A stretch of DNA of 61,743 bases, counting the filler, from Hausera hauseri (lineage: Eukaryota): the NCBI GenBank assembly GCA_046269625.1. It is 11 parts of 11 records of this genome, joined end to end, with 100 filler letters (N's around TTAATTAATTAA, not from the genome) between each part and the next. Parts side by side here need not be neighbours in the genome. Positions count along the whole stretch, not along the records: positions 40,688 to 48,819 come from JBJURY010757652.1; 10 more parts are not named here. The stretch is one strand, 5' to 3'. The notes beneath the pieces are model-generated. The model did not search any database, was not told the origin of the DNA, and saw nothing but the letters and a program-made list of their open reading frames with translations. This document shows positions 1-61,743 of the stretch, piece after piece (the first letter of the stretch is position 1; the number at the start of each line of letters is the position of its first letter). The translations under genes and the position numbers were made by a program.

Positions 1-1650
1 TAGAACATCCAATAGCTTATGGTGGACGCTCATTAAAGAAAGCAGAAAAGAATTATTCGGTTACCGAACTGGAGACACTGGCAGTTAAGGAAGCACTACG
101 ACACTTTAATGTCTATGTTTACGGACAGAAGATTATAATAGTGACAGATCACAAAGCCGTTACAACACTGAAAGGACAAGCTAATAACCCAACATGCAGA
201 TTAAACCGTTGGATTGAGGAAATCTCACGATATAATATTGAATTTCAATACAAACCGGGTAAAAAGCACGTCGATACTGATGCACTGTCAAGGTTAAAAA
301 CAAAAACGAGTGCGATCACTATATTAAAGAGACTACAACTTGAAAGCTGATTGAGCGACAAAGAACTCTAATATGGGACAAGACAATTAGAATTACGGCT
401 GATCAGGCTAAAGATACTGTTATTCAGCAAATTATCGAGTTCGTGCGAAACGACAAAATACCAAAAGGACGTCAATTAAAAAAGCATCTGCAGAAACACG
501 GACATAAATATTATGCATCGGATCAAAATAATATTTTGTATTACGAGCGGAAAGGGAAAAGACTAATCGTTATTCCAAAAGGATTACGTATCGAAGTACT
601 CATGACCGAACATGATTTATTTTTAGCCGGACACATGTTTTGGAAGAAGACATTAGAAAGAATACTAAATAAATACTATTGGCCAAGCATCTATATTGAT
701 GTACAAAATTGGGTAAGAGCATGCAAGGTCTGCGCGACAAAACAAAAGAAGACGAAAGGCTACGTAGCAGAATTAAAACCTATAAACGTAACAGACAGGC
801 CTATGCAAGCCATGCCTATGGACATAGTAGGACCGTTACCAAAAACTCACAAAAATAACAGATGTCTTAACATATGTACATCGACTCACACACTTTGTTG
901 AATTTGTGGCACTATTGGATCAAAAGGTAGAAACTCTAGCCGACGCAGTAGTAAGAAAAATCATCTGCAGATACGGAACACCAGAACAAATTTTAACGGA
1001 TAGAGGAAGGAACTTTACGAGCGAATTATTCGAAAAGATTGCTAAAATATTTAAAATTGAACGTTTAACCACTACAGCATACCATCCCCAATGTATTGGA
1101 ATGGTCGAGCGAATGAACGCAACAGTTATTCGAATATTATCAACAGTAGTGGCAAAGAACCAAAAGGATTGGGATGAATTCTTAGAAGGAACACAATTCG
1201 CGATTAATACGACTCCACATCCAGCAACAGGATTTACACCGTTCTTTATGATGTATGGACGAGAGGCAATCTTACCTACCGATCTAGGCATGACGCCATA
1301 CGACAAAAATCTCGAAGAATTAGAACAAAATTTTGCCGAAGTTTTACAGACAAGGCTACAGAAATGTTGGGAAGTTGCGAAAACGTTATCACTAGAGTAC
1401 CAGGAACAAGTTAAAAAACAATATGATAAGAAGATCAAACCTCATGATTTGGAAAAGGGAAACTGGGTTTATATACATTATCCAGTTGCGAAAAAAGGTA
1501 CATCCTTGAAATTAACACGTACCGGAAGAGGACCATATGAAATCATCCGGACAACACCAACTACGGTTTATGTCAATAAAAATGGTAAAGAAGAAGTCGT
1601 ATCAATTCAAAGAGTAGTCAAAACAGATATAAGGCCAGCTAAACATTACA
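1..1650 (+). pseudogene. pol: Gypsy pol fragment: RNase H, integrase zinc-binding domain, catalytic core and GPY/F C-terminal module (frameshifted)
   Basis: NYSVTELETLAV..TDHK (RNase H); H..GH...C..C zinc motif; MDIVGPLP, ILTDRGRNF, TTAYHPQCIGMVERMN (DDE core); GPYEII. Confidence 0.95.
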
Positions 1651-3101
1651 ATCTAAGGCCACGAGAGAACAAGACCTCGTCAATTATCACCAGACCGATA
1701 TCATACGTCCAGATAATCCTAGCATTATCGCTAATCACCTCTTATATTCCAAAAACACAAGCTGGAGGGTGGTACGACAAATCCACCTTAAAGAATGGAT
1801 ACGAAACGCAGAAGAATGAGATTGATAAAATAGAAAAGAAACCAATATTAGAAGAAACCCAAAGACAAAAAGATATCATGTCATTACAATCAATCACAGT
1901 TCAATATTATTCACCGAACTCTTCATGTGTTGGATTTATTATACACAAAAGATACTACGATGCTGGAAGAATTCAAATCGACCTAGATGATATAAGGACA
2001 AAAGAAACAAACAGTTGTGACTTCAGACATAAAGAGCGCACGTAATGTTGCAGCACGGAATTTGGTCATACTTACAACCTTACCTATATGCTATATTCAG
2101 CAAAATTATCGGAGATTTATGAAGTAAAACCGCAATTTCAATTAGTTATTCGTGCTTGGAATAAGCATCATGGGATAAAGTCCAACGAAATGCTCCAGTC
2201 CATCGATGTGGTAAAGCGAATGTTAGAAGAAAATATCGCAAATATTTCGGAGAACCCCAAGGACAATTGTGTTCAAGTAAAAACAAAAGGACGACTAACT
2301 AACGGTCGAGTAATCCCACTACGGTTCCTGAAGGAAAACATACAAGCTCACAATCAACAATATTGCCAAATTGACGTCGGGCAACCAACAACATGTTGTA
2401 AGTTACCCCGAAAATATGATTATAAGATTCAAATGGATTTGTATGAAGTCAGACCAAACCAGTCGAATATTTATTTAGGAAGCTACAGACTCAGAAATCC
2501 AGTTAAGTCGCATTTATTTAATATGGCAACGAATGCGGAAATGAAGCCCACTAATCCGGCACTGACCAGAACTACTTCAACAAATAGATCATCTCAAAAA
2601 GAACTAGAAACAATTCCGGTAAAATACTGGACACAACAGCGTGAAATAACTTTTGTGGTATAAAAAGTACTTGATTACTACGTGAAAATAAGTTGTCGAA
2701 CATCATATAATAATCAAAAGGTAATATTGACAAAAGGTAGCGGTAGAATCACATGTACTCACTTGAAGCCTGAAATGGATTATATTATACAAGTAAAAGC
2801 AGAGAACAGACAAAGTATAACGTTCACGGTACGAACCTTAAACGAAATGGTCTAAATGAAATCATTAAACGATGACGAAACGGATGGTGGGATGACAACT
2901 ACGACTAAAATAAAAAGTTTAACTGAACCGACAACTTTGTCGTTAATATCGATTATTGGAACATCAGTGTTCGCTCTCATAATCTTAATTGCGTTTTGTC
3001 GATTGATTACCAAAAACTGCTATAATAAACGCCCTAAAATCTATGAGAGGGAATTAAGGGTGATGGTACCACAGAATGAAATAAATGATGGAATATCCTG
3101 A
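1651..3101 (+). pseudogene. In-frame extension of Pol: signal-peptide-like segment, Cys-rich/FN3-like ectodomain repeats, transmembrane helix, short tail
   Basis: ORFs 906, 2088 and 2856 share one frame, separated by single stops; YVQIILALSLITSYIPKTQA signal; ITCTHLKPEMDYIIQVKAEN FN3 signature in 2664-2852; TM LISIIGTSVFALIILIAFCRLITK. Confidence 0.7.
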
Positions 3102-5242
3102 CAACGACAGATCGGGTTATTCCACCATCAAACAAAGAATTGGTTCAAATTTCGAACAATACTTTGTTTTAGGATTGACCCTTATTTTGTATTTTCTTTC
3201 AGAATGGTAAGTACGAGCAGCCGACCTAGAATCGACGAATTCCTGCAGAGATACGGAACAGTTCTTATTCCAAAATCAAAGGGCATATACCGAAGAATAA
3301 ACGATGCATTACGGACAGAAATACATATCGAATACCGGAAAGTAAACGAGATACCTAACGATTTGAAAGGTACTACTGAAGATAATCGCAGTTTTGCTAC
3401 ACGCAATGCGTGATAATAGTCAAGCTAAGTCATACGATCTTAAGGAACTAATCCAGAGTAAAACGGCCAGAGTAGAAGATATATTCAACCATCTAGCCGA
3501 TGGGGAAATTTATTACAGAATAAAGAACCAACAATGGGACGGTAACGAAGGGCGCCAATACCGATTTAGCACATTTAGAATAAGTGGACAAGGTTTAGAA
3601 ACTATTGACTATGGATTAGAATTTCGAGTAGCAGCCTTACCTGTTAAATTGATGTTCGAAGTGACCTATAAAGAGAGCTGCAACTTAGGCTTGCCAGTTC
3701 TACAGTTCGAACAAACCCCAACAGAGGTCGAAAAGGATGAGCATCTGCAATCATATAAGTTAGTCCAAGACGGTCGTAACGTAAGGATCCTGGCTACGAA
3801 CTATGGTAGAGGAGATGATGGATATGGAATACCGATCGAGGTATCTATTCGAGAAAGAGATGGGACCGAATTATACTCAACCATTATAAACCCTCGGAAA
3901 CATGTTTAGGAGTCACATGCGGAAGTGACTGGTCTAAGGAAAGAACAACTGATAAATGGAAGAGATATTCTACAGGTCCGTTCGGAGCTAGACCATTGCC
4001 TTTACGGATGCATGATAACAGGATACAATGTCAAAAGAGAAATCGAGCTATTAGGGATATCCGACGCAAATATCCCCGGACTTAGGGAAATAGCTACCCA
4101 TCCAATAATCCAAGAGCGAATGGCAAAAACCGTGCAAGGAAGAATTCGACCAACCGCGCCGGAAGCTTTCTTTAAAATAACCATTGAAGTGATGAGCGAC
4201 AACCCAAGTAAAATTCCGAGACTTCTGACAGCTGGTCAGCGTTCCCAATATTTACAGGAAATTTATATAACGTTAAAGTGGGAGCATGAATGGACCCCTA
4301 AAAACCCTATATACAATCTATGGAGCTCCATAAACCCTGAACAAATAGATGGAAAATATAGAAGAAACATAAAACCCTATTCCCCGATCCGAATCGTTCA
4401 ACCAGCAGACAAGCATAGTCTCAAAATTATAGTACCAGAATCAAAACCAGAAAGCAAAACGGGATTACGGATGATCAAAGAGAAAGAAAAGAAATTGCAA
4501 GGAACATCAAATTCTCCAGAAGAACTAAGAGAGGAAACAAGACCAGAAACAATAATAAAAAAATGAAGTTAGAAGAGAAACCCCAACCCAGGAAAACATT
4601 ATCCATCTGTAACTCTGTTCAAAAAGCCTAAGAAGGATGAAGGACAAAAAGTGGAGAACCAACAAAACAGGCCAAGTACCTTACAGAACGTAGAACCATT
4701 TAAAACGGGAATTAGGAATCCCATAATAACGGAAATCAACGCCCTAATAGGGAAACGGAAGAAAGATGTACACTGTGTAACAACCCAAGACTTTCCCAGA
4801 ATGTTGATAACTACCGAGTACTACAGTAAAAAGATAATAAAGGAAGCCATGTTCTTCATCAAACTTGCCCCGGCTAGAGAGGTATTTGAAAACACCTATG
4901 TATGGGAAAATACTAAACTTGGAACCTACCTTACATAAATTTTTCGATCAAAAAGGACAGGAAAGATAATAGTTCCCGTGGACAAGCAAATCCGAATATT
5001 GCTTAAGAAGCAATATCAGAAATATAAAATAGAATGGAGGATTTCTGATCTAGATAAGGACCTTATAGCGGACTGGACCCTGATTCAGATAGATTTTGAC
5101 CCGTGTAAAAGTTCAATAAACCATAAACAGAAGGTAATTCATGGGTACTTATACCAAGATGGAGACGGCCTTGCATTTGTACCCATAGAACTGATCATTC
5201 AAGACGATTTAGAGAGATGATTGGGACAAGGAAGATAGTGAA

Positions 5243-5374
5243 TGTCCCGTATGTGAAGCAAACTTAAGACAAGATTACGTAATTTTGTAAAACAGAAATT
5301 GCCGTCATAAATACTGTCGAGATTGTCTAGAGAAGTGGACACTCGACAATGGAAAAGCGACGTGCCCAGTATGC
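5243..5374 (+). pseudogene. C3HC4 RING finger not shown in the ORF track (one internal stop)
   Basis: Manual translation: CPVCEANLRQDYVIL*NRNCRHKYCRDCLEKWTLDNGKATCPVC. Confidence 0.85.
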
Positions 5375-5597
5375 CGAGCTGAGGCCACAGAATTGAAGTA
5401 CTACTCAGATGGAAGTTATACACGAATTGTTAGAATTAAACCTTACCACAGCTATAATTTGGAAACGAACCCAGTAGCCAGCCGAGACCCAAGGAGTTCA
5501 CCAACCGATCTGCCCGAAAGAATGAGTAGGTTAAGACGACCTGAAACGTTGGGCGCCACCTCTTCTGACGCAATAGGCTCCTTCGAGGATGCTGCTC

Positions 5598-5609
5598 AAG
5601 GAGGAGAAA
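5598..5609 (+). other. Polypurine tract
   Basis: AAGGAGGAGAAA immediately followed by TGT, preceded by TTCGAGGA as often seen at Gypsy 3' ends. Confidence 0.65.
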
Positions 5610-6150
5610 TGTCGTAAATCAGACTGAACTGTAACGTCCAAATTTGTATATATTACGAACAATATAAAAATAGAATATTTAACAATTAGTAGAAATTTAA
5701 ATATGGATTCATTAGTAATTCATGAAAATTGCAGAATGATTGTGTAGCTAATAATGTCGAAAATTGCGAAAATAGAAAAACAGTCTAAACAATACAGATA
5801 TAATGAAAAAGAATACAGAATAAATTTAGAAAATTCATGTAAATAACGTATCTAGAATCTGGTTGAAACACTATATAAGCAGATCGCAAAAATCAGACTC
5901 GAACAAATTAGAGTGTTAATATAACAGGCAATACATTACAAAAACAGAATCACGAAAACAAACGATACAATTTACAGGCAAGCAGCAATAAAACTATTGA
6001 GTTAGGATCATAGATGCCAGGAAAGGAAACTAATTATTCTAGTAACAAAACAGCGTGATTCCAAAGCAGAAAAACAGAACTTAGAACTAGCAAATCATTT
6101 CGTCAAATGCTTTGAAAAAATTGTTTCTGTCAAAAACGTGCTCCGTAACA
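5610..6150 (+). repeat. Putative 3' LTR (right end uncertain)
   Basis: Starts TG after the PPT; TATATAA at ~5872, AATAAA at ~5987; candidate end ..GTAACA at 6150. Confidence 0.45.
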
Positions 6151-6771
6151 GAAAATGTCAGTCAGCTTCATGGATAGCTCGCTGTTTTATTTTATTATGT
6201 GAAAGGGAGGCGTGAATACGGGGGTCTGTGGTACACCTCATTGCGTCTGTATTTTCTTCAACACTGAATGGAAAAAATAGAAGATAAATGGAAACGCAGG
6301 TTATTCTGCTTGTTTCGAAAACTGTCATTATTGCAATCCAATCTCCTCTTGAGTATCTATTTTAGTTGAGTTTATATCGGTCGAAGGGTCAACATCGTCG
6401 CACACGGATATATATCCATAAGTTCTCAGTTCTTCATTCTGTAGGATCTCAGATTAAAGGACGTGTTCCGTTGTTTTCCCTAGAATATATTCTAAATTGG
6501 GATGTCGCTATTTGCTTGAAAGGTATGATACATTAAGGGAAAAATGCAAGATTGGCCTACGAGCCCCGATTTCATCCCTGTAAAAAGAATGACTGATCAG
6601 ACAAAAGTATAAACATAGAGAAGCGCAGATGAATGAGCGTGAATAAGAATCTCTGTAGCACAACCTTGTCCAACACGGCGCAGAATTCACTGTGCCGAAC
6701 GTTTCTGAGCAAAAATTTGAAGGCACATCTGTACTTTGGATGGACACACCTAGGCAAAGTCAGCTAGTCTT

Positions 6772-6871
6772 NNNNNNNNNNNNNNNNNNNNNNNNNNNNN
6801 NNNNNNNNNNNNNNNTTAATTAATTAANNNNNNNNNNNNNNNNNNNNNNNNNNNNNNNNNNNNNNNNNNNN
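6772..6871. other. Artificial contig spacer
   Basis: N44-TTAATTAATTAA-N44. Confidence 0.98.
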
Positions 6872-7439
6872 GTATCGTCAGGAGGTACACTGACGTAGCT
6901 CACCCTTATTTATTTGATTTTTGACAACCGACCTTTTTAAAGGAAGGTATACCAAAAGTGGGATGCCCTGAATTCATGTTATTTATCTCTATTACAATAC
7001 TATACCCTTTAATTAATTATTTTACACTAAATCAATAAACCAAAACAAATGAAACTATCGAAATATTTAATAAGGCATTAAAATAAATACTCAACCAAAA
7101 TACGAAAAAGTATGAACAAAAAAGAATAAAAACATAACTTACAATTATCGTACTTCAGATTCATAATATATCACAAGTCAGTAGTCAATATATTGTATGA
7201 CAACAGTATTTATAATAAAATTACAACAATGACATGTGAACAAAAAATTAAAAATTCCTTTTTAAATAATTTAAAAAAAACAAGCCGATTAATGACATAG
7301 TCATAATAATACTATTCAATTATTGAATAGTTATTTGAACATCTGGTTAACGTCATTTCATTTATTTGACGAACATCTGGTTAAGAATACCTGAAAATAG
7401 TTTCATTTATTTTACAGATTGTTTAGATGCAATTAACCA

Positions 7440-8458
7440 TGTTGTTTTACAGGTGCAGCGACGATCAATAACAGTGCCAAAATGTAACTCAAATCTAATA
7501 TTATTACTACTACAGATACATCGTTAACGTTTACATTCAACTGTAATTTTGTTCAATACTTGTATCAGTCACTTCAAAAAAGGTTAGATGAAAGGTTGAA
7601 TAACAGTGTAATACGAGCACGTCGATTTTTGCACAAACCACGGTCATTACCACTGAATCAGAATCTCAAACGCTTTTTATCTCAAGTTCATAATCGATTG
7701 TGTGAAACTGAAGTGCATCATTCAGATAATACATCAAAATATTCGTGCAGAAAAAATTGCTTCTCTTGCTGCTGCTGAAGGCAAACCATTAACGCATGAA
7801 TGTGACTCACAACCAGACGAAGTGTGAATGAACCTGTTAAATCGACGTTTGCCGAAAAATTGAAGAAACATAGGTAGATTTACATTAGATTGATTCTTGT
7901 CAGCAGAGCGAAGAATCGATTCATCACAGAATTATGTCAGATCTCGATGCTTTCAATAAAGGTGAACAAATGTCGAGTAGGCTCAGAAAGCTATATAATT
8001 GTTCAAATAACATCCCTTTCACTACAATTGATACCGAGAGAACGTTCAGTGCCTCCGGACTAATTAACATAAGAATTCGAAGCCAACATTCTGATGACAT
8101 TCTAAAAGCCCTAACATTTTTGAAGTCTAACAATCAATTGTGGTTCAAATGATTACTGCGTCCTGCTTCTGATTTATGAATTACGATGATATTTTTAGTA
8201 TGTGAGTTGTGAAATTTTGCCCTAATTGACCAAATAAATTTAAGTGTTAACTGAGGACTACATATTTTTATGTACATTTATGTCTGTGTAAATTTTATTG
8301 AATTGAATTTTACATATTTTCTTCAATATTTTATTACGTCAGATTCGTCTGGACTACTCGAACTATATATATGTAGAAAGCCCGGGCTAGCCCGGCTTTC
8401 CAAAATCAAAATGCACTTCCACATACGGGCACTACTTTTAAACGTGCTGGAAACCCTA
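7440..8458 (+). mobile_element. hAT transposon remnant (C-terminal dimerization domain and 3' end)
   Basis: ORF 7934-8152 IPFTTIDTERTFSASGLINIRIRSQHSDDILKALTFLKS matches the hAT dimerization motif; ends ..GGAAACCCTA like a hAT TIR. Confidence 0.7.
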
Positions 8459-8479
8459 ATTACCACCATCTACCAACAT

Positions 8480-10850
8480 CTTTCCATGCTCTCCATTCTT
8501 CAAAGTCAATGGTTCTGCCAGCTAATAACTTGGTCTACACAAACAATAGTTGTCAGATACCAATCTGGTCAACGTGAAAGCACAAGCCTATCCTCCTCCA
8601 TCACAACTACTTAGTAAATTTCACTAAAAATTACGGAAATAACAGCGCTGTTCGAATTAGAATAGCATTACGACGCTTTATGCCAAGCCATCATTAAGTT
8701 GTCACAAATTCCGGTACTCGGACTGATAAAAATACTTTACAACAAACCCGATAGGTTTTGAAACGCCCACCGATTATTCACGTCTCATAAAAGATGAATT
8801 TTTAAGACTCAGAATTAACGTTAACGAAAATGAGGATTTGTTGACACAGCTGTTCGTGCAGAGTTTTCCTCCCGGACTACAAATTTTCTTGCCATTTGTT
8901 CCACCAACAGTAAGCCTTGACGACTTTGCATTAATGGCGGAAAAATCTTTAGAATCTTTACGAGCTCTGCAGCCTCCGCAACAAGTGATGTGTGCAATGA
9001 CAACATCACCCATCATATCAGCCACACCTACGCAGGAGCCATAGTCTTCTGTCAGGCTCATGGACTCCATAAAGAAATTAACCGAAACTGTAAATTCTTT
9101 TATGATAGTACAGGCAATCCAGAATAACAATGCGCATCGGTCACTCAAATGTCTTGTCACGCAACACATCTGCGTCTCGTCACATCCCAGTATCGCTGTC
9201 GAGGACGGATCTGCTTTTACCACAAAGGCATGGGTGAAAAAGCAATTAAATGTTATGTTGATTGTAATTTCCGAAACAAGGTTGCAGCCACAATTTCAGA
9301 ACTTTGATTTCATGCACCATATGATGATAATGCAAAAATTGCTTCCCTGTTGCAACTTCACCAAATCTCCATTTAACAGCATATGAGCAGCTTTAAACTT
9401 ACAAGGCCACCAAAGGGCTCGGAAACCTCTGGTATGGGCCTTCATGAATCTTTGCCGTTTATCTTTATAAACCCAGCTGAAACAGCCATAAATGTCGTCT
9501 TCTTCATTCAAGCAACAATCAATTTGGGACAGTCTGAAACACAAATTTCTTTCCATGTTGACACCGTTTCCGCAATTCTGCTCTTTCTCTTACTCAGCAA
9601 CATGCAACAATATTGCTTCTCACGACATAAATGCTGCCGACGGTACATCCATCAAAACTGCTGAAGTACAAAAGTTATCATTTAAACTCCACTCTTTTAA
9701 CAACGTTTTCTCTTGGCAATTCATTGTTGCCGATGTTCAACAACCAATTTTAGGTTCAGACTTTTTTCAAACATTTCATTTACTTATTGATTGCAAACGC
9801 AGAATGCTGATGCTTCGGTAAAATTATGATAAGCTAACAATTATTTTAAAATCGCTCATTAATTCGATTCTTAAATCTGCCGAGAAAAACAAAAATAATA
9901 AACAACACGTTTCATGGCAAAGGCCCATAGTAGCAAAAATGAACGAGGACGGCTTAGGTGTATCAATATCAATTTTGCCTACCGAACTTTTAGCCATCCC
10001 TCTCTTTTTACAATCTTTTATTGTGCGAATACACTGCAGAAGTCAAAAACCTTTAAGCCTGCTGATTCAGTATTTCACAACATTTACACGTTCCAGTTGC
10101 TTAAGGCCGCTGTTTACTCCAGTCAGAGCACCACATCATGATTGAAGCTGAATTTTTCAAACTTGAACGAGAATGTACAATCCGACGGTTTATCTCTATC
10201 TAGGCTTCACTACTTCACGTGGTACCAAAAAAGGTGGCTCTCTTTGGCCTTGTGGAGATTATCATCGGCTTAACGACTTAACTATACCAGACAGTTAACC
10301 CCTCCCTATGATCGCCGACATTTCTTGCAGATTAAATGGTAACAACATATTTTTCACCTTGGACTTGTACAAAGGTTATCATAAGATTCCAGCCGTTACG
10401 GATGATATTCAGAAGACCACTATAACAACGCCATTTGGTCTCTTCGAATATCTCTACATACCGTTTGTACTTCACAACGCTGCCCAAATATTCCAGCGGC
10501 ACATAGACTCTGTGCTACCAGATTTGCCTTTCGCATTCCCATATCCTGATAGCCTCCGGAGACGAAGACAAACACACGGAACATGTGCGCACTCTTCTCA
10601 AGCGCCTTCACGACCATAATCTCCAAGTGAATTCAAATAAATCTCATTTTTTCTCCGAGTCTGTCACACTTCAGCGCAAGGGGACGCACCACTACCTGAG
10701 CAATTATATTCATTTCGCAACACTGCTTGTCCACGGACGGCGACAGAACTACGCAGCTTCCTAGGAATGGTTGACTTTTGTCACAAGTACATTCCTAATT
10801 GTTCACATTTCACAGCAAATCTCTATGTCCTAGCTTCTGGTCCACTTCGA
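8480..10850 (+). mobile_element. Heavily decayed Gypsy gag-pol (gag knuckle, protease, RT)
   Basis: DLCFYHKGMGEKAIKC knuckle; VDTVSA protease-like; PILGSDF; CGDYHRLN, LDLYKGYHKIP, KTTITTPFGLFEY RT motifs. Confidence 0.85.
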
Positions 10851-11591
10851 AAGAACGAGTGAATCATATTTTAAATAAAGAATTAGACACGAGGGCGTTT
10901 ACTAACTACTGATCAAAAGCGCATTCGTGTACAAAATATTACTCAGTTTGGCACGTTTTAAGAAGAGTACAACCGATTCTGTGCTCAGATTTGTAATCAC
11001 AGATGAAACTTTGGTTCACCATTATACCCCATAAACAAAACAACTGTCAAAACAATGGGCAGAAAAGTTTTATCTTCTGAGATAGTTATGGCATCAGTTT
11101 TCTGGGATAGCAAAGGTATTATCATGATTGTTTATCTTCCAAAAGGCCAAACAATAAATGATGAATACTAGGCTAACCTTTTAGATGAATTAAACCAAAT
11201 AATTCGAGAAAAATCATTCTTCACCATGATAATGCTCATGTACATACAAATCTTTTGGTATTTTCAAAAATTCACTAATTGAAGTTTGATTTGTTGTCAC
11301 ACCCGCCTTATTCACCAGATTTGACTCCATCTGATTTCCATCTCTTCCCAAATCTTAAAAAGCACATGAGTGAAGGCGATTTTCATCAAAAGAAGAGCTG
11401 ATAGCAGAAATTGACGACTATTTTGCAGAGCTTCTGGAAACGCATTATAGAGATTGGAAAATAAAACTTGAACATCGCTGGTCCAAATGTATTGAAGTGA
11501 AAGGAGACTTTATTGAAAAATAATAGCAATTTGAATATCCAAACACTGCGTTTTCATGTTCATTTGCCGAAAGATTCATCCCACACTCGTA
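10850..11591 (+). mobile_element. 5'-truncated mariner (DD34D-type) element with 3' TIR
   Basis: VITDET, MASVFWDSKGII, HHDNA, HPPYSPDLTPSDFHLF; ends ..CACACTCGTA. Confidence 0.9.
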
Positions 11592-11652
11592 ATTCTATAT
11601 TTTTACTGATTTTCAATGATGCTTACATTTTCAATTTTGTAAAATTTCAATT

Positions 11653-11752
11653 NNNNNNNNNNNNNNNNNNNNNNNNNNNNNNNNNNNNNNNNNNNNTTAA
11701 TTAATTAANNNNNNNNNNNNNNNNNNNNNNNNNNNNNNNNNNNNNNNNNNNN
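11653..11752. other. Artificial contig spacer
   Basis: N44-TTAATTAATTAA-N44. Confidence 0.98.
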
Positions 11753-12124
11753 TTAAAGGCATGTCGGAATTATGTTCCCGAAACAACGTATTGTGTAATC
11801 CGACAGATTTTGCATAGGCGGTTTTGTCGCATTTGGAAATGTAGCATATTCCATTACAATCCATATAAAATGATGACAATTTGGGTTCGTTGACGACTTG
11901 ACGTGACGTGGGTCTTTACGGAGTAACATATGGCTACATAACGTTCAAGACTGAAAGCTGTTACAGTCAGAACACTAGCTATTGGTGTAAATTCTAACAT
12001 AAACGTTCGCCAGTAACAAAATGACTTTCCATGTCTTTAAGGATAGAGTTGTGTCTGACTTTGAACAAGTTCAATTGACAAACCTTCGGTTTGGTATAGA
12101 GTCCACTAAATTCTGTTTATATTC

Positions 12125-12440
12125 TGTTATATAAGCAAAGAAAAACATTCAATTTGTGAAATGTGTTTCAGTTCACACGTTGACTGGTATGGAAATGGTG
12201 AGTAAATCATTGTCTGGTAATCACAGTAGTTCTTGAATCGGTGTTTTCTAATCTCTAAAGATAGCTGAAATGTTAAACTATTTGAATGAAATATTTGATA
12301 GTCTTTTAGTCTAATCCGACGGATTAAATTTTTTAAATCAAAGAGTCGGACCCGACTATTGATCCGACACGGCAATAACGGATGCCTGGCCGTGTCCAAC
12401 CAAAATGGGCCAAAGGGCCCAGGCCACGGTGGGCACCACA
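12125..12440 (-). repeat. LTR related to the LTR at 19325-19621, abutting a piggyBac copy
   Basis: 12345-12440 aligns by eye with 19531-19621 (GGACCCGA..CCAACCAAA(A)TGGGCCA..GTGGGCACCACA); left boundary tentative. Confidence 0.6.
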
Positions 12441-13921
12441 CTACGGTTTCAGCACTTCAAATCTGCGAACGCAGTCCTCTGAATGCATTTAGCTTTTTTT
12501 GCACTCCCTTCTAAGTAAAAAAGATCGTTACCTACACAAATTTGTAGGGCTCCTGTGTTAATGAAAACCGGTGGAAAGCGCTCAGGGAAGACAAATTGCG
12601 CATTTTATTTAATCTGTGTCTTCTGGCGGGAGTTGGCCATGCAAAAAACACCAATGTTTTTGAACTATGGAGTGAGCTCGATGACCGTCCTATTTTCAAT
12701 AGATCAATGCCGCGTGGTCGATTCTTAGCTTTGCGGCAGTGCCTTGGATTTGATGACAAGATGAACCGTACTCAAAGGCAATAGGCAGACAAGTTTGCTC
12801 CTCTCATAGAAATCTTCAACGATGTTATCACAAAGTTTCACTCTGCAGACATCCATAGTGAATATCTAACTGTCGACGAACAGCTGGTGACTTTTCGAGG
12901 CCGTTGTGGTTTTAAAATGTTTATTCCTTCAAAGTCGGGAAAGTACGGCCTGAAGCTGTGGGCACTGACTGATTCGACCAACGCCTACTGCCTCAACTAA
13001 CAGTCATACATCGGCCGTGAAGGCATTCGTGAAGAGATTGGACTTGGAATGCGGGTGGTGTTGGAACTGACGGATTTCTTGAGCGGTAGTGATAGACATA
13101 TAACGGCTGACAACATCTCCAATGTTACTTCGACACGTTCCTTATTGGGGAGAAATATTAGATACACAGGCACTCTGAAAAAGAACAAGGCAGAAATTCC
13201 ACAACAGCTCCGTCGTGTCAAGCATGTTTGCGTTTACTCATGTCATGGCCCTAGTTTCATACGTTCCGAAGAAGAACAAGGCGGTCATCCTCCTCTCCAC
13301 TCACCACGTTGATAACGGCAATATTTCTCCCGACAATTATAAGAAACCGGAAATAATTGTTGATTATAACCAGTGGAAGGGTGGAGTAGATACTTTGAAC
13401 CAGCTAGTACGACACTACAGCTGAAAAGGAAAACCATCCCGATGGCCATTCGCGCTTTTCTGCAATCTGCTGGTCATCATGGCTTATTATGCAATGGTAT
13501 TTCTTGTGCTAGTTGGCTAAATCAGTGCTGCCGGCTGCAGTGGAGAATGTGCCACAGCACATAGCTATGACTACTGAAAATAGATGCATCAAATGTCGCT
13601 GTTGTTACATGTGTCTACGAGACAACGATCACAAACATCTAGATGAGTGCCATGAGTGTGCAAACACTGCAAAAATCATCGCACCATTAAGGGTTTACAC
13701 TGTAATTAACAATCATGGGAGTACACCAAATTGAATGACTATATGATAAACTGTCTGCCCACAAAAGTATGTTTTATATTTTAACACCTTGTAATAATAA
13801 ATAAACTAATTAAACCGTCTGCTTGCGTTAGTAAAGCTTGTCTTATGCGTTTTATTTATTTTTATGAGTTCACTGGTGACCCCACCATATTTTAAGGGAT
13901 TTTGTACCCCTTTTATTAGGG
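12441..13921 (+). mobile_element. Decayed piggyBac element, 5' end lost, 3' end GGG-TTAA
   Basis: LTVDEQLVTFRGRC, ITADN, YNQWKGGVDTLNQ motifs, Cys-rich tail; AGGG|TTAA at 13918-13925. Confidence 0.9.
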
Positions 13922-14458
13922 TTAATAAAAAATCGACGTCAGCAAAAGTTATTAAAGTAGGTTGTTATTAAGAAAAAAATTAAAGAATATCTAAATTAAA
14001 TTATTCAATAACACTGTTAGAATACAGGCATGTTCTGTTGGCTTAATTTTAATTACTATCGTTATACTGTAATAAACTATTATGTTACATGTCGTTAGAT
14101 ACTGCCATAATTTGTGTACTTGAATCTATCTCATCCTTTTGTAACATATCAGGAGATATAGAAACCAATATTACACTCAGTTTCATTTAAAGTGACAATA
14201 ATTTCTATAGTAATCAACATCGCAAGCATCACAGGTCAAATTAAATTTTGAGTGACCTTGCAATTTGTGTATAAACATAAATATAGATTTTCTAATATTT
14301 ATGAACTACTTAAATTCTAAGTAGATTACTATTTTTATCATGTTCCCAGAATTTTCAAAATATTCCAAACATCAATCTAACGAATAAAACATACATTATC
14401 AAAAATGAATGAAATGCATTAATAAACATGGTACATGCTTTGAATTAAGTTATATTAA

Positions 14459-16717
14459 CCACTTAAGCATCTCGAACAAGACCCTCTCGCGCATCAAATG
14501 TGTTCCGATTTGCGCTATCCCGAGTACCTCTCGCCACTTATAAATATTATGTTTATATTTTTATCTGGAGCGATACCTTCTCGCCCGTTTGTATTTCATA
14601 GAGCTTAGTGTATATTTATTGTATGCTCGTTCGAATTTAGTGCGTGCGCCAGTGGCATGCGCCCGCATGCGTATAACAAAACAAACATAAACAAACACGA
14701 TCAGACGTGCTTTTTCTTTGCATTCACGGTTTTATGCAGTGTTTTTCAGTTGCATACTTTAAGTGTATTATTTTGCAAATATTTTTTATTTATTGTTTTT
14801 GATCGTAAAGTAAGTAATTTTTACTTTATATTTATACATCAATTTCTATATTCAACAATTTTCATTTATTTTATCTGATTTTTTTTCAATTTTTTGCAGA
14901 ATGGAAAGCGATAGCGATAGCGGAGAGGAGTTCGATATTGAACATTCTGAAACCGATTCAACATGTTCAGCTCTGAGTGCTAGTTCAGACAATGAAACAG
15001 ATTCAAATCAATCGCAAAACGATATATCCGACGAATGGACGGAAATAAATATTGAAACCGATATACCCGCAGCATCAACATCTTTTGACTTTACTGCAAA
15101 TTCGCAGATAAATGAGGAAATTTCATCGTTTACAAAACCGAGTCAATTTTTCAACTACTTTTTCGATGACGAATTAGTACAAAATATTGTAGACCAAACA
15201 AATTTGTACTATGTACAAACTATAAGAAAAAGACCATCAACTTCTTCCGCCAATGTTGAAAATACATGGTCTACCACCATTTCAGAAATGAGGATTTTTT
15301 TTCCGTTACCACGGCTATGAGTATTGTCCAAAAACCAGAAGAAAAATTGTACTGGACTAGAAGACCGTCAATTTTCACACCGTTTTATGCTAAGTTGATG
15401 TCACATCGAAAATTTATTTTCATAAAAAAATACCTACATTTTGCAAATAACGCAACATATGACCCCGCTATACATCCACAGCCAAAACTCAACAAAATTT
15501 GGCCCGTATATTTTCACCTAAATAGGAAATTCCAAGAGGCATATACACCGCAACAGCACATCACTATTGATGAAAGTCTTATGTTGTACAAAGGTAGATT
15601 AGGTTGGGTACAATACATACCAATGAAAAGAGCCAGATTTGGGATAAAAAGTTATTTTTTGTGCGAATCCAAATCGGGATATATATGGTCATCACTTATA
15701 TATACAGGGAAAGGAACAATTATCGGGGAACAACAATATGTCAATTTACCAATGTCAACGCAAGTTGTAATGGCTCTCATGAAACCATTACTAAACAAAG
15801 GTTATTGCCTTACAATTGATAATTTTTATTCATCCGTTGAATTAGCAGATCTTCTAGTATTACATACCACCGATACCTATGGAACCATAAAATCTAATAG
15901 AAAAGGAAATCCTAAAAATTTAACGGTTCCAAAAAAAAGTAAGGCCGGGATTTTTATCAGCATATCGAAAAAGAAAAATAATGGTGATGAGATGGAAGGA
16001 TAAGAGGGATGTGTTCTTTCTCTCTACCATACATGGCACCAACTCCATAGAATATTTAAAGAAAAATATTAGAAAGAGCAAACCACAAGTAGTTATGGAC
16101 TATAATTTCACCATGGGAGGTGTTGATAGAGTAGATCAACACCTCTCAAATTATCCTGTTGCGCGCAAAAGGGGGAAGAAGTATTATAAAAAAATGTTTT
16201 TCCATTTATTGGAGCAAGCATTGTGGAATGCTTTTGTTTTGTACACAAAACAAGTGGGCTCTACGAGTAACTTAGAGTTTCGCTTACTACTAATCGATGA
16301 ATATGTAGAAATGTACCATGATCCACAATATTCATCAAAAGGTGGTCGTCCAAGCAAGAGCAATCCATTAAGATTGACAGAACGTCACTTCTTGGAACCA
16401 ATTCCAAGTACCGAAAAAAATCGGCTCCAACAAAAAGATGTGCCGTCTGCTGCAGTAAACAAAATGAGAAGGGGAAGAAAATTCGGCGTGAAAGTCGGTA
16501 TTATTGCCCTGACTGCAACGTGGGTTTATGTTTGACACCTTGTTTTAAGATTTATCACACAAAGTTGAATTTTTAATTTTTTTAAAAAATTAACGTTTTT
16601 CAATTTTTTGTTTTTTTAAGTTTATATTATGATTTCTACTTTATCAATATTATAAATAAAAACAAAAAACCCTGCTTTTTTGACCTCATTTCACAGAAAA
16701 ACCCTCGCATTAAGTGG
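14459..16717 (+). mobile_element. Full-length piggyBac element with TTAA target-site duplications
   Basis: TTAA|CCACTTAA...TTAAGTGG|TTAA termini enclosing a complete transposase. Confidence 0.92.
14901..16576 (+). CDS. piggyBac (PGBD4-like) transposase, three frameshifts near homopolymer runs
   Basis: Acidic N-terminus, ITIDESL / LTIDNFY / MGGVDRVD catalytic Asp motifs, C-terminal KRCAVC..YCPDCNVGLCLTPCFKIYH. Confidence 0.9.
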
Positions 16718-17394
16718 TTAATATTTCATCAATGTTGCGAACTGGCTATACACATTACATCACACTAAATTTAATATTAATTCAGTAAACCTAACATATG
16801 TTTTTTACATGTATGTATGTCCCTTTATATTAAACTTGTCTTAATAAAACTTTTAGGATATTTGTAAATCTTCATTAGCAATTCATGTGTCTCGTTTCAC
16901 TTCATTTCCACTTCAGGTTTGCAAATGCCAATATTTTCTTCTTACTTTTGGATCTACCAAAGTAGAATAATCAATAAATTACATTTAAATTATTACCATA
17001 CCTAAGTCGAATGCGCAATTTGAATGAATTATGGTAAATTATAAATCAAATAATATTAACAAACATTTACAGTTGCACTACACACATGCTCAAATGCGAA
17101 AAAATTATAAGCAATTGTGTGTTTGAAAAGTAAACAAGTTAACATTAGTCTTCAAATTTATTTGTCAAACCATGTAGTATAATACGGTATATCGGTGTTC
17201 TAAAATAGTGATAAAAAGAATCGATATAATTTGAAAATGATGATTCAGCGTCTGGTAATGGCAGAAAATCGAATATATATTGGAAGACCACAAAAGATTG
17301 AGAATGTCCTTGAATGTCCAAGACATCTATTACTATTAATATTTTCTTTTTTAACTCAGTTTTGTTTGTGAGCTGTGTTTAAGGTTAGGTAATT

Positions 17395-17494
17395 NNNNNN
17401 NNNNNNNNNNNNNNNNNNNNNNNNNNNNNNNNNNNNNNTTAATTAATTAANNNNNNNNNNNNNNNNNNNNNNNNNNNNNNNNNNNNNNNNNNNN
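17395..17494. other. Artificial contig spacer
   Basis: N44-TTAATTAATTAA-N44. Confidence 0.98.
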
Positions 17495-17678
17495 TTATTC
17501 ACAAGTGGCACAGGCGTATTTATATCAAATTGGGAGTGGGAATAGTGAAACCACGACCAAGCCAATCGATATTATAAAAAATATTGATTTCCAAATTTTT
17601 CCCATATAAAAACATTAATTATTAAATATTGATTTCAAATCCTGGGGGGTCTCAAAATAGAAAATTTATATTGGCCTC

Positions 17679-18296
17679 ATGTGCTCACATCCCCCTACTC
17701 TTGTAGAGTTGTTTTGGTCAAAAGATTGTGAAGAAAGTTTCAGTTTACTGAAATTGAACCTATGTGAAGCGCCAATATTAACCTTCATGGATCCTACGAT
17801 GAATTTTATTTTGGATACAGATGCATCATTTGATGCAATCGGAGCAATACTCAGCCACCAAATAGGAAATGAAGAAAAAGTAGCAATGTATTGTGGTGCC
17901 CACATTCACCCATTTGGTGGTCTGCATGTGCAACTTTTGATGTTAAAAATTTTTTTTTGTTTAATTATGGAAAATACATTATGGTTACGGAATTTTTCGA
18001 CTCTTAATTTAAATGACATTTTGTTCACTGAATTATCGAATGATTTTGGAAATCTCTCCGTTTTGCAGGAGCTGGAAATGAGAGATAATTGCTTAAAAAC
18101 TCTTCCAAATTCCTTTGCTAAACTTCAATGTCTTGAACTACTAGACTTGGGTGGAAATGAATTTCAGGAATTTCCGAAACCTCTTGGAAAACTGTCAGAT
18201 CTAAAAGTGTTGTGCATGTATAATAATGAATTGACGGGCATTCACAAAACTGGTGTCAGTAGCCCCCACCTGTATTCAGTCGCTATACAGGGATAA
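17679..18296 (+). pseudogene. Chimeric ORF: Gypsy RT-connection/RNase H fragment joined to LAP/Scribble-like leucine-rich repeats
   Basis: WSKDCEESFSLLK..FILDTDASFDAIGAIL followed by LQELEMRDNCLKTLPNSFAKLQCLELLDLGGNEF. Confidence 0.7.
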
Positions 18297-19324
18297 GATG
18301 CTCAATATCGCATAACGGACACGGATCCATTAGGATCAACCGTTTTCCATCAGCCAGTTAACCCAGGAGAGACTGGTTGTCTCATAGTCGAAGAACAACA
18401 TTTGGAGTTTTACATTCCATATCTTCATCACGGCGAAATCCAGGAGTTATTCTATTTCTCCATCGACGACGCAGTCGATACATCAGAGACTTGCGGTGCT
18501 ACTCACCTCGATTTGAATGATTCTAATAAATGCAAATCATCACAACTTACACAAACAGACCTCTTTCACAAATCTCATAGCCCAAACGATCTGTCTTCTC
18601 ACAAATCTCACAAACGTTCTCGTGAATCCGATTATGACGATAGCGATTCGTTGTTCGATCGACCACCGAATAAAATGTTAAAAACCGACGATTGTTCAAA
18701 CGATTCTCATCGTACTTTCTCAGCAGAGTATATTTGTCAAGATATCGAAGGATCCAATGCACACACTCGTCAGAAATCGGTATGTGATTTATCAAAACAC
18801 TTTGAAAGCTCATCCAAGGATAAATTGTCGAACATTTTACGGCTTATATCCAGAGCTCATTAGATCGTTATTCACAAAATCTCCGGGTCAGTTGGAAGGA
18901 AAAGGACTGTGCACTGTTTTTAGATATGTCCATCGCGTCGCGTAGCGGTGCCGAAAGATGCGGCGTTGCCAGTGCCGGCTCCGTCAACATTGCTTCATAT
19001 TATAATAGTGAAGTAGAACAATCCATGCCGAACATAATGCTTCTCGGTTACAATCCACCGACGTGTTGGTCATCAGAAGAGTCAGGTTGGGTCCCGCCTT
19101 GCAAAACTGATGGATGGGTGGGGTGGGGTGGGGGGTGATGTAATGCCAACATTTTTCTAACTGGTGATCTGCACGTGGAACTTGTAATGTTAAATGTTTT
19201 TGTTCAAATATTGAAAAACATTATGATGAATTTTGAAATAAAATTTATTTAGCGTGAATTCTTTGACTTTATATCCGCCATTTCAAGCGATTTTCTTAAC
19301 TTGAACAAACGTTATGAAAAAGAG

Positions 19325-19621
19325 TGTTAGGATATGGCTGAATATCAGTCGACAGAGAACAGATGTTGAAATTAAAATCCAAAAAAGGGGAATTGTCTGA
19401 GTGAAGATGAAAATTCCAAAACGATATATCTAAAAAATCTTTTGACCCAAGAAAGATTCAATGTAAAACGGTGGCGTATTACGAATTAGAAATTCAAAAC
19501 GGTGAAACTCATGTTTTTTGAGGCAGAAAATCGGGACCCGAACTAGGTACCCGATGCGGAGGCAACGGAGGCTGTGCCCAACCAAATGGGCCAGAGAGCA
19601 CCTGCCGCTGTGGGCACCACA
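19325..19621 (-). repeat. 3' LTR (far boundary tentative)
   Basis: Begins TG after the PPT on the minus strand; similar copy at 12345-12440. Confidence 0.6.
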
Positions 19622-21598
19622 TCACCCCCAACCGTTGCAAAGTGAAAACTGTGAAGGGTAAAAAAGAAAGAGAAAAAACAGCAAAACGAAAAAGTGTCTG
19701 TGTCAGTCGGTCTTAGTGTGGACAAGACGTTGGGTGCCTTCTATAAATTTTTCCCTGCTATACTTGCTGAATGTGACTCTGCGTGTTTTGTTTTTATGCT
19801 GTGTGTTTGTTTGCATAGGTTGAGGTTGGGGAAAAATGGTCGGATTTTATTGTGAATATTGTATCGTGCGAAGAGGAATCAGAATGAAGAGAAGTAAAAG
19901 GTAAAAAAGGAAGAGAGATTGTTGAAGACGAAGGAATGATTGAAGGTGTAATGGCGGATAAAGGAAGAGAAAGAAAAGTTGGAGTAGAGGTTGGAATTGA
20001 ATTGTATGAGAGAGTGGAAGTAGATGATGAAACTGAAGTAGTAGTAAAGAGAGAAAAAACGATAGAGAAAGAGGTAAAGAGAGGAGGAAGTTGTAAAGCG
20101 AGAGTGAAAGGAGTATATGATGTGTGAGGATAAAAGGAGGAATAAAGCGCCGAAGATGGTGAAGGTGTGGAAGGAGAAGGAGAGAGAGACAGAGAAAACG
20201 GTGAAGAGGTACAAGGCAAAAGAGAGCGAGGAGATGGAGAAGGCAAAGGAAATTAGTTGAAAGGTGATGTGTAAGAGGTTGGAATGATGAAAGGTGTAGA
20301 TTTAGAAATTGGTGAATTAGAAATGGTGTTTTATGGAGGGAGTGCTGTGAAAGGAGAAAGTAGGTTGTTTTTAGGGTATGAAGGAGATGGTGGAAGGCTT
20401 GAAGGTGCAAAATCGGACGGAGAGAAAGAGACTGAAATGTGAGAAGAAATTGAAGTGGAAGTTTTGGGAGAAGACGTAAGGGAAAGTGTATTAAGACATT
20501 GAGCAGAGATTGAAGGTGAATTGTTGAATTGCTGCGCGTCGTATAAAGTGTTGGTGTAGAAGTGGTTTTGACGGGAGACGTGTCGTCAATGAAGAAGGCC
20601 GGTTTAGCATTATTAATGTGAACGGTTACTTCTTTGTCCTCTTTAAGAATGATGATGTTGTGAGAGTGTAAGCGAATTACTTTGTAAGGGCCAACATACT
20701 GAGGTTGAAAGCCACACGGCGTCTGATTTTTTAACCAAGCGAACTTGGCAGTATATAAATCGTCGGGTATGTAGGGTTTATTTGCGTGTAACAATCTGCA
20801 AAATGAGTCTTTGCTGATCTCAACGAAGTGTCTCTGTGCTGCTTGTATGGTTTCTTCTGTAGGAGTATTGTTCAGCTCAGTTAGCTCGAATAATGATCTG
20901 ATAGAAGTGCCAAATAATGCTTCTGCAGGTGAACAGCCTGTAGAAGTTTATGGTGTGTTCCTCCAGCCAAGCAGAACGTACGGAAGGAGTGTGGTCCAAC
21001 TGCGATTAGACTCAGCAAGAATTTTAAGAGACGTTTTCATGGTGCGGTGAAAGCGTTCGAGAAGGCCGTTCGATTTGGGATGATATGGTGATGTGTGAAT
21101 GTGATTAATTCCAAATCGATTGACAAGAGCTTTAAACAGGTTGGATTCGAACTGTGGACCTTGGTCCGAAATGATGTGGCCAGGTGATTCAAACCTGCTG
21201 ATCCAAGTGCGGATGAAAACGTCTGCGATGGTCTCTGTGTTGGTGCTATGAAGCGGGACAGCTTCTGGCCATCGCGAGGAACGGTCCATCATTGTGAGGA
21301 TGAACTGATGACCGTTGTCTAAGGGTAATGGGCCTACGAGGTCAATGTGTACAGATTTGAAACGAGACGTGCAGGGAAAATGATATAGTGGTGGCTTTAG
21401 GTGCTTAGTAACTTTGTATTTTTAGCATGCCACACACTGTGTAACTCATGCCTGCACGTCAGAGCGCATCGACGACCATACTACTTGGCGTTGTAGAAGG
21501 CGAAAAGTGGCCTTGGAAACAGGATGATGCAACGAATGTACGCTGTGGAACGCTTCCTTTTGAAGCGACTCAGAAAGAATGATTTTGGGATTATTAGG
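19325..21598 (-). mobile_element. 3' part of a Gypsy element: integrase, Ser/Pro/Thr-rich pyrimidine tract, PPT and LTR
   Basis: HIDLVGPLP, DRSSRWPEAVP, ISDQGPQF, YHPKSNGLLERFHRT, YVGPYKV; GGGGG tract before TGTGGTGCCC at 19621. Confidence 0.9.
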
Positions 21599-21698
21599 NN
21601 NNNNNNNNNNNNNNNNNNNNNNNNNNNNNNNNNNNNNNNNNNTTAATTAATTAANNNNNNNNNNNNNNNNNNNNNNNNNNNNNNNNNNNNNNNNNNNN
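21599..21698. other. Artificial contig spacer
   Basis: N44-TTAATTAATTAA-N44. Confidence 0.98.
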
Positions 21699-21766
21699 TT
21701 CCTCACTGTATAGTATTGCAGCGCAAGATAGGGCATAGTGAACTCTACTAATTCGAGGTGCTACTA

Positions 21767-22891
21767 CTAAAATTTCGTTTTTGTAAATATTTTTGCGCTA
21801 ATTCGTTGATTATTTATAATTGTGGGAATACATGGAATTGTTGGTGCTTTCCTTTCGATTCCTGTTACCGTACATCGCCATATAGCATTTACGACGCGGA
21901 ACATAGCAAATATTAGTGAATATTCCTGGTTAGGTCGTGAAAATATGCAGGTTGATTGATTATGTTCTCTGGAGTAATGAATGTTATTACTACTGATGGA
22001 TATACCAGCATATCGAGTGGTTATTTGCATTACCCTACCTTTTGGTATTTTTCTATCCCATTCAACTAAGAGGCGTTGCTTTTTGTAATCAGGTTGGCCT
22101 ATAAATATTTTTTCTTCTAAGAACAATCTGTATATATTAGTTTGCTTTTTGTGTTCAAGTGAATTATCCGTCAGAGATATCGTAACTGTCTTCGGTTCTG
22201 CGGGTATCACTATTTCAATTGTCTGATTTTTGGTGAGGGGTAAATCCTTACTTCTTGATGTATGTATTTGCACGGAATAAATAGATCCAGGGGTAACTTT
22301 ACAACAGTTTTCTTTGTGTGTGGATGTATACGTACATATTATCTTTGATCTTCTGTAGAAGGTTAATGTTCCCCATTGTTCCTTTACTGATTTATCATTC
22401 GTTTTATTCTGTTTAGAAGAAAATTTTATAAATAGACACTTCTTTCTATGATTGTACTGGATAAGGAGGTTTCCTGGTCTGGTTTCTTGGATATCCCATG
22501 GTTCTGTTTTCGGATTTCTTTTTAGATATTTCATAAAGTCTGAAAATATATCCAATGCTGTCCGATTGAGCAAGTTTGTTGTCATTTTCTGAGGATTTAG
22601 AGTTAGCTGTGTTAATAAAGTCAGTATACAGCAAACTAATATACTCAGTGGTACAATCATCCGATGAGGTTTTGGGCAATTTCCAATTCGCATTTGATGG
22701 GAATTGGCGTGCTTTCTAGTCTGTCGACGTCTTCTGATATATAGGATTAATGTTGGTATAACTATAATTATAACGACAAAAGGGAATATAATAATTATTA
22801 GCAATAATGACCTAAAATCTTGACTTATTGTTATATTAGGCAATTTATTCTTTATCAATATTTCGTTTTCGATAGTTGTTGTTTGAACCAT
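21767..22891 (-). CDS. Membrane protein: TM helix, second hydrophobic segment, Cys-rich/FN3-like domains
   Basis: LLLIIIIFPFVVIIIVIPTLILYIRRRR; IVPLSILVCCILTLL; KCLFIKF..ICTYTSTHKENCCKVTPGSIYSVQI. Confidence 0.55.
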   Translation of the reverse strand: MVQTTTIENEILIKNKLPNITISQDFRSLLLIIIIFPFVVIIIVIPTLILYIRRRRQTRKHANSHQMRIGNCPKPHRMIVPLSILVCCILTLLTQLTLNPQKMTTNLLNRTALDIFSDFMKYLKRNPKTEPWDIQETRPGNLLIQYNHRKKCLFIKFSSKQNKTNDKSVKEQWGTLTFYRRSKIICTYTSTHKENCCKVTPGSIYSVQIHTSRSKDLPLTKNQTIEIVIPAEPKTVTISLTDNSLEHKKQTNIYRLFLEEKIFIGQPDYKKQRLLVEWDRKIPKGRVMQITTRYAGISISSNNIHYSREHNQSTCIFSRPNQEYSLIFAMFRVVNAIWRCTVTGIERKAPTIPCIPTIINNQRISAKIFTKTKF

Positions 22892-22988
22892 CGTCTATGA
22901 ATGCGATCGTCATATTCTCACATTTTTTCATTTTGGATAATTCTTTGTTATAGTATAAACGTAAAATACGCTTATCGAAAGCATTTAA

Positions 22989-24041
22989 TCACCGGAGGTT
23001 CCTTGTCATATCTGTTGCTGTTTCCTCTTCATTATTTGGTTTTTGTCGACGGGTTTTTATAATTTTTTTCCGTTTTTCTTTGAATGGTTTGGCTATTTCT
23101 TCGCTGTTGTTTAGTTCACAAAATATTAAATGATACCGTATTTTATTTAATTTACTCGAGAATCCGCTTGCATTCACCATGTCGAACTTATCTATACCTT
23201 CATAATCTTGTGGGGTTAATGCAGTATTTACATCTCGGTCCACATAATTGTTCCCTACTATTCGCGCTTTATCTCCGTCGTAAACATTTATTTCTTCCCG
23301 TATAAGGTCGTCTTTTATGGCCATGAGTGTATATGTCATCCAGCAGTTAATCATAAAAGCATACGTTTGAGTTTTGATGCTTAGCTCTTTACCATAATAT
23401 CTAAATAGTCCTAGGCATCTGTTGGCTAGTTTAAGGATCTTTTTTGGAGGTTTATTTGCTATTAATTTCGGGAAGATTCTTTGAAGGTAATTAATTATGT
23501 GCGTCATGGGAAATGATAATGGTATTTCTTGAAAGAAACGAGTGATCAGCACACGTTCTCTGCGGCTTCCAACAAATAAAGGTTGATATATGGTTTTATC
23601 TCCATATACTATATTTTCCTCGTGAGTTAGGTTGTATTTCTCTATTAGCAGGTCAAATGACTGGAGACAACGTATTATCTGTAGTGCGGAGTGGGTTTCT
23701 AATCGAGCCTTTATTAATGAGTCGTGTTCTGGGCACATGGGTTCATTACATAATATTCCCATTACATCGTTCCAGGTCTCTATCAAGACTTTGGTAGGCT
23801 GTAGCCATAAGGGTTGTAACGGTATTTCCATTATAATTTGTTGCAGTAGATAGAATCCTTCATAGTATACTTTGGTTTGAAAGTCACTCAGTGGACAAGA
23901 TAGCAGATTATCTATTGGAATTTTATAGGAGAAGTATAAGATGCTGGATATCAGAAGTAGTTGGTATTTATAAGTTGATTCCTTAAAATTTAATTCGGTT
24001 TCTTGTTTTAGTCGATTAAAATATGGTTCGTACAGGATCAT
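22989..24041 (-). CDS. Unknown helical-looking protein fragment (350 aa)
   Basis: Long uninterrupted ORF in AT-rich DNA, same strand bias as neighbours; no family recognised. Confidence 0.45.
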   Translation of the reverse strand: MILYEPYFNRLKQETELNFKESTYKYQLLLISSILYFSYKIPIDNLLSCPLSDFQTKVYYEGFYLLQQIIMEIPLQPLWLQPTKVLIETWNDVMGILCNEPMCPEHDSLIKARLETHSALQIIRCLQSFDLLIEKYNLTHEENIVYGDKTIYQPLFVGSRRERVLITRFFQEIPLSFPMTHIINYLQRIFPKLIANKPPKKILKLANRCLGLFRYYGKELSIKTQTYAFMINCWMTYTLMAIKDDLIREEINVYDGDKARIVGNNYVDRDVNTALTPQDYEGIDKFDMVNASGFSSKLNKIRYHLIFCELNNSEEIAKPFKEKRKKIIKTRRQKPNNEEETATDMTRNLR

Positions 24042-25183
24042 ATACAGTTTTATGAAGTCTTTTCGGTCCTCGTATGGTAATTGATCTATACTACCTTCTA
24101 ATAGTAAACAATTAATAATATGTCTGAGCCCTTCACGAGATGTCTAGCCGAATATACGAAGCTTAGTGGTATGGTAATCTTCGTAAAACAAGGTAATAAG
24201 GTGGTCATTTCTTGGTTCTATATTATCTAACCATTGTTCGGTCCTATCTGCTATAAGACGTAGCTTTTTATGGTATTTGGAATATCTCACTCCTCTGGGC
24301 ATATTTCTATTGAATCAATGGGATGGTGTAGTGGTTGATAAACTAATATATGTAATACTCGATCAATTTCCTCTCTATTAGACCGGAGGTTAGTTGGGTT
24401 TATTATTAGGGTATTTATTAGCCTAAAGTATAGAATTATCTGATTAGCCATTACATAACTATATCCTTTTACTGGATTTACTACGCTTACAATGGTGACC
24501 AGAATTGTGTGGGTCTCAGACGTTGCTGTCATCGGTGTCAAGTTAAAATCTTCCTGTATCGCTTCTATTAGATCTGGTGCAATTATCCTCTTAATTTTAT
24601 ATTGTTCCCATTTAATTCCGTTTTAATTTAATTCGTCCATGGCTTTCTGTACCGGTGTAGGTAATTTCTTCCATTCGTCGGTATTAATATAATTTTTATG
24701 AAACATCTCTTTGGGGCAGTAATATTTCCGTTTTTTCGGAGGGGGTCGTGTTCAGAATTGGTAGTTTTCCAAACTTTCCCTTGGTTTGGATACGGTACTC
24801 TTTGTTCTGTATGACAGGAACAGTGGGGAAGTACTTTTTCCTTTTAATATTCTTTCAATATATGTATTAAATTAGAATAATCGTCATCAGATTGTATTTG
24901 TTCGCAAAGTTGCTTTTCAGATAACGGTTTGTCGGGTGAAAAGTTCGATGGTTGTGTTTTGCTGACTTCTTTTGGGGTCTCCGTTGAATTTAAATAATCC
25001 GAGTATTCTTTCGACAGTCTAATGGTGCGTAGGAATTCCGATGATGTTCTCATACTATTTAAAGGGAATTCATTTGTTATATGGTCTATATTATCATCAC
25101 TGTTGAATGTCGTGGATTTTTCTTTTATTAAAATATTTATTCCAGACGGAATCCGGGACGCTTATTATTTTCCAACATCCATT

Positions 25184-25945
25184 TTACTCATCATCGTCAT
25201 CACTAAAGAGTTTGCCTATCATTAGTACCGAGAGTATCCATAGTAGTATTGAGGTCAACGTGGGACTCGGATGTTGAGATGCGGTCTCGTCTGCATTTGC
25301 TATATTGATCATGGATAGGAAACATATTCCCGTAAAATGTAACGTTCCGAGTGAAAACGAAGTAGCGCCTTTTATTTCCGAGGATTCCCGTTTTTTATCT
25401 TTTTCTTGAAGGTATTGAATATGCATAGCTCTTGTCTTATTTGCAATTTCGCCTAAGTATTTAGTACAGTTACCGGCAAATTGTAGTGGATCAATTTTCA
25501 TCCATTGTTCTGGAGGGAGATTGCTATCTAAAGGTTGGCCCATTATTCTGTTCCAAACTCGTTTGATTTCTTCTAATCCGTTAGTAAGTTCTTGGCCTTC
25601 TATATTTAAATTATAGTGTTTATAGATTTTTAACGCTCGGCTGACTGCCATATAGTCATGGTGTTGGGATTTTCCTGGACTGGCTAAGTCGGGAATTGTA
25701 TAATATACTTTTTTGCAATTTATCTTTATTAGAAGTCTGTCCAATGAAGTCAGTGTAATAAAATCCAATTTTAGATCCTTGCAAATTATTTTTATTATTG
25801 GTTTATATTGTTCATCTGTTATCTCGCATTTTCCGTGATACTTGCAGAGAAATTCTCTTAATTGCATTACAATATTTATGGGTCCCTTGATTAGTTCCTG
25901 TGCGTGATTAATACGCTGTGGAGAGGCTAGCAGGAAATTTTCCAA
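25184..25945 (-). CDS. Unknown protein fragment ending in two hydrophobic segments
   Basis: 253-aa ORF; LHFTGICFLSMINIANA and LTSILLWILSVLMIGKLF. Confidence 0.4.
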   Translation of the reverse strand: MENFLLASPQRINHAQELIKGPINIVMQLREFLCKYHGKCEITDEQYKPIIKIICKDLKLDFITLTSLDRLLIKINCKKVYYTIPDLASPGKSQHHDYMAVSRALKIYKHYNLNIEGQELTNGLEEIKRVWNRIMGQPLDSNLPPEQWMKIDPLQFAGNCTKYLGEIANKTRAMHIQYLQEKDKKRESSEIKGATSFSLGTLHFTGICFLSMINIANADETASQHPSPTLTSILLWILSVLMIGKLFSDDDDE

Positions 25946-26303
25946 TCAGTGTCGGTTTTCTGCCTCCCGTTAAAGAAAGTGGTGGTACATTTTTCCCTTG
26001 TCGTTGAGGTAATTCGGCATAGTTTGGTTCTAATGGTTTGGTTTCTTTGCATTGTACTTGTCCAGTATGGTCTGATCTCACTGATCTAAATTTATTATTT
26101 ATTGGTGATTTCTTAGTTTCATCAAGCTGATACTTTTAATTTCCTCCTTTAGGAGTTTAATATTCTCTTCTACTTCTTCCAGTTTCTTACTTATGAGGGT
26201 ATAACTTGCTGATGTTTGGACTCCTGTTAAATCAAGATAAATAGAAGTTGTTGATACAGGTCTTGACAAGTCTCCATCGGAGTTTCGTGGTGGTTTCTTC
26301 AGA

Positions 26304-26403
26304 NNNNNNNNNNNNNNNNNNNNNNNNNNNNNNNNNNNNNNNNNNNNTTAATTAATTAANNNNNNNNNNNNNNNNNNNNNNNNNNNNNNNNNNNNNNNNN
26401 NNN
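26304..26403. other. Artificial contig spacer
   Basis: N44-TTAATTAATTAA-N44. Confidence 0.98.
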
Positions 26404-26729
26404 CCAACAGGCAGATTTCGAATGGACTAGATGATCAATTGATTGCTCCATTAACAACGGAAGATAATATGACTACAGGTATAAATTTTTGTGTTGAATA
26501 ATGCAGCCGCTTAACTTTGTTGTTGAATTTTATTGTATTAATAAAAATTTTGTTTTCTATAATTTCGGTAAATTTTGATATTTATCTGTGATTTTATAAT
26601 ACGCTTAATATACATTGTGTAATTCAATTAATACGATAAAGGTGCAGGCTAGCCCTTGAGGTAGCTAAACCACCGCATGAACTCACAGGGAAAAAAGTTG
26701 CACCAGCGCAACTTCCAAAAAAATGTTAA

Positions 26730-27270
26730 AATTCTAAAACAATACAACGCACAGAACTCGTCTTCTACATTATACCAAAAGGTTCAGCTTCGTTTTACAA
26801 AGATGCACTGTTTGGCGACATGAGATTGCCGAAATTTATGCTCGTTGCATTTTAAACGACTGTTCAACAAACGGCAGTTATACCACCGATTTGGAAACGT
26901 TTACCCATAGCAATGTAAATTATATCGGTTTGGTTCGGAATGCGCGTTTTGTTGAGACATACAAGCATGATTTCGAGACCGGCGATTGCATTTGCACATA
27001 TATGCAATCTATCGTGCGCAACATGGGTTTGCTCAACAAAAACATCAACAATGGCATATCGATCGATTTGTTCAAATCCACCTATCTATTCTTTACATTT
27101 GTCCTGGCTAAGGACTATAACGTTAAGCAGGCTCAACTACCTCAGCAGGAAAACCTACGATTGGCGGTTCACTTTGTTAAAGCGTTGGAGCAATCTACCG
27201 TGATGTATATTTACGGTGTATTTGATGCCGATGTTGAAATAACGAAAAACGGAACCGTCATTGTATACAT
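26730..27270 (+). pseudogene. Polinton/Maverick major capsid protein, C-terminal part
   Basis: RTELVFYIIPKG..LPKFMLVAF..NGISIDLF..YLFFTFVL..NLRLAVHF..YGVFDADVEI follows the Maverick MCP C-terminal pattern. Confidence 0.75.
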
Positions 27271-27349
27271 AAAACCTTCTTCTTCTTCTTCCTCCTCCTC
27301 TTTGTACCATGAAGTTATTTATTACCATTATTACTATTATGATTAATTC

Positions 27350-27722
27350 ATGTTTTAGGTTTAGCTCAACTGAACTCAGTCACTATAGAAAACTACTCTT
27401 GGGTGTGAAATTCCTCGGTGTGTTTCCACTGGATCGTGTGCCGCGTGACTTACGACAAAATGGTGGTAGCGAAGATTTCATCGTCAATACACACAGTACA
27501 TCGTAACCGGGTGAACATTGGATTGCGGTGTACGTACATCCTACCGTCGTCAAGGTATTCGATCCGCTTGGGTTTTATTACTCGCCATCGTTAGTTTCTC
27601 AAATTGAGCGACAATCACATCATCATCTTGTTGAATACAATCGACTTTATTATCAACATCCACTTACCGTATTGCGTGGACATTACTGCCTATTGTTGCT
27701 TACATTACAAACATTTTTGTGA
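27350..27722 (+). pseudogene. Polinton/Maverick adenovirus-like cysteine protease, inactivated
   Basis: FLGVFPLD..FIVNT..*PGEHWIAVY..FDPLG..YQHPLTVLRGHYC; catalytic Cys position reads Arg, one stop. Confidence 0.85.
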
Positions 27723-29473
27723 ACGTATTCCGCTATTTTGAATGGACAGACAGAGACAAACTGTTTTTGTGCGGATGGGCAGAGAGTTTTTGTGATGTAT
27801 TGTTGTATCGTTTCATTACCTTTGTTACATTTGTGGTACACGGTTTCACGTGTCACTTTTGCTGCTACTACTACTACTAAAAGCATTGCAGTTTTAATCA
27901 TAATCATTCTCCTTATGAGTATTACTCAATTATGAGCTCATGCTCATAGTTTGATTGAAAATTATTATTAATCGCCGTTCGGTTTTCCTTGTCGTCGTCG
28001 TCGTACAAAATAAAATTCACAACAGATTTTTACTACAAAACTAACGCGTTTTCAAAAAACACAAAACGAAAATGAGTATTTTGACGTTTTTAACAAAATG
28101 TGTGCGCTTTTCACCCGGATCCATTGGTCTGATCGTGAGGCGGTTATAATATGAAAATTTTCCCAACTTATGGGCGATGTACGGGACCCATTTCCATTAT
28201 CGGCAGACGTGAACTGGGGGAATTTTACCCGACAGAAATTTTATCAACCGGTTTTTCCCATGTTTCCTTGGTCGGACAACAACGAAACCGTGTCTATTAG
28301 ACTTGCCAACATCAATTTTACCTCTGTACAAAATTTCATTATACCAACTACATGTGTTGCGTTGCCAGATGCACATTGCCCGATTTTCTTCTTCCACCTC
28401 CTGTACAGCTGGGTTACATTTTTCGGCTTCACGGCGCAGTTAACTTTTGTTCGCCTTGTCCGGTTCGACCGATTGGTCTCGGTTCAAAGTCCATTGCTCG
28501 ACCTTCTTCTTTCCTGGGTGGGGGGGTCTCCGACCACAAAACATAAAATGCTCAGAATTGTGAGATAGGTGGGGAAAACTTGGTTCCGAGTCGATTTGGG
28601 CACTTTTTGGCAAGTGCAGTAGAGCTGACACTTCTACATACTGGAAACTTGAAAATTTCTAACAATGATAAAATTTAACACTTATCCAAGAAATATATTT
28701 GTAAAACAAAAATTCGGTAATTATGGGATTCTGAATATATCGAATAAATTTCGATTTGAATGCTGAGACAATTCGGTTCTTAAATTTTTGGAAGTTACTG
28801 TGACAAAAAGTCTGTAAAATGGTTTTATTTTGTCGCTCGTATTGCTACATGGCTGGTTAAAGCTGAGTTGAGCATTTATAAACCTGTTTCATTTAAATTT
28901 TACACATTTAATTTTTATTGTTACTTAGGTACTGCATTATTGTAGTTTAGCGAAATTGTCAATTCCCTGTTTCAAATTTTTTGGCTATGGTATGCTTGTT
29001 TATTGTTCATCGAACTACTGAATAAATAACCAGTTTTTGCAATTGATTAATTATGGTGAATGTAATTTAAATCTTGATTTTGTACTTCTGAATGTTGTTT
29101 TTATTGCAAGTAAATAAGTGATTAATTTTCCGAAAGCGAATATGATTGATTTATATATTGTTATTGACACGAGTTTCCCTGAAGTACAACGGGACACATT
29201 GACAAAGGCGTTGAAATGGAAAAAATTTATTTGTATTTATGTATGCATGCCATAAATTTAGTTCCATTTTGGAACGATTTTATGGTTCGAGACACCACTT
29301 ATACGCTGATGTTTCCATCGAAATTTAAATGAACAATCAAATCTACGAAGAATTATAAATCGCTAAGTTCTGGCACATTTTGCTTCATATATAATAAACA
29401 ACTTAATAAAATTAAGTATGTCATAAGATGCAGATTGATTCGGAAAAAATTGCGTTTTTGGATTAATTTATTA

Positions 29474-30885
29474 CGGGTTGATTTCCCTCTTAATTTTATT
29501 TAATCGACACCAATACATAGGTATTTTCGGTTGATTCGAAAAAAAAATTGAATAAATTCTTTCTTTGACTACAACGAATATTTATAGTTAAATGAGTAAG
29601 AGCTATATTTGCAAAAATGACTAAGAGTTAAATAAATGTTTGACCAACTGTTAAATGTAATTTCCATCTTTATCAATGACGTTACATAGATGAAAATTAT
29701 TATTCATGGAGCATTATTTCCTCCGTTAATGTTGACAACTGTTTATTTAAGAAGTTTCTAAGTTCTTGTACCGAATCAAAGGACATTCTACATCGCTTCA
29801 TTTCTAAGTCGGGAAACACCTTACGATCTAGGACATTTATATCAGGAGAATACGGACTTTGCTTCACAATGCGACAATGTTTGCGTTCAAGAAACTTACG
29901 TGTCGCAGCTGACACATGTTGGGGAGCATTACCATGCATTAATATAAAATTTCCCCACAGTATATTTCTCCTTTGCACGACATCATATTTATTAAAAGCG
30001 GTGATAACTTTGTCAAGAAAGTTTATGTAACATTTAGAATTGACTGTTTCTCCGTGTTCTAAGACTTTCAAATGATACAATCCTCTAAAATTGACTGCAA
30101 CAAAGCAGTGAAATTTTGTGCCAACAGCTTTTCTTTTTGACATTTCAGTCCTGTCACTATAATGTGGGACCCAAGACTTCCTTGTGATGTGGTTTCCGAT
30201 CGGATAAGCATAAAAGGCTTTCTCGTCCGTAACTACCAGATACCATGTAATATTTCTGTTGTGTTGGAAAACGTCTAAGAGATCCTGACAACAAGTGATT
30301 CATTGCTGTTTCTGTTCCTTATTTATTTTGTGAGAAATCCATTTTTCTGAAATGCATGACCAATTAAGATCTTCTGTAATGATTCTTAACACCATTGCCT
30401 AGGACAATCCTAAACGATCTTCTACCTCTCATGTAGTCATTTTGTTATCATCAGAAAGGAAAGCTTCAATTTGACCGGCAAACAACTGTCTTTCTTCACA
30501 TTTCTTCCGCCCGCTTCCTTCCTTTCTATTGAAGTTTTCCCTGGAATTGTCTTTAAATTCTTTACAAATTTGCTGAACTCTTCGCAACTTTATGACATTT
30601 TCACCCCTTGTGGTTATGATAACGTTATGAAAGTCTGTACCCTTGTAATTATTTCTTCTTAGGGTTTCAATAACAACATAGATTTCGTTACTTGAAGGTT
30701 TCAAACTTTCAATTAAAATCAGATAAAATTTCAATATAAAAGCAAAGCAAACAAACCTTTAGGATTTCTTGAAACGATAATTCAAATTTTTCGACATCAC
30801 TACGTGATATTTGATTTATTAAAATAAAACATTTATACTTATGTATTTTTGTCGACTAAATAAAATTAAGACTGAAATCAACCCG
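29474..30885 (-). mobile_element. Full-length decayed mariner (DD34D spacing) with TIRs and TA flanks
   Basis: TA|CGGGTTGATTTC...GAAATCAACCCG|TA; LVVTDEK, LMHGNAPQH, PYSPDINVLD with 34 residues between second and third catalytic positions. Confidence 0.9.
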
Positions 30886-30909
30886 TAATAAATTAATCCA
30901 AAATCGAAA

Positions 30910-31741
30910 AACTGAGCTGTTATCGTACCAGAAACTTGCAGATTGATTCAAATACTGTCTACCAAATCATTCAACGACTTAAGTTGTGAGGTTTATTGTC
31001 ACATAAACCTCATAAAACAGGGTCGAAAACAAATGTTAAAGATTCGAGCAAAACGTGAGGTTGTTCGGGAAGCGTCGAAAGCTCCATTTAAAAGTTCCAG
31101 CAAGTTTGCCGAAATAGTTCAAACATACTTCCAGAAAAAGTTGCCCTCAGAACTATCCGAAAAGTACTCAACCAAGCTGGACTACGAGGATGCACAACCC
31201 GAAAGAAGCCCTTTATTTCAAAAATCAACAAAGCCAAGAGACTAGCTCTCGCAAAGAAGCACATAAGCAAACCTCAGAGCTTTTGGAATAGTATTTTGTG
31301 GTCTGACGAAACAAAACTTGTTTTGTTCAGACTGGCAAAAATATCTGGAGAACAGCAAATCAAGCAGTGCTTCCAAAACACCTCATTCCAACTGTCAAAT
31401 ATGGAGGAGGGAACGTCATGGTTTGGAGGTCGATGGCTTCCAATGGTGTCGGTAAAATGGAAATTTTTTATTTCAGAATGGATTTGGAGCATAACATCGC
31501 AATTCTGGGTAGAAATGAACAGAAATCTACTCAAAAGCTCCAGATAGGGAGAAAACATGTCTTCCAACAGGACAGCGACCCCAAACGCACCTCCAAAAAG
31601 GCACAGCTTTTCTTCAAAAACAAAAAGTTACGGTTCTTGGAATAGTCTTAGAAAAGTCGCCAGATTTAAACCCCATCGAACATTTATAGGGAATTTTAAA
31701 GAAAAGCGTATATGGTGTTCCTCCATCAAACCTGAATCAAC
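30910..31741 (+). mobile_element. Tc1 (DD34E-type) transposase remnant
   Basis: ILWSDETK, PTVKYGGGNVMVW, FQQDSDPKRTSK, SPDLNPIEHL. Confidence 0.9.
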
Positions 31742-31841
31742 NNNNNNNNNNNNNNNNNNNNNNNNNNNNNNNNNNNNNNNNNNNNTTAATTAATTAANNN
31801 NNNNNNNNNNNNNNNNNNNNNNNNNNNNNNNNNNNNNNNNN
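31742..31841. other. Artificial contig spacer
   Basis: N44-TTAATTAATTAA-N44. Confidence 0.98.
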
Positions 31842-32447
31842 AGTTGCAAAAACCAATGGAAGCTATTACGAATGTTGGAGCATTTGGAACTAGGGTGCAA
31901 GTAAAAGACTTAATTAAATGTGAGACAAAAGTCTTTAATCAAAAATTGGAGCAAGAATTTAGAATAGCCGATGAACTGGTGGCTGAAGCTATACTTGGTT
32001 GTGATGCACTAGCAAAGTTAAATGATATGTGTATGAACTTAGAAACCCAACAAATTCAACCATATCGAAAAACAAGGAATGAGAAAAAAAAATATAGTAT
32101 CAATTGAAGATGATATGTTAATAACAGCTAGAACAGAAATTGTACTCAAGGCATTAGTAGAAGGCCGAGACGAAGAAGACGTATATATCGAACCAAATAT
32201 GATTTTTATGGACAAGAATGAGCTATAGATAGCCCATACCATTGATAATATTCGAGAACACCAAGTGGTTGTTCGGATAGCTAACGTTTCAAATAAACCA
32301 AAATTATTGAGAAAAGGGACAAGAATTGCCTATGTATATTTGATAAAGGATATAGGTAACAATGCTACGGAAGCTATTATTTCCACTGTACAGGAATTAT
32401 CCGAATTTATGGAAAGACAATGACAAAAACCACGAACAGAAGCCTGG

Positions 32448-35015
32448 ATGCGATTAGAAAGTAAATCAATGAATAAATTGCAAAGTCATCTTAACAAAAA
32501 CAAAAATATAACAAAACTTGTCAAGACTCCTACCATATGGAATGATTATGACCTGTTCGGTAAAGATAGTACATTGACTGATGCGGAAAAAGAAGGTACA
32601 ATAAAAATATTACAACAATATAAAGATACCTTTGCCATCGATGAATATGATATGGGTATTATACCCGTCATCAAACACGAAATTAAACTGAAGACTGGAA
32701 TGGAAACTCCAATTAAAAAGAGGCCATATCGGCTTAACTATGACAAACGAGAAAAGGCTAAAAAAATAAAAGCCGAAATGAAACAGCATGACATAATTAG
32801 ACCAAGCAACTCACCATGGACAGCACCTATCGTGATGGTACAAAAGAAGGATGGGTCCATTAGAATGTGTGTGGATTATCGTGCTTTGAACGAAGTAACG
32901 GTAGACAATACCTACCCGTTACCGAGGATTGACGAAATATTAGACAAGCTGAAAGACAAAATGTTGTTTACCACGTTGGACTTACAAAAAGGTTTCTGGC
33001 AGATAGAAGTACAAGAAGAGGACAAACAGAAAACAGCCTTCGTGACGGCAGACGGACATTATGAATTCAACCGGATGGCATTCGGAATGAAGAACGCCCC
33101 GGCAACTTTTCAAACAGCTATGGATATAATTACCATGGATGCTCCACACATAATGTGTTATGTGGATGACGTTATAATTGCGTCAGCTGATTACAAACAA
33201 CACAAGGAACATCTTAAGGATATGTTGGAAAGATGTGCTCTCTTGGGAATTAAAATTAGTTTAAAGAAATGTTGTTTTGCCCGAACTAAAGTTGACTTTT
33301 TAGGCCATACAGTAAGTAGAGATGGAATTAGTCCACAAATTGGAAAAATCAACAAAATCCAAGACTTTCCAGTTCCAAAGACTGTTAGAGGAGTTCGAAA
33401 ATTTCTTGGCCTTACAGGCTATTATCGTAAATTTGTTAAGGACTATCAACAGATAGCTTCCCCTCTACATTCATTACTACAAGAGAATTCCAAGCTTGTT
33501 TGGACCCAAGAGTGTCAAAAAGCATACCAACAATTAAAGGACTGTTTATTAACTCCACCAATATTAGCGTACCCTAATATGTCAAAACCATACTTTCTAG
33601 CAACGGATGCAAGTAAAGTCGGAATTGGAGTAGTCCTGTCACAAAAAGATGATCAAGGACAAGAGCACCCCATATCATTTGGAGGAAGGAAGCTGAGGAA
33701 GCACGAAAAAAATTACTCTACAATTGAGAGGGAACTGCTTGCTATCGTCTACGCGTTAGAACAATATGGCCAGTATCTATCTGAAACAAAACCAATTATT
33801 GTTTATACTGACCATAAGCCGCTACAATGGTTAAAAAGCCATAAAAATCCAAATAGTCGCCTAATGAAATGGGCTATGTTACTTCAACCCTACGATTTGA
33901 AGTTTGAATATAAAGCTGGTAAAGCTAACGCAAATGCTGATTATATGTCAAGGATATCTGAGGATATAGATCAAAAAGATAAAGAGATAACAGATAAACC
34001 AGGGGCCATAGAAGCCATTTGGAGTATAACAGAGCAAGAAAAATCGCTACAACAAAGACAGCAGAATGATGAACAGGTAAAGCAAATTAAGGAATACCTT
34101 CAGAAGAAGATTGTGCCAAAGAATAATGATCTCTACACCCATTTGACAAAATTTGCTGAAAATTACCAGATAAAAGATCGTATATTATATTATAACCATA
34201 AAGGAAAATGTGTCGTCGTTGTTCCCCAAGAAGATATAAAACTTTTGTTAATACAATACCATGATGGTATGTTGGGCAGACATCACTCAAAGAAACGGAC
34301 TTTAGGTCGATTGAAAAGAAAATACTATTGGTATAAAATGTCCAAAGATGTAGAAGAATGGAGCAAAAGTTGCCCTATTTGTGCAACGCGAAGGAATACG
34401 GGCTCGAAAATTAAGGTTCCTTTGAAACCATTAGAATGCCCACCTGCCCCTATGGAGTTCTCAGCCATGGACATTCTAGGACCGTTGCCAATGACTATAA
34501 ATGGGAATAAGTACATGTTGGTTTTTGTTGATTTATTTTCCAGATGGCCCGTAGTAGTTCCGATACCAGACCAAAAAGCACAAACTATTGCACAAGCGTT
34601 TGTTGAAGAGATTGTATTCAATTATGGAGCACCTACTAAACTACTAACAGTTCAAGCTCCAAATTTTATAGGAGAAGTAATGGCGGAGATTTCGAAGATA
34701 TTCCATATATTACAGTTAAAAACTACCCCATATCATCCACAAACTAATGGAGCGGTCGAGCGATTTAATGGAACCTTAACCAACATGCTTGTAACTATGG
34801 TTAATGAACGACAGGATGACTGGGATGAATACATCAAACCATGTTTATTCGCTATAAGGAATACAATTCATCCTGCGACAAAAGAAACTCCGTTTTATTT
34901 AATGTATCTTAGAGATACGCACATGCCAGTTGATATAGATTTTAAAATGCCCCTGTCTCATCTAAAGGACATGGAGTATAAAGAATTATTAGAAGAAAAA
35001 CTTGGATATGTGTGA
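32448..35015 (+). CDS. pol: Gypsy Pol: reverse transcriptase, RNase H, integrase
   Basis: RMCVDYRALN, YVDD, TDASKVGIG, TDHKPL, MDILGPLP, YHPQTNGAVERFN; frame continues after a single TGA. Confidence 0.97.
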   Translation: MRLESKSMNKLQSHLNKNKNITKLVKTPTIWNDYDLFGKDSTLTDAEKEGTIKILQQYKDTFAIDEYDMGIIPVIKHEIKLKTGMETPIKKRPYRLNYDKREKAKKIKAEMKQHDIIRPSNSPWTAPIVMVQKKDGSIRMCVDYRALNEVTVDNTYPLPRIDEILDKLKDKMLFTTLDLQKGFWQIEVQEEDKQKTAFVTADGHYEFNRMAFGMKNAPATFQTAMDIITMDAPHIMCYVDDVIIASADYKQHKEHLKDMLERCALLGIKISLKKCCFARTKVDFLGHTVSRDGISPQIGKINKIQDFPVPKTVRGVRKFLGLTGYYRKFVKDYQQIASPLHSLLQENSKLVWTQECQKAYQQLKDCLLTPPILAYPNMSKPYFLATDASKVGIGVVLSQKDDQGQEHPISFGGRKLRKHEKNYSTIERELLAIVYALEQYGQYLSETKPIIVYTDHKPLQWLKSHKNPNSRLMKWAMLLQPYDLKFEYKAGKANANADYMSRISEDIDQKDKEITDKPGAIEAIWSITEQEKSLQQRQQNDEQVKQIKEYLQKKIVPKNNDLYTHLTKFAENYQIKDRILYYNHKGKCVVVVPQEDIKLLLIQYHDGMLGRHHSKKRTLGRLKRKYYWYKMSKDVEEWSKSCPICATRRNTGSKIKVPLKPLECPPAPMEFSAMDILGPLPMTINGNKYMLVFVDLFSRWPVVVPIPDQKAQTIAQAFVEEIVFNYGAPTKLLTVQAPNFIGEVMAEISKIFHILQLKTTPYHPQTNGAVERFNGTLTNMLVTMVNERQDDWDEYIKPCLFAIRNTIHPATKETPFYLMYLRDTHMPVDIDFKMPLSHLKDMEYKELLEEKLGYV

Positions 35016-35299
35016 AACCTAGCTTCACGACATATAAAAATATGCCAGAAAGAATATAAAAATAGATACGATGAGAAAACGAAGTCCCATGGTTTCAAAC
35101 CCGGAGATAAAGTCATGCTACATACGCCGTTAAATAAGAAAGGCAGAACACCAAAGTTGGACAGACCATATAAAGGTCCATATATGGTCCAAAAAGTAGA
35201 CGAAACGAATATCTATTTGAATAAAAACAAAAGGAACAAGATAGACCCGATAAAAGTCCACGTAAACAGGTGCAAGCCAGCAACCACAGAATCAAGGAT

Positions 35300-36093
35300 T
35301 AGAAGTGGAAATCCTAATTTATTATTAGTAACAACGTTTATGGTATTGAGTTTAGTGACTTGTGCATCAACTCAGTCTCTCGATGTCAAGTATAAAGCTG
35401 TTCAAATCGGAAAATACCCATGTGTAAAAATTACAGCCAACCGGAACTTAACAATAGATGAATATATACATATATTCATATCAAAATTACCTATTGTGGA
35501 AAAAGCGACACCAGAAAATTGTGATTTATACCACAATCATTCAGTACATATTTGTTGTGGACTTTCATTTGGAGAAACGTATAGAATTCAGTACGCAATT
35601 GGAAAAAGTGATCACGGTTATATAACATATTTCTCTTTCCCAGGTACTACCCATTACTTCCATCGACCATATTTTCTTATTTCATTTTATTCCAAGGTCA
35701 TGAAAAATGGACCTTGCATAACAGCAGAACCAGACGTACAAATCACGAAGTATGTAACATTCCAATATGAAATATTCGATGGCACTAACAACACATATTG
35801 TAAACCAAATTACCAAAATCCATATGTGTTGTCCAATTATTTTTAATAAATAGTATATGATATACTATTGGACCACGTACAATGGTTATACATGGTCAAA
35901 AACAGCAGATGGACCCGAGATAATAGTAAGATCCCCGGTAAAGATAACCCCTACTTCAACAAGAAAAGCAACTACCTTGGTGACACAATCAAGTATACTA
36001 ACTACATTACATAAAATGGTAACGAGTCCCACCATGGAACCTAAGAAGAGAATCAAAGAACTAGACATAATTATACAACCAACAAATTACTCA
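35300..36093 (+). pseudogene. Signal peptide, Cys-rich ectodomain repeats and Thr-rich stalk fused downstream of integrase
   Basis: LLLVTTFMVLSLVTCASTQ; PCVKIT..NCDLYHNHSVHICCGLSFGETYRIQY; TPTSTRKATTLVT. Confidence 0.65.
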
Positions 36094-36193
36094 NNNNNNN
36101 NNNNNNNNNNNNNNNNNNNNNNNNNNNNNNNNNNNNNTTAATTAATTAANNNNNNNNNNNNNNNNNNNNNNNNNNNNNNNNNNNNNNNNNNNN
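36094..36193. other. Artificial contig spacer
   Basis: N44-TTAATTAATTAA-N44. Confidence 0.98.
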
Positions 36194-39100
36194 TTTCAAT
36201 GAGTAATTTCAAACGATCCAATGCTGATTCAGCAGACATACTAGAGGTCGGGTATTTTCCAACCCTACCCAAGCTGGGCGATGATGTGGACGGCGTGGAT
36301 GCGCACACTGGCAACATTGTACTCTGTAATGCCTGACTCCGTAGTACTGTAGAGCACTTGGCATATTCATGGACGTGATTTTCGGTGAAAGCGATTGATC
36401 GGATGTTGAAGGTTATAATTGCGATGCCATTTCGCTAGATATTTTTCTTTTTGACTCTCTTTGGAATTGATTTAGGTGTCCATTGTGTTGCTGGTAAAAT
36501 TCCATATAAGACACATCATTTCTGGGTATTGGCACAATAATTCATATACGTTTTACACTAGAACGTTATTTTATTAAAATCATCTAACGGAAACAAATCT
36601 TATATTAACTATTTTTTATTAAAATTTTGATTGACTATGTAACAATTACTATATTGATATTGTTTCCTTAATTTATGTTTCATTTTAAACAAATGTATTG
36701 GTTGATTATATTAGCTTCTTATTTAACCTTAGTTCATGATTTACATCAATCTTCGCGCTAGGTAATAGAAGAAAATATACTAAATATAAAGAGATGTACT
36801 TTAAAACACATCCATAAAACCGAAATATAAAAAAATCGATATTTGTCGAAAATATGTCTAAAACCACCTAAAAATTCATATGTTCAAAGTTCACATGCAC
36901 AGACAAAATTGGTTTTCCTTTGCTATACGTTGACTGACACGTATAAAAACTTTCCGACACATCCATAATCCGTAACCGATGGCCGATCGATTGAACCCGA
37001 ATATGTTTAATTTGGACGAAATTTTTACCCTATTTCCTATGGTGTACCTTTTGCAGATTTTCTGGGTTTTCCATCGTTATTCCGTTTTGGAATGGGTTAT
37101 TTCAATTCGGACAACTTTATCAAATACTGCTCGTCATAGGCTTTCGTTTGATATACTACTCGATACTGGGTTCCATCATCAGTGCACACGCGGGTGTCTG
37201 TGACGTCATCAGTGCATCGTGCATCTTTCATTCAGGTGTCGTTCGACGACCCATCGCCCGATTGTTACGGGACCGATTCCACTTCATCAATAACATTTTC
37301 CAGTTCCCCGTAAATCATTTGTCGGTCCTGCCTCACTTTTTACCTATCGCCCTGTGAAGCTGCGGTACATCCGACCGATTTCTTTCTTTCCTCATTCGAT
37401 GCGCCATTGGTGTCCCATCATTCCTGTGCCACACATGACCATTCATCACTTTCTTCTGACATCCGCTTTTTTCACATTGCACCCCAGCTTCGTGGATGCA
37501 TCGTACAGAATCACCGATGGGATTTTTGAAATCGCCGTTGCCGAACTGACAAACCCAGTACCTGTTTGCGCATCAAGCACACTTCGTATTGGCTGCGAGG
37601 GGAGGGGGTGAGCCTGGACGAGCATTTTTCTGCTACTCAGAATCACTTATATCATCTTTGTGGAGTGAAAAACTCAAAAAATTATCTTGTCACTGAATTA
37701 ATCGTTGCTCAATGCTTATAGTAAGTCTAACAAGGTAAAATAAATTTTATACAGACAATTTTAGAGGTCTGTAGGGTTCGAGAATAATATTGGTAAAATA
37801 GGTTAACTGATATGCCGTTTACAATTAATATTATTGTTATCTCAACAGCAATTGCTGTTAGTAGTAGGATCAATCAAATCTAAACGTCACTCGGAACTGG
37901 TATCAACAATATTTTTGAAGCCTCAACTGGTAGACATCAAAATAAAATCAGATGCTCCATCCGAACTGCTTACGCAAAAGTAGGTTTAGAGTTTTTGTCA
38001 GACTAAGATGTTATCAGCGAAGTTCTTAAATATTTCCAAAGTAGCGAAAATGGGTAACATGTATCTTGTTAATTCCCTATGCATGCGTAGATGAAATCTG
38101 CTCCCCTTAATCTAATTGGAACTTTGTCTCTGTGTATTGTGGCGAAGAAATTTTCCACGTTCGTCTAGAGATCAATCTTATAGTTAAACGGAGATTTATA
38201 CAATTATCAGATAAAATATTTCATTTATTAAATTAAAATTGTTCTAACAGCTGTTCGAACGAAGTGAAATTACTATTCAACATGTTACTGTTGGTCTGTA
38301 ATGGGTGATTATTATTTATCAACTGCGCTTCAATCGCGTCTACTAAGAAACCAAATCATGCGTTCTAGAGTCAATCATAAAAATTTTGTTACCTGAAACA
38401 TAAACGCTGCATTACCAGAATACACATGAACTAATCTTCGACTGATAATGTTGATTTACTGTGGGTATTTGTGATAATTAGCTAAAACACGAAATTTGAA
38501 TCGTCAGTTTTTAAAAGAGAATAAGTGGAGAAACATTTTTGGGAAATTATAAAAAACTGAATAAGTCTGTCATAAGGTACAAAATGAAAAACATTTTTGA
38601 ATATGTAGAATGTTGGGCTCTCCACAAAATATAGCGATTAAGTAATGTATCTTTTATAATTTCCATGGTAATAGCCATTAAGTTTTCTGGCTTTATTTCC
38701 TTTTTAAAACTTATCGATCTGACATATCCACTCTGAAAACTCTGAAAACTCTGAAAGTAATTACCTCCTGTGACTTTTGTCAATAATTAAAATCGATCTG
38801 AAATCTCTACTCTCTAATCTGAACGAAATTAAAAATACAGGCAATTCCAAATTGTCATGACTAATTTAATGACGTTGTGTGTTAGTTTTTAATGACTATG
38901 TACATAATTTTTATTGACTTAGTAATGGTGGTTGTATGGAAAATTGGGTATGTAAGGAAGCATATTTTATGATAGACAATTCTTTTTAACTTGCTATCGC
39001 TGAGCTTCACTACTTACCAGTGAGTATATTTCGATTGATTTTATTTTAACGTAGTGTCTGATTTTCTTCCAAACTGTATATGTCATCACGTTTTATGTAT

Positions 39101-40587
39101 CATGTTTACTTCGTACGATTAATATATTTTATATACGTGAGCTCATTTCTTTTATAGTGTATCCATAATTAACGTTAAGTAAATAAGTAACCGCGGTAAC
39201 TAAGTTGGACCTTTAGCCGACCAGGTCGAACCTACCTGACGGCAGTCTGTCTAATTAAATAACCCAGAGCTAAATAACACATTAAGAAGTCAAATTAAAA
39301 TCAGCATTCACGGCCACTGACCCAACACATCACTATATAGGATAGGATTAGGTTAGGTTCTTACACCTGTCTCGCCCCCTGCAAGCGTTTAAAGTAAAAG
39401 GGATAAACTTGTTCTCCCCATTAATTTCAATTTACGTAATCAATAAGTCTCTCCAAATCAGAATTAGTGATGATTGAACATTACTATCAGAAGGAATTTT
39501 TATAATAAAAATGTTTTCCGTAGCATATAGCAACACAATTCATTAGAAAACAGGATCTCACTTAATAATACGCAAAGACATAAACAGTTAAAGTGTTTTT
39601 GTTATAAATTTGACTGCCTCTGAGGCGCAGTTCCTGTTGTGTGAACTGCAAAGATGTCTATTAATTAGACAGTTTCATTATAGACAATTATGTATCAGAT
39701 TTTTACCTGTTAATTAATCATGATTGTACACAATTCTAATGCGAAATTATGACGTGCATTGTTGTGATTTTTTTGTCTTTGCTATTAGCAGTATATATAA
39801 TCACAAAAATTAGAAAATATAAAATAAAGAAGAAAACGAATGAGTTATTCTATAAATCATTTATTGCGTTGTATGAACCTAATCAAATTGAGCAAAATGA
39901 AGGAATGTTACTCGAGGTTTCAACCATTTTCGGATGTCAACTGAATCGATAGGATTCGACACCCGGGGAATAGAAAGAAAAATTTCTCCAAGTGGGTATT
40001 GATTCTCTCTTTTTGGGTTATTTTGTAAATTACTTTAATTGTCATCTTTTAATTTTTTTTGGGACCTAAATAGTTTGATTGGAAAAGTAGTTTGTGTGTC
40101 ATTAGAAAAATTGTGGACTATTTGTCCAATTGCCACAATTTTCTAATTGTGATTGTTAATTTATTAGTGCCTATCTGTTTTCTTTTGTTTAAGTAGGCCT
40201 TTACTACTACGGTTGTTTGTTTGATCTCTTGTTTTTTTATTTGGGTGCGAAGTAATTTACAGTTATTGAACTTTGGTAGTATTGAATAGAGACAACAGAA
40301 AGAAAAAGGCTAAGGACGTTGGAAACGGTTTATATTAGAATTGAATTACTGTTACAGAAGCTTACGAACTTTCCAACGCTTTGAGGCGTTATCGGAGTCG
40401 AGTAAAACGACACGTCTGGCCATTCGGGTGCTCCACTTTTGCAGTGTTTTTCCATACGTGATTGGGGAGTTCTCGTGTTGCCAACTTAGTCGCTAGCAAG
40501 TTATTTTAATTCGGTAAGATTTGTGAGATACGTAATTGAACGAGTGATTGAAGAATTATCTTTTTCTAATAATAACAAAATAGTGAA

Positions 40588-40687
40588 NNNNNNNNNNNNN
40601 NNNNNNNNNNNNNNNNNNNNNNNNNNNNNNNTTAATTAATTAANNNNNNNNNNNNNNNNNNNNNNNNNNNNNNNNNNNNNNNNNNNN
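40588..40687. other. Artificial contig spacer
   Basis: N44-TTAATTAATTAA-N44. Confidence 0.98.
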
Positions 40688-40729
40688 AATTGTTATTCCA
40701 TATATAATCCAAAGTGAATTTTCACCTCC

Positions 40730-40918
40730 TTGGGAAAAGAATGTGCCATTTGTTTGAGTGAATGCTCAATGGACCAAATAGAATTAATTACAAGTAAGCA
40801 TCAATTCTGCCGTCAGTGCATAAAAGGATGGTTTGCACCTGAAACCTCTTGTCCAAAGTGCCGCACTAACATTAAATTATTCCAATATGGAAATAACTAT
40901 TATACTGTAAAGAATTGA
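40730..40918 (+). CDS. RING finger protein, C-terminal fragment
   Basis: CAIC..SKHQFCRQC..W..CPKCR (one ligand Cys reads Ser). Confidence 0.75.
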   Translation: MGKECAICLSECSMDQIELITSKHQFCRQCIKGWFAPETSCPKCRTNIKLFQYGNNYYTVKN

Positions 40919-41153
40919 TAAATAAAATTTTAGTATTAAAATTTTGTGATGTTATAGAGTATATTGTATTTTAGCTGAAATGCAAAAGGTCAAAAAACTG
41001 TAATTCCAAACACCTAGACAGTATGAATATGTCAGACCAGTACAATCTAATACAGTACAATATATATTACATTATCAGAATAGACAATTCGGACCAGCGT
41101 TATTTATTAAAAGACAAATAAGTTACTCCAAGGCTATAGTATTAGATAACTCT

Positions 41154-42197
41154 ATGAGAGATACACAAAACAGAAAGATATCGTTTTTAAAATACCGAAA
41201 TGCGCCTATTCCAGAAGAACTAGCACAAGCATATGTTAAAACCGGATTATACAGAACTACAACAGGACAAATTAAATGCATTTATTGCCAAGGAAAATTC
41301 CAATATAAACAAACGAAAGATCGACAAAATGAAATACATAAGAAATCACATGCTACTTGTCCTTATTTATTAAATCTCGATATCAGTAATATACCGTTTA
41401 TAGATACTTTTGTTAAAAGACCTGATTCAGATAAGGATACGAATTATGACACAACAATGTCAGTAAAAATAATTTACTCAACGGATAATACAGTGAAAGA
41501 AAATGTATATTGGATTTCAAACACAGTGCAAAAGAGAAAATTAACCTTCAATGGAAAAAGAGAAATTGAATATCTAGCTGAACAAGGACTAATATTGATA
41601 TCTAAGGAAGAAAAACAGTATGTCAAATGCACTATATGCTTAAAAGAAACGTACTGGTTAGAAAACCCCGATCAACGATGTCCAAAAATATTACATACCA
41701 ACAAGTGCGAATATTCAGCAAACAGAACCTTCGATAATCACACCAAGAGACAATGCAGAATACAATTCAATATCGGAAAACTATATGAATGTTACCAAGA
41801 TAATTTAGCAGCTACATCAGTGATATCCAGACATCCTACCAAACGAGAAAATATTCTACAGTACATTAAATATCGGACAGAAACTCAGTTGGACTGGTCG
41901 CCAAATGTATTCGAACTATGTCAGAATCTAAATTTTATCTCCCCGGAGAAAGAAAGAAAACACGAACGAAATATTCTCAACAACCTTTATCTGCGTGGTC
42001 TAGAATGCGTGATTTGCTATGTGGATGTAGCACAAGTCATTTTCTTGCCTTGCGGTCATTTGAAAACATGCGAGAAGTGTTCAAATAGAACAGCGAATTG
42101 CCCAGTTTGTAAGAGTATTATAGAAAGACAAGTGACGTATTTTCAGTTTTCAGAAGAAAATAGTGAAATAACTCTGACAGATATGGGCCTTGATTAA
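41154..42197 (+). CDS. Inhibitor-of-apoptosis (IAP)-like protein: BIR, divergent BIR, RING
   Basis: BIR1 CIYC-x16-H-x6-C exactly; BIR2 LAEQG..CTIC..H..C; IAP-type RING CVIC..VIFLPCGHLKTCEKC..CPVC. Confidence 0.9.
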   Translation: MRDTQNRKISFLKYRNAPIPEELAQAYVKTGLYRTTTGQIKCIYCQGKFQYKQTKDRQNEIHKKSHATCPYLLNLDISNIPFIDTFVKRPDSDKDTNYDTTMSVKIIYSTDNTVKENVYWISNTVQKRKLTFNGKREIEYLAEQGLILISKEEKQYVKCTICLKETYWLENPDQRCPKILHTNKCEYSANRTFDNHTKRQCRIQFNIGKLYECYQDNLAATSVISRHPTKRENILQYIKYRTETQLDWSPNVFELCQNLNFISPEKERKHERNILNNLYLRGLECVICYVDVAQVIFLPCGHLKTCEKCSNRTANCPVCKSIIERQVTYFQFSEENSEITLTDMGLD

Positions 42198-42337
42198 TAA
42201 CCAATATAAATTTAATTGAATAAATGTTATTTAGTTCATATGAATTTGTTGTGATAAAATTGAATAAATTTATTGTAGAATTACCGGTTATCAACAGTAT
42301 GACTCTAATCAACCTTAGTGAGTAAACAGTTCAAGTA

Positions 42338-42787
42338 ATGAAAATAAAGAATCAACCACCTAAATTAGGATATCAATGGTACAGATTGTATAATAGCTCT
42401 GTACTCAACAAGATAACCGAATTGGGATACTCGAAATATTTGGCAATGATTGCTATTAAAACTAATGAGAAAGCAGAATACGAAGCATCACCAAAAATGA
42501 TTACCTATATATACCAAGTGCAATTAATGGATAACAATTACTATCAAGGAATTTAATATTTGATTTCAACATTAAAAGAAAAAGAGAAAAAAATAAAAGA
42601 AAGATGCATAGACCTTAGCCGTGCAGTTTGGATTTGTGTAAGTTGTAGAAAAAGTCAAGCCAATATATTTTACCTACCATGTGGACATATTATTCATGTA
42701 AGATTTATGTACCTAAAGGTTCCATGTTATCAAAATGTGCTATATGTGAATTGTCCATAGACGAAGTGTGTACTATATACATATAAT
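42338..42787 (+). pseudogene. UBA-like, coiled-coil and IAP-type RING (IAP C-terminal half without BIR)
   Basis: KITELGYSKYLAMIAI (UBA-like); CVSC..IFYLPCGH..CAIC with a stop and a frameshift. Confidence 0.65.
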
Positions 42788-42790
42788 AAA

Positions 42791-45420
42791 ATGGATAATA
42801 ATCTAGTCTTCCTTAATAACAATGACGCAGGGACACCAGTACAACACTCGATCCGAGGATGACTGGCACAGGGTCAATCAACAGCAATTAATGAGATTGC
42901 TTTAGATGAAGGAAATATTAGCCCTACTAAAAGTTCGGATACGTTGAGCACAACATCCGCCCCAGGAACACTAACTGATATTGATTCATTACAATTGTCT
43001 CCTGCTGCGATACAACATCAATGGGTAAGAGGAGTTAATGGTCGACGAAGGCCATCCCGAGAGCAATATCGTAATGCATTTAACTCACGACACTTGACGC
43101 AGAGAATAACTAACCAGGAATTAGAATGCCGAACACGTTATGAAGTATATAATATAAATGTAAATGATCTCAGAATAAGACAGAATCGAACGTATGACAG
43201 TATACAACAACTAATTGAAGAAATACAAGATATACCCCGACAAGGAGGAGGAGTTGCAATAGAAACAGATGTTATAAATAATGGTATAAGATTGGACGAA
43301 GTCGAATGAAAAATCACCCAAACAGAGCAAAAAGTGAATAATAATAGTATGGGTTTAAACAAATTGGGTGCGAAAACTGGTCAACTTGCACAAGAGGTTA
43401 GCATCTATTCTAGACAAATGCGTGATATTCGACAGCAAACTATTGAACATATAGCTGCATTATATAGGAATAGAGAACAGATAGATAATAACGAAAGACA
43501 AGTAAGGCAAAGGATAAACTATATGCAAAATCAAGTAACAATTATAGTAAATGAACAGGACTAAATTCAAGAAGGAAATAACTGTACTAGAAACCAAATA
43601 GAAACGTTGCCGCGAGATATAGATCGATTGAATGAACGTCTTGAGCAAGTAAGGACAGAGGAAATAATAGCCCAACGTCAGGAAGAAGTACGCACACCCG
43701 AATTCTCAGTAGAGGTAGGTTCAATGTCTTGTGAAACCTCCGATATCAATAGCAGCAACATGGAGCCACAAGGAGATAATCGAGGGCCAATGGCTCATTT
43801 AAACGGATATAACTGCGACCCTAACAATAATAACGCGGCCTACGATTTACCAAATTACAACGAAAGGCGAAGAGAAGAGAAATATCAAACACTTCCTCGT
43901 CTTCAACCATATGAAGGACGCATATCGGACTTGGAATATTTCCTGGACTAATATGAATCTCTGGCCACAGCTATGCATTGGAATGATGCCAAGAAAATAT
44001 CACTTCTATTAGTGCATGTGAATAAGGATTTAAGGATGGCAATAACGCGTCTACCTCCACGAGTAAACGAAACTTGGTTGCAACACAGAAAAAGGATTTT
44101 ACAAAATCAGCAGGTCAATATATAAGAGAAACGATATCTAAAATTTCAAAATTGCAAACAGAAACCAAACGAATAAGTGTTGACTTATATTAATAGATTT
44201 AAAACAGCAATGAGTAGATATTTTAGCCATAACGCAAACACCTTTGGTGCCATGATTATGAAACAATTTGTACTTGGACTTTTACCACCCTTAAGAGAAG
44301 GAGTTAAGTTCCATACTCTTAATAACATTAACGAATTGATAGACTATACTAGAAAAATGGCAACACGGATAGATGAGATACCCTTATGGACTGATCAAAC
44401 GCAAATAGCAGCAGTGGCTACAACATCATTATTAGTTAGACCAGATGTACCAAATCGTAGTAATTCACCTTGGAGAAATTCTTCAAGAAGTCAAAGTCCT
44501 AATCGTCAAGGTACCAATACCCCACAGCGAAGTAATACTCCAGAGAGAGGAAGCTTTAACCAGTCATCCAGAAATTACAATCAAAGAGACACACAATACC
44601 AGCAAAGTAGGGGAAATTACAATGATCGACAGCGAAACGATAAAACACGAGGTGATTCAAGAGACAAAAATGACAACAGAAGTCGATTCCCTAGTACAAA
44701 AAGATATAGCAACGACCAAAACTTCGGGCGTTACGATTATAGAAACCCATTCTATAGACGAGATGGTAATTGAACACGATACCCAAACAACCGTTAAGAA
44801 GAATCAAAATCTAATTATTCTAACGACAGGCGAAGTGAAAGTCGTGAAAGGTTTAGAAGAGATGATAGTCGAGAAAGATATAATAATTTTAATAGAAACG
44901 ACAGTAGAGAAAGGAATAACCGGCGAGGTGATAGTAGAGAAAGAAATAGCTTTAGAAATGACAATAGAAGTGGGTATAATAATTCAAGATCAGGAAACTA
45001 TAACAGAAGACGTGATTATACTTCATCTCGACGAGAATCGGATAGATATAATAGAAATCCTATTCCATACCCTTCAAGAGATCAAAACCGAACTCCTTCC
45101 CCCAGATCAAGTAGCGATAATAATAGGTATACTCGATCACCGGACTACAGTTCCAGACGAAATGAATCATCGCCAAATAGAACTACCTCCACATTCAGGT
45201 ATAATAGGAATGTGACACCAGAATATTCCAAAAATTTCAATAAAAGGAAAGTGGATTCAACAACGCCATCTTACAGCAATCCTTAAAAAGAAAAAGGAAA
45301 TTTATCAGATAATAAGAAAAGTAATAACGACGAACGAAATGTCTCACCTCGTCGTTAGGTAACTTTTAATGAACAAACTAAATCAGCCTTTACGGGCTTA
45401 GTAATAGCAAAACCCATAAT
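42791..45420 (+). pseudogene. gag: Gag: coiled coil, retrotransposon capsid domain, long Arg/Ser/Asn/Asp-rich tail
   Basis: One frame from ATG 42791 with about ten premature stops; PYEGRISDLEYFLD*YESLATAMHWND, CKQKPNE*VLTYINRF, QFVLGLLPPLR. Confidence 0.8.
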
Positions 45421-45559
45421 GGAACACCATCAAGTTACATCCAAACCACCAACCAATAGTTCTATACTGGAAAAACCCTTCATAACTAGAAAGCATTTGG
45501 ATCAGGCAGAACGGAAAGTACCAGATATTCAAAGTAATACACTCCCATACATGTTATGG

Positions 45560-46830
45560 CCAGAAACTAAAGAAATCAAAAATTTACTTTTGACCTTTGT
45601 AGCAATAGATAAAATTAATGAAGAAGCACAGGAACCCAAAATTAACCGAATAAGAATAGACAACATTGAAGATGATTTGATAATTGAATTAAAGAATGTA
45701 TATCTGGAAAAAGAAAAACACTATGAAAATCTTAGACAATTATTCTGTGGAAAACTCATAGTCGGAATAGAATTACCATGGCTATTTAAAGAAATACAAT
45801 TAAAAGAAACTGATATCTTTGGTACATTCAGTGTAGACCAGAATTTTAACTTACCAGATGATTAATGGGAAAGAGAAAGTACATTACCACAACAATTAAA
45901 TAATTTACGAAAGAGTACAAAACCAAACTTAGTCGTCAAGGATCTCCATATTTCATTTTTCCAAGCAACCCTTCGTACAGGGACGACGGACGTCCCGAAC
46001 ATAAAATAACATTTAATACTACCCTAATTCCAGAGGCAGTACTAGAGCGCATGGACATGGATATTGTTCAGAAATGGGATAAACTGTTTGTAGACAAGAA
46101 AACTAACCGAATAGAGTTCACGGACATCACCGAACAAGGACCAACTTGCATGGAAGGGATTGATAAAGTCTACCTTAAAAGGACTGATATTCGAATCAGA
46201 AGAAATGACCAGCCATGTGCTATAATTACCAATCAGGGAAAAGCTCGATTGAAAATTAATGATAAGATGGTAATAGTTTCTAAGGAAACTAAGATACTCC
46301 CTAATTACCCCTATGAAGGAGACTATCAGATTCAACCTTTAGGTGATTGCCCGATATACTTAATACAATTATTTAAGGAAACACCCGTGTTAATTGTGTA
46401 CGAACCCGTGAAGCAGGACAAAGAGATAGTTCTCACTGGTAGATGTATAACTAAAGGAAACCAAAAGGGACTTGCTCAGGTTACAGCTAAAAACTTAGAA
46501 GGAGAAATAATACTTAATAATCATGTATATCCAAATATACCAGATACTACAAAGTATACTGAATAGAGTCGACGGTCTAATCTCCAACGCCAAGAGTCGG
46601 TAAGTGAATTTATGAATAAGTATTTGCCAGGAAATATAATCATCGGACGATGTTTACGAGAGCTATTAAACACTTTGAAAATAAATTACGTAAATTTAAC
46701 CGCTATTTATGATTTGGAGCAAACTAACAAAAAATACAAATGTTTAGGCTTATATAATGGTCATAACTTAGAAATTATGGCACAAAGATGTCAATACCAA
46801 TACCTAAAGACAGTACGAGTGGAATACAAT
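45560..46830 (+). pseudogene. Two degenerate DEDDh (REX4/ISG20-like) exonuclease domains
   Basis: FVAIDK..NRIRIDNIEDDLI..QLFCGKLIVGIEL and LAQVTAKNLEGEIILNNHVYP..YLPGNIIIGRCLRELLNTL..IYDL. Confidence 0.55.
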
Positions 46831-47427
46831 GTGGCATGGATAATAGAAAGCCAAAATACGTTACGAATAGCCTTTCCAGCAATAGACGAAATGGAGAAAA
46901 CTGAAGAAGCTAGAGCAATTTCAGGAATTGAACCAATCGCTCAAAGACATCCGGATATGGATTCCGACGAATATTCACACGAGTCTGAGAGAATTAGACT
47001 AACCGGGGAATGGATAGACCAGTATGATGATAGATTAGTTGCACCAATTACCCAACCGAAGGTTCTGCCCCAACGACCAACATAATTCGAAGATATCCGA
47101 GATTCAATACAACCCAGTATATCTAAGAAGGAACCTCAGATAATGGACGATGAAACATATGAAATCTTAGATGCTGATATTATATCTATATCAGATACGT
47201 TCCATTATTTCGGAAATACATTATCACCAGTTGAAAACCCAAAGATTATTCCGGAAGTGAATATTCCACCAGGATCTATAACATACGGCGAACGCTCGGA
47301 GTTAGTAATAGAAAAAATTACAGCTAAATTACAAATGACTGATCCAGCACCCAATGAGGTATGGGATGCTTTATGACAATATGAGACACAGCCATTAATC
47401 AATCGAATAGAATGCGAACCATTACTT

Positions 47428-48486
47428 ATGCCATTGACAATGGATGATATATTTTGTTTCTTAGCTGCAAGAAAATTATTAAAGACGCTAGGAAGAGAGT
47501 TAAGACGAAAACACCAAAGAAAACCACCGTATATAATAAATATAGAAATTAAAACCAATAAACGCGAACAAATAATTAAAGTAACAACGGGAATGTTTAC
47601 TAAATTCACAGACCTTCGAAGAAAGGTACTAGACGAATTAGATCTCGAAACTAATATAATAGCAAAAACTAATTTTTATGGCAGATTAGCCGTTGACAAT
47701 GATCATGTTGTGGATTATGGACTACTTACTGGAAAGATCTACCAGATTACTATGGAAATAGTCAATAAGAAAAGGGGAGGAAGATCGAGGAAATGTGATT
47801 TTAACCCAGTAAGTGACGATGAAGAAAAACCTGAAGAGGAAGAAAAACCAGGAAGGCAAAGAAAGAGAAGACATTTGTCACGAAAACGTAGGGAACAACA
47901 GGAAACAGTAGAAGATATATTATATGACAAATTCCAACGATTTACCATTAGTGACGATGAAAACGAACCAACACAAAATCCAATTTCAGGAACATCAAAC
48001 CAGAGTGACGTAAATGTACCAAAAGTGACATTGACAACTCATGAACTTCTAGAACAGTTAATTAAGAAAGCAAACCCAAAACAACTTAAGAAAATACCAG
48101 CAATTACAACAATTACACTACTTTCCATAATAGAAACTGCTGGAAACTTTTCGTCACAAATCACAAGGTTATTACACAAATACGAAATGAAAGGAGGTTT
48201 AAATAAAGCATTGACACGGTTATTAAAGGACTGTGATCAGAATCGATTATTGATGGCTTTTGGATTCATAGTGGTTAGTTTTAAAAAACAAACAGCGATC
48301 GATGCTAAATTACATCACACGATAAGGGAATTAGCCTATCATATGGATGAGCTAACAAAAGATTGGGTAACAAAACATGGTGGTTGGGATGAAATCCTCA
48401 AGAAATTCGATCCCACCACATTAATATATCCTAAGAATACCAATATCTCTTGGTGGTACAAATCATTCACTTGCTACTATACTTAA
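47428..48486 (+). CDS. BH3-like motif, ubiquitin-like domain, basic/acidic linker, Bcl-2-family domain
   Basis: LKTLGREL; INIEIKT..FYGRLAVDNDHVVDYGL..KKRGG (47536-47781); BH1-like DQNRLLMAFGF; BH2 DWVTKHGGWDEILKKF. Confidence 0.8.
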   Translation: MPLTMDDIFCFLAARKLLKTLGRELRRKHQRKPPYIINIEIKTNKREQIIKVTTGMFTKFTDLRRKVLDELDLETNIIAKTNFYGRLAVDNDHVVDYGLLTGKIYQITMEIVNKKRGGRSRKCDFNPVSDDEEKPEEEEKPGRQRKRRHLSRKRREQQETVEDILYDKFQRFTISDDENEPTQNPISGTSNQSDVNVPKVTLTTHELLEQLIKKANPKQLKKIPAITTITLLSIIETAGNFSSQITRLLHKYEMKGGLNKALTRLLKDCDQNRLLMAFGFIVVSFKKQTAIDAKLHHTIRELAYHMDELTKDWVTKHGGWDEILKKFDPTTLIYPKNTNISWWYKSFTCYYT

Positions 48487-48819
48487 TAGCTGTAAGCAGC
48501 TTGAATACGACAAAAGCATAAGAAGATTATGATTGTTCCCGACCAGAAATAACAGACACACTTTCATTAATGAATATAGGTAAGTGCCAGAACGCGAATC
48601 CGATATCAGTGAAAAAGAGGGTCCTTACGATTATAATTTGTATCAGAGAATCAGTTATGAACAAGTGCAAGTAAAGGAATGCCAGGTTAATAAAGTAATA
48701 TTCGCTTACAACTGTGGTCGTAATTTATGGAATTCAGTGATTATTCCATTAGGATTACCTAAACCTGTAACAATAACGGCCGAAAATTGTAGGAAAGCCA
48801 CAGATTGGATTCACATAGA
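48471..48819 (+). pseudogene. env: Signal peptide and N-terminus of a chuvirus-glycoprotein-like envelope protein (cut by contig end)
   Basis: LLLYLIAVSSLNTTKA*EDYDCSRPEITDTLSLMNIGKC / YNLYQRISYEQVQVKECQVNKVIFAYNCG..ITAENC. Confidence 0.65.
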
Positions 48820-48919
48820 NNNNNNNNNNNNNNNNNNNNNNNNNNNNNNNNNNNNNNNNNNNNTTAATTAATTAANNNNNNNNNNNNNNNNNNNNNNNNN
48901 NNNNNNNNNNNNNNNNNNN
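48820..48919. other. Artificial contig spacer
   Basis: N44-TTAATTAATTAA-N44. Confidence 0.98.
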
Positions 48920-48989
48920 TACATGTTTGATGGGTTGAATTGAAACATCCATATAATCGTACAGTATAACCAATTGCATTACCAAAGCA

Positions 48990-49198
48990 CAGTGGATGAA
49001 GAAGAAATTCGTGATGCATTCTGGGTTTTTGATAAAGATGGCAATGGCTTTATTTCGGACGCTGAATTAAGACATGTAATGACAAACCTCGGAAAGAAAC
49101 GTACCAACGAGAAAATCGATGAAATGATTCAAGAAGCTGATATTGATGGAGATGGTTAAATTAGTTATGAAGAATTTGTTATAATGATGACAACGATT
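48990..49198 (+). pseudogene. Calmodulin C-lobe (EF-hands 3-4) pseudogene fragment
   Basis: [47 protein letters not shown] with a stop in EF4. Confidence 0.9.
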
Positions 49199-50171
49199 AT
49201 TGCTGCTGGTTGCCCGAAGTGCTGGATGACAAAGTACACAAAGGATGGACAGGAAAAGAATGAAAAGTAAGATATTAATGCTTAGATGTAAGTTTATATT
49301 GATATAGCAATGGAAAATGTAAACATATTTGACATTGGTAAAGAAATTCCATTTGCCCATATGGGACAAATTCGTGTACAAATGACTAATTTGACAATGA
49401 AATACGGTGTTCTTACTGATGGATCTAAAAATGTAGAGACGACTCGTTTTCGAGTATAAGGCACAGTAAAAGGATTTATGTTCACAAAATCGTAGACATG
49501 GATGATCAGTAATCAGTGTCAAAGTCAATGTTCGAGGTATTTAATAACGTACTTTGATCATTTAGGTATAGATCTGGCTCACTAGGAATAGTTTGTAGGC
49601 ATTCTTGGGATGTTCGATGTTTATTTGTTATATTTGTATATTTTGGTCATTAAAAATGAATGAACCCAAATTAGGCAGTTGTACTGTCTAACATACAGAA
49701 CCATATTGGATGAGGAAATATCAACATAACATTTGCTGTGTCTGTCATTTAGCATTAAAAATGTTTTTCTTTCAACATTCGAATTTACAGTAACCTTAAT
49801 GAATAGAGGATCGATGAGAGGTTAAGTGGCCATACTACAACTTCTGATATGAATATTCATTGTCAGTGAAATAAATGTAGGAATATGGATACCGCTTTGG
49901 ATTTTCGAATATTCAATTGAGTACTTGTTCTATATCTTTCAAAGTTTGCATGTCAAGTTTTGGTGAGGTGTGAAGGTTGTTTTGATGATGTTGATTATAT
50001 TTTGTTCCCATGGATACGCCATTTTGGTGGTGCAGGTAATATCATGGCAATTAGAGATGCATCTATTAATAACATTTGATGTTTGATCATATTTTTTGAC
50101 ATATTTTACTGAAAAATAACAAAATTTTGCCAAACATTTTATTCGATAAACACAAAGAGCGTTAACAAATG

Positions 50172-50910
50172 TTATATTAATTGATATCGAGTCCATGAAG
50201 CAGATGAATTTGCAAATCTCAGTTGCAATGACTGATCTGTATAAATGTTCAACATGCAGCTATTGGTACTTATTTGCATGAAGGCACTTTTACAATATGG
50301 CTGCCTGTTCAAACACCTAAAAATTATAACTTAACTTTGTTAAGCACGAATTATTAGCTTACTTAAAGGTACAATACATTGGAGACACGTCAGAATAAGT
50401 CTCCAATAAGCCTTCTTCAGCGTTATTATTCACAACCATCGATGATGGTGACAATTTTATCATTTGTGATACAACCTGGTTCAATACACAAATGACGTCT
50501 ACAGAATGTGGTGAAGTACACGACCAATCACATAAACCAGATGGAGACACATATATGATGCAGTCTTGTGGTATGGAAACGCCGTTCAGTTCACCTGAAG
50601 GCCAGTACGTAGTCTGTGTAAAAATTGACCCATCAAAATTCAGCCATCCATTTTTATCATAGTTTCGTTCATTGACCAAATCTGATATGCCTACATAAAA
50701 ACGGTTAGCCATCCAATTCAGCTGTTTTATGTTATCCAAATCTGGACCATTGGGTAATTGACCATTCATAGTTTCACAATATCGCGCAGCATCCCATGTA
50801 GTCATTGATGTTACTGAATTTCTTTTATAATATGTTTTACCATTAATAATCGATGTAGCTGCATTGGATAACCCAACTAAACAGAGAAACCAAAAGAAAG
50901 TATCAACCAT
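50172..50910 (-). CDS. Secreted C-type lectin + PAN/apple domain protein, two exons (50910-50363, 50316-50172)
   Basis: Signal peptide MVDTFFWFLCLVGLSNA; CTLD (YC..GQL, FYVGISD, W..GELN, QDC, DWSC, VIC); 46-nt GT-AG intron; exon 2 CLNRQPYCKSAF..SCML. Confidence 0.8.
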
Positions 50911-51619
50911 ATTTGAAACTGAAATGAGAAGGCTAAAAAACTGACGTTTACATTTTTGAACAACTGTTTTATTCTGCGTTTGACAAAAACAAATGGCGTT
51001 GATGCTCATTTGTTGTTCTCTCTTTTTTCTATGCAACTATCCAAGATATTTGAAAATAATGAGAACTATTTGATGGGTTTATTTTACATACACAACAAAT
51101 GAATAACAATCAAACTAATAAACTCAGTTGGACTGCGGTAATAAAGGAGTTGAAAATTGGTTGATGAATTTTGATTAGTTTTGTTTTTACTTTTGTGTGC
51201 CGTATGGAATTGATAAAAATATTTTTTTATTAAAGTCGCCATTGTTCCACAATTTACTTATGACTAGATATAACTTGTGGATTTTCCTCCAGGATAAGGA
51301 AAATCTCGTAAACATTGTAAACGGTTTTGACTTTACCATAATTAACACAAACCTCAGGGTGCGATGCCTGACCACAGATGGTCAGGTCAATCGGCACAAT
51401 AAAAATTTATAACTGGATGTCAGAAATGGTACAATTATTGAATGAAAAGTAATCATGGATATATCTAAGGCCTGTATCGAAAAGTATTGACGTTGCATAA
51501 AGTACATTTTTGTGTGAAAAGGCGTTTGATATATAATGATTGGGTTGTATGAAGAAACACGTGAGTGCTATGAGCAACTGTGCGTAGGTGTTTTGAAATA
51601 TCTTTAGTATTTTAATAGC

Positions 51620-52180
51620 ATGGGCGATGACGAAGAGAAATTGCGCAAATTGTTGGCGTACAAAAAATCAACACTTTGTATATCAAGGGAAGTTGGCGTT
51701 TCAATTAGAAAAGTCCAAAGTACGATAAAGAAGGTTCAGATTTTGGAAGGCGTAATGGCGGCCTAAAGGTTCTTCTTCCATAACTATTGATAGAAAGGTG
51801 ATTAAGACGTTTCGCATAGATCCATCGATTTTTCTTCGGGACGTAATTAAAAAAGTGAAAACATCTGAATCAACGGTGCAGCGAGTGAAGCGAAGAGCTG
51901 GATTGAAAACCTATAAGAAACAAGTGTCCGAAACGAAGTGACAGTAAGAAGAAAACAGAGATTCAACGAACCGAATTATTGTACAAGGAAATGTTCAAAA
52001 ATTAAACTGCTTGTGTGGTTATGGATGACAAATCCTTCCATAAAATGGATTTCAGTACATTGCCTGGACCGCAATATTATACTGTATCCCAGGTGTACCA
52101 GTTAAAGATTGTGTGGCAAGCGATTTGCCAGTGTGGCCTTAGAACCTATCCTTTTTTATCAAGGGCCAATGACACAAGAT
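51620..52180 (+). mobile_element. Tc1/mariner DD41D (rosa-like) transposase remnant
   Basis: STVQRVKRRAGLKTYKKQ, CVVMDDKSFHKMDFSTLPGPQYY, VWQAICQCG. Confidence 0.7.
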
Positions 52181-52454
52181 ACGTACCGAAAATTAAAACT
52201 GAAATTGAGATATATAATTTTCTAGATACTCGTTGCTCCGTTCCATTGTAAAATGAATTCATGAAGACTGGGTTACTGTAATTGTGCAATAGTTATAGTT
52301 CTACACATGTGCTGAGAATGCTTTTCAAAATTGTCTTCAGATATTCTCGGATGTACGTGTTTGCCGAAAACACATATGAATGAGAATTAAATGCCGATAT
52401 AATAATTTTTGTTACTCGCTAATGCATTTTCGTCAGAATAAAATTGATTTCCAG

Positions 52455-52672
52455 TTTCGACATCGTATTGTTTTCTATTTTTCTTTTTTGATATTCCCGA
52501 GTATTTCATAGGCGGAAGTAATTGACTTAAACTTTAACATTTCTAGTTTTTCATTATCACTTAAACCATTATTTTTATTCGGGTGATAAAATAATGATTT
52601 TTTATGAATGGCTTTTTTAATGGTTTCATGATCGCTATTTGTATTAATTCGTAAAACTTTATACACAGGCAT
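52455..52672 (-). pseudogene. DnaJ (J-domain) fragment, HPD changed to HPN
   Basis: YKVL..IKKA..SLFYHPNKN..FKSITSAYEIL. Confidence 0.7.
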
Positions 52673-53089
52673 TCACCACGAAACCGCGAATAGCAAAAAC
52701 ACGCCACAGTTAAATTAAAATTAATTATACGTAAACCAAAAATATTCGTCCTCATCCTCTCTTGTATATATTACCCATGCAAATAATTAGGTCCACGCGG
52801 AAGAAGGAATAATCCTGCCTGTATGCACAAAGAACCGAATTCTTGGCTAGGACTCTACAAGTCAGAAACACCTTAAAGGAGTCTTAAATTCTTTCATTTT
52901 ATTTCCTAATACTATTACCTTAAATGAAGTGTCTGAACACACTTAGGTTTCCATTCTGTCTTATCATTCATTCGATATGCCTTTATACAACATTCCGCCA
53001 ATCGAAACCAAAGTCTGGGATTCTTCAGGAAAACACGAACAACTTCAATAAGCAAATCAAACCATCTCATCCATAACAGGATGAATACT

Positions 53090-53412
53090 TGTTATAATAA
53101 TCTGATAATAAAGCCGGATGACTCAGTGACTGATACGATACGTTTGCTGATGATGATGAGTTGAGTTTCATCAGCATTTCATAAAGATTAGGCATTGAAT
53201 AATCGAGGAATTGTTTTTTGAAATCCGAAGCGTTACTTGTGATTTCGTTTCATCATTTTCATAAGGTAAATGCGACATTAGAGTGGGCCGACTAACCGCC
53301 AAATTCGCGGAGACCGGCAAGCAGGGACCAGACAGGCAAATCAACGATCGAACGGCGTTGAGCGCCAAAACAAAATGAGGAATTTGGTGGCCCTGGAAGC
53401 TGCGGCACCGCA
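53090..53412 (-). repeat. Possible solo LTR distantly related to 12125-12440
   Basis: TGTTATA..GCGGCACCGCA ends and length resemble the 12125-12440 copy; no TSD seen. Confidence 0.3.
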
Positions 53413-53457
53413 CCCTAACAGTCCATTTTGGTTGATAACTATTTTTGTTAATCTAGA

Positions 53458-53530
53458 CCGGTGGTTCTCAACTTGTGAATGGCGGCCCTATTTGGGGCCG
53501 CGTTGCGTTATTTGAGGGGTCGCGAGGGGA
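53458..53530 (+). repeat. hAT/Charlie-like MITE terminus
   Basis: CCGGTGGTTCTCAAC start with GGGGCCGCG/GGGGTCGCG subterminal motifs. Confidence 0.4.
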
Positions 53531-53751
53531 TGAACAAAATTTGGTATTGGAGATGCAATTTGATTAAACAATTGACTCGAGTTTATTCATTAATCAAAAA
53601 TTAAATGTTAACACCCTTCTACTCCATGTAGAAAACAATATTCGACTCGCATTTACAAAAAGTGTACTTTCTTGAATTGACATGTTGTGTAGCAAACACT
53701 AATGCCAACCCTCTCTTTTAAATACCGACATTTTTAATAAACCAATTACTA

Positions 53752-54770
53752 CAGGGTCGTCGCTAGAAAAGCGGAAAACTTGAGTGTCAGATGAGGTCAT
53801 GAATAAAATGCGTGCTTACAAATTTCTGTTTTGATTTGTTTCATGTTCTATTTGATACCCACATCATGGAAGGAAACAGGAAACAGCTTTCAAGCTTTCA
53901 AAGGCAAGTGATTTTTCTTTTCAAAAGTGAAAATTCGACTTGGGGACTGACAAAATGTCTAGCTGTGTTACCGACTTTTGTCAACGATTGCAAGGCATCA
54001 GTTTAATAATGTTGCTGCAAGTTTGAAACGAGAAGGTCCTGAAACAGCTGGTACACGCCAAAAAGGAACGGGTCCAAAGAAACGAATTTCGAACGAGGCA
54101 CATGCTACAGGGTAAGATTTGGCCGTTTCATCTGTGCGACACGGTGCAATGAACAGACGTCATTTCAGTCAACGAGAAATCGCTCGACATCTTAATATAT
54201 CGAAAACACCAGTGTTTGAAATTCTAAAAGAAAGTGAACTGAAATGCTATCGTCGAATAAAATGTAACTTCTCAGTGAGCGACATCAAGAAATGCGCAAA
54301 AACAAGTCGCTTGCGTTGATCAATCGCTTTGAACCATATGTGCTTGGAAAAGAATATGGGCTTCTGACGAAGCAAGGTTTTCATTGCAACCCCTTTGTAT
54401 ACACAAAATGATCGCATTTTCCAAGAAGTGTGTGTAAAAACTGTCATAATTGAGGCAGATCTGCTTGTGGAATATGACAATTTGCAACCATCTGTTCTTT
54501 GTTATGCTGCAGTTTCATGGTATGGCAAAACGGAGCTTTAATTTCTTGAAGAATATTATAAGAGATCTGAAGGCAGGAAGAAAAAAACAACAAACCAACA
54601 AGTTTATTGTGAAGAGATGTGTCCACAGATGTTCAGCTATATACGAAATGTAATAGACGACTAAATATGGACATGGCAGCAGGATGTTACCAGGTCTCAC
54701 ACAGCAACGGCTTCAGTTCAGTTTCTTCAGCAATCTACTCCTGATTTCATTGAACCGGAAAATTTGACAA
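53752..54770 (+). mobile_element. Decayed DD37D (maT-like) Tc1/mariner element
   Basis: TA|CAGGGT start; IWASDEA, NDRIF, WTWQQD..H..VQFLQQSTPDFI. Confidence 0.65.
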
Positions 54771-54837
54771 ACACTTTTAACAGCAGTGAAAAAATGGGCG
54801 TTTTGGTGCAAACCTCTACCCTCACCTCATTTAATTA

Positions 54838-54937
54838 NNNNNNNNNNNNNNNNNNNNNNNNNNNNNNNNNNNNNNNNNNNNTTAATTAATTAANNNNNNN
54901 NNNNNNNNNNNNNNNNNNNNNNNNNNNNNNNNNNNNN
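54838..54937. other. Artificial contig spacer
   Basis: N44-TTAATTAATTAA-N44. Confidence 0.98.
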
Positions 54938-55332
54938 CCTAAATTCTTATCTACCGGCATTTGCCTTCAATTTAGCACTGATGTTATAATTGCACTAGCT
55001 ATCAAATTATTACACATTAACATCCCTTTAATGCCGCCGTGACTAGCGACGACATCACGCGCAATACATAGTGGACAATACACTAACCAACTTAATGCAC
55101 TCCAGAAGGGTGCGACAAAATGAACATCTGATTTAGATCCAATGGAGTGGTAATAATTGTAGTATTACTTTTACAGTCAAGCATAGCAGTTGACTTTGCA
55201 CTGAAAATTAGTTATACGAGTAGGGGACATAATTGAGCGATGCTAACTCTAGTTGAACTAGTTAAGAAGTGTGGATAAATTACCGAGAGACATACAATTA
55301 GTGGTAGTCTTGAGATCGTGTGACAATAGACT

Positions 55333-56800
55333 TTGGTAGAGACACCGGAGAGAAACATGACAAAAAAAATGGTGTCAGCACCTCCCCCTACAGAAGAAAG
55401 GATGGTGACTGTACAGCAGCACCAACTCGAGCACATGATAGCGGAACATACAAGCATGAAAAAGGCACACGAGGAGATGAAAGCCATGTGGGAACAACTA
55501 CAAGCACAACAATCTACGGTCACTGGAGCCCGACCTCCACCAAAATCAACTGCAGGAAAAGACGATCCCAATCGAAGAGCACTGGATAAGATTGACAACA
55601 TGGTGAGCAAGATTGATTTAAACAGCAAACACCAGAACGTTTGCACTTTTGTGTAGTCCTTTACAGGAACTGACTCGAAATCCTTTAAGTCTTGGATTTC
55701 ACAAATTGAGAAATACTCACACTTGGTGAAGGCAACACAGGAGGAGAAAAAAGAGCTGGCTACACTACATCAGACGGATTAGCCAACGATTTTATCAAAC
55801 GGAGATTCAGAACACATCCAGATGAAGACTGGGAAGCTTTCAAGAAGACATTAGTGAACAGTTATGCTGAGGTTACAGATATGCAATACGCGATTGCTGC
55901 TCTCAGAACAATCCGTCAGGAAAGAGATGCACTGGTCCAGTTGTACAGTGATAGAATGCTTAATATGGCCGAGGATGCATACATGGGGCAAGACATTATG
56001 GCAGAAGATATCGGCAAGTTACTGATACCTATATTCATTGATGGTCTTAGGAACACACCAACGAAAATAAAATTGATGAAAGATGACCCAAAGACGATAG
56101 CAATTGCGATTCAGACAGCGGTCGATGAAGACAATTTCAACAAGAGAGTCAATATGAGACTAGGCAGAAAGACGCCAAACGATTGACAGGAAGAACACAT
56201 GGACGTAGATCACTTCCAAACAAAATGGCGATGATGACAGCACAGAGAACATGATGAACGTTGGGACGACAGATATTACAGACATAATGCAGTTCACAAA
56301 GTAGAAAGGGATACCAAATGTGGCAAAGATGGACACATTGCCAGAAATTCTAGAAGCAAACAGGAGACAACCAACAACCCCCAGACATAATGCTGCAAGT
56401 TCAAAACAGTGTTACAAATGTGGCAAAGTGGGTCACTTTGCAAAATTTTGCTGAACAGGAGACGGAAGTCATCACAGGCAACAGGAAAACACATATTCTG
56501 TTCCGTAAGCTCCGACCCGAACAGGAAGTTAGCAGGAGCCACACAGGAAATACGGACACAGAGGAGCAAGATATGAAAGTTACCAACATTTCAGTACAAT
56601 AGTCAGGGAATCAAACATTCTAACACAGCAAAAGAGAGATACCATGCACGAACATCTAGAATTATACCGAATATGATGAGGTCTATGAGAAGGTAGGAGA
56701 ATCGAAAATTCAAGAAGAAACCACAGAATCAGAACACGAATACACGAAATGATAAACAGAAAGAAATGAGATTCGCTCAGAACAAGTAACATGACAAACT
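55333..56800 (+). pseudogene. gag: Gag with capsid domain and CCHC knuckle
   Basis: FKSWISQIEKY, LRTIRQ..FIDGLRN, CYKCGKVGHFAKFC. Confidence 0.85.
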
Positions 56801-57056
56801 AGTAGGAAGTCGCAACAGGCAACACACTGAAAACCAAAGTCAGAAGCAGGGCTACAAACACGAACCAATGGAAATAGATGCATCTCATAGAAAGCAGCAA
56901 ACACAGAATTTCCCATTCCCACCCAGCCCCAAGAAGCAGAAAGAAGTTAACACCCACATCCCCAAACCCAGGAAAATCAACGTCCCTTTCCCAGAAGAGA
57001 AGTCACGATAACACACCAGCGGTAGTAGAGGCGAAAGAGACCACAGACTATAGGAA

Positions 57057-60000
57057 TCATAGAGGCGAGATTAACAGCCTTGAAGATCCAAGCTCTTGTT
57101 TAATATATTTTGAGAAGGTCAGAGTCAGATGCTTAGTGGATACAGGAGCCCAAGTCAGTATTTTGAGTGAGAGAGTCTTCAGGATGCTGAAAAAACAGAA
57201 TAAACTAACTCGGAATAACACGGACTTAAGATCTATTACCGGAAGTACACTACAAGTTTTGGGTAAAGCAACATTAGAATTTCGAATCGGCGAGATAAGT
57301 GTGAAACATACGTTCATGATTGTGAGAAACATGTGTAGAAGTGCTATACTGGGAAGAGACTTTTTGCTTCAACACCATGCCAGAATATACTTCGATCTGA
57401 AGAAAATACGAATACGTGATACATACATTGAATTACATGATGATACGCATGTAGCATCCATTATACGAGTCAAACAAAAAGCTTTGTTGAGACCAAATTC
57501 AGTAAATATTATAGTTTCAGCTATGAAGAAAAATGACTATTGGCATATAGGAGACAATGTAACAATCAGCCCATAGAAGATACTGAGATAATTGAAGAAC
57601 CAGGTCTACAAGCAGTATCGGGAATAGTGAAGTTAAACAAAAAGAGAGAGTTCCCAATAATGATAATGAATTTTACCGGAAAAACAATAAAGTTAAAGAA
57701 AGGCTGTATTGTGGCGAAAGCAGACAAGAAAAATGGAGGTAGCTGTGAAACAATAACTAACAGCCAGAGTAATATGCGCCGAACAACAACGGTTGAGACA
57801 CGAAACGACAACATCACAACAGACACAGATCCAAAACGGAGTCATAGAGACCAAGTGCTGCAGGAAATCAAGAGCGGGTTATGGAGAGTGAAGTCGACGA
57901 ATATAGTGGCGGAAGTAAAGCAAACGGAAGATAGACTTACAAAACTACTTGAAACATTGAAAGTCGATAGACAACATAAGGAGAGAGTCGAAAAATTTAT
58001 AACCCAGCATGCAGATGTTTTTGCAATCACGGATATGGAGCTTGGGCGCACGACCACTGTCACGATGGAGATCAATACAGGCGATCATACACCCATTAGC
58101 CTCAAACCTTACAGAACTCCATTAGGCAATCGGGAGATAGTGGAAAAAGCGGTCGAAGAAATGCTTCAAGCAGGTATCATTGAGCGTACGAGATCTGAAT
58201 GGTCGTTTCCAGTTGTCATCGTGACTAAGAAAGATGGATCACACAGATTTTGTGTTGATTACAGACAACTGAACGCCGTTACAACCAACGTCAGTTACCC
58301 CATGCCGCTCATAGACGATATACTAGGACTTTTAGATGGCACGACTTACTTTACCACCCTCGATGCCAGATCTGGATTTTGGGCTATACCAATGTCACCG
58401 GATGCCAAGCAGAAAAGTACCTTCTGTACCCATACTGGTTCATATGCATGGAATGTGATGCCCTTCGGTTTGAAAGGCTCACCCGCGACCTACATGTCGT
58501 TAATGAACATTGTACTGGAAGGCCTACAAAGCTTCGCGTTGGCATATATAGATGATGTGCTATTTTTCACGAAAGGAGATATTGAACACCACTTAGCACA
58601 CGTTGAGAAAGTCTTTGATCGAATGAGGTAGCATAAAGTAAAACTAAAACTTAGTAAATGCGAGTTCCTCAAAGAAGAAACAAAATATCTGGGATTCATT
58701 ATTACCAGAGAAGGAATCAAGCCAGATAAAGAAAAAGTAGCAGCAATCAGACAGATGCCACCACCACGTACAACGAGAGAAGTTCGAGGATTTTTGGGCA
58801 CTTGCGGATACTACCGTCGATTCATAAAAGATTTCTCAAGAATAGCTGAACCACTAGTGGCCCTGACAAGAAAATTCGCCAGATTTCGATGGGAAGAAGA
58901 ATGCCAAAGAGCGTTTGACCAGCTGAAGCAAAGTTTGACAGTTGTCCCATTATTAGCATATCCCGATACCAGCAAAGGATATATTTTATATACGGACGCT
59001 TCCGATTACGCCATAGGCGCCGTTCTTACCCAAGAAGACGGTGAAGAAATTGTCAATGGCAAGCCGAGAAAGAAAGAAAAACCGATATACTTTCTCTCAC
59101 ACCGATTAAGCAAATCCCAGAAGAAGTGGCCCGTACTAGAGAAAGAAGCATATGCTATCCATTATGCTCTACAAAAACTCAACTTCTATTTGCATAACAG
59201 TCAGTTTGTAGTCCGCACTGACCATATGCCTCTGAAAGCGATGTTAAGATCCGACGTCCAGAACAAGAGAATGCAACAATGGATACTTAACCCTCAAGGC
59301 TATAATATTTCTATAGACTACATCAGAGGACCACAGAATACAGTGGCCGACATGTTATCAAGAATATCAGAATCAATACCAGCAAAATAACCAACTGAAG
59401 CAACAACAGACGAAGCAACTCCAGATATCGATGACCATACATTACAGATTTCAGTAATCAATTCTGATCAGAAACATCTATATAAAGACGATAGCAACAC
59501 TGACTCAACAAATGAAGAACATACTGAAACAATGTTCGCTATGAGAACCTAGCAAAATAAAGACGACACGTTAAAAAGAATCATTGACGATCTGAAGTCA
59601 GGGAAACCTGACAAGTTACAAAAGTGGCGGAAGTTTACACTTGAAAACGGTGAACTATACAGAATTGGTGGAACCGAAAAACACAATTTCAAAGAATGTG
59701 TCCCGAAACAGCTGAAAGAAGAGGTCATTAAGCAATATCACGATGAACTAGGTCATCTAGGCAGAGACCGTACCACCGAAATGATTGCTCGTAAATATTA
59801 TTGGGCTAACATGAACAAGGTGATAAACGAATATGTGAAACTCTGAAAAATGCAAACTACGGAATATGGAAGCTTTGCGGCATCCACTTCAGGACCCTGA
59901 TTATGCCTCTTTCCCATTTGAAAAGATTAGTTTGGACTTATCGGGACCTCACCCAGTTACAGCATCAGGAAACAGTTACATCTTGCACATTGTAGATATT

Positions 60001-60720
60001 TATAGCTGTTGGCACGAACTACATGCCCTACCAGACAGATCAGCAAACGGCATTATCGAAGTTCTAATGGAGGAAGTAATCCCATGCTATGGTTGTCCGA
60101 AAATTCTGATAACCGATAACGGCAGGGAATTTGTCAATAAGGCAATGACAGACACCCTTCGAGAGTTGAACATCAAACACATCACAACTGCTACATACAA
60201 CCCGGGAGCGAACGGATTTAATGAACGTCAGCATAGCACGCTATGTGATGTTATCACCAAGTACGTAAATAACCAACCGAAAGACTGGGACATGTACTTA
60301 AAGCAGGCAGCCATGGTAGTTAGAATCAAGGAGAATGGGAGTCGACGATATGCACCATATGAAATGCTATTCGGAAGAGAACCCATTTAGCATTGGACAA
60401 CTTGCTGAAACCAAGACCAAAGTACAATGGTGAAGAGTTCCACAAATATGAGACTTCATGAGATATCCGTCAACATCAGTAGGAACTTAAGGCACGCACT
60501 TAAACAGAGAAAAGATCGCATTGAACCAAACACAACGAATCAAGAATTTGCAATAGGAGATAAACTATACTACAAGAATCACCATCGGTCCTCAAAAATG
60601 GATAATAGATGGATCCCAGGATACCAGATAGTTGAACAAAAAGTTCCAGTTACCTATGTCATCAAAAACCAGTATACGGGTCAATCCACCACTACAACCA
60701 CCAGTCAACTTAGGAAAGAT
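57057..60720 (+). pseudogene. pol: Pol: protease, RT, RNase H, integrase
   Basis: LVDTGAQVS, RFCVDYRQLN, YIDD, YTDASDYAIG, SLDLSGP, ITDNGREF, YNPGANGFNER. Confidence 0.95.
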
Positions 60721-61743
60721 GATACGACATTTCCAGAAGAAAGTAAACCAGAAAATGACACACGTACACGTAGATCCAGATATGTAGTTCCACCCAAAGA
60801 AAGTAGTTCAGAAACTACAACAGATAGCACCAACACCAATACAGACGATGAAGAAAGTGACACCCATTATGAAATTATACCTATGCCAAGTACAACTACA
60901 ATGCAACCAGAGAAAGCTAAACTGGCCGACAACGACGAGGAATTAGATACTAAAGCACGTTATGAAAATACCAGAGCAGCTGCTAGAAGAAGGTTCGACG
61001 AGGCAAAAACCAAACAAATGAAAATAGCAAGAAAAATGAGAGAAATGTCATCCGAAGATAGCGATGTCCCATTACTAGAAAGAAAACGAAGATTGCAAGA
61101 CAGAAAAATCCGACAAGCTCAAGAAGACAAAACAGATAACGAAGACACACAAGAAGAACAATCCAGCGATAAAGCTACAGAGGAAAACCCTTCCGATGTT
61201 ACTCCTAATGAATACTCGGAAACTAAAACATCCTAAATGGAATGTATAGTAAAACACACCAAACATACCCGAGACCCAGTATCTGATAATGGAGAAAAAC
61301 CATGAAATGAGATCCCACGCCAAGCAGTATTGAAGAAGAAATATTTGAAGCAAGCAACCATTCTCAGAAACCAACAAGATGGGGGAAAAAACAGCAATGG
61401 ATGCAAAAATTGCGGAAATACGCAGAGTTGTTGGCGAAAAAGACAAAGAAATGAAATAGATTCAAACACAAATAGGGGAAGTGACACTGGTTAAACGAAA
61501 TGCAGAAATGCAGATCCACGCACTTCAAAACCAGGTACAGGCAAAAGAAGATATCCTACACGATATGGAAATACAGACCATGAAACTGGAGAACGAAAAT
61601 AGGGAGAAAACTGAACAATCGCTAAGTTACGGAAGCAATTAACGAGTCTAATAAACGGCAGTATGAATACGAATGAAGCAACACAACGGGTACACGAAGA
61701 TGATGTCCACGACAGGACACAAGAAACAACAATAGTCGATAAG

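What the first reader, a model, noticed from the sequence alone, without database searches (positions are those of the whole stretch)
906..3101. Integrase reads in frame into a type I membrane protein with FN3-like ectodomain
Seen: after the GPY module the same frame gives a signal-like segment, two Cys-patterned repeats, a clear FN3 signature (LKPEMDYIIQVKAEN), a TM helix and a short tail. Established: Gypsy env genes are normally separate ORFs coding fusion proteins. Inference: a receptor/adhesion-like surface protein released from Pol by signal peptidase, perhaps for cell-to-cell spread or immune decoy function.
Basis: partly seen in the sequence, partly recalled or inferred. Interest (0 to 1): 0.75.

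Follow-up and report, generated by a model that had tools for sequence, protein, structure and literature searches.

The report
Retrotransposon polymerase ending in fibronectin-like surface protein
A multi-copy, retrovirus-like jumping gene of an animal continues its enzyme gene, without a stop, into a membrane protein with predicted fibronectin-type domains that resembles no known viral fusion protein and likely serves as a cell-attachment factor, a layout not found in the papers searched.

Summary
In this decayed Gypsy LTR element the integrase frame runs on through a signal-like stretch, three ~90-residue repeats, a transmembrane helix and a short tail, with 3 stops in 473 codons against ~35 expected. 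The fusion is family-wide: 381 contigs from 3 runs laid on the junction show 30 variants, 23 synonymous, none making a stop or start, and no indel. A natural homolog (P0005, 30% identical, E 9e-52) is open across all three stops and keeps all 10 ectodomain cysteines. Its model folds repeat 1 as FN3 (Z 8-8.7, rmsd ~2.5), so the 'Cys repeats' are likely FN3 too. A second Gypsy lineage in the window (integrase 37% identical) has the same junction. No furin site, fusion peptide or fusogen match was found. Likely mechanism: internal signal, release from Pol by signal peptidase, display as an attachment protein; role untested. The 5' half of the element is off the contig, so a separate fusogen upstream is open. 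New variant of a known kind.

The parts
3..347 (+). RNase H of Pol (contig starts inside pol; gag, protease, RT and anything upstream are missing)
   Evidence: Pfam RT_RNaseH E 4e-23
344..898 (+). Connection and integrase H2C2 zinc-binding domain, in another frame (frame breaks near 344 and near 870-900 in this copy)
   Evidence: Pfam Integrase_H2C2 E 3.5e-18; frame map
888..1628 (+). Integrase core, GPY motif (1530-1538) and C-terminal domain
   Evidence: Pfam rve E 9e-8; 37% identity to the second element's integrase
1629..1691 (+). Basic linker from integrase to signal; open in all laid copies
1692..1763 (+). Internal signal-like segment, basic residues before it, small residues at the inferred -3/-1 positions
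   Evidence: hydropathy; 20 of 25 residues identical in P0005; cleavage inferred
1764..1877 (+). Charged, poorly conserved N-terminal stretch (long helix in the homolog's model)
   Evidence: 3 of 38 identical to P0005; model
1878..2150 (+). Repeat D1, 4 Cys, predicted FN3 beta-sandwich; broken by the stop at 2043
   Evidence: homolog model pLDDT 67-81, VIA Z up to 8.7 to FN3 domains
2223..2492 (+). Repeat D2, 4 Cys, homologous to D1, likely FN3
   Evidence: D1 vs D2 z 10.4 in P0005; tandem-FN3 Foldseek hits of ~190 columns; pLDDT only 54-67
2523..2603 (+). Ser/Thr-rich linker
   Evidence: sequence; also S/T-rich in P0005 and P0006
2604..2843 (+). Repeat D3, 2 Cys, FN3-like; broken by the stop at 2661
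   Evidence: Pfam fn3 E 9e-4, sub-threshold; best PDB sequence hit tenascin-R, E 2.2, not significant; model pLDDT ~41-51
2844..2936 (+). Thr-rich stalk; broken by the stop at 2853
2937..2999 (+). Transmembrane helix followed by basic residues (type I orientation inferred)
   Evidence: helix 430-457 in homolog model
3000..3101 (+). Cytoplasmic tail (33 aa) and stop codon
   Evidence: P0005 and P0006 end at the same aligned position
3178..3202 (+). Splice-acceptor-like pyrimidine tract directly followed by an ATG
   Evidence: 13 of 15 pyrimidines, best in 3050-3300; use inferred
3204..5217 (+). Broken accessory ORF(s) of unknown family
   Evidence: ORF map; no Pfam hit on the pieces scanned; 4939-5217 not scanned
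5213..5614 (+). RING finger (C3HC4-type) coding stretch, one internal stop
   Evidence: Pfam zf-RING_2 E 2.4e-9, above cut-off
5598..5609 (+). Polypurine tract; 3' LTR inferred to begin TG at 5610 (its end not defined)
35016..35843 (+). Second, distant Gypsy element on another contig with the same integrase-signal-repeat junction

Best explanation
This is a decayed copy of a multi-copy animal Gypsy LTR retroelement whose pol frame continues past integrase into a signal-like segment, three predicted fibronectin type III (FN3) domains, a membrane anchor and a short tail, likely released from Pol by host signal peptidase and likely displayed as a non-fusogenic attachment protein. Shown: the open junction across the family, selection on it, copy-specific stops, conserved cysteines, the same junction in a second lineage. 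Predicted: FN3 fold (D1 well, D2 moderately, D3 weakly). Inferred: the hydrophobic segment acts as an internal signal that threads the downstream part into the ER; cleavage leaves Pol tethered by the signal stub and frees a type I glycoprotein (5 N-glycosylation sequons, 5 possible disulfides). Inferred, least certain: it binds a partner on neighbouring cells or concentrates capsids at cell contacts, with membrane fusion, if any, done by another protein such as a gB-type Env in the missing 5' half.
For: 3 stops in 473 codons vs ~35. Junction 1620-1790: 351+28+2 contigs laid, 30 listed variants, 23 synonymous vs 37 of 105 possible transitions, 0 stop, 0 ATG, no indel. At the 2043 stop codon most laid contigs differ from the window (X1 13 contigs, 541 of 553 depth; X2 5 contigs, all depth). 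P0005 covers the whole post-integrase region without stops, P0006 covers D3-TM-tail. 10 of 10 ectodomain Cys shared at ~30% identity; signal 20 of 25 identical. D1 model matches FN3 domains, Z 8.7, rmsd 2.4-2.6 over 84-86 residues; top Foldseek hits are tandem FN3 pairs. A profile of D1/D2 finds the post-integrase domain of the second element, E 3.7e-5 within the window (z 7.9). No R-x-K/R-R furin site, no internal hydrophobic peak between signal and TM. No in-frame Met between 1290 and 1878 and no strong acceptor upstream of the signal.
Against: No expression, cleavage, localisation or binding data. Whole model pLDDT 49.7 from 4 rows; Z 8-8.7 is only just above the tool's background of 7-8, and D2/D3 were not searched alone. 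Pfam fn3 stays below cut-off and is absent on P0005. P0005's called gene starts 10 residues before the signal with a Met directly before it, and its upstream DNA could not be read. No fused Pol-FN3 protein was found in two 'longer' searches (weak tests). Run X1 may be the window's own sample, and variants under 8% or copies under 80% alike are unseen. The 5' half of the element is absent.
Confidence: 0.52

Rival explanations
1. Same polyprotein and fold, but the protein manipulates the host rather than helping attachment: a decoy or dominant-negative mimic of an FN3 receptor, or a superinfection block, working beside the element's RING-finger protein.
For: Best structural matches include cytokine-receptor FN3 domains; short tail without a recognised signalling domain; RING gene in the same element; Burro-type elements carry apoptosis and ubiquitination domains (PMC6431247, passages); ectodomain diverges far more than the signal.
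Against: The matches to cytokine receptors, fibronectin and adhesion molecules are tied within 1 Z and 4-14% identity, so they name no ligand; no close host paralog found among 1.84 billion representatives (2 hits only).
Confidence: 0.25
2. The surface protein is mostly made on its own (own start or spliced mRNA) and the open junction with integrase is incidental.
For: P0005 has a Met directly before the signal; extra ORFs of LTR elements are typically expressed from spliced messages (PMC5408684, passage); the element has an acceptor-like site further down.
Against: No stop, indel or ATG among 30 junction variants; second lineage also open and without Met before its signal; best acceptor candidates upstream score 10 of 15 pyrimidines against 13 of 15 at 3202.
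Confidence: 0.13
3. It is a highly diverged true fusogen (for example class II, whose domain III has an FN3-like topology next to stem and anchor).
For: Env position; nematode Bel/Pao elements encode a class II Env at the end of one Gag-Pol-Env polyprotein and its domain III is FN3-like (PMC9094657, passages).
Against: Three ~90-residue repeats, two of them homologous, instead of an elongated domain I/II; no furin site or fusion-peptide-like stretch; D1 model is a compact FN3 sandwich.
Confidence: 0.06
4. Neutral captured host fragment or chance open frame.
For: This copy is decayed; earlier AI notes report host-gene scraps in retroelements of this assembly.
Against: Synonymous excess at the junction, complete SP-to-tail homolog with all Cys kept, same junction in a second lineage.
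Confidence: 0.04

Closest known systems
Env-carrying Ty3/gypsy elements (errantiviruses), F-type and HSV gB-type, incl. flatworm GAG-ENV-POL elements (Chary & Hayashi, PMC13524379; abstract, section 5 part 1 of 2, passages, searches in supplementary files 2 and 3)
   Same: Gypsy pol; signal + ectodomain + TM in the position after integrase; multi-copy
   Different: Ectodomain predicted FN3 repeats, not F or gB; in frame with integrase; no furin site. 'fibronectin' occurs 0 times in that paper's main text and in supplementary file 3. Whether this element also has gB upstream is unknown.
Burro/GYPSM1 giant Gypsy elements of planarians (PMC6431247, passages of section 7)
   Same: One long polyprotein with membrane parts in frame; accessory RING/ubiquitin-type genes
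   Different: Their in-frame env lies between gag and pol and is fusion-protein-like; no FN3 protein after integrase is mentioned in the passages read ('fibronectin' 0 in listing)
Nematode Bel/Pao elements such as Atlas virus (PMC9094657, passages)
   Same: Surface protein encoded at the end of a single Gag-Pol-Env frame
   Different: Belpaoviridae; Env is a phlebovirus-like class II fusogen
Crocodilian CrocERV31 with captured nectin3 (PMC4299795, passages)
   Same: Host-type adhesion ectodomain of three beta-sandwich domains in the env position, under purifying selection, role proposed in binding
   Different: Vertebrate retrovirus, Ig domains, recent capture (~76% to host gene); here FN3-like, no identifiable donor, fused to Pol, shared by two distant lineages
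sORF2 of Drosophila MDG1-group elements (PMC11952523, abstract and outline)
   Same: Non-Env membrane protein of a Gypsy element, precedent for contact-mediated spread
   Different: sORF2 is a tiny FAST-like fusogen in its own ORF; this is a 470-residue type I protein

Membership tests
Ty3/gypsy LTR retroelement (Metaviridae) | Pol order RT-RNase H-integrase, integrase last | tested here: met
   RNase H, H2C2, rve in that order; RT itself off the contig
Ty3/gypsy LTR retroelement (Metaviridae) | GPY/F motif after integrase core; PPT then LTR | tested here: met
   GPY 1530-1538, PPT 5598-5609, TG at 5610; the GPY/F label is recalled; LTR end not defined
Ty3/gypsy LTR retroelement (Metaviridae) | RT phylogeny, gag, paired LTRs | not testable with these tools
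   5' half missing; no genome held
Errantivirus with F- or gB-type Env | Ectodomain homologous to F or gB fusion protein | tested here: inconclusive
   The post-integrase protein's modelled D1 matches FN3; an Env elsewhere in the element cannot be seen
Errantivirus with F- or gB-type Env | Furin site R-x-K/R-R and fusion peptide in the post-integrase protein | tested here: not met
   No such motif in P0002 or P0005; no hydrophobic peak between signal and TM
Fibronectin type III domain (PF00041 clan) | Pfam fn3 score above cut-off | tested here: not met
   19.8 bits vs 25 on D3; none on P0005
Fibronectin type III domain (PF00041 clan) | Seven-stranded ~90-residue beta-sandwich superposing on FN3 structures | tested here: met
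   D1 of P0005 model: 7 strands, Z 8.7, rmsd 2.6, 86 aligned; a prediction; D2 partial, D3 not resolved
Type I membrane protein released by signal peptidase | Internal signal with basic N-side, hydrophobic core, small -3/-1 residues; one C-terminal TM with basic cytosolic side | tested here: met
   rule recalled (von Heijne), no dedicated predictor run
Type I membrane protein released by signal peptidase | Actual cleavage and surface display | not testable with these tools
   needs protein data
Burro-type giant element | Giant polyprotein with BIR, BCL2 and env between gag and pol | not testable with these tools
   5' half missing for this element

The most novel reading that the evidence does not exclude
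A lineage of Gypsy elements builds a two-component entry system from one polyprotein, like herpes- or paramyxoviruses: a captured, host-type FN3 adhesion protein cut from the end of Pol provides cell targeting, old enough to be shared by lineages with 37% integrase identity and diversifying in its ectodomain; it either partners a gB-type fusogen upstream or replaces Env altogether.
Probability: 0.35. Interest if true: 0.8.

Novelty: new variant of a known kind. Interest (0 to 1): 0.6.

Why it matters
Known Gypsy envelope genes are virus-derived fusion proteins, and how gB-type elements find their target cells is stated as unknown (PMC13524379, passage). A conserved host-style FN3 surface protein built into Pol is a concrete candidate for that missing attachment function, and it would also tie Pol to the ER membrane. 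Screens that look only for F/gB homology would miss it.

Tried and rejected
No genome held. Word-based homolog searches: 0 hits for longer proteins with the ectodomain or integrase end; only P0005 with the alignment. No related loci in viral contigs or JGI metagenomes. No PHROGs hit. Single-sequence model of this copy's ectodomain unusable, pLDDT 34. ESM Atlas: FN3-type clusters at 0.79-0.88 for the second element's domain and for P0005, below 0.9, leads only. No viral fusion protein among the listed rows of Foldseek PDB, BFVD or VIA; absence from a list excludes nothing. No RNA holder listed. Summed contig depth is lower over the ectodomain than over integrase and 2939-3164, and very low beyond 5650; depth cannot rank parts, so not used. 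The 16 ectodomain variant rows shown (9 non-synonymous, 7 synonymous) are a biased subset (40 of 1525 rows) and were not used; stops 2661 and 2853 were not among the rows shown. ORF 21770-22894 looked similar by eye but is not supported (E 0.04 pairwise; not found by the profile). Literature: searches found no Gypsy element with an FN3 protein after integrase; subscription papers, figures, Repbase notes and unread supplements (5 of 7 files of PMC13524379) may bear on this. PMC12440569 (Troyka; passages) not relevant. Sequence look-ups in earlier findings were blank.

Full report
Setting. The window is 11 contigs of 4-8 kb joined by spacers; the finding lies in the first, 1-6771. No genome is held. 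The contig starts inside pol: RNase H, integrase zinc domain and core follow in Gypsy order, and the element ends at a polypurine tract at 5598-5609 followed by TG. The element is multi-copy: 18,685, 1,387 and 154 contigs of three runs lay on it. The host is an animal (transposon and lectin-like genes in the window); a flatworm is plausible because another contig has BIR and RING genes before gag, as Burro elements do, but contigs need not share a host and this is not shown.

Observation. Frame +3 runs from integrase through GPY (1530), a basic linker, a hydrophobic segment (1692-1763), three repeats, a stalk, a TM helix (2937-2999) and a 33-residue tail to a stop at 3099. It has 3 stops in 473 post-integrase codons against 43 and 34 in the other frames and ~35 expected. 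The FN3 signature is real but weak: Pfam fn3 19.8 bits, below the cut-off.

Is the fusion a family trait? On 1620-1790, 351, 28 and 2 contigs were laid. Of 30 listed variants (8% share or more), 23 are synonymous against 37 of 105 possible transitions (binomial p 4e-6; variants are not independent events), none makes a stop or an ATG, and no indel is listed; one X2 contig spans the whole stretch without gaps. X1 may be the window's own sample. A second Gypsy element (32424-35843), integrase 37% identical, also runs from GPY into a hydrophobic segment and a homologous Cys repeat (z 7.9; profile E 3.7e-5). Against: P0005's called gene begins 10 residues before the signal with a Met next to it, and its upstream DNA could not be read; two searches for long fused proteins were blank but weak.

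Are the stops decay? At 2043 most laid contigs differ from the window. For 2661 and 2853 no rows were shown, but P0005 (479 aa, 30% identical over residues 3-466, E 9e-52) is open across all three positions and P0006 (189 aa) across the last two. They were the only 2 hits among 1.84 billion representatives; both are singletons from ENA. This copy also has frame breaks in pol, so it is dead.

Fold. All 10 ectodomain cysteines are shared with P0005; D1 and D2 are homologous (z 10.4) and all three repeats end in a C-x(7)-Y-type motif. An AlphaFold2 model of P0005 from 4 rows has mean pLDDT 49.7, but D1 reaches 67-81 with seven strands. Foldseek's top PDB hits are tandem FN3 pairs (E 1e-5, ~190 columns). 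VIA aligns D1 to FN3 domains of cytokine receptors, tissue factor, fibronectin and NCAM at Z 8-8.7, rmsd 2.4-2.9; this is just above the tool's background, but nearly all top-50 rows are FN3-containing chains by their titles, and two rows span D1 and D2. D3 is supported only by sub-threshold Pfam. There is no furin motif or fusion-peptide-like stretch.

Mechanism. Shown: one frame, conserved junction, conserved anatomy. Inferred from general knowledge of signal sequences: the segment after integrase, basic on its N side and with small residues at -3/-1, threads the rest into the ER; signal peptidase frees a type I glycoprotein and leaves Pol on a membrane stub. The signal is far better kept (20 of 25) than the ectodomain (~30%), which fits a constrained processing site and a changing binding surface. 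I commit to an attachment role (0.52 overall) over a decoy or host-modulating role (0.25), separate expression (0.13), a diverged fusogen (0.06) and neutral cargo (0.04). Downstream, an acceptor-like site at 3202 precedes broken accessory ORFs ending in a RING finger, so this is a complex element.

Comparison. Described Gypsy Envs are F- or gB-type (PMC13524379); in-frame env is known between gag and pol in Burro (PMC6431247) and at the polyprotein end in nematode Bel/Pao (PMC9094657); a host adhesion protein in the env slot is known from a crocodilian retrovirus (PMC4299795); non-Env membrane proteins mediate spread in Drosophila (PMC11952523). An FN3 protein fused behind Gypsy integrase was not found in searches. 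An earlier AI note of this scan (e1-8146259, another genome) describes a flatworm GAG-gB-POL polyprotein ending in a fibronectin-like membrane protein; I could not test its link to this family (blank), it is a lead only, but it moved my reading from 'replacement env' towards 'accessory attachment protein' and shows the layout has been flagged before in this scan.

Verdict. Real, selected, fold reasonably supported, function untested. New variant of a known kind; interest 0.6.

Noticed in passing
window 32424-36093 (+): Nearly intact Gypsy pol whose integrase runs in frame into a signal-like stretch and the same Cys repeat; cut by the contig end before any TM.
   Followed up: partly
window 3178-5614 (+): Acceptor-like site followed by ATG and then a donor-like GT motif; ~800 codons of broken accessory ORF with no Pfam hit, ending in a RING finger that overlaps the PPT.
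   Followed up: partly
window 40688-48819 (+): BIR + RING ORF (Pfam) and further RING-like stretches before a gag-like region, an RS-rich tract and a BCL2-like W..GGW motif near 48380 (motif recalled; no Pfam hit): Burro-like element.
   Followed up: partly
window 21770-25945 (-): A-rich gene string of unknown proteins (384 aa, 253 aa) and a 375-aa ORF with two hydrophobic stretches and a Cys pattern resembling the repeats; homology not supported.
   Followed up: partly
window 1696-2930 (table 5): One X1 contig joins 1696 to 2930, skipping the signal and whole ectodomain (letters between not known): a deletion or an unrelated ectodomain in some copies.
   Followed up: no
window 1759-1779 (table 7): Several contigs match up to the end of the signal and then diverge, suggesting subfamilies with different ectodomain N-termini.
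   Followed up: no
window 54938-61743 (+): Another Gypsy element (gag, protease, RT, integrase) whose post-integrase tail is a long hydrophilic stretch with no membrane part: an in-window contrast.
   Followed up: no
window 14814-16532, 26738-27343, 29703-31544, 50362-51036: By eye: piggyBac-like transposase, Polinton-like protein piece, Tc1/mariner-like transposases and a C-type-lectin-like ORF (labels recalled, not tested).
   Followed up: no

Follow-up and report, generated by a model that had tools for sequence, protein, structure and literature searches.

Two decayed Ty3/Gypsy elements, A and B, were found in a 61,743-nucleotide stretch of DNA from Hausera hauseri (the window), and in both of them the Pol frame continued past the integrase. 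On balance, we favour the reading that A and B are copies of a likely Burro-like Gypsy clade in which the Pol frame runs into a predicted type I glycoprotein, which would be freed by signal peptidase and would probably be a partner of Env. The predicted cassette would comprise an internal signal, one to three FN3-fold domains, a stalk, a TM helix and a short tail. We hold with high confidence that the frame is continuous, that the repeats are homologous, that the layout recurs in 16 of 17 relatives and that these elements form a clade. The window consists of 11 unplaced contigs of 4–8 kb each, joined by N-TTAATTAATTAA-N spacers. Element A is contig 1–6771 and element B is contig 31842–36093; since they are on different contigs, they are separate loci.

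Pol frame and extension of element B

The Pol of element B (32424..35012, + strand) contained, in one frame, an RT (32838–33314; Pfam RVT_1, E 1e-37), an RNase H (33579–33893; RT_RNaseH, E 3e-38), an integrase zinc finger (34221–34397; Integrase_H2C2, E 3e-16) and an integrase core (34446–34739; rve, E 1.5e-9), all on the + strand. The C-terminal part of the integrase with its GPY/F module followed at 35016..35273 (+), as read from the sequence, with GPY at 35175–35183. The order RT-RNase H-integrase, together with the GPY/F module, identified element B as a member of Ty3/Gypsy (Metaviridae). The element is cut by the contig end at 36093, and its contig contained no LTR, TM, tail, Env or Gag.

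An in-frame TGA (35013..35015, +) lies between the integrase core and GPY, in the C-terminal part of the integrase. This position is coding in element A and in the relatives described below, and at this codon 98–100% of the contig depth in three of three public runs was unlike the window sequence. Programmed readthrough was ruled out, because the site is inside the integrase and other copies differ there; the breaks in element B are copy-specific decay. Across 35100–35960, the length differences listed for other copies were confined to the site where the window itself loses frame. Their overlapping contigs, none of which spans the whole, tiled GPY, signal and repeat B1 without gaps or a listed indel. 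The variant analysis displayed the 40 best-supported places, with 143 more in its list. Among these 40, 38 preceded the frameshift, and 24 of the 38 were third codon positions; within the extension, third positions accounted for 14 of 26 variant places (p 0.025, among the same 40). This pattern and the gap-free bridging contigs indicated that element B comes from a family that is present in multiple copies and whose extension is coding.

When X was placed at the TGA (35013–35015), the Pol frame ran through GPY, a hydrophobic segment and CVKIT...C...CC...YRIQY (35421–35594). The first-pass annotation, made from the window alone, had described just such a frame, passing one TGA and continuing through GPY and a signal-like segment into a cysteine repeat, and we confirmed it; the C-x9-CC spacing that it gave for B is actually 10 residues. 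Signal segments were called by hydropathy and pattern. That of element B (35319..35363, +) had a mean hydropathy of 2.39 over 15 aa, compared with a best value of 1.65 within its own Pol, and no Met was present between GPY and its start. A hydrophobic segment occupied the equivalent position in element A and in 16 of the 17 relatives.

Repeat B1 (35367..35657, +), a predicted FN3-fold beta-sandwich with four cysteines (C, C, CC), was defined by alignment, profile and model. A second repeat, B2 (35658..35930, +), begins in the frame that stops at 35846. Its frame shifts near 35820, a stop occupies 35851–35853, and its CC..Y.I.Y is in the next frame at 35827–35868. A Ser/Thr-rich stalk (35931..36093, +) was translated in the shifted frame and is cut by the contig end. 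By hydropathy, a putative signal, ectodomain and stalk are present up to that end.

The annotation had also held that the repeat of B matches both of the repeats that it saw in element A. Pairwise, the alignment of B1 was significant with A1 (z 6.8, with 0 of 2000 shuffles scoring as high) and not significant with A2 (z 0.9); most pairwise repeat alignments were singly insignificant. When 66 contig frames were searched with a profile built without B, from A1, A2 and two domains of the protein P0121, B1 was recovered at E 3.8e-5, and no reversed control scored better than 0.16. With X at its breaks, B2 was recovered by the profile without B at E 2.1e-5 (24 test sequences). The motif occurred 4 times in the window against 0.115 expected, a count made post hoc. 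An Env or fusogen identity for the extension was rejected: no Env family, F-type or gB-type, was matched in the extensions of A and B or in P0121. A word search with the B extension among proteins of 627–1995 aa gave 0 of 115 candidates.

Element A, its intact orthologue and a third locus

Element A retains an integrase core and GPY module (831..1697, +; Pfam rve E 8e-8), with 38% identity to the integrase of B; its contig contained neither RT nor Env. Its cassette (1698..3101, +) was delimited by alignment to P0121 and by hydropathy. On the + strand it consists, in order, of a signal (1698–1742), repeats A1 (1881–2150) and A2 (2229–2510), an S/T-rich linker, repeat A3 (2604–2843; Pfam fn3 E 9e-4), a stalk, a TM segment (2943–2999) and a tail. 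No Met precedes the hydrophobic core. The cassette is interrupted by stops at 2043, 2661 and 2832, and the one in A1 (2043–2045) falls immediately ahead of CC.

P0121 aligned with this cassette at 29% identity over 460 aa (E 1e-60) and is free of stops. It is a stand-alone call of 479 aa, with its own Met residues just ahead of the signal and no Pol attached. It emerged from a profile search with four window repeats against 1.84 billion representatives, which gave four matches, P0121 being the only relative among them; the other three (P0122–P0124) were dropped as tandem-repeat proteins. A word search with P0121 and the window rows gave no match beyond P0121 itself. Word and profile searches found no intact Pol fused to repeats of the CC type, and P0121 was the sole intact CC-type protein that they found.

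Behind the element A cassette (window 3367–5400, +) we observed two ORFs, one of them broken, and a RING-like finger that is also broken. The broken ORF matched a DEDD-exonuclease-like ORF that lies behind the polyprotein of locus L001, a relative at the DNA level (E 1.3e-8); the exonuclease-like ORFs of L001 and of a second such locus, L002, matched Pfam RNase_T at 9e-4 and 1.4e-5, respectively.

A third locus contains a repeat C1 and a weaker C2, located by motif and profile behind TM-like and signal-like segments (21860..22480, − strand). The E value of C1 was 0.032 in the search of 66 frames and 6.8e-5 when 24 test sequences were searched; C1 aligned with C2 at z 5.7. No Pol was detected on its contig (21699–26303). 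The contig (− strand) is A-rich and has ORFs without Pfam matches, one of which (22894–21770) bears the TM-like segment, the signal-like segment and the two repeats. Other relics are present at 10227–10870, 14814–16535, 19847–21421, 29700–31547, 50359–51036 and 54938–61743; they comprise an RT fragment and two unrelated Gypsy elements, together with features recognised by eye, namely pieces of piggyBac-like and Tc1/mariner-like transposases and an ORF resembling a C-type lectin.

Relatives, clade and fold of the repeats

Relatives were collected by searching proteins of 1512–4315 aa with the RT-RNaseH of B, and the best 120 of 530 matches were listed. The limit of at least 1512 aa may favour tailed proteins; Env-before-Pol proteins without a tail (P0109 and P0120, outside the clade) were nevertheless also returned. 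The 17 closest long relatives among these best 120 of 530 are unnamed or mislabelled metagenome proteins with 48–54% identity to B over RT-RNaseH. Their integrases were 50–56% identical to that of B (34443–35231), whereas the rest of the listed matches reached at most 38%, and the 17 best BLAST matches of element A were these same 17 relatives. One of them, P0088, is labelled Flavobacteriaceae at NCBI, probably because animal DNA was binned with bacterial sequence. A search of viral contigs with the relative P0084 gave no match.

We then built an RNaseH-integrase tree (493 columns, LG+G4, 31 rows, with P0008 dropped for short coverage), using 12 outgroups from the same search as the relatives. 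Element B nested among the 17 relatives (UFBoot 89), and element A was sister to the group (94) on a long branch; a quick tree of the integrase only had left A unplaced. The single clade, for which an RT/IN phylogeny had been suggested at first pass, was recovered, with A on a long branch.

The relatives are large single-ORF elements. A fusion glycoprotein (PF24664, Env) lies between Gag and protease in 12 of the 17, and the protein calls of the other five start at or shortly before protease/RT. Env is thus a separate upstream domain and not part of the post-integrase extension; for A and B, whose contigs contained none, an Env is presumed from kinship only. CCHC knuckles occurred in some relatives, ubiquitin-like domains in P0077 and P0084, and ankyrin repeats in P0077 and P0091. 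In 16 of the 17, the frame stayed open beyond GPY and encoded, as judged by hydropathy, a signal-like segment followed by an ectodomain, a TM helix and a tail; P0078 had no post-integrase cassette. The earlier proposal of a conserved clade-level architecture accordingly held among the 17 closest long relatives in the best 120 of 530 listed. The arrangement integrase-signal-ectodomain-TM was also present at the DNA level in the single ORFs of L001 (3655 codons) and L002 (more than 3400 codons). No LTR pair was found in either of these sequences, which may be incomplete.

Thirteen of the 17 relatives had between one and three repeats sharing the core C..L.P...Y.V.I. Profiles from which whole subclades had been left out recovered 12 of the 13 carriers at E 0.0013 or below and the remaining one at 0.057; reversed sequences gave no match below E 1, and 0 of the 103 other proteins from the same search matched the repeat profile. 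P0086, P0079, P0080 and P0078 were also without a match. P0079 and P0080 keep the signal-TM frame after the integrase with a different, short, Cys-rich ectodomain.

Several further features accompanied the cassette. An extra aspartic-protease-like domain separated integrase and signal in 9 of the 17 relatives (P0073, P0078, P0079, P0083, P0086, P0090, P0091, P0098 and P0100), with two such domains and ankyrin repeats in P0091. A second signal-repeat-TM cassette lay between protease domains in L002 (E 2.8e-7; ORF 56–10282, about residues 1560–1750, upstream of RT) and in P0076 (residues 48–235). Tails ended in S/T-x-V/I/L, which we take to be a class I PDZ-binding motif, in 9 of 18 proteins (the 17 relatives plus P0121) compared with 3 of 103 others; the tail of element A lacks this ending, and that of element B is missing. 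Of 16 relatives, 8 had a Met within about 30 residues ahead of the hydrophobic core. Asn fell within N-x-S/T more often in ectodomains (84 of 314) than in Pol (74 of 526; p 1e-5), an excess that comes partly from the S/T-rich stalks. A separate example of in-frame cargo after the integrase occurs outside the clade: the Gypsy protein P0105 runs from its integrase through a chromodomain and a signal into a glycoprotein (precomputed match to PF00974) without a change of frame.

The repeats fell into a CC type (B1, A1, A2) and a single-C type. The profile of the relatives matched A3 at E 2e-7 and the third domain of P0121 at 1e-7, but B1 only at 0.27. The chain of homology thus has two significant links, one from B1 to A1, A2 and the first two domains of P0121, the other from A3 and the third domain of P0121 to the relatives. 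Between them, the step from CC-type to single-C repeats is weak in sequence, suggested by register and tandem position only; HH-suite gave the two types a probability of 2%, within the range of shuffled controls.

We modelled B1 twice. The first model (4 rows, seven strands, pLDDT 66) had no match at E of 0.001 or below in the PDB or among viral models and no FN3 among its matches; its best Z, 8.0, was to unrelated beta-sandwiches. The second, an AlphaFold model, used an alignment of 20 rows, and all five models had seven strands and pLDDT 80.6–82.6. As 14 of these rows were of the single-C type, the B1 model may lean on them. It matched FN3 domains in Foldseek at TM 0.63–0.68 (best E 0.0024) and in VIA-align at Z 9.7 (rmsd 2.7, 86 residues aligned), where the list consisted mostly of fibronectin, cytokine-receptor and RPTP domains; matches to fibronectin and monobodies tied with those to cytokine receptors. 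Used as a sequence profile, the same alignment matched 14 PDB sequences, 12 of them containing FN3 (best E 0.007). The Atlas leads were FN3/Ig-like at 0.83–0.88, below 0.9. The Pfam fn3 (PF00041) cut-off of 25 bits was not reached, A3 scoring 19.8 bits; only 1 of the 20 aligned repeats matched fn3 at E<0.1, and B1 matched only Fn3_Dep-1_3rd (E 0.019). Judging from these models, the Cys domain very probably adopts a cysteine-bearing FN3 fold. Of the first reading of the window, then, the architecture stood; it had missed the FN3-like fold, the Burro-like family, the decay at the TGA and repeat B2.

Known elements, possible function and significance

The planarian element Burro has Gag, an Env in frame before the protease and then Pol in one giant element (PMC6431247, available sections), and GAG-ENV-POL errantiviruses with a gB-type Env are reported from Platyhelminthes, Nematoda and Bryozoa (PMC13524379, available sections). 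Like the relatives of B, the giant Ty3/Gypsy elements Burro/GYPSM1 have one very long ORF with Gag, CCHC knuckles and a ubiquitin/SUMO-like domain, followed by an in-frame Env between Gag and protease, ankyrin repeats and PR-RT-RH-IN; the accessible part of their description names no post-integrase signal-FN3-TM cassette, second protease or PDZ-type tail (PMC6431247). A and B are likely Burro-like: their Pol groups with giant single-ORF elements, and the likeness to Burro1 is one of described layout. The host is an animal, and its Burro-like content makes a flatworm likely. A contig separate from that of B (window 40688–48819, +) looks like the 5' half of a Burro-like element, with, in order, a BIR-RING ORF (41004–42197; Pfam BIR 1e-6, RING 1e-12), a Gag-like region (43874–44758), a ubiquitin-like domain (47548–47766) and the start of Env (48441–48817; E 5e-10 to L002), all on the + strand; it also has a RING-like sequence and, by eye, a BCL2-like one.

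In the GAG-ENV-POL errantiviruses Env likewise precedes Pol, and the Env row of a Schmidtea element has motifs in common with the Env of P0084, by eye and unscored; the chromodomain is the only post-integrase domain named in the sections at hand, whereas our relatives have the predicted FN3 cassette (PMC13524379). Cargo downstream of the integrase is also known from LTR elements in which an extra ORF or an env follows pol (PMC6431247). As in an env, a signal and a TM are present in the cargo described here. It differs from theirs, as far as the available text describes them, in sharing the frame of Pol, in a predicted fold that is FN3 and not that of a fusogen and, in the relatives, in being additional to an Env elsewhere in the ORF. 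The word 'fibronectin' had no match in the main texts of PMC6431247 and PMC13524379, and neither 'fibronectin' nor 'FN3' had any in seven supplements of the latter. Giants with Env before Pol are known, and we found no description of an in-frame, post-integrase, FN3-like membrane protein; Grohme 2018, Lee 2026 or their supplements may annotate the cassette.

The cassette resembles type I host receptors with FN3 domains (cytokine receptors, RPTPs) in its predicted fold, a cysteine pattern suggesting disulfides, the stalk, the single TM and the short tail. It differs from them in that no fold match exceeds 21% identity, in lying inside a retroelement polyprotein and in lacking, by eye, the strand-B Trp. 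Receptor-like proteins are also encoded by viruses, as in the interferon decoys of poxviruses and the attachment proteins of herpesviruses.

From layout and sequence features, we consider it fairly likely that the cassette is translated as part of the polyprotein, enters the ER by its internal signal and is released by signal peptidase, with a protease freeing the integrase. PR-RT-RH-IN would lie in the cytosol, downstream of the Env TM. The post-integrase segment would then act as an internal signal for ER entry, and host signal peptidase would cut behind it, giving a luminal, TM-anchored FN3 ectodomain; the integrase would be left with a hydrophobic stub that the element's protease could remove. 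Rather tentatively, we suggest that the protein accompanies Env on the surface of particles or at contacts between cells, that its tail binds PDZ scaffolds and that it helps passage from cell to cell. Its likeliest role might be that of an attachment or adhesion partner of Env, a proposal we make with some reserve, with host-receptor mimicry close behind. A fuller scheme, in which a gB-type fusogen in mid-polyprotein and a captured, terminal FN3 receptor-like attachment protein form a two-protein entry system sorted to cell contacts by the PDZ tail, is a lesser possibility.

Several other explanations were weighed against the Env-partner reading. The same fusion and processing could yield a mimic or decoy of host receptors in cytokine, growth-factor or adhesion signalling, with no role in entry. 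Burro elements bear cargo that modulates the host, BIR/RING and BCL2-like domains among it (PMC6431247, available sections), cytokine-receptor FN3 domains are among the top fold matches, and the PDZ-type tail points toward host scaffolds. A common fold is no proof of function, however, and fibronectin and monobody matches tie with these receptors; moreover, in one polyprotein with Env, the protein would be made 1:1 with it, which would fit a structural partner. We regard a mimic without an entry role as rather unlikely. The cassette might instead be chiefly a cut-and-anchor device by which Pol is held at the membrane during assembly, its ectodomain being a replaceable spacer. The different ectodomains of P0079 and P0080, the second cassettes of L002 and P0076 and the protease-like domains adjoining the signal in 9 of 17 relatives all fit this. 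A hydrophobic segment alone would do for such a device, yet cysteine pattern, fold, sequons and tail motif are kept across subclades with integrases only 50–56% identical to that of B, which makes it improbable.

A separate accessory gene for the membrane protein, expressed from a spliced or internally started RNA and only incidentally open to Pol, would agree with the stand-alone call of P0121, with Met just ahead of its signal, and with the mostly separate env ORF of Gypsy elements (PMC6431247, available sections). We consider it likewise improbable, because no stop separates integrase and cassette in A, B (where the TGA precedes GPY) and 16 relatives, and because a Met ahead of the core is absent from A and B and present in only half of the relatives. 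Chance run-on frames, or unrelated fragments of host genes behind two dead elements, could be suspected from the breaks in both window copies and from the mostly insignificant pairwise repeat alignments. This was ruled out by the intact orthologue P0121, the layout in 16 of 17 relatives and the recovery of repeats in left-out subclades; other copies of the B family also cover the whole region in frame.

Burro-type elements have been considered possible integrated proviruses with anti-apoptotic cargo (PMC6431247, available sections), and PMC13465017 cites a report that one of them supports planarian stem cells. Were the two-protein entry system true, an LTR retrotransposon would divide attachment and fusion between two proteins, as herpes- and paramyxoviruses do. 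The layout points to an LTR element that punctuates its polyprotein with internal signal peptides on both sides of Pol. As a Pfam-negative marker domain, the cassette may serve for finding the clade in fragmented assemblies, and a conserved second surface protein would offer a concrete handle on the movement of Burro-type elements between cells.

Follow-up and report, generated by a model that had tools for sequence, protein, structure and literature searches.

The contig at positions 40688-48819 is probably what decay has left of the 5′ half of a multicopy Ty3/gypsy element, which is likely related, though diverged, to the planarian Burro elements with their Gag-Env-Pol order and gB-type envelope; its identity as a Burro-like Gag-Env element is highly probable. 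The region constitutes exactly one contig of 8,132 nt, bounded by N spacers in the analysed window (the whole 61,743-nt stretch of DNA), and carries on the + strand three RING-bearing accessory genes, one of them a BIR-BIR-RING inhibitor of apoptosis (IAP), followed by a Gag-to-Env polyprotein. The combination of Gag with a gB-type envelope in frame and with IAP/RING cargo in many copies agrees with the Gypsy-type assignment of the initial annotation, whose extent for the element coincides with the contig and whose order of RING, BIR-BIR-RING, RING, Gag and glycoprotein on one strand is borne out by Pfam HMMs. The features are:

40718..40915, + strand, accessory gene 1, with a RING finger at 40739-40864 (Pfam zf-RING_2, E 7.5e-8)
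40980..42197, + strand, accessory gene 2, IAP-like (Pfam BIR, E 1.1e-6, two stretches; RING, E 1.4e-12)
42299..42790, + strand, accessory gene 3, helical region and IAP-type RING (weak RING match, E 0.0035)
42822..44500, + strand, Gag: N-terminal region, coiled coil and capsid (Retrotrans_gag, PNMA)
44501..45355, + strand, Arg/Ser/Asn/Asp-rich low-complexity Gag tail (alignment)
45464..45895, + strand, exonuclease-like copy 1, DEDDh-like by eye (88/143 identical to P0003)
46189..46389, + strand, beta-rich domain, cupin/oxygenase-like by eye (40/67 identical to P0001)
46414..46740, + strand, exonuclease-like copy 2 (71/108 identical to P0001)
47518..47781, + strand, ubiquitin-like domain by eye (61/83 identical to P0001)
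48016..48423, + strand, Bcl-2-like helical domain (98/136 identical to P0001)
48424..48819, + strand, signal/anchor segment, then the first 100 residues of a gB-type (class III) Env

No in-frame ATG lies ahead of the RING in accessory gene 1, and its 5′ part is missing or broken. The IAP ORF (41004-42197), which carries the BIR and RING matches in Pfam, has a single stop near its start, behind its ATG, and is afterwards open for 397 codons. Its BIR1 (about 41163-41375) shows the canonical C-x2-C-x16-H-x6-C pattern and BIR2 (about 41522-41714) an atypical spacing, while the C-terminal RING (42002-42152) is of the IAP type. It is 47-48% identical to the intact IAPs P0002 and P0005, which come from two separate contigs and differ at 3/403 residues (99% identical); a profile of it with P0002 matches cIAP1 (E 5.6e-15), XIAP, NAIP and DIAP1. 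The W, DD and W of cIAP1 BIR3, residues needed by BIR domains for binding IBM (caspase or Smac) peptides, are unmatched at the aligned places in BIR1. Accessory gene 3 is broken by one stop and one frameshift, and its helical region is possibly UBA-like; the UBA domain claimed there was confirmed by no profile (best Pfam match UBA_7, E 0.19, non-significant).

Within Gag, a coiled coil (about 43301-43690) precedes the capsid (about 43853-44395; 123/178 residues identical to P0003), with Pfam matches to Retrotrans_gag (PF03732; E 4.3e-5, at the cut-off, and 6.6e-5) in both the contig and P0003 and to PNMA (E 0.0012). The CCHC knuckle motif is absent from the Gag frame of the contig, P0001 and P0003. 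The previously claimed exonuclease-like domain takes the form of two similar copies, neither of which matches a Pfam family and the second of which also lacks PDB matches; fold rows for copy 2 (ISG20, SDN1, EXD2, ERI3, RNase H-like) are non-significant and come from a model of pLDDT 37. The beta-rich domain between them has no Pfam match, and a low-confidence structure model shows strands. For the ubiquitin-like domain, also claimed earlier, Pfam gave no relevant profile match; the basic di-glycine that follows it (47776-47781), with GG in both the contig and P0001, could be kept through ancestry alone, and the spacing between it and the fold is some residues longer than that of ubiquitin.

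The region 48016-48423 probably has a Bcl-2 fold. It retains a BH2-like W-x3-HGGW, followed by a hydrophobic segment, and its best PDB match is Bcl-2 A1 (E 0.0094; 7/14 PDB rows are named Bcl-2, mostly one redundant protein), but the Pfam Bcl-2 match is weak (E 0.18); HMMs do support the BIR, RING, capsid and gB-type fusion protein calls. The BH1 motif of Bcl-2 proteins is NWGR; the equivalent site reads DQNR in the contig and P0001, with Asn at the glycine position. Structure prediction returned no confident model (two models, pLDDT 33 and 37). The claimed glycoprotein is confirmed: Monjiviricetes_fusion (PF24664) matches the 63 residues left in the contig with E 5.1e-5 and the full P0001 Env with E 1.9e-63. 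The contig Env, broken and cut off by the contig end, is 71-72% identical to P0001 1340-1462, the hydrophobic segment being P0001 1336-1359, and in both the gB-type Env follows Gag with no Pol between.

The polyprotein of the contig contains 15 stops and 4 frameshifts (19 breaks) over 1,998 codons, so the copy is a decayed fragment and lends no support to the suggestion of a possibly infectious element, and Gag continues into the glycoprotein without interruption only in intact relatives. One of these, P0001 (1,963 aa, a single open frame covering 5.9 kb of a 7,573-nt contig), runs colinear to 44546-48817 (48-72% identity), includes a complete fusion glycoprotein that has signal and TM segments and ends about 30 residues past the Env TM segment; another, P0003 (1,339 aa), runs from Gag through exonuclease-like copy 2. 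Gag, the Bcl-2-like domain and Env belong to one frame in these intact relatives. A search of the 860-aa middle region against 1.84 billion representatives found only P0001 and P0003. Relative to these proteins, the ubiquitin-like (73%), Bcl-2-like (72%) and capsid (69%) regions are conserved above the linkers (31-51%). The nearest Pol-bearing relative, P0004 (3,036 aa), shares only about 30% Env identity (186/624), has 14 cysteines in its Env as P0001 does, and encodes this Env in one frame together with protease, RT, RNase H and integrase; no Bcl-2-like match is detectable in it. Among the other contigs of the window are several with a Gypsy Pol, one of which is 44% identical to the P0004 Pol. 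Pol, LTR, PBS, TSD and internal repeats are all absent from the 8,132-nt contig, and the proposed check for LTR, PBS and TSD was thus negative here. Since the contig is cut inside Env, its lack of Pol says nothing, and the Pol of the element likely lay beyond the contig end; as P0001 also ends soon after its Env TM segment, the Pol linkage is seen only in the distant P0004.

At 80% likeness, 21,638 contigs of run X1, which may be the source sample, and 2,600 of run X2 match the contig (mostly 80-95% alike), figures that count contigs and not copies. They cover 30/30 bins, and the depth is unbroken from IAP to Gag. Thousands of diverged contigs over both IAP and Gag-Env argue that the cargo is multicopy and not a set of single-copy host genes, contrary to the outcome that the initial annotation had named as refuting it. 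We accordingly regard as highly improbable that the contig is a chimera or that host IAP/Bcl-2 genes adjoin a Gag fragment by chance. Such an origin would fit a contig built from short reads of a highly repetitive family, none of the matches listed bridges IAP and Gag or spans the contig, and the RING1 bin is far shallower than the others (195 vs 2,773 or more); but the cargo is intronless, lies on one strand and shares one A-rich bias (A 0.40, T 0.25), the Bcl-2-like domain and Env share a frame in P0001, and the IAP bins reach a summed depth of 2,773-8,538 vs 4-35 for single listed contigs. Further, the IAP P0005 and the Gag P0003 each come from a contig of 6,828 nt, a length that has room for IAP, spacer and Gag (5,856 nt needed), a circumstantial second case of IAP-Gag linkage. 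The open runs of 397 codons (IAP) and 369 codons (ubiquitin-like/Bcl-2 frame) might indicate domesticated frames, kept by selection for the benefit of the host while the rest of the copy is dead, a reading that is barely credible given that the IAP gene expects 3.9 breaks at the copy's rate (P(1 or fewer) = 0.10), that a run of at least 358 codons arises in 43% of random break placements, and that a stop lies behind the IAP ATG and the Bcl-2 frame displays no start of its own.

It is very unlikely that the family is non-autonomous or reordered, i.e., a Gag-cargo-Env unit devoid of its own Pol and trans-mobilised by other Gypsy elements, or one with Pol in a separate frame. The Pol-less contig, the early end of P0001 and the other Pol contigs of the window would suit this; however, the cut inside Env makes the first uninformative, P0001 may itself be cut or broken on its 7,573-nt contig, and Env and Pol form one frame in P0004 and, in the parts of the accounts available, in Burro and Gag-Env-Pol errantiviruses (PMC6431247, PMC13524379). 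Also quite unlikely is an enveloped element that is infectious at present, with an IAP that binds caspases and a Bcl-2 protein that blocks mitochondrial permeabilisation. The intact, 99%-identical IAP copies, the intact Bcl-2-like/Env frame, the conservation of domains above linkers and the IAP-type RING speak for it; against it are the 19 breaks of the contig copy, an anchor that would be an ER-type signal segment, and the Asn at the BH1 glycine and the altered BIR1 groove, positions required for BH3 and IBM binding, respectively. Among poxviral proteins with a Bcl-2 fold, some target innate signalling rather than cell death. BURRO1 RNAi left the smedwi-2 phenotype unchanged in planarians, which is not a direct apoptosis test (PMC8532177, as far as its available text goes).

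For active relatives of this decayed Burro-like element, we posit that a long mRNA would be translated into one polyprotein, with Gag packaging RNA via its basic R/S-rich tail in place of zinc knuckles. Host signal peptidase could cut after the hydrophobic segment. The gB-type fusion protein would then be freed into the ER lumen, while the Bcl-2-like domain would retain the segment at its C terminus as a membrane anchor, such as cellular Bcl-2 proteins possess; the di-glycine behind the ubiquitin-like domain may be a cleavage site for a ubiquitin-like protease of the host. As E3 ligases, the IAP and the other RING proteins would target host proteins of defence or cell death, potentially keeping the producing cell alive or the innate response down while enveloped particles form. 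We lean slightly towards some anti-death or anti-defence role. That caspases and mitochondrial permeabilisation are both blocked directly is unlikely: the two-step block predicted from the domains is not supported at the sequence level, given the DQNR at BH1, a BIR1 devoid of W/DD/W and the atypical spacing of BIR2. Rather doubtful as a whole is the fuller picture of a Burro-like enveloped lineage outside dugesiids with an R/S-rich tail for knuckles, two dead DEDDh nucleases that shield RNA, and a host ubiquitin-like protease plus signal peptidase freeing a tail-anchored Bcl-2-fold protein, the Env signal peptide doubling as anchor. Protein-level constraint apparently acts on the IAP, on the ubiquitin-like/Bcl-2-like pair and on the gB-type Env in frame with it, and their retention in a lineage so distant from its nearest Pol-bearing relative suggests a cargo that is old and has a function. 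The analysis thus suggests a processing model, the Env signal segment serving as Bcl-2 tail anchor, and, if the host is not a planarian, a wider range for such complex virus-like elements.

As described in the available parts of PMC6431247, the Burro/GYPSM1 elements are giant planarian Ty3/gypsy elements (LTRs, a size of >25 kb, Pol following Env in frame), both Burro types with CCHC knuckles, with BIR, BCL2-like, Ubi2/SUMO-like, MATH/TRAF and ankyrin cargo, an upstream accessory ORF, an in-frame Env between BCL2 and protease, a provirus hypothesis and decayed copies in Dugesia japonica. The initial annotation was therefore right to suspect that Burro already has this cargo; the novelty it implied for the combination, published for Burro since 2007-2019, is not supported, and the contig is likely a new relative, not a new kind of element, its family adding a distant data point. 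Both share an N-terminal retrotrans_gag with coiled coil, BIR cargo, an upstream accessory ORF, a multicopy state (very high copy number in Burro) and the order ubiquitin-like, BCL2-like and in-frame Env, the first two being putative in the contig. No Burro sequence was among the search returns, and the likeness is one of described architecture. In contrast to the 2-3 knuckles of Burro, the contig family has none and bears a long R/S-rich tail instead, hence our term Burro-like. It further differs from Burro as described in its three RING-bearing accessory genes and in a duplicated exonuclease-like plus cupin-like region unnamed in the available parts of that account; MATH/TRAF and ankyrin gave no Pfam match in the contig or its relatives, the element being incomplete at both ends.

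GAG-ENV-POL errantiviruses with HSV/gB-type Envs occur in Platyhelminthes, Bryozoa and Nematoda (e.g., Smed_errantivirus_1-6; PMC13524379, in the parts available, whose main text does not mention Burro, Bcl, BIR or accessory). They share with the contig a Gag followed by a gB-type Env, but are intact with Pol downstream of Env, whereas the contig copy is decayed and ends within Env. By eye, the P0001 ectodomain resembles six S. mediterranea C1a Envs in its length and in the pattern of its cysteines, being about as distant from them as they are from one another (31-64%), and is unlike the nematode, orthomyxovirus and rhabdovirus rows compared (PMC13524379). The bdelloid Juno and Vesta LTR retrotransposons provide a precedent for a DEDD-family exonuclease on LTR elements, their DEDDy ORF3 being, in the available description (PMC5408684), separate and catalytically intact, unlike the two putative, apparently non-catalytic copies within the Gag polyprotein here. 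The contig IAP has the BIR-BIR-RING order and IAP-type RING of cIAP1, XIAP, DIAP1 and baculoviral IAPs, with altered groove residues. Similarly, the contig Bcl-2-like domain differs from Bcl-2 A1/Bfl-1 in its altered BH1 glycine and its embedding in a polyprotein, while sharing with it a BH2-like motif followed by a hydrophobic segment.

The element occupies one entire contig (40688-48819, 8,132 nt), which is flanked by N spacers in a window of 11 unrelated contigs. Its GC content is 0.347, and its + strand is rich in A (A 0.40, T 0.25). The contig shows no internal repeat and no match to the remainder of the window and so contains no LTR, one of the features that the initial annotation had proposed to look for. 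A Pfam search with 10 translated pieces of the contig recovered the following domains:

Domains of the contig recovered by Pfam
40739-40864, + strand, RING (E 7.5e-8)
41004-42197, + strand, IAP frame of 397 codons (BIR E 1.1e-6, RING E 1.4e-12)
+ strand, third RING, weak (E 0.0035)
+ strand, Retrotrans_gag (E 4.3e-5)
contig end, + strand, viral fusion glycoprotein family PF24664 (E 5.1e-5)

The domain order described in the initial annotation is thus largely real: profiles recover its RING, BIR, Gag capsid and glycoprotein calls, and its Bcl-2, UBA (UBA_7 E 0.19, not significant), ubiquitin-like and exonuclease-like calls are plausible, without significant Pfam support. Rfam gave 0 matches within the window.

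Between the start of Gag and the contig end, 1,998 codons are interrupted by 15 stops and four frameshifts; an alternative genetic code is ruled out, as all three stop types co-occur with the frameshifts. The long open runs that persist fit chance expectation (P 0.10 for the IAP gene and 0.43 for the longest run). Judged from sequence, this copy is dead and its relatives are intact. Protein searches found four relatives only (P0001-P0004), all unnamed ENA proteins, and no relative was found among the viral contigs and JGI metagenomes searched for related loci. P0001 (1,963 aa), 48-72% identical to the contig, runs in one frame from an R/S-rich tail to a complete Env (fusion glycoprotein family E 1.9e-63; hydrophobic segments 1336-1359 and 1904-1935), and P0003 spans Gag to the second exonuclease-like copy. 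In P0004 (3,036 aa), 186 of 624 Env residues are identical to P0001, and the frame continues beyond Env into protease, RT, RNase H and integrase; this polyprotein also has three stretches resembling an aspartic protease, and C2H2 zinc fingers, between Env and RT.

The Bcl-2-like region (48016-48423) weakly matches both Bcl-2 A1, its best PDB match (E 0.0094), and Pfam Bcl-2 (E 0.18). Seven of its 14 PDB rows carry a Bcl-2 name, another is 3qbr, which we take to be a schistosome Bcl-2 protein, and the rest are unrelated proteins. Its BH1 motif reads DQNR in both the window and P0001. The ubiquitin-like region (47518-47781) has no relevant profile match and no significant match to P0004 (E 2.2; E 0.017 from P0001), and is followed by a di-glycine in the window and P0001. 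The two exonuclease-like regions (45464-45895 and 46414-46740) likewise have no relevant profile match in Pfam or PDB, and PDB sequence searches with the nuclease region returned no match or unrelated ones. They do resemble each other (five of nine pairings beat all 300 shuffles), which argues for a duplicated domain. AlphaFold, given alignments of 2 and 4 rows, yielded models too poor to use (pLDDT 33.3 and 37.0). With them, Foldseek gave 0 matches at E 0.001, and the best Z in VIA was 4.2. Approximately 43 non-significant rows for the pLDDT 37.0 model include ISG20 (rank 3, E 0.21), SDN1, EXD2 and ERI3, whose presence is consistent with, and no proof of, a nuclease. An exonuclease call by way of the DEDDh-like domain of the first contig (window 1-6771) was rejected, the shuffle test giving no significant similarity to either copy (19 of 500 shuffles for the best pairing and 148-370 of 500 for the five others).

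Contigs of two sequencing runs, X1, which may be the source sample, and X2, which contains only 0.05 of the words, were aligned to the stretch 40688-48819 at 80% likeness in 30 bins. Matches, most of them 80-95% alike, covered 30 of 30 bins and comprised 21,638 of 15.5 million contigs in X1 and 2,600 of 9.55 million in X2; no contig among the matches listed spans the whole stretch. Summed X1 depth, an uncalibrated contig depth and not a copy number, was 2,773-8,538 over the IAP, 5,878-9,144 over the IAP-Gag junction, 4,250-26,366 over Gag-Env and just 195 over the first RING. The cargo is therefore multicopy and does not represent single-copy host genes, the outcome that the initial annotation had named as fatal to its reading. 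Identity to the relatives is higher in the cargo domains (ubiquitin-like 73%, Bcl-2-like 72%, exonuclease-like 62-66%, BIRs and RING 52-61%; capsid 69%) than in the linkers (31-51%), a contrast that speaks for constraint on the cargo at the protein level.

A profile built from the IAP frame and its relative P0002 (47% identical) matches 62 PDB sequences at E <=0.01, headed by cIAP1 (5.6e-15) and including XIAP, NAIP and DIAP1. BIR1 has canonical C2HC spacing and lacks the W, DD and W that cIAP1 has at the aligned places; BIR2 reads C-x2-C-x18-H-x3-C in the window and P0002 alike. A second IAP cluster member, P0005, differs from P0002 at three of 403 residues and lies on a 6,828-nt contig. The Gag protein P0003 is also on a contig of 6,828 nt, and IAP, spacer and Gag would need 5,856 nt, which suggests, circumstantially, that a second, younger subfamily also links IAP to Gag.

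We propose that active relatives would express a single Gag-to-Env(-Pol) polyprotein alongside separate RING and IAP proteins. A search for a CCHC knuckle in Gag found none, and its basic tail, rich in R and S, is the likely site of RNA binding. The BH2-like motif stops about 18 residues ahead of the hydrophobic segment, after which comes a K-A site matched in P0004. Were signal peptidase to cut at this site, Env would be released and the Bcl-2-like domain would keep a tail anchor, probably in the ER. The di-glycine behind the ubiquitin-like domain may be a host protease site, two kept residues being no proof. BH1 and the BIR W/DD/W residues serve BH3 and IBM binding, respectively. Given the DQNR version of BH1 and the absence of the cIAP1 residues from BIR1, an E3-ligase or innate-signalling role appears at least as likely as direct inhibition of caspases and Bax/Bak, which speaks against the block of host cell death at both the mitochondrial and caspase steps put forward in the initial annotation.

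Several other elements are present in the window, where CpG observed/expected is 0.75-1.08 across all 11 contigs. Positions 1-6771 (+) hold the 3' part of another Gypsy element, with the same A-rich strand bias as contig 40688-48819: RNase H and integrase are followed by a segment resembling a signal peptide and then by long accessory frames, among them a RING (~5291-5390, +; E 1.7e-6). The DEDDh exonuclease-like domain lies at ~3766-4110 (+), and five of its five PDB matches are DEDD nucleases (best E 0.0019). An RT-RNase H-integrase at 32097-35846 (+), 44% identical to the P0004 Pol over 1,071 residues, is a candidate for the Pol end of an element related to it; its frame runs on after integrase into a hydrophobic segment and an unknown protein that contains cysteines. 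The A-rich strand of 21699-26303 (-) has long frames of 375, 384 and 253 aa with hydrophobic segments and without a Pfam family; another large retroelement may carry these frames as accessory cargo. We also observed an RNase H fragment in frame with an intronless leucine-rich-repeat host-gene piece (17661-18296, +; LRR_14 E 3.3e-9), an intronless C-type lectin frame with a signal-like N-terminus (50359-51036, -; Lectin_C E 6.2e-5), and, at 14814-16535, 29700-30299, 31092-31547 and 55710-60390, piggyBac-like, mariner-like and Tc1-like transposase fragments and an ordinary Gag-Pol Gypsy element.

A literature search by title and abstract start returned nothing on an LTR retrotransposon with BIR and Bcl-2 cargo. 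PMC6431247 describes Burro/GYPSM1, a giant planarian Ty3/gypsy element, with Gag, BIR, Ubi2/SUMO-like and BCL2-like domains, an in-frame Env that sits between BCL2 and protease, an accessory ORF upstream and decayed copies in D. japonica, and advances a provirus hypothesis as well as the idea of interference in apoptosis and ubiquitination. The apoptosis-related cargo that the initial annotation mentioned for Burro is thus borne out, and the main combination of domains has already been published. Excerpts of other papers report a gB-type Env in GAG-ENV-POL elements of flatworms, bryozoans and nematodes, with six such elements from S. mediterranea (PMC13524379), piRNA silencing and tissue-specific expression of BURRO1 (PMC8532177), and, as a precedent, LTR elements that carry DEDD nucleases (PMC5408684); those of PMC13238120 and PMC11410931 merely mention Burro. 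By eye, the P0001 ectodomain follows the six S. mediterranea Envs and not the nematode, orthomyxovirus or rhabdovirus rows with which it was also compared in part of PMC13524379. The present element would work like Burro but lacks the CCHC knuckles described for it; on this ground, and as the two were compared by description and not by sequence, we class it as Burro-like rather than Burro, and place it, as a new member, among the Gag-Env(-Pol) gB-type Ty3/gypsy elements. The Burro accessory ORFs of Grohme et al. 2018 may already include RING or nuclease cargo; beyond the published Burro description, the additions are the knuckle-less Gag, the duplicated nuclease-like domain, the three RING genes and the processing hypothesis.

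Follow-up and report, generated by a model that had tools for sequence, protein, structure and literature searches.

For the giant gypsy-like LTR retrotransposons Burro/GYPSM1 of planarians, a layout of Gag-cargo-Env-Pol has been published in which the cargo includes ubiquitin-like, Bcl-2-like, and BIR domains (PMC6431247, section 7). Hallmarks of this type include long LTRs and an overall length of about 30 kb or more. A GAG-ENV-POL order has also been published for the HSV/gB-type errantiviruses of Platyhelminthes, Nematoda, and Bryozoa (e.g., Smed_errantivirus_1-6), and ENV-POL gaps of up to 2 kb were allowed there (PMC13524379). Burro1 B-IAP, with its BIR plus RING region, is reported to act against caspase-mediated death (Lee et al. 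2026, as cited in PMC13465017).

We analyzed a window of 61,743 nucleotides from Hausera hauseri, consisting of 11 unrelated contigs with artificial spacers between them (the spacer was found 10 times). The 8.1-kb contig at 40688-48819 carries an element copy in the order IAP-like ORF, Gag, R/S-rich region, cargo, and Env, with no pol between; its 3' limit, 48819, is set by an artificial N-spacer and falls inside env. The features are as follows.

41004..42197, plus strand: accessory ORF with BIR and RING (IAP-like), 5' of gag (PF00653, E 1e-6; PF13920, E 1e-12)
42320..42757, plus strand: second accessory frame, decayed, with a partial RING at its end (PF13920, E 0.0013; two stops)
42791..44440, plus strand: Gag, a long N-terminal helical/coiled-coil-like part followed by the capsid, with stops inside (PF03732, E 4e-5)
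44440..45360, plus strand: Arg/Ser/Asn/Asp-rich low-complexity region in the nucleocapsid position (from sequence; conserved in P0003)
45569..45865, plus strand: first exonuclease-like repeat, shortened (hhalign to the second repeat, 24.8)
46402..46830, plus strand: DEDDh exonuclease-like domain (ESM Atlas on P0003 640-810)
47518..47760, plus strand: probable ubiquitin-like domain (phmmer within a small set, E 0.002 to the equivalent part of P0009)
48025..48420, plus strand: Bcl-2-like helical domain with a W-x4-GGW (BH2-like) motif (hhalign and PDB search)
48450..48819, plus strand: internal signal sequence, then the opening ~120 codons of a fusion glycoprotein of the gB/mononegavirus type (PF24664, E 3e-5)
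48820..48919, no strand: artificial spacer (N44, TTAATTAATTAA, N44), marking the contig end
31842..36093, plus strand: separate contig that opens within a protease and continues with RT, RNase H, and integrase, followed by a signal sequence and an Fn3-like region

We consider it very probable that this copy, whose contig ends inside env, represents the 5' half, now decayed, of a high-copy Ty3/gypsy LTR retrotransposon of Burro type (Gag-cargo-Env-Pol), and that pol is most likely to be found about 1.7-2.5 kb beyond the contig end. Judged against the published description of Burro rather than the Burro1 sequence, and on a copy that shows no pol, LTRs, or total size, the likeness comprises an N-terminal Retrotrans_gag Gag, a ubiquitin-like domain (probable here) followed by a BCL2-like domain, an env directly after BCL2 that resembles mononegavirus fusion glycoproteins, and BIR and RING cargo (PMC6431247, section 7). 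Unlike in Burro as described there, no MATH or ankyrin domain was seen in our copy.

The copy is dead, decayed by stops and frame changes. The preliminary description had read 42791-45865 and 46051-48486 as one reading frame each, and both are indeed biased single frames, with 10 stops in 1025 codons for the first (68 and 138 in the remaining two frames) and 3 stops for the second, taken from 45904/46051 to 48486 (78 and 78 in the other two); because of these stops, however, neither frame is open. Frame changes occur near 45910, 48450, and 48615. For Burro, too, decaying copies that carry stops and frameshifts have been reported (PMC6431247, section 7), whereas the Smed-type errantiviruses are intact (PMC13524379) and our copy is dead and truncated, with an env that forms a long branch among its relatives. 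The element is a repeat of high copy number, the assembly is fragmented, and the contig includes neither element end, with no LTR or PBS present. Read contigs from two sequencing runs on the 42791-48819 stretch are short (the longest among those listed is 333 bases), so they cannot bridge 2 kb past env; depth is at most 13 at all of the 15 joints listed, out of 38.

At the 5' end, the IAP-like ORF is open over 397 codons from stop to stop and is multi-copy, as is the remaining element; it shares a BIR plus RING region with Burro1 B-IAP (PMC13465017). Gag, with its capsid domain at about 44051-44281, matches Gag of P0008, P0015, P0017, and P0018. Burro carries 2-3 CCHC knuckles (PMC6431247, section 7) and zinc knuckles are kept in other env-first relatives, whereas a pattern search (C-x2-C-x4-H-x4-C) found none in P0001-P0003, where the R/S-rich region stands instead. 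We infer that this region is likely RNA-binding.

Between the capsid and the ubiquitin-like domain, the R/S-rich region and the two exonuclease-like repeats are unlisted for Burro in section 7 of PMC6431247. The alignment of the two repeats compares with a best score of 15.0 from 20 shuffles. The first repeat, with no Pfam matches, is likely inactive. For the second, the ESM Atlas matched P0003 640-810 to an RNase_T cluster (0.91) and to other DEDD-type clusters (0.85-0.90), Pfam and PDB sequence searches were both blank, and no catalytic acidic residues were seen by eye; we predict a pseudonuclease. Comparison of these repeats with those at window positions 3775-4170 and in P0013 scored no higher than shuffles. 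A tentative FHA-like reading of 46150-46400 was dropped when Pfam gave no support. The ubiquitin-like candidate sits in the same position as that of Burro; its profile score was not above shuffles and it has no Pfam matches. A Bcl-2-like domain directly 5' of env is suggested by weak but consistent matches: the top PDB match is Bcl-2-related A1 (E 0.11), hhalign against the corresponding region of P0004/P0005/P0018 gave 31.7 (shuffles 14.8), and P0005 matches PF00452 at this region (E 0.001). The ESM Atlas returned 0.77 and no family for the Bcl-2-like part. Single-sequence AlphaFold models (n = 2) were uninformative (pLDDT 34 and 42), and fold searches with them were empty.

The env portion at 48450-48819 is broken by frame changes, cut by the contig end, and 71-72% identical to P0003 1340-1462. 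P0003 is an intact sister, collinear with the contig copy and about 48-72% identical to it by region; it is open from the R/S-rich region through the end of a complete env (E 2e-63; full env length 620 residues), with hydrophobic stretches at 1336 and 1904. The env cysteine/motif pattern agrees by eye with six S. mediterranea C1a env rows and is unlike the Bryozoa or Nematoda rows shown from PMC13524379. In a quick env tree, in which it is a long branch, P0003 groups with every one of the 13 env-then-protease rows, and with P0005, in a clade of 16 rows (SH-aLRT 97). The Gag-accessory-Env polyprotein proposed earlier is supported by the open frame of P0003 and by P0018, where a single frame runs from Gag through a Bcl-2-like domain into env; in the contig copy itself, env is incomplete.

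P0003 and P0018 also bear on whether an ordinary Gag-Pol-Env element lost pol in this copy, or whether repeat pieces were assembled into a chimera. The decay of the copy (13 stops, three frame changes) and its high copy number in a fragmented assembly would suit such an event, but the independent P0003 has the same order unbroken, P0018 joins Gag, Bcl-2-like, and Env in one frame, and 0 of 21 close relatives have pol before env. We regard this explanation as highly improbable, P0003 having largely refuted it already.

The preliminary description was right that no protease, RT, or integrase motif lies between capsid and glycoprotein. DTGA/DSGA and YxDD-type motifs are absent between gag and env (the second frame has a lone YRDD, at its residue 25, outside any RT context), and no protease, RT, RNase H, or integrase was found there in any frame. 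PR, RT, RNase H, and IN profiles built from env-linked relatives, which detect pol on other contigs with i-E down to 1e-117, found nothing in six frames of the whole contig, 45420-47400 included (best i-E 1.1), so the gap between gag and env is real. Of two explanations offered earlier, a non-canonical position of pol is the better supported, as the layout is published and pol lies 3' of env in relatives. Among the close env relatives (21 non-self matches at E<=1e-30, only 26-36% identical), none has RT or integrase before env, and 11 run >100 residues past env. In all 11 of these an aspartic protease comes next, 55-317 residues on (weakly in P0008, E 0.002), and RT is reached in 5. In P0015 a single frame spans Gag, knuckle, Env, PR, RT, RNase H, and IN, and P0153 runs from Env through IN over 4844 aa. 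The contig is cut ~120 codons into env, and the "missing" enzymes are most likely just beyond the cut, at the expected 1.7-2.5 kb, rather than absent.

The other explanation was a pol-less partner mobilized in trans: the family's frame would end with env, and a related autonomous element would provide the enzymes for its packaging and copying, perhaps receiving Gag, Env, and anti-death cargo from it. The P0003 frame closes with the env tail, P0005 and P0019 likewise end at or just after env, searches of proteins and of viral, metagenome, and genome contigs found no same-family env-protease bridge, and pol-bearing contigs abound in the same assembly. The P0003 stop makes a pol-less family possible, but it also fits a separate pol frame (ENV-POL gaps up to 2 kb, PMC13524379) or a contig end, and the protease in 11/11 extending relatives speaks against absence. 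As for the helpers proposed at 1-6150 and 31842-36093, 1-6771 and 31842-36093 are separate contigs, neither neighboring 40688-48819, both without LTRs, and our contig has no DNA or tblastx similarity to any of the ten others in the window, which hold no LTR to compare. Contig 31842-36093 begins inside protease, as a cut back half would, and probably represents the 3' part of an env-first element, a candidate unlinked to our copy whose placement is not firm because the RT tree has a single outgroup row. With the contig ending inside env, the contigs unlinked, and no LTR or PBS, mobilization in trans gained no positive support, and a narrow literature search found no report of pol-less env-bearing partners. 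We judge a truly pol-less family unlikely.

Under the Burro-type reading, we postulate that the intact element makes one long protein of which Gag and cargo would remain cytosolic. The hydrophobic stretch before env would serve as an internal signal sequence threading the glycoprotein into the ER; after cleavage by signal peptidase, the Bcl-2-like domain would stay in the membrane, held by a tail anchor. Through the env transmembrane helix the chain would re-enter the cytosol, with protease, RT, RNase H, and integrase next, either in frame or in a downstream frame of their own. Host cells may be kept alive by the BIR-RING and Bcl-2-like cargo.

The family is one divergent addition to a published class, and its lack of a zinc knuckle, its R/S-rich region in that place, and its two exonuclease-like repeats extend the Burro-type cargo list. 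Were this very high-copy family instead to end at env, which we think improbable, it would act as a satellite of a Burro-type element, supplying envelope and anti-death cargo and being packaged with helper enzymes in a two-component endogenous virus-like system of an invertebrate; such a satellite would supply an envelope rather than borrow one, which would bear on the cell-to-cell spread of such elements.

Ten copies of one spacer (N44, TTAATTAATTAA, N44) join the window's 11 contigs, and the gag-to-env stretch lies on the contig at 40688-48819, its right edge at 48819 being the end of that contig. Because the pol-bearing stretches at 1-6771 and 31842-36093 belong to other contigs, their nearness is meaningless, and the proposal in the preliminary description that they are candidate helpers has no positive support. 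No LTR is present in this contig or in the window's others, and no DNA or translated similarity links it to any other window contig. The two reading frames described earlier, 42791-45865 and 46051-48486, are real as judged by stop bias (10 stops versus 68 and 138 in the other two frames, and 3 versus 78 and 78, respectively), but neither is open.

Features of the gag-to-env contig (40688-48819)
41004-42197, +, BIR-RING ORF, upstream of gag
within 42791-45865, +, Gag capsid (PF03732 E 4e-5)
45569-45865, shortened exonuclease-like repeat
46402-46830, exonuclease-like domain (ESM Atlas RNase_T 0.91 and other DEDD-type clusters, a lead)
47518-47760, probable ubiquitin-like domain
48025-48420, Bcl-2-like domain (best PDB sequence match Bcl-2-related A1, E 0.11)
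right end of contig, +, start of viral fusion glycoprotein (PF24664 E 3e-5)

We made protease, RT, RNase H, and integrase profiles from env-linked relatives. They matched neither this contig, searched in all six frames (best i-E 1.1), nor its intact sister protein P0003, while they recovered the pol of other window contigs at i-E 1e-7 to 1e-117. Thus, pol does not lie between gag and env, and the earlier claim that protease, RT, and integrase are missing there withstood a remote-homology search. P0003 (1963 aa), the one longer homolog among 4766 candidates, follows the window collinearly from 44546 up to the end of the contig in four pieces (48%, 56%, 71%, and 72% identity), the window changing frame relative to it near 45910, 48450, and 48615. 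The gag-to-env order therefore characterizes the family and is not, as had been considered, the product of a pol deletion private to the window copy. P0003 contains a complete env (PF24664 E 2e-63), of which the window copy reaches only P0003 residue 1462, leaving 501 residues absent. The family is at high abundance in two public sequencing runs, X1 and X2 (18766 and 2229 short contig pieces, 30/30 bins covered). A third RING finger at the contig start (40721-40918, +; PF13639 E 6e-8) falls in a bin with much less depth than elsewhere on the contig (118 versus 2363 in X1, 1.3 versus 78 in X2) and reads as a rare cargo variant or a captured host piece ahead of shared element sequence.

Among the cargo domains, the Bcl-2-like domain matched Bcl-xL in the PDB (E 0.15 or higher) when a six-row profile was used. 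Against the equivalent position in P0004, P0005, and P0018 its profile scored 31.7 versus up to 14.8 for shuffles, and P0005 matches PF00452 there at E 0.001. What we take to be the acidic catalytic motif of the exonuclease-like domain is, by eye, not kept at 46402-46830. No CCHC knuckle was found, an R/S-rich region standing in its place.

A search with the C-terminal 937 residues of P0003 returned 757 proteins at E<=0.001 and 22, including P0003 itself, at E<=1e-30. In a Pfam scan of all 21 non-self env relatives at the latter threshold, RT or integrase preceded env in none (0/21). Eleven extend >100 residues beyond env, and in each the next domain is an aspartic protease, 55-317 residues on (including P0008, whose match is weak, E 0.002); RT and RNase H are reached in five of the 11 and integrase in four. 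Six of the other ten stop inside env, and four without protease (P0005, P0019, P0020, and P0024) end at the env end or <=55 residues past it. P0015 holds Gag, knuckle, Env, PR, RT, RNase H, and IN in one frame; P0008 and P0017 are Gag-Env-PR, P0018 is Gag, knuckle, Bcl-2-like, Env, and the cluster member P0153 runs from Env through IN in 4844 aa. Several tandem protease-like domains occur in P0004, P0009, and P0153, relatives with env before pol (3-6 stretches in P0009 and P0153). P0010, a retroelement polyprotein of this env-first layout, is recorded in a Flavobacteriaceae MAG as a hypothetical protein, and probably comes from animal DNA binned with bacterial sequence. In a 58-row env tree made by a quick method (rows covering <430 residues and matches ranked below P0075 left out), P0003 joins a 16-row clade (SH-aLRT 97) that also takes in P0005, the fragment P0014, and every one of the 13 env-then-protease rows (two pairs of these are near-copies), while P0020 and P0024 fall outside; the long branch of P0003 makes its exact placement unsure.

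This order is known from Burro, which has Gag, Ubi2/SUMO-like, BCL2, Env, and then PR-RT-RNase H-IN, carries BIR cargo, has an Env matching mononegavirus glycoproteins, was called the first element to carry env in frame between gag and pol, and left decaying fragments in a third planarian (PMC6431247). PMC13524379 describes gB-type GAG-ENV-POL elements in Platyhelminthes, Nematoda, and Bryozoa, and its S. mediterranea rows look, by eye, similar to the window-family env. PMC13465017 cites work from 2026 on the Burro1 BIR-RING region; passages of PMC8532177 add nothing on structure. We conclude that the gag-to-env stretch is very probably an env-before-pol element of this known kind cut by the contig end, the gap being real and its cause ordinary. 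Our inference of env-to-pol linkage in the P0003/window family draws on the literature and on relatives whose env is 26-36% identical. A pol-less satellite family, which we regard as improbable, would fit P0003 terminating where the env tail ends and our finding no same-family env-to-pol bridge among proteins or viral, metagenome, and genome contigs, but it sits poorly with the protease that follows env in every close relative extending >100 residues past it. P0003 may terminate where it does because its contig runs out, because a stop separates env from a pol frame of its own, or because a pol-less element finishes there. Under env-before-pol, distances in relatives would put the protease start ~1.7-2.5 kb beyond 48819.

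The contig at 31842-36093 starts inside a protease and looks like the downstream half of an element with env before pol. Its RT-RNase H is 42-50% identical to env-first relatives, whereas the ordinary gypsy at 54938 gives 39-40% (one outgroup only), and the contig ends (+) in a signal sequence and a weak Fn3-like region (E 0.046), an ending that P0007, P0010, and P0153 appear by eye to share. Base make-up is alike (A 0.38 versus 0.41 in the gag-to-env stretch), and contig pieces, which do not measure copy number, are of the same order (13983 and 2097 on 4252 bases versus 18766 and 2229 on 8132); the two are possibly of one family. The contig at 1-6771 (+) carries RNase H-integrase and then a signal sequence, with a post-integrase region weakly like that of 31842-36093 (E 0.0015) and, by eye, an exonuclease-looking stretch near 3775-4170 that has no Pfam match. 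Elsewhere, 54938-61743 (+) is an ordinary gypsy element (Gag-PR-RT-RNase H-IN) whose protease looks intact, and 21767-25945 (-), with several long A-rich frames (253, 384, and 375 codons) of no Pfam family, may be the accessory end of a different large element. Frames at 14814-16535 (+) read by eye like what we take to be a piggyBac-type transposase, 50359-51036 (-) is an intronless C-type lectin ORF (PF00059 E 6e-5), and 48980-49190 (+) looks by eye like a decayed calmodulin-like piece, with no match in the frame scanned.

The window copy cannot work. An intact element would make a single long protein, with Gag and cargo in the cytosol. Hydropathy marks hydrophobic stretches at P0003 1336 and 1904; going by the general behaviour of signal peptidase and retroelement proteases, the first would act as an internal signal for Env, leaving the Bcl-2-like domain membrane-anchored, and the helix at 1904 would bring the chain back to the cytosol for Pol.

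Follow-up and report, generated by a model that had tools for sequence, protein, structure and literature searches.

Planarians carry giant gypsy-like LTR retrotransposons, the Burro/GYPSM1 elements (Arkhipova and Yushenova 2019, PMC6431247). According to that description, the planarian Burro encodes Gag, a Ubi2/SUMO-like domain (PF11976), a BCL-2 domain and an in-frame Env, followed by PR, dUTPase, RT, RH and IN, and Burro elements also bear BIR and RING motifs. Flatworm errantiviruses are reported to have a GAG-ENV-POL order with an HSV/gB-type Env (PMC13524379). In planarians, the Burro1 IAP reportedly shields stem cells against death mediated by caspases (Lee et al. 2026, Dev Cell, as cited in PMC13465017). 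Finally, insertions of near-authentic ubiquitin have been described in cytopathogenic pestiviruses (PMC8310069), and the precedent of inserted ubiquitin as a processing signal, which an earlier note on the present DNA had invoked, is a real one.

The window analyzed here, a stretch of 61,743 nucleotides from Hausera hauseri, consists of eleven short contigs joined with N-linkers. The finding sits on one of these contigs, at 40688-48819, and nothing past 48819 belongs to it. The type of element points to a flatworm as the probable host. The stretch 47428-48486 belongs to a gypsy-type retrotransposon that bears an envelope, is decayed and occurs in many copies; it is the middle of the long polyprotein of this element, which runs in the order Gag, middle region, probable ubiquitin-like domain (Ubl), linker, divergent Bcl-2-like domain, hydrophobic helix and Env (Table 1). 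We favor, with moderate confidence, the explanation that this is a decayed Burro-like polyprotein in which the Ubl would be an integral part and the tail helix of the Bcl-2-like domain would double as the Env signal.

Layout, decay and class of the element

Table 1. Features along the contig at 40688-48819, in window coordinates. P0001 is the related protein described in the text.
Feature	Position	Strand	Evidence
RING finger remnant at contig start	40727..40912	+	Pfam zf-RING_2, E 4.9e-8
IAP-like accessory ORF, open, with two stretches of BIR and a C-terminal RING	41004..42194	+	Pfam BIR, E 1.1e-6; zf-C3HC4_3, E 1.4e-12
Second RING-bearing accessory remnant, broken	42308..42784	+	zf-C3HC4_3, E 0.003, X read at stops
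Broken gag: coiled-coil-like head, capsid region, Arg/Ser/Asn-rich tail	42788..45283	+	Retrotrans_gag
Capsid region within broken gag	about 44048-44281	+	
Middle polyprotein part between Gag and Ubl	45359..47373	+	Aligns to P0001
"BH3-like" octamer LKTLGREL	47479..47502	+	Unsupported as BH3
Probable ubiquitin-like (beta-grasp) domain body	47530..47760	+	ESM Atlas; conservation in P0001; position of PF11976 in Burro
Basic tail ending in Gly-Gly	47761..47781 (Gly-Gly 47776-47781)	+	3/7 columns before Gly-Gly identical to P0001, one indel
Conserved block after Gly-Gly, R-x-R-KCDFNPVSD and acidic run	47782..47826	+	13/15 identical to P0001
Acidic/basic linker	47827..48012	+	24/65 identical to P0001, poorly conserved
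Divergent Bcl-2-like helical domain	48013..48414	+	PDB phmmer, best E 0.01; 96/134 identical to P0001
Hydrophobic helix behind BH2; not in frame in the window copy	48435..48518	+	Hydropathy peak in P0001
Start of env (Monjiviricetes/HSV-gB-type fusion protein), truncated by contig end	48519..48819	+	PF24664, E 2.6e-5

The Pfam match to Retrotrans_gag, made with X read at stops, had an E-value of 7.1e-5 and 23.4 bits, just under the curated cutoff of 24.1, and a frame scan showed many stops across the broken gag. The middle part of the polyprotein is also broken, with stops at 45863, 46564, 47083 and 47374 and a frame change near 45910, and no Pfam match was found in it. With about 670 codons and 50% identity to P0001, it is the largest unexplained piece of the polyprotein. 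On the 5' side of gag, we observed three consecutive RING fingers (40727-42784), one of which lies inside the BIR-BIR-RING ORF; this ORF is open across 397 codons, while the gag and env that belong to the same copy contain stops throughout.

The element is a multi-copy repeat. In total, 21,638 contigs of run X1, which is possibly the source of the window itself, and 2,600 contigs of run X2 aligned to the contig sequence, with more than 3,500 variant places among them. A HMMER search over 1.84 billion representatives returned a sole match, P0001, a protein of 1963 aa located on a 7.6-kb contig, which aligned with the window from 44546 to 48817 at 66% identity. In P0001, an Arg/Ser-rich Gag tail, the middle region, the Ubl, the Bcl-2-like domain and a complete Env (PF24664, E 1.9e-63, residues 1345-1952) follow one another in a single frame. 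With the window ORF as bait, a word-based search of proteins of 202-646 aa gave 0 related proteins among 3,705 candidates. Two further word searches used P0001 as bait: residues 1000-1963 found P0001 itself alone among 6,785 proteins of 1079-3436 aa, and residues 1020-1700 found no relative among 7,994 scored proteins of 30-1078 aa; these Env-baited searches covered proteins up to 3,436 aa, which is short of the size of a full Burro ORF1. No related locus was found in metagenome or viral contigs.

Downstream of the stops in the middle part, the window copy carries a frameshift near 48435-48456, and its env is broken twice, at 48519 by a stop and near 48611 by another frameshift. Since P0001 is a single frame and the window copy has these breaks, 47428-48486 is a piece of a polyprotein. 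The reading of this stretch as a stand-alone Ubl-Bcl-2 gene was rejected, as its bounds are those of decay (the stop at 47374 and the frameshift near 48435-48456). The letters cited in the earlier note were all found, in one frame that is open from 47377 to 48483.

Neither the three forward frames of the contig nor P0001 contained a CCHC knuckle (C-x2-C-x4-H-x4-C), and Pfam gave no match to a MATH domain in 45359-47535 or in P0001; the D. tigrina element described in PMC6431247 likewise has no MATH in ORF1. Because CCHC knuckles are lacking, the element was filed as Burro-like and not as Burro1. The Burro-like features that are present are the Gag start, the order of Ubl, BCL2-like domain and Env (on modest evidence), the BIR and RING genes, and the many copies. 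Judged by its sequence, the element is one more, divergent Burro-like family, whose layout has already been published.

No protein likeness was found between this contig and the other ten contigs of the window, and none of their pol genes can therefore be assigned to it. At 831-5614, a gypsy integrase runs into a hydrophobic stretch followed by about 3 kb of broken ORFs, with a RING finger last; by its looks, this could be where a large element keeps its 3' accessory genes, and it has no protein likeness to the contig of the finding. A gypsy pol at 31842-36093 has RT, RNase H and integrase in an 863-aa ORF, the integrase tail being continued by a stretch that is signal-like and by a region with weak likeness to Fn3 (E 0.09). 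The element at 54938-61743 is an ordinary broken gypsy element with a Ty3 capsid, aspartic protease and RT, and thus other elements of the same assembly do encode a protease. On the minus strand, 21770-25945 holds long ORFs (375, 384, and 253 aa) with no convincing Pfam match, one of them with a membrane helix, and 50362-51036 holds a C-type lectin ORF (Pfam E 6e-5). The contig that follows that of the finding starts with a decayed calmodulin-like EF-hand fragment (48960-49200, plus strand, by eye), and at 29450-30909, 95-nt inverted repeats that are 82% complementary flank a mariner-like transposase remnant, the transposase being recognized by eye.

The probable ubiquitin-like and Bcl-2-like domains

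The motifs that had been likened to ubiquitin, FYGR at 47674 and DYGL at 47713, are read in the open frame. The Ubl had no Pfam match and no PDB sequence match. The ESM Atlas recognized the Ubl piece with a value of 2771. Of its 30 matches, three were named family sets, each of them ubiquitin or Rad60-SLD; these clusters (PF00240/PF11976) scored 0.90-0.91 with 149-153 shared features, which is below the 170 typical of same-family matches. PF11976, the family described for Burro, is thus one of the families returned for the window Ubl. AlphaFold models reached a pLDDT of 37 from one sequence and 41 from two. In the latter, the order strand-strand-helix-strand-strand-strand fits a beta-grasp, while four fold searches named neither ubiquitin nor Bcl-2 with models that were too poor to test folds; of the structural check proposed earlier, the order of strands and helix agrees and the fold searches were uninformative. 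Taken together, the ubiquitin-like domain at 47530-47760 is probably real.

For the Bcl-2-like part, 8 of the 14 PDB matches found by phmmer at E≤10 belonged to the Bcl-2 family, and the best of these, A1 at E 0.01, spanned BH1 to BH2; a two-sequence profile reached A1 at E 0.11 only. Pfam gave no Bcl-2 match, and the ESM Atlas was blank. AlphaFold placed eight helices and a tail helix at a pLDDT under 50, and the fold searches barely tested this part. A BH2 motif, WVTKHGGW (48364-48387), aligned to the BH2 of A1 and is retained in P0001. The BH1 region, CDQNRLLMAFGF at 48232-48267, reads DQNR, and the glycine of NWGR is absent in both the window copy and P0001, so that, of the two motifs reported previously, only BH2 is intact. 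A review associates loss of the BH1 glycine with a BH3 groove that is either unlikely or changed (PMC8998228).

The same source gives a conserved Leu and Asp for BH3 (L-x-x-x-G-D). The octamer LKTLGREL, which had been called BH3-like, has R/K where the Asp is expected in both copies, P0001 has no L...GD, and a match to the loose pattern L..[ILV]G..[LFI] turned up in 24% of the 500 shuffled versions of P0001. It was therefore rejected as a BH3 motif. Whole P0001 matched nothing in PDB but a death domain (E 1.1), and a Pfam Death match on the same helices (E 0.14) was judged to be chance.

Both domains are conserved more strongly than their flanks. The Ubl body is identical to P0001 in 56 of 74 columns and the Bcl-2-like domain in 96 of 134, compared to 246 of 496 upstream (45913-47376) and 24 of 65 in the linker. 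The basic, NLS-like run that had been placed downstream of the Gly-Gly is indeed there, at 47854-47892 inside this poorly conserved linker, and its P0001 counterpart is weaker. The order of a Ubl just before a Bcl-2 domain held up (ESM Atlas, the PDB match and the Burro precedent in PMC6431247), with the folds themselves graded as probable at most, and the Ubl-then-Bcl-2 reading is probably right.

The hydrophobic helix, the Gly-Gly tail and the proposed release of the Bcl-2-like domain

Hydropathy marks just two helices of P0001 as strongly hydrophobic, residues 1337-1355 and 1911-1929, and these flank the Env ectodomain. The first of them comes after BH2 and overlaps the start of the Env profile, and it was for this reason read as both a Bcl-2 tail anchor and an Env signal; Bcl-2 proteins are described as carrying a tail anchor after BH2 (PMC8998228). 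As predicted from these positions, the helix at 48435-48518 likely has both roles. It is in frame in P0001 and out of frame in the window copy, which is itself incapable of making the anchored protein. The P0001 Env matched the Smed_errantivirus_6 row of PMC13524379 at 18 of 32 residues, counted by eye in one N-terminal block.

In working copies, the helix after BH2 would serve as a signal-anchor inside the polyprotein and direct Env to the ER. Once cut by host signal peptidase on its far side, it would hold the Bcl-2-like domain by the tail at the cytosolic face. The second helix of P0001 would close the Env ectodomain and return the chain to the cytosol for Pol, and the linkers would be cleaved by an aspartic protease of the element itself, which is expected after Env. 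The Ubl would stay in the protein as an integral binding domain, without removal at the Gly-Gly. The Bcl-2-like domain and the neighboring IAP may then dampen host cell death, and without the BH1 glycine this would probably not occur via the canonical BH3 groove. A second death-control module of this kind, anchored by the Env helix and lacking the BH1 glycine, would be a testable extension of the stem-cell protection reported for the Burro1 IAP.

The tail of the Ubl, KKRGG at 47767-47781 in the open frame, was the basis of a different proposal, namely that a host deubiquitinase or Ubl protease (DUB/SENP) cuts after the Gly-Gly and frees the linker and the Bcl-2-like domain. The Gly-Gly comes after a probable Ubl and persists in P0001. 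At 47776-47781, the 240 X1 and 36 X2 contigs showed no variant of at least 2%, while five nearby codons vary, including codons just before and after. However, 8 of the 13 codons in 47758-47796 had no variant (silent sites included), all three Gly-Gly pairs in the region aligned to P0001 are kept, and the block that follows is retained at 13 of 15 positions, and the Gly-Gly therefore does not stand out from its neighbors. The Arg before it is private to the window copy, being Lys in P0001, and place 47774 differs in all 51 X1 and all 11 X2 contigs; "RGG" was thus rejected as a family feature. The conservation of the Gly-Gly that the earlier note had asked about is thus seen in P0001 and the aligned contigs, at a level that does not exceed that of the adjoining sequence. 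Lysines abound in the tail; P4 is Lys in both the window copy and P0001, and P5 is basic. From the conserved Asp-Tyr to the Gly-Gly there are 21 residues in the window copy and 22 in P0001, with the register set by eye. The corresponding spacing from Asp to Gly-Gly in ubiquitin is 17. The Gly-Gly would thus lie 4-5 residues beyond the ubiquitin register, with a spacing that differs between the copies through an indel (register by eye). For SDE2 and USP5, the P4 Leu (L73 in ubiquitin, L74 in SDE2) is reported to occupy a hydrophobic pocket of USP5, its loss only halving SDE2 cleavage, and the residue to compare with the basic P5 is ubiquitin R72 (PMC13572447). This precedent and the pestiviral one are real, and the basic P5 agrees with them, whereas the Lys at P4 and the longer, variable tail count against cleavage at this site. 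The argument for such release had also leaned on the lack of an encoded protease. The contig stops at 48819, inside env, and PR comes after Env in published relatives, which makes the absence a contig-end effect; given their GAG-ENV-POL order, a protease would be expected past the contig end. Overall, we consider host cleavage after the Gly-Gly unlikely. More doubtful still is a scheme in which two host enzymes would excise the Bcl-2-like protein, with a DUB or Ubl protease cutting at the Gly-Gly in front and signal peptidase cutting behind the tail anchor that doubles as the Env signal. If this were true, a membrane-anchored death regulator would be produced immediately, ahead of the protease of the element and independently of it. 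A retrotransposon that is processed by host DUBs would be a novelty, on evidence that is thin. Our literature searches found no retrotransposon that uses a Ubl in this way, no report of DUB processing of a retrotransposon polyprotein and no account of an anchor-signal overlap in Burro-like elements; Lee et al. 2026 and Grohme et al. 2018 may bear on the latter two.

Two other readings concern the missing pol and the domains themselves. The family could be non-autonomous or have its pol in a separate frame. If it were non-autonomous, encoding Gag, cargo and Env only and borrowing protease and polymerase from a helper, the Ubl and Bcl-2-like domains would stay joined to Gag until the helper cut them. 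The P0001 frame, which closes some 35 residues past the second helix and contains no protease motif, would fit such a family, as would the fact that no pol is linked to the contig at 40688-48819. Yet P0001 may end at a break in its 7.6-kb contig, and published relatives of the same order have PR-RT-IN after Env, and we regard a helper-dependent family as very unlikely. One or both domain calls could also be chance likenesses, of a small alpha/beta domain and of a helical domain with a lucky W-x4-GGW. Such an error would account for the lack of Pfam matches for either domain, for the low shared-feature counts of the Ubl and the blank ESM Atlas result of the helical part, and for fold searches that name neither fold. 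Against it, the structure models searched were too poor to test folds, and two separate methods give the same two domains in the same order and the same place before Env as HHpred does in Burro, making a chance origin highly improbable. The reading that we prefer thus remains that of an integral Ubl in a Burro-like polyprotein, with a shared anchor and signal helix behind the Bcl-2-like domain.

As a separate observation, the block following the Gly-Gly (47782-47826) is better kept than the Ubl itself; it may serve for binding, or be where a protease cuts or a kinase phosphorylates.

Comparison with described systems

The ubiquitin of pestiviruses (PMC8310069) and SDE2, the USP5 substrate (PMC13572447), share with the window element a Ubl unit followed by Gly-Gly inside a longer protein. 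They differ in that, as described, theirs keep an L-x-x-R-L-x-G-G tail in register with the fold, whereas the tail in the window is lysine-rich, longer and variable, and its Ubl is too divergent for any ubiquitin sequence match. With canonical proteins of the pro-survival Bcl-2 type, this element shares the GGW of BH2 and the C-terminal membrane helix (in frame in P0001), but not the glycine of NWGR in BH1. The Burro1 B-IAP (via PMC13465017) is likewise a BIR and RING accessory gene in the same element, although that report concerns the IAP and not a Ubl or Bcl-2-like domain.

Closer likeness is seen to Smed_errantivirus_1-6 (eLife 2026, PMC13524379), in which Env is also located between Gag and the expected Pol, the Env ectodomain is bounded by two hydrophobic helices, and the N-terminal block is alike; the passages compared do not mention a Ubl or Bcl-2 cargo, and "ubiquitin" has 0 occurrences in the main text of that study. 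Burro1/GYPSM1 proper is described as having two or three CCHC knuckles after Gag and a MATH_TRAF domain before the Ubl (PMC6431247), whereas the window element has no CCHC knuckle and no MATH match; the two are likened here by the published description. In both, Retrotrans_gag comes first, a Ubi2/SUMO-like domain, a BCL2-like domain and a mononegavirus-type Env are found in one frame, BIR and RING domains are present, and many copies occur, some decaying with stops and frameshifts.

Follow-up and report, generated by a model that had tools for sequence, protein, structure and literature searches.

A domain order of Gag, ubiquitin-like domain (Ubl), Bcl-2 and Env, accompanied by BIR/RING accessories, has been in print since 2019 for the planarian retroelement Burro. 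According to the available portion of that account, ORF1 of Burro carries Gag, a Ubi2/SUMO-like domain (PF11976), BCL-2, env and Pol in frame, with BIR/RING extras; two or three CCHC Zn knuckles follow retrotrans_gag, the internal region reaches up to 25 kb and the host is a triclad planarian (Arkhipova & Yushenova 2019, PMC6431247). The same text describes the Burro env as matching gypsy Env and mononegavirus fusion glycoproteins, its class being left unnamed there, and mentions decayed Burro fragments with stops and frameshifts in Dugesia japonica (PMC6431247). The RING/BIR protein of Burro1 (B-IAP) has been reported, in a second-hand and partial account, to shield planarian stem cells from apoptosis (PMC13465017). 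Errantiviruses of flatworms, Bryozoa and Nematoda possess, according to the available text of another study, the order GAG-ENV-POL with an ENV of HSV/gB type, and gB-type env is spread over metazoan Gypsy elements (Chary & Hayashi, PMC13524379); Bcl-2, apoptosis and ubiquitin domains have 0 mentions in the main text of that study, and 'bcl' occurs 0 times in 7 supplements.

The window analysed here, that is the whole stretch of 61,743 nucleotides from Hausera hauseri, consists of eleven contigs joined by ten 100-nt spacers (an N run, TTAATTAATTAA and an N run) and does not represent a single locus. The feature under study lies at the 3' end of the contig at 40688-48819 (8.1 kb), and the reading that we favour, with a probability of about 0.8, is that this contig is a decayed genomic copy of a Burro-like, gag-env-(pol) Ty3/Gypsy LTR retroelement making one long polyprotein. 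AT skew is positive across the whole contig (0.11-0.36) with an A-rich + strand, as expected for one retroelement on that strand. No second copy of the same element was found within the window, and no repeat is common to this contig and the other window contigs. The contig carries neither element end, the LTR/primer binding site region being outside it, and the downstream part of Env is absent from the window because the contig stops at 48819, inside the Env gene. We call the element Burro-like, not Burro, because it is without CCHC knuckles and neither Pol nor LTRs were seen on the contig.

Three related proteins frame the comparison. P0001 (1963 aa) was found with the 78-residue Env piece (E 2.4e-28) as the 1 match among 22 longer-protein candidates, and it is a single ORF that passes through a Gag tail, Ubl, Bcl-2-like domain, hydrophobic segment and full Env. 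It is colinear with window positions 44537-48817 in four blocks (49, 56, 73 and 72% identity), which abut at both Env-side frame changes of the window copy with no sequence in between. The contig of P0001 has 7573 nt, 5889 of which are taken by the ORF, and the ORF stops about 35 residues after the transmembrane segment (TM) of Env. When the 860-residue middle frame was used for a representative search, only P0001 and P0002 matched; the latter carries a match to the start of Gag, and its residues 393-482 match PF03732 (Retrotrans_gag) with E 7.6e-4, under the curated cut-off. P0003 (2855 aa), the one further long relative, is 32% identical over Env; it is a polyprotein in the order Env-PR-RT-RH-IN, and its Pfam domains are of Gypsy type. 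The near-length Env search gave 2 matches of 2413 candidates, one of them the query, and the search for shorter Env relatives 0 of 5130; across the near-length, shorter and representative searches P0001 is the only sequence with an in-frame Bcl-2/Env junction. CCHC motifs number 0 in P0001 and P0002, and residues 1-900 of P0002 hold only 4 Cys. Inspection by eye suggests off-frame translation in about 20 residues at the start of P0001 and at the end of P0002, both records being imperfect copies.

Along the contig all recognisable parts lie on the + strand. At the 5' edge, a remnant of an upstream accessory ORF encodes a RING finger (40718-40912; PF13639, E 5.6e-8), which shares the A-rich skew and is probably a member of the element. 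It is followed by an IAP-like accessory ORF (41004-42194) with BIR in two stretches (PF00653, E 1.1e-6) and a C-terminal RING (PF13920, E 1.4e-12), whose link to the element is suggested by strand skew and by the Burro precedent, and by a second, degraded RING remnant (42557-42757; partial PF13920 match, E 7.8e-4). Gag opens with an N-terminal coiled coil and a capsid-like domain (42863-44452, capsid at about 44012-44281), which has stops inside and is 50% identical to P0002 over 1077 columns. Translation and comparison with P0001 delimit the Gag tail (44453-45385), a low-complexity region rich in Arg, Ser and Asn, without a CCHC knuckle, which is likely a nucleic-acid binder.

Positions 45386-46947 hold conserved domains without assigned function (279 of 519 residues identical to P0001, frame change near 45910), for which Pfam gave no meaningful match and Pfam and PDB sequence searches were blank. 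Folds of DEDD-exonuclease and cupin type had been considered by eye for 45400-46950 and were dropped, Pfam and PDB sequence searches having given no support. Beyond a linker, a putative SUMO/ubiquitin-like domain (47518-47781; 65/89 identical to P0001) ends in a Gly-Gly common to P0001. Atlas put PF11976 (Rad60-SLD) at the top for the corresponding P0001 residues 1024-1114, with a score of 0.85 that we take as a lead only, and 8 of the 10 best family-bearing matches fall within the family or clan of PF11976; the assignment is sub-threshold, and Pfam and PDB sequence searches gave no match in the Ubl region. An acidic/basic linker leads to the divergent Bcl-2-like domain (48016-48417; 96/134 identical to P0001, with sub-threshold family matches), after which come the hydrophobic segment and Env. 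The domains are the better conserved parts, identity to P0001 being 73% in Ubl, 72% in the Bcl-2-like domain and 71% (69/97) in the Env N-terminus vs 41-47% (73/180, 38/80) in the linkers.

The Env part is broken into two pieces. A preliminary description had quoted its motifs, and translation of the + strand recovers all of them. The Bcl-2-like ORF (47377-48486) occupies one frame of the three-frame translation and ends at 48486. A second frame holds the hydrophobic leader together with YDC..TLSLMNIGKC (48453-48617) and is interrupted by a stop at 48519-48521; the third reads LYQ..VQVKECQV..YNCG..C (48611-48817). The leader and Env pieces span two frames instead of the three described earlier, the Bcl-2-like ORF taking the remaining one. 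The frame changes are at about 48453-48456, from the Bcl-2-like ORF to the leader, and at 48611-48617, within Env. The leader begins near 48453 instead of 48471, and the hydrophobic segment, formerly placed directly after BH2, starts some 25 codons downstream of GGW in BH2 (48376-48387; in P0001, 1313-1316 vs 1341).

Similarity of these pieces to class III fusion proteins was evident from several comparisons. The second Env piece alone matches PF24664 (Monjiviricetes_fusion), the Pfam family to which Monjiviricetes (chuvirus-type) glycoproteins belong, with E 2.6e-5 and 22.9 bits, under the curated cut-off of 27, and the two shorter pieces gave no match alone. P0001 exceeds the cut-off with 215 bits (E 1.9e-63) over residues 1345-1952, which cover profile positions 5-591 of 653, and the second Env piece is 72% identical to it. 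The first ectodomain piece (48522-48617, from YDC to C) belongs to a tblastn HSP with P0001 1341-1395 (40/55 identical), and the second, which runs up to the contig end, has 50/69 residues identical to P0001 1394-1462. As a control, the P0003 Env N-terminus was scored against 7368 frame windows drawn from the entire window: the seven top scores, from 57 to 86, were confined to 48401-48701 on the + strand, with 46 for the next, a mean of 23.8 and an sd of 4.7. The Env similarity is beyond chance, and 48453-48817 holds the interrupted beginning of an Env of class III (herpes-gB-type, PF24664). In P0001 the Env is flanked by hydropathy peaks at 1344-1354 (signal) and 1911-1929 (TM, beyond the window contig end), and its PDB sequence search gave no match. 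The chuvirus-glycoprotein-like class III nature claimed earlier is supported by both PF24664 matches, and so is the linkage of env behind the Bcl-2-like domain, the in-frame P0001 ruling out a separate unlinked ORF.

We regard env as fused, and not as a separate ORF, because P0001 reads in one frame through Gag tail, Ubl, Bcl-2-like domain and Env. The aligned blocks of the window copy contain 14 stops and 3 frame changes over all domains, and since these are spread over the blocks the copy is decayed everywhere, beyond env alone; its stops and frame changes arose by decay after insertion or by errors of assembly and have no regulatory role. A programmed frameshift at the Env junction was also considered, and was rejected in view of the in-frame P0001 together with the absence of a slippery heptamer at 48381-48680.

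The intact polyprotein would run from Gag (coiled coil, capsid, RS-rich tail) through the unknown domains, Ubl, an acidic linker, the Bcl-2-like domain and an internal signal to Env with its C-terminal TM, and P0001 is one ORF in that order from the Gag tail on. The part upstream of the hydrophobic segment would remain cytosolic, and the segment would serve as an ER signal inside the chain. Cleavage by signal peptidase after a conserved T-x-A, which stands before mature Env in 3/3 sequences (window, P0001, P0003), would free Env into the lumen and leave the h-region behind as a tail at the C-terminus of the Bcl-2-like product. HCV core and flavivirus capsid likewise retain the signal of the next glycoprotein, that of HCV core being later removed by signal peptide peptidase, and the tail here could either be a lasting anchor or be cleared by this peptidase. 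Pol most likely follows Env past the contig end, as P0003 and Burro suggest, and the Bcl-2-like domain, together with the upstream IAP, would most likely dampen apoptosis in expressing cells.

The hydrophobic segment (48453-48518; h-region at about 48453-48497, polar c-region ending in T-x-A) has a core of 11-15 residues with a Kyte-Doolittle (KD) value of about 2.75-2.77 over 11 residues. All 13 of 13 h-region residues are identical to P0001 1341-1353 and 6/12 in the c-region; the window and P0001 20-1462 share just 4 identical runs of at least 13 residues, the h-region among them, and such identity is unusual for a signal peptide. The PF24664 match begins within the segment, at residue 1345 of P0001 (profile 5) and residue 133 of P0003 (profile 6). 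P0003, which is without Bcl-2, has a comparable hydrophobic segment at the same place (131-145); the leader similarity is weak (reached by 25 of 2000 shuffles), and the first 130 residues of P0003 compare with the Bcl-2-like region at z 0. From hydropathy, the T-x-A motif and the Pfam extent, we predict that the segment is in the first place an internal signal peptide belonging to Env, since the Bcl-2-less P0003 has one and the Env profile of Pfam extends into it. As the polyprotein is continuous, topology implies that the h-region would stay on the Bcl-2-like C-terminus after T-x-A cleavage.

Several other explanations can be weighed against this picture, and some of them concern the element as a whole. 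Separate env ORFs are the rule for most Gypsy elements, as far as the available part of PMC6431247 goes, and the window leader is in a frame different from that of the Bcl-2-like ORF, from which one might suppose that Env is made separately, from its own start, a spliced subgenomic RNA or a programmed frameshift, and that the segment never stands on Bcl-2. This seems to us very unlikely: P0001 is in frame over the junction, and the leader frame of the window has no Met at 48435-48518 and no slippery heptamer nearby, although a spliced RNA may exist alongside the polyprotein. A non-autonomous Gag-Env derivative that has no Pol and is moved in trans would be compatible with the fused junction and might be suspected from the end of P0001 so shortly after the Env TM and from protease motifs, none of which was found in P0001 or P0002 or between Gag and Env. 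However, P0001 may have been cut by the contig end or by a lesion, P0003 runs from the equivalent point into protease, and another window contig encodes a Pol 42% identical to that of P0003, so we consider such a derivative unlikely. The preliminary description had proposed instead a BEL/Pao context and an independent capture, and a recent acquisition of a glycoprotein from a chuvirus, of the kind represented by Anakin-type BEL/Pao elements in mosquitoes, would fit Monjiviricetes_fusion being the only meaningful Pfam family and the several Jingchuvirales glycoprotein endogenizations reported in arthropods in the available text of PMC10084718. The Gag, however, is of Retrotrans_gag type only, by the sub-threshold PF03732 match on P0002, which is colinear with the window, and Pol in P0003, the nearest Env relative that has one, is of Gypsy type. 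BEL-type domains comprise Zn knuckles, DUF1758/1759 and Peptidase_A17; no BEL/Pao-type Pfam domain was found in P0003 Pol or in P0002 Gag. A hand count over 56 ungapped positions of the Env piece gave 18 identities to Smed_errantivirus_1 vs 12 to the mosquito BEL-51_AnFu, a suggestive count, not a tree, that drew on one of the six Schmidtea rows and one of the three BEL rows, with no chuvirus sequence among those compared. By eye, an insertion is common to P0001, P0003 and the six Schmidtea rows, and all three BEL rows have it in a much shorter form. Planarian gag-env-pol errantiviruses thus seem to offer a closer match to the Env than BEL/Pao elements do, and a Gypsy Pol after Env is seen only in P0003, at 32% Env identity, the window contig stopping inside Env. 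Moreover, gB-type env in Gypsy elements has been argued, in the available text of PMC13524379, to be ancient and widespread, and the in-frame order Ubl-BCL2-Env is already published for Burro (PMC6431247, in the part available). The BEL/Pao context is not supported by these data, and an independent, recent capture is highly improbable.

Other alternatives concern the Bcl-2-like domain of the Burro-like polyprotein and its tail. Hallmarks of the Bcl-2 family are NWGR in BH1 and GGW in BH2; the latter is present in the window and in P0001, and the canonical NWGR is absent, the region after it aligning with A1. In a PDB phmmer search the best match was Bcl-2-related A1 (E 0.011), and 8/15 matches belong to the Bcl-2 family, 6 of them A1/BFL-1 constructs. 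Foldseek with a model of the domain alone (pLDDT 42.8) returned 240 matches at E <= 10, and 38/39 among the matches listed are of the Bcl-2 family, the model being of low confidence, the best E 0.82 and none at E <= 0.001. The domain also occupies the same place between Ubl and Env as the BCL-2 of Burro, as far as the available description goes (PMC6431247). Still, PF00452 reaches only E 0.17-0.2 on the Bcl-2-like pieces, far under cut-off, and is outranked on one of them by Pfam Death (E 0.056); the full ORF and P0001 gave no Pfam Bcl-2 match. VIA-align on the domain model returned generic helices (best Z 6.2) with no Bcl-2 chain among the best 50, and Atlas an uninformative hypothetical protein (0.77). 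AlphaFold models of the Ubl and Bcl-2 ORF (pLDDT 33.7, from a 2-sequence alignment) and of the domain alone are both unusable, and Foldseek on the former gave roadblock/longin-type noise only. It is rather improbable that the helical domain belongs to another kind, such as a death-domain-like module, and has its GGW by chance, and we keep the Bcl-2 assignment as putative and moderately confident, though weakly supported. With regard to its tail, a plausible, if tentative, hypothesis is that the signal segment also anchors the Bcl-2-like domain durably in the membrane, and the same caution applies to the stronger proposal that selection maintains it in two roles, as the signal peptide of Env and as the durable anchor of a viral Bcl-2 that is active. 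Cellular Bcl-2 membrane anchors start about 25 residues after BH2, which is where the segment is found; its h-region is fully identical in the window and P0001, no other hydrophobic tail exists in the window Bcl-2 frame (best 11-residue hydropathy 0.46), and topology implies retention after the signal peptidase cut. On the other side, the hydrophobic core is short (19-residue KD 1.78 vs 2.54 for the Env TM), a comparable segment occurs in the Bcl-2-less P0003 and is covered by the Pfam profile, so that its presence is explained by Env function alone, signal peptide peptidase might remove the h-region thanks to a polar residue within it, and the conservation is based on two sequences. We consider rather doubtful the possibility that processing alone gives a tail-anchored viral Bcl-2, by a cut after the Ubl Gly-Gly and by signal peptidase before Env, with the ER-held signal as anchor; the Gly-Gly would in this case be cut by a host ubiquitin/SUMO-type protease or by the element's own protease.

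If the signal peptide does stay as a Bcl-2 anchor, this would explain the placement of Bcl-2 immediately before Env, and one short segment would couple Env synthesis 1:1 to anti-apoptotic protection of the producing cell, beside the element's IAP. It would be a second anti-apoptotic arm next to B-IAP, as the latter is partly described in PMC13465017. If the anchor reading is false, the locus is an ordinary decayed copy. Literature searches found no printed statement of such dual use; their scope did not extend to the original reports on Burro (Grohme 2018; Dev Cell 2026), which, with their supplements, may already discuss the junction.

Among known systems, HCV core-E1 and flavivirus C-prM offer a mechanistic analogy only, in that an internal glycoprotein signal stays on the upstream cytosolic protein; these viruses are unrelated, their upstream protein is a capsid, and its tail is later cut by signal peptide peptidase or by a viral protease. 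Mosquito BEL/Pao elements with a Chuviridae-like glycoprotein share the class III family and the N-terminal Cys pattern but belong to another retroelement superfamily, with 12/56 identity, and no Ubl-Bcl-2 fusion is seen there in the available part of the report (Dezordi et al. 2020, PMC7642597). The errantiviruses of PMC13524379, as far as its available text describes them, are similar in having a class III gB-type Env after gag, and the Env N-terminus resembles the Schmidtea C1a rows (18/56); they differ in that no Bcl-2 or ubiquitin domains are mentioned for them, while a putative Bcl-2-like domain and a putative Ubl are found here. Burro/GYPSM1, in the description available, has a single polyprotein with Gag, Ubl (PF11976), BCL-2 and env in frame, an order with which the putative Ubl and Bcl-2-like domains here are consistent, and likewise BIR/RING accessories, and the IAP-like ORF of the window is comparable to Burro1 B-IAP. 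The present element differs, in a comparison made by description and not by sequence, in its RS-rich tail without CCHC and in having no MATH or ankyrin match; as to whether the Env type is that of Burro proper, the class is unnamed for Burro and of gB type here. To the Burro pattern the locus thus adds a variant with an RS-rich Gag that has no knuckles and an Env clearly of gB type, together with a natural relative whose in-frame reading fixes the junction.

The window consists of eleven short contigs joined by ten 100-nt spacers of the make-up N-TTAATTAATTAA-N, from the first at 6772-6871 to the last at 54838-54937, and the neighbourhood of features across a spacer is without meaning. The contig following that of the decayed Burro-like copy carries an intronless C-type lectin ORF (50362-51036, minus strand, E 6e-5) and a broken remnant at about 48990-49200 (plus strand), which by eye we take to be a calmodulin-like EF-hand; neither is related to the retrotransposon.

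Within the Burro-like copy itself, about 520 conserved residues without a family lie between the Gag tail and the ubiquitin-like domain (45386-46947, plus strand). By eye, this region presumably comprises a beta-rich stretch between two stretches shaped like DEDD/REX4-like exonucleases, a resemblance that found no support in a Pfam search.

Other transposable elements of the window include a separate decayed Gypsy element at 55710-60390 (plus strand), with matches to Ty3 capsid, protease and RT, as well as three DNA-transposon features: a piggyBac-type transposase at 14814-16535 (plus strand; DDE_Tnp_1_7, E 4e-51), a mariner-type remnant at 29703-30299 (minus strand; Transposase_1 match) and a remnant at 31092-31645 (plus strand) that we assume, judging by eye, to be Tc1-like.

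Another Gypsy element occupies 3-3092 and 5291-5614 of the first contig (plus strand), where the reading frame of RH-integrase runs on through a signal-like segment, an uncharacterised domain that contains Cys, and a TM-like segment; a RING lies farther downstream. The stretch behind this element's integrase is similar to the one at 35316-35843 (z 5.0; 0 of 300 shuffles) and is a putative second membrane protein, distinct from Env, that is joined to the end of Pol. An ORF at 21770-22894 is weakly similar to the post-integrase domain on the first contig (z 3.2; 4 of 300 shuffles); it belongs to an A-rich strand with three long ORFs (21770-25945, minus strand), none of which had a match in a Pfam search, and the whole is possibly an accessory region of a giant element of similar kind.

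Gypsy RT-RH-IN at 32064-35846 (plus strand) continues past the integrase into a hydrophobic segment and then an uncharacterised domain. It could be Pol from the Burro-like copy's own lineage, though carried by a separate contig. Its identity to the Pol of P0003, the distant relative with an Env-PR-RT-RH-IN polyprotein, is 42% over 1088 columns. P0003 itself possesses three aspartic-protease-like motifs (residues 864, 1151 and 2320) and more hydrophobic segments beyond its integrase (residues 2486-2740).
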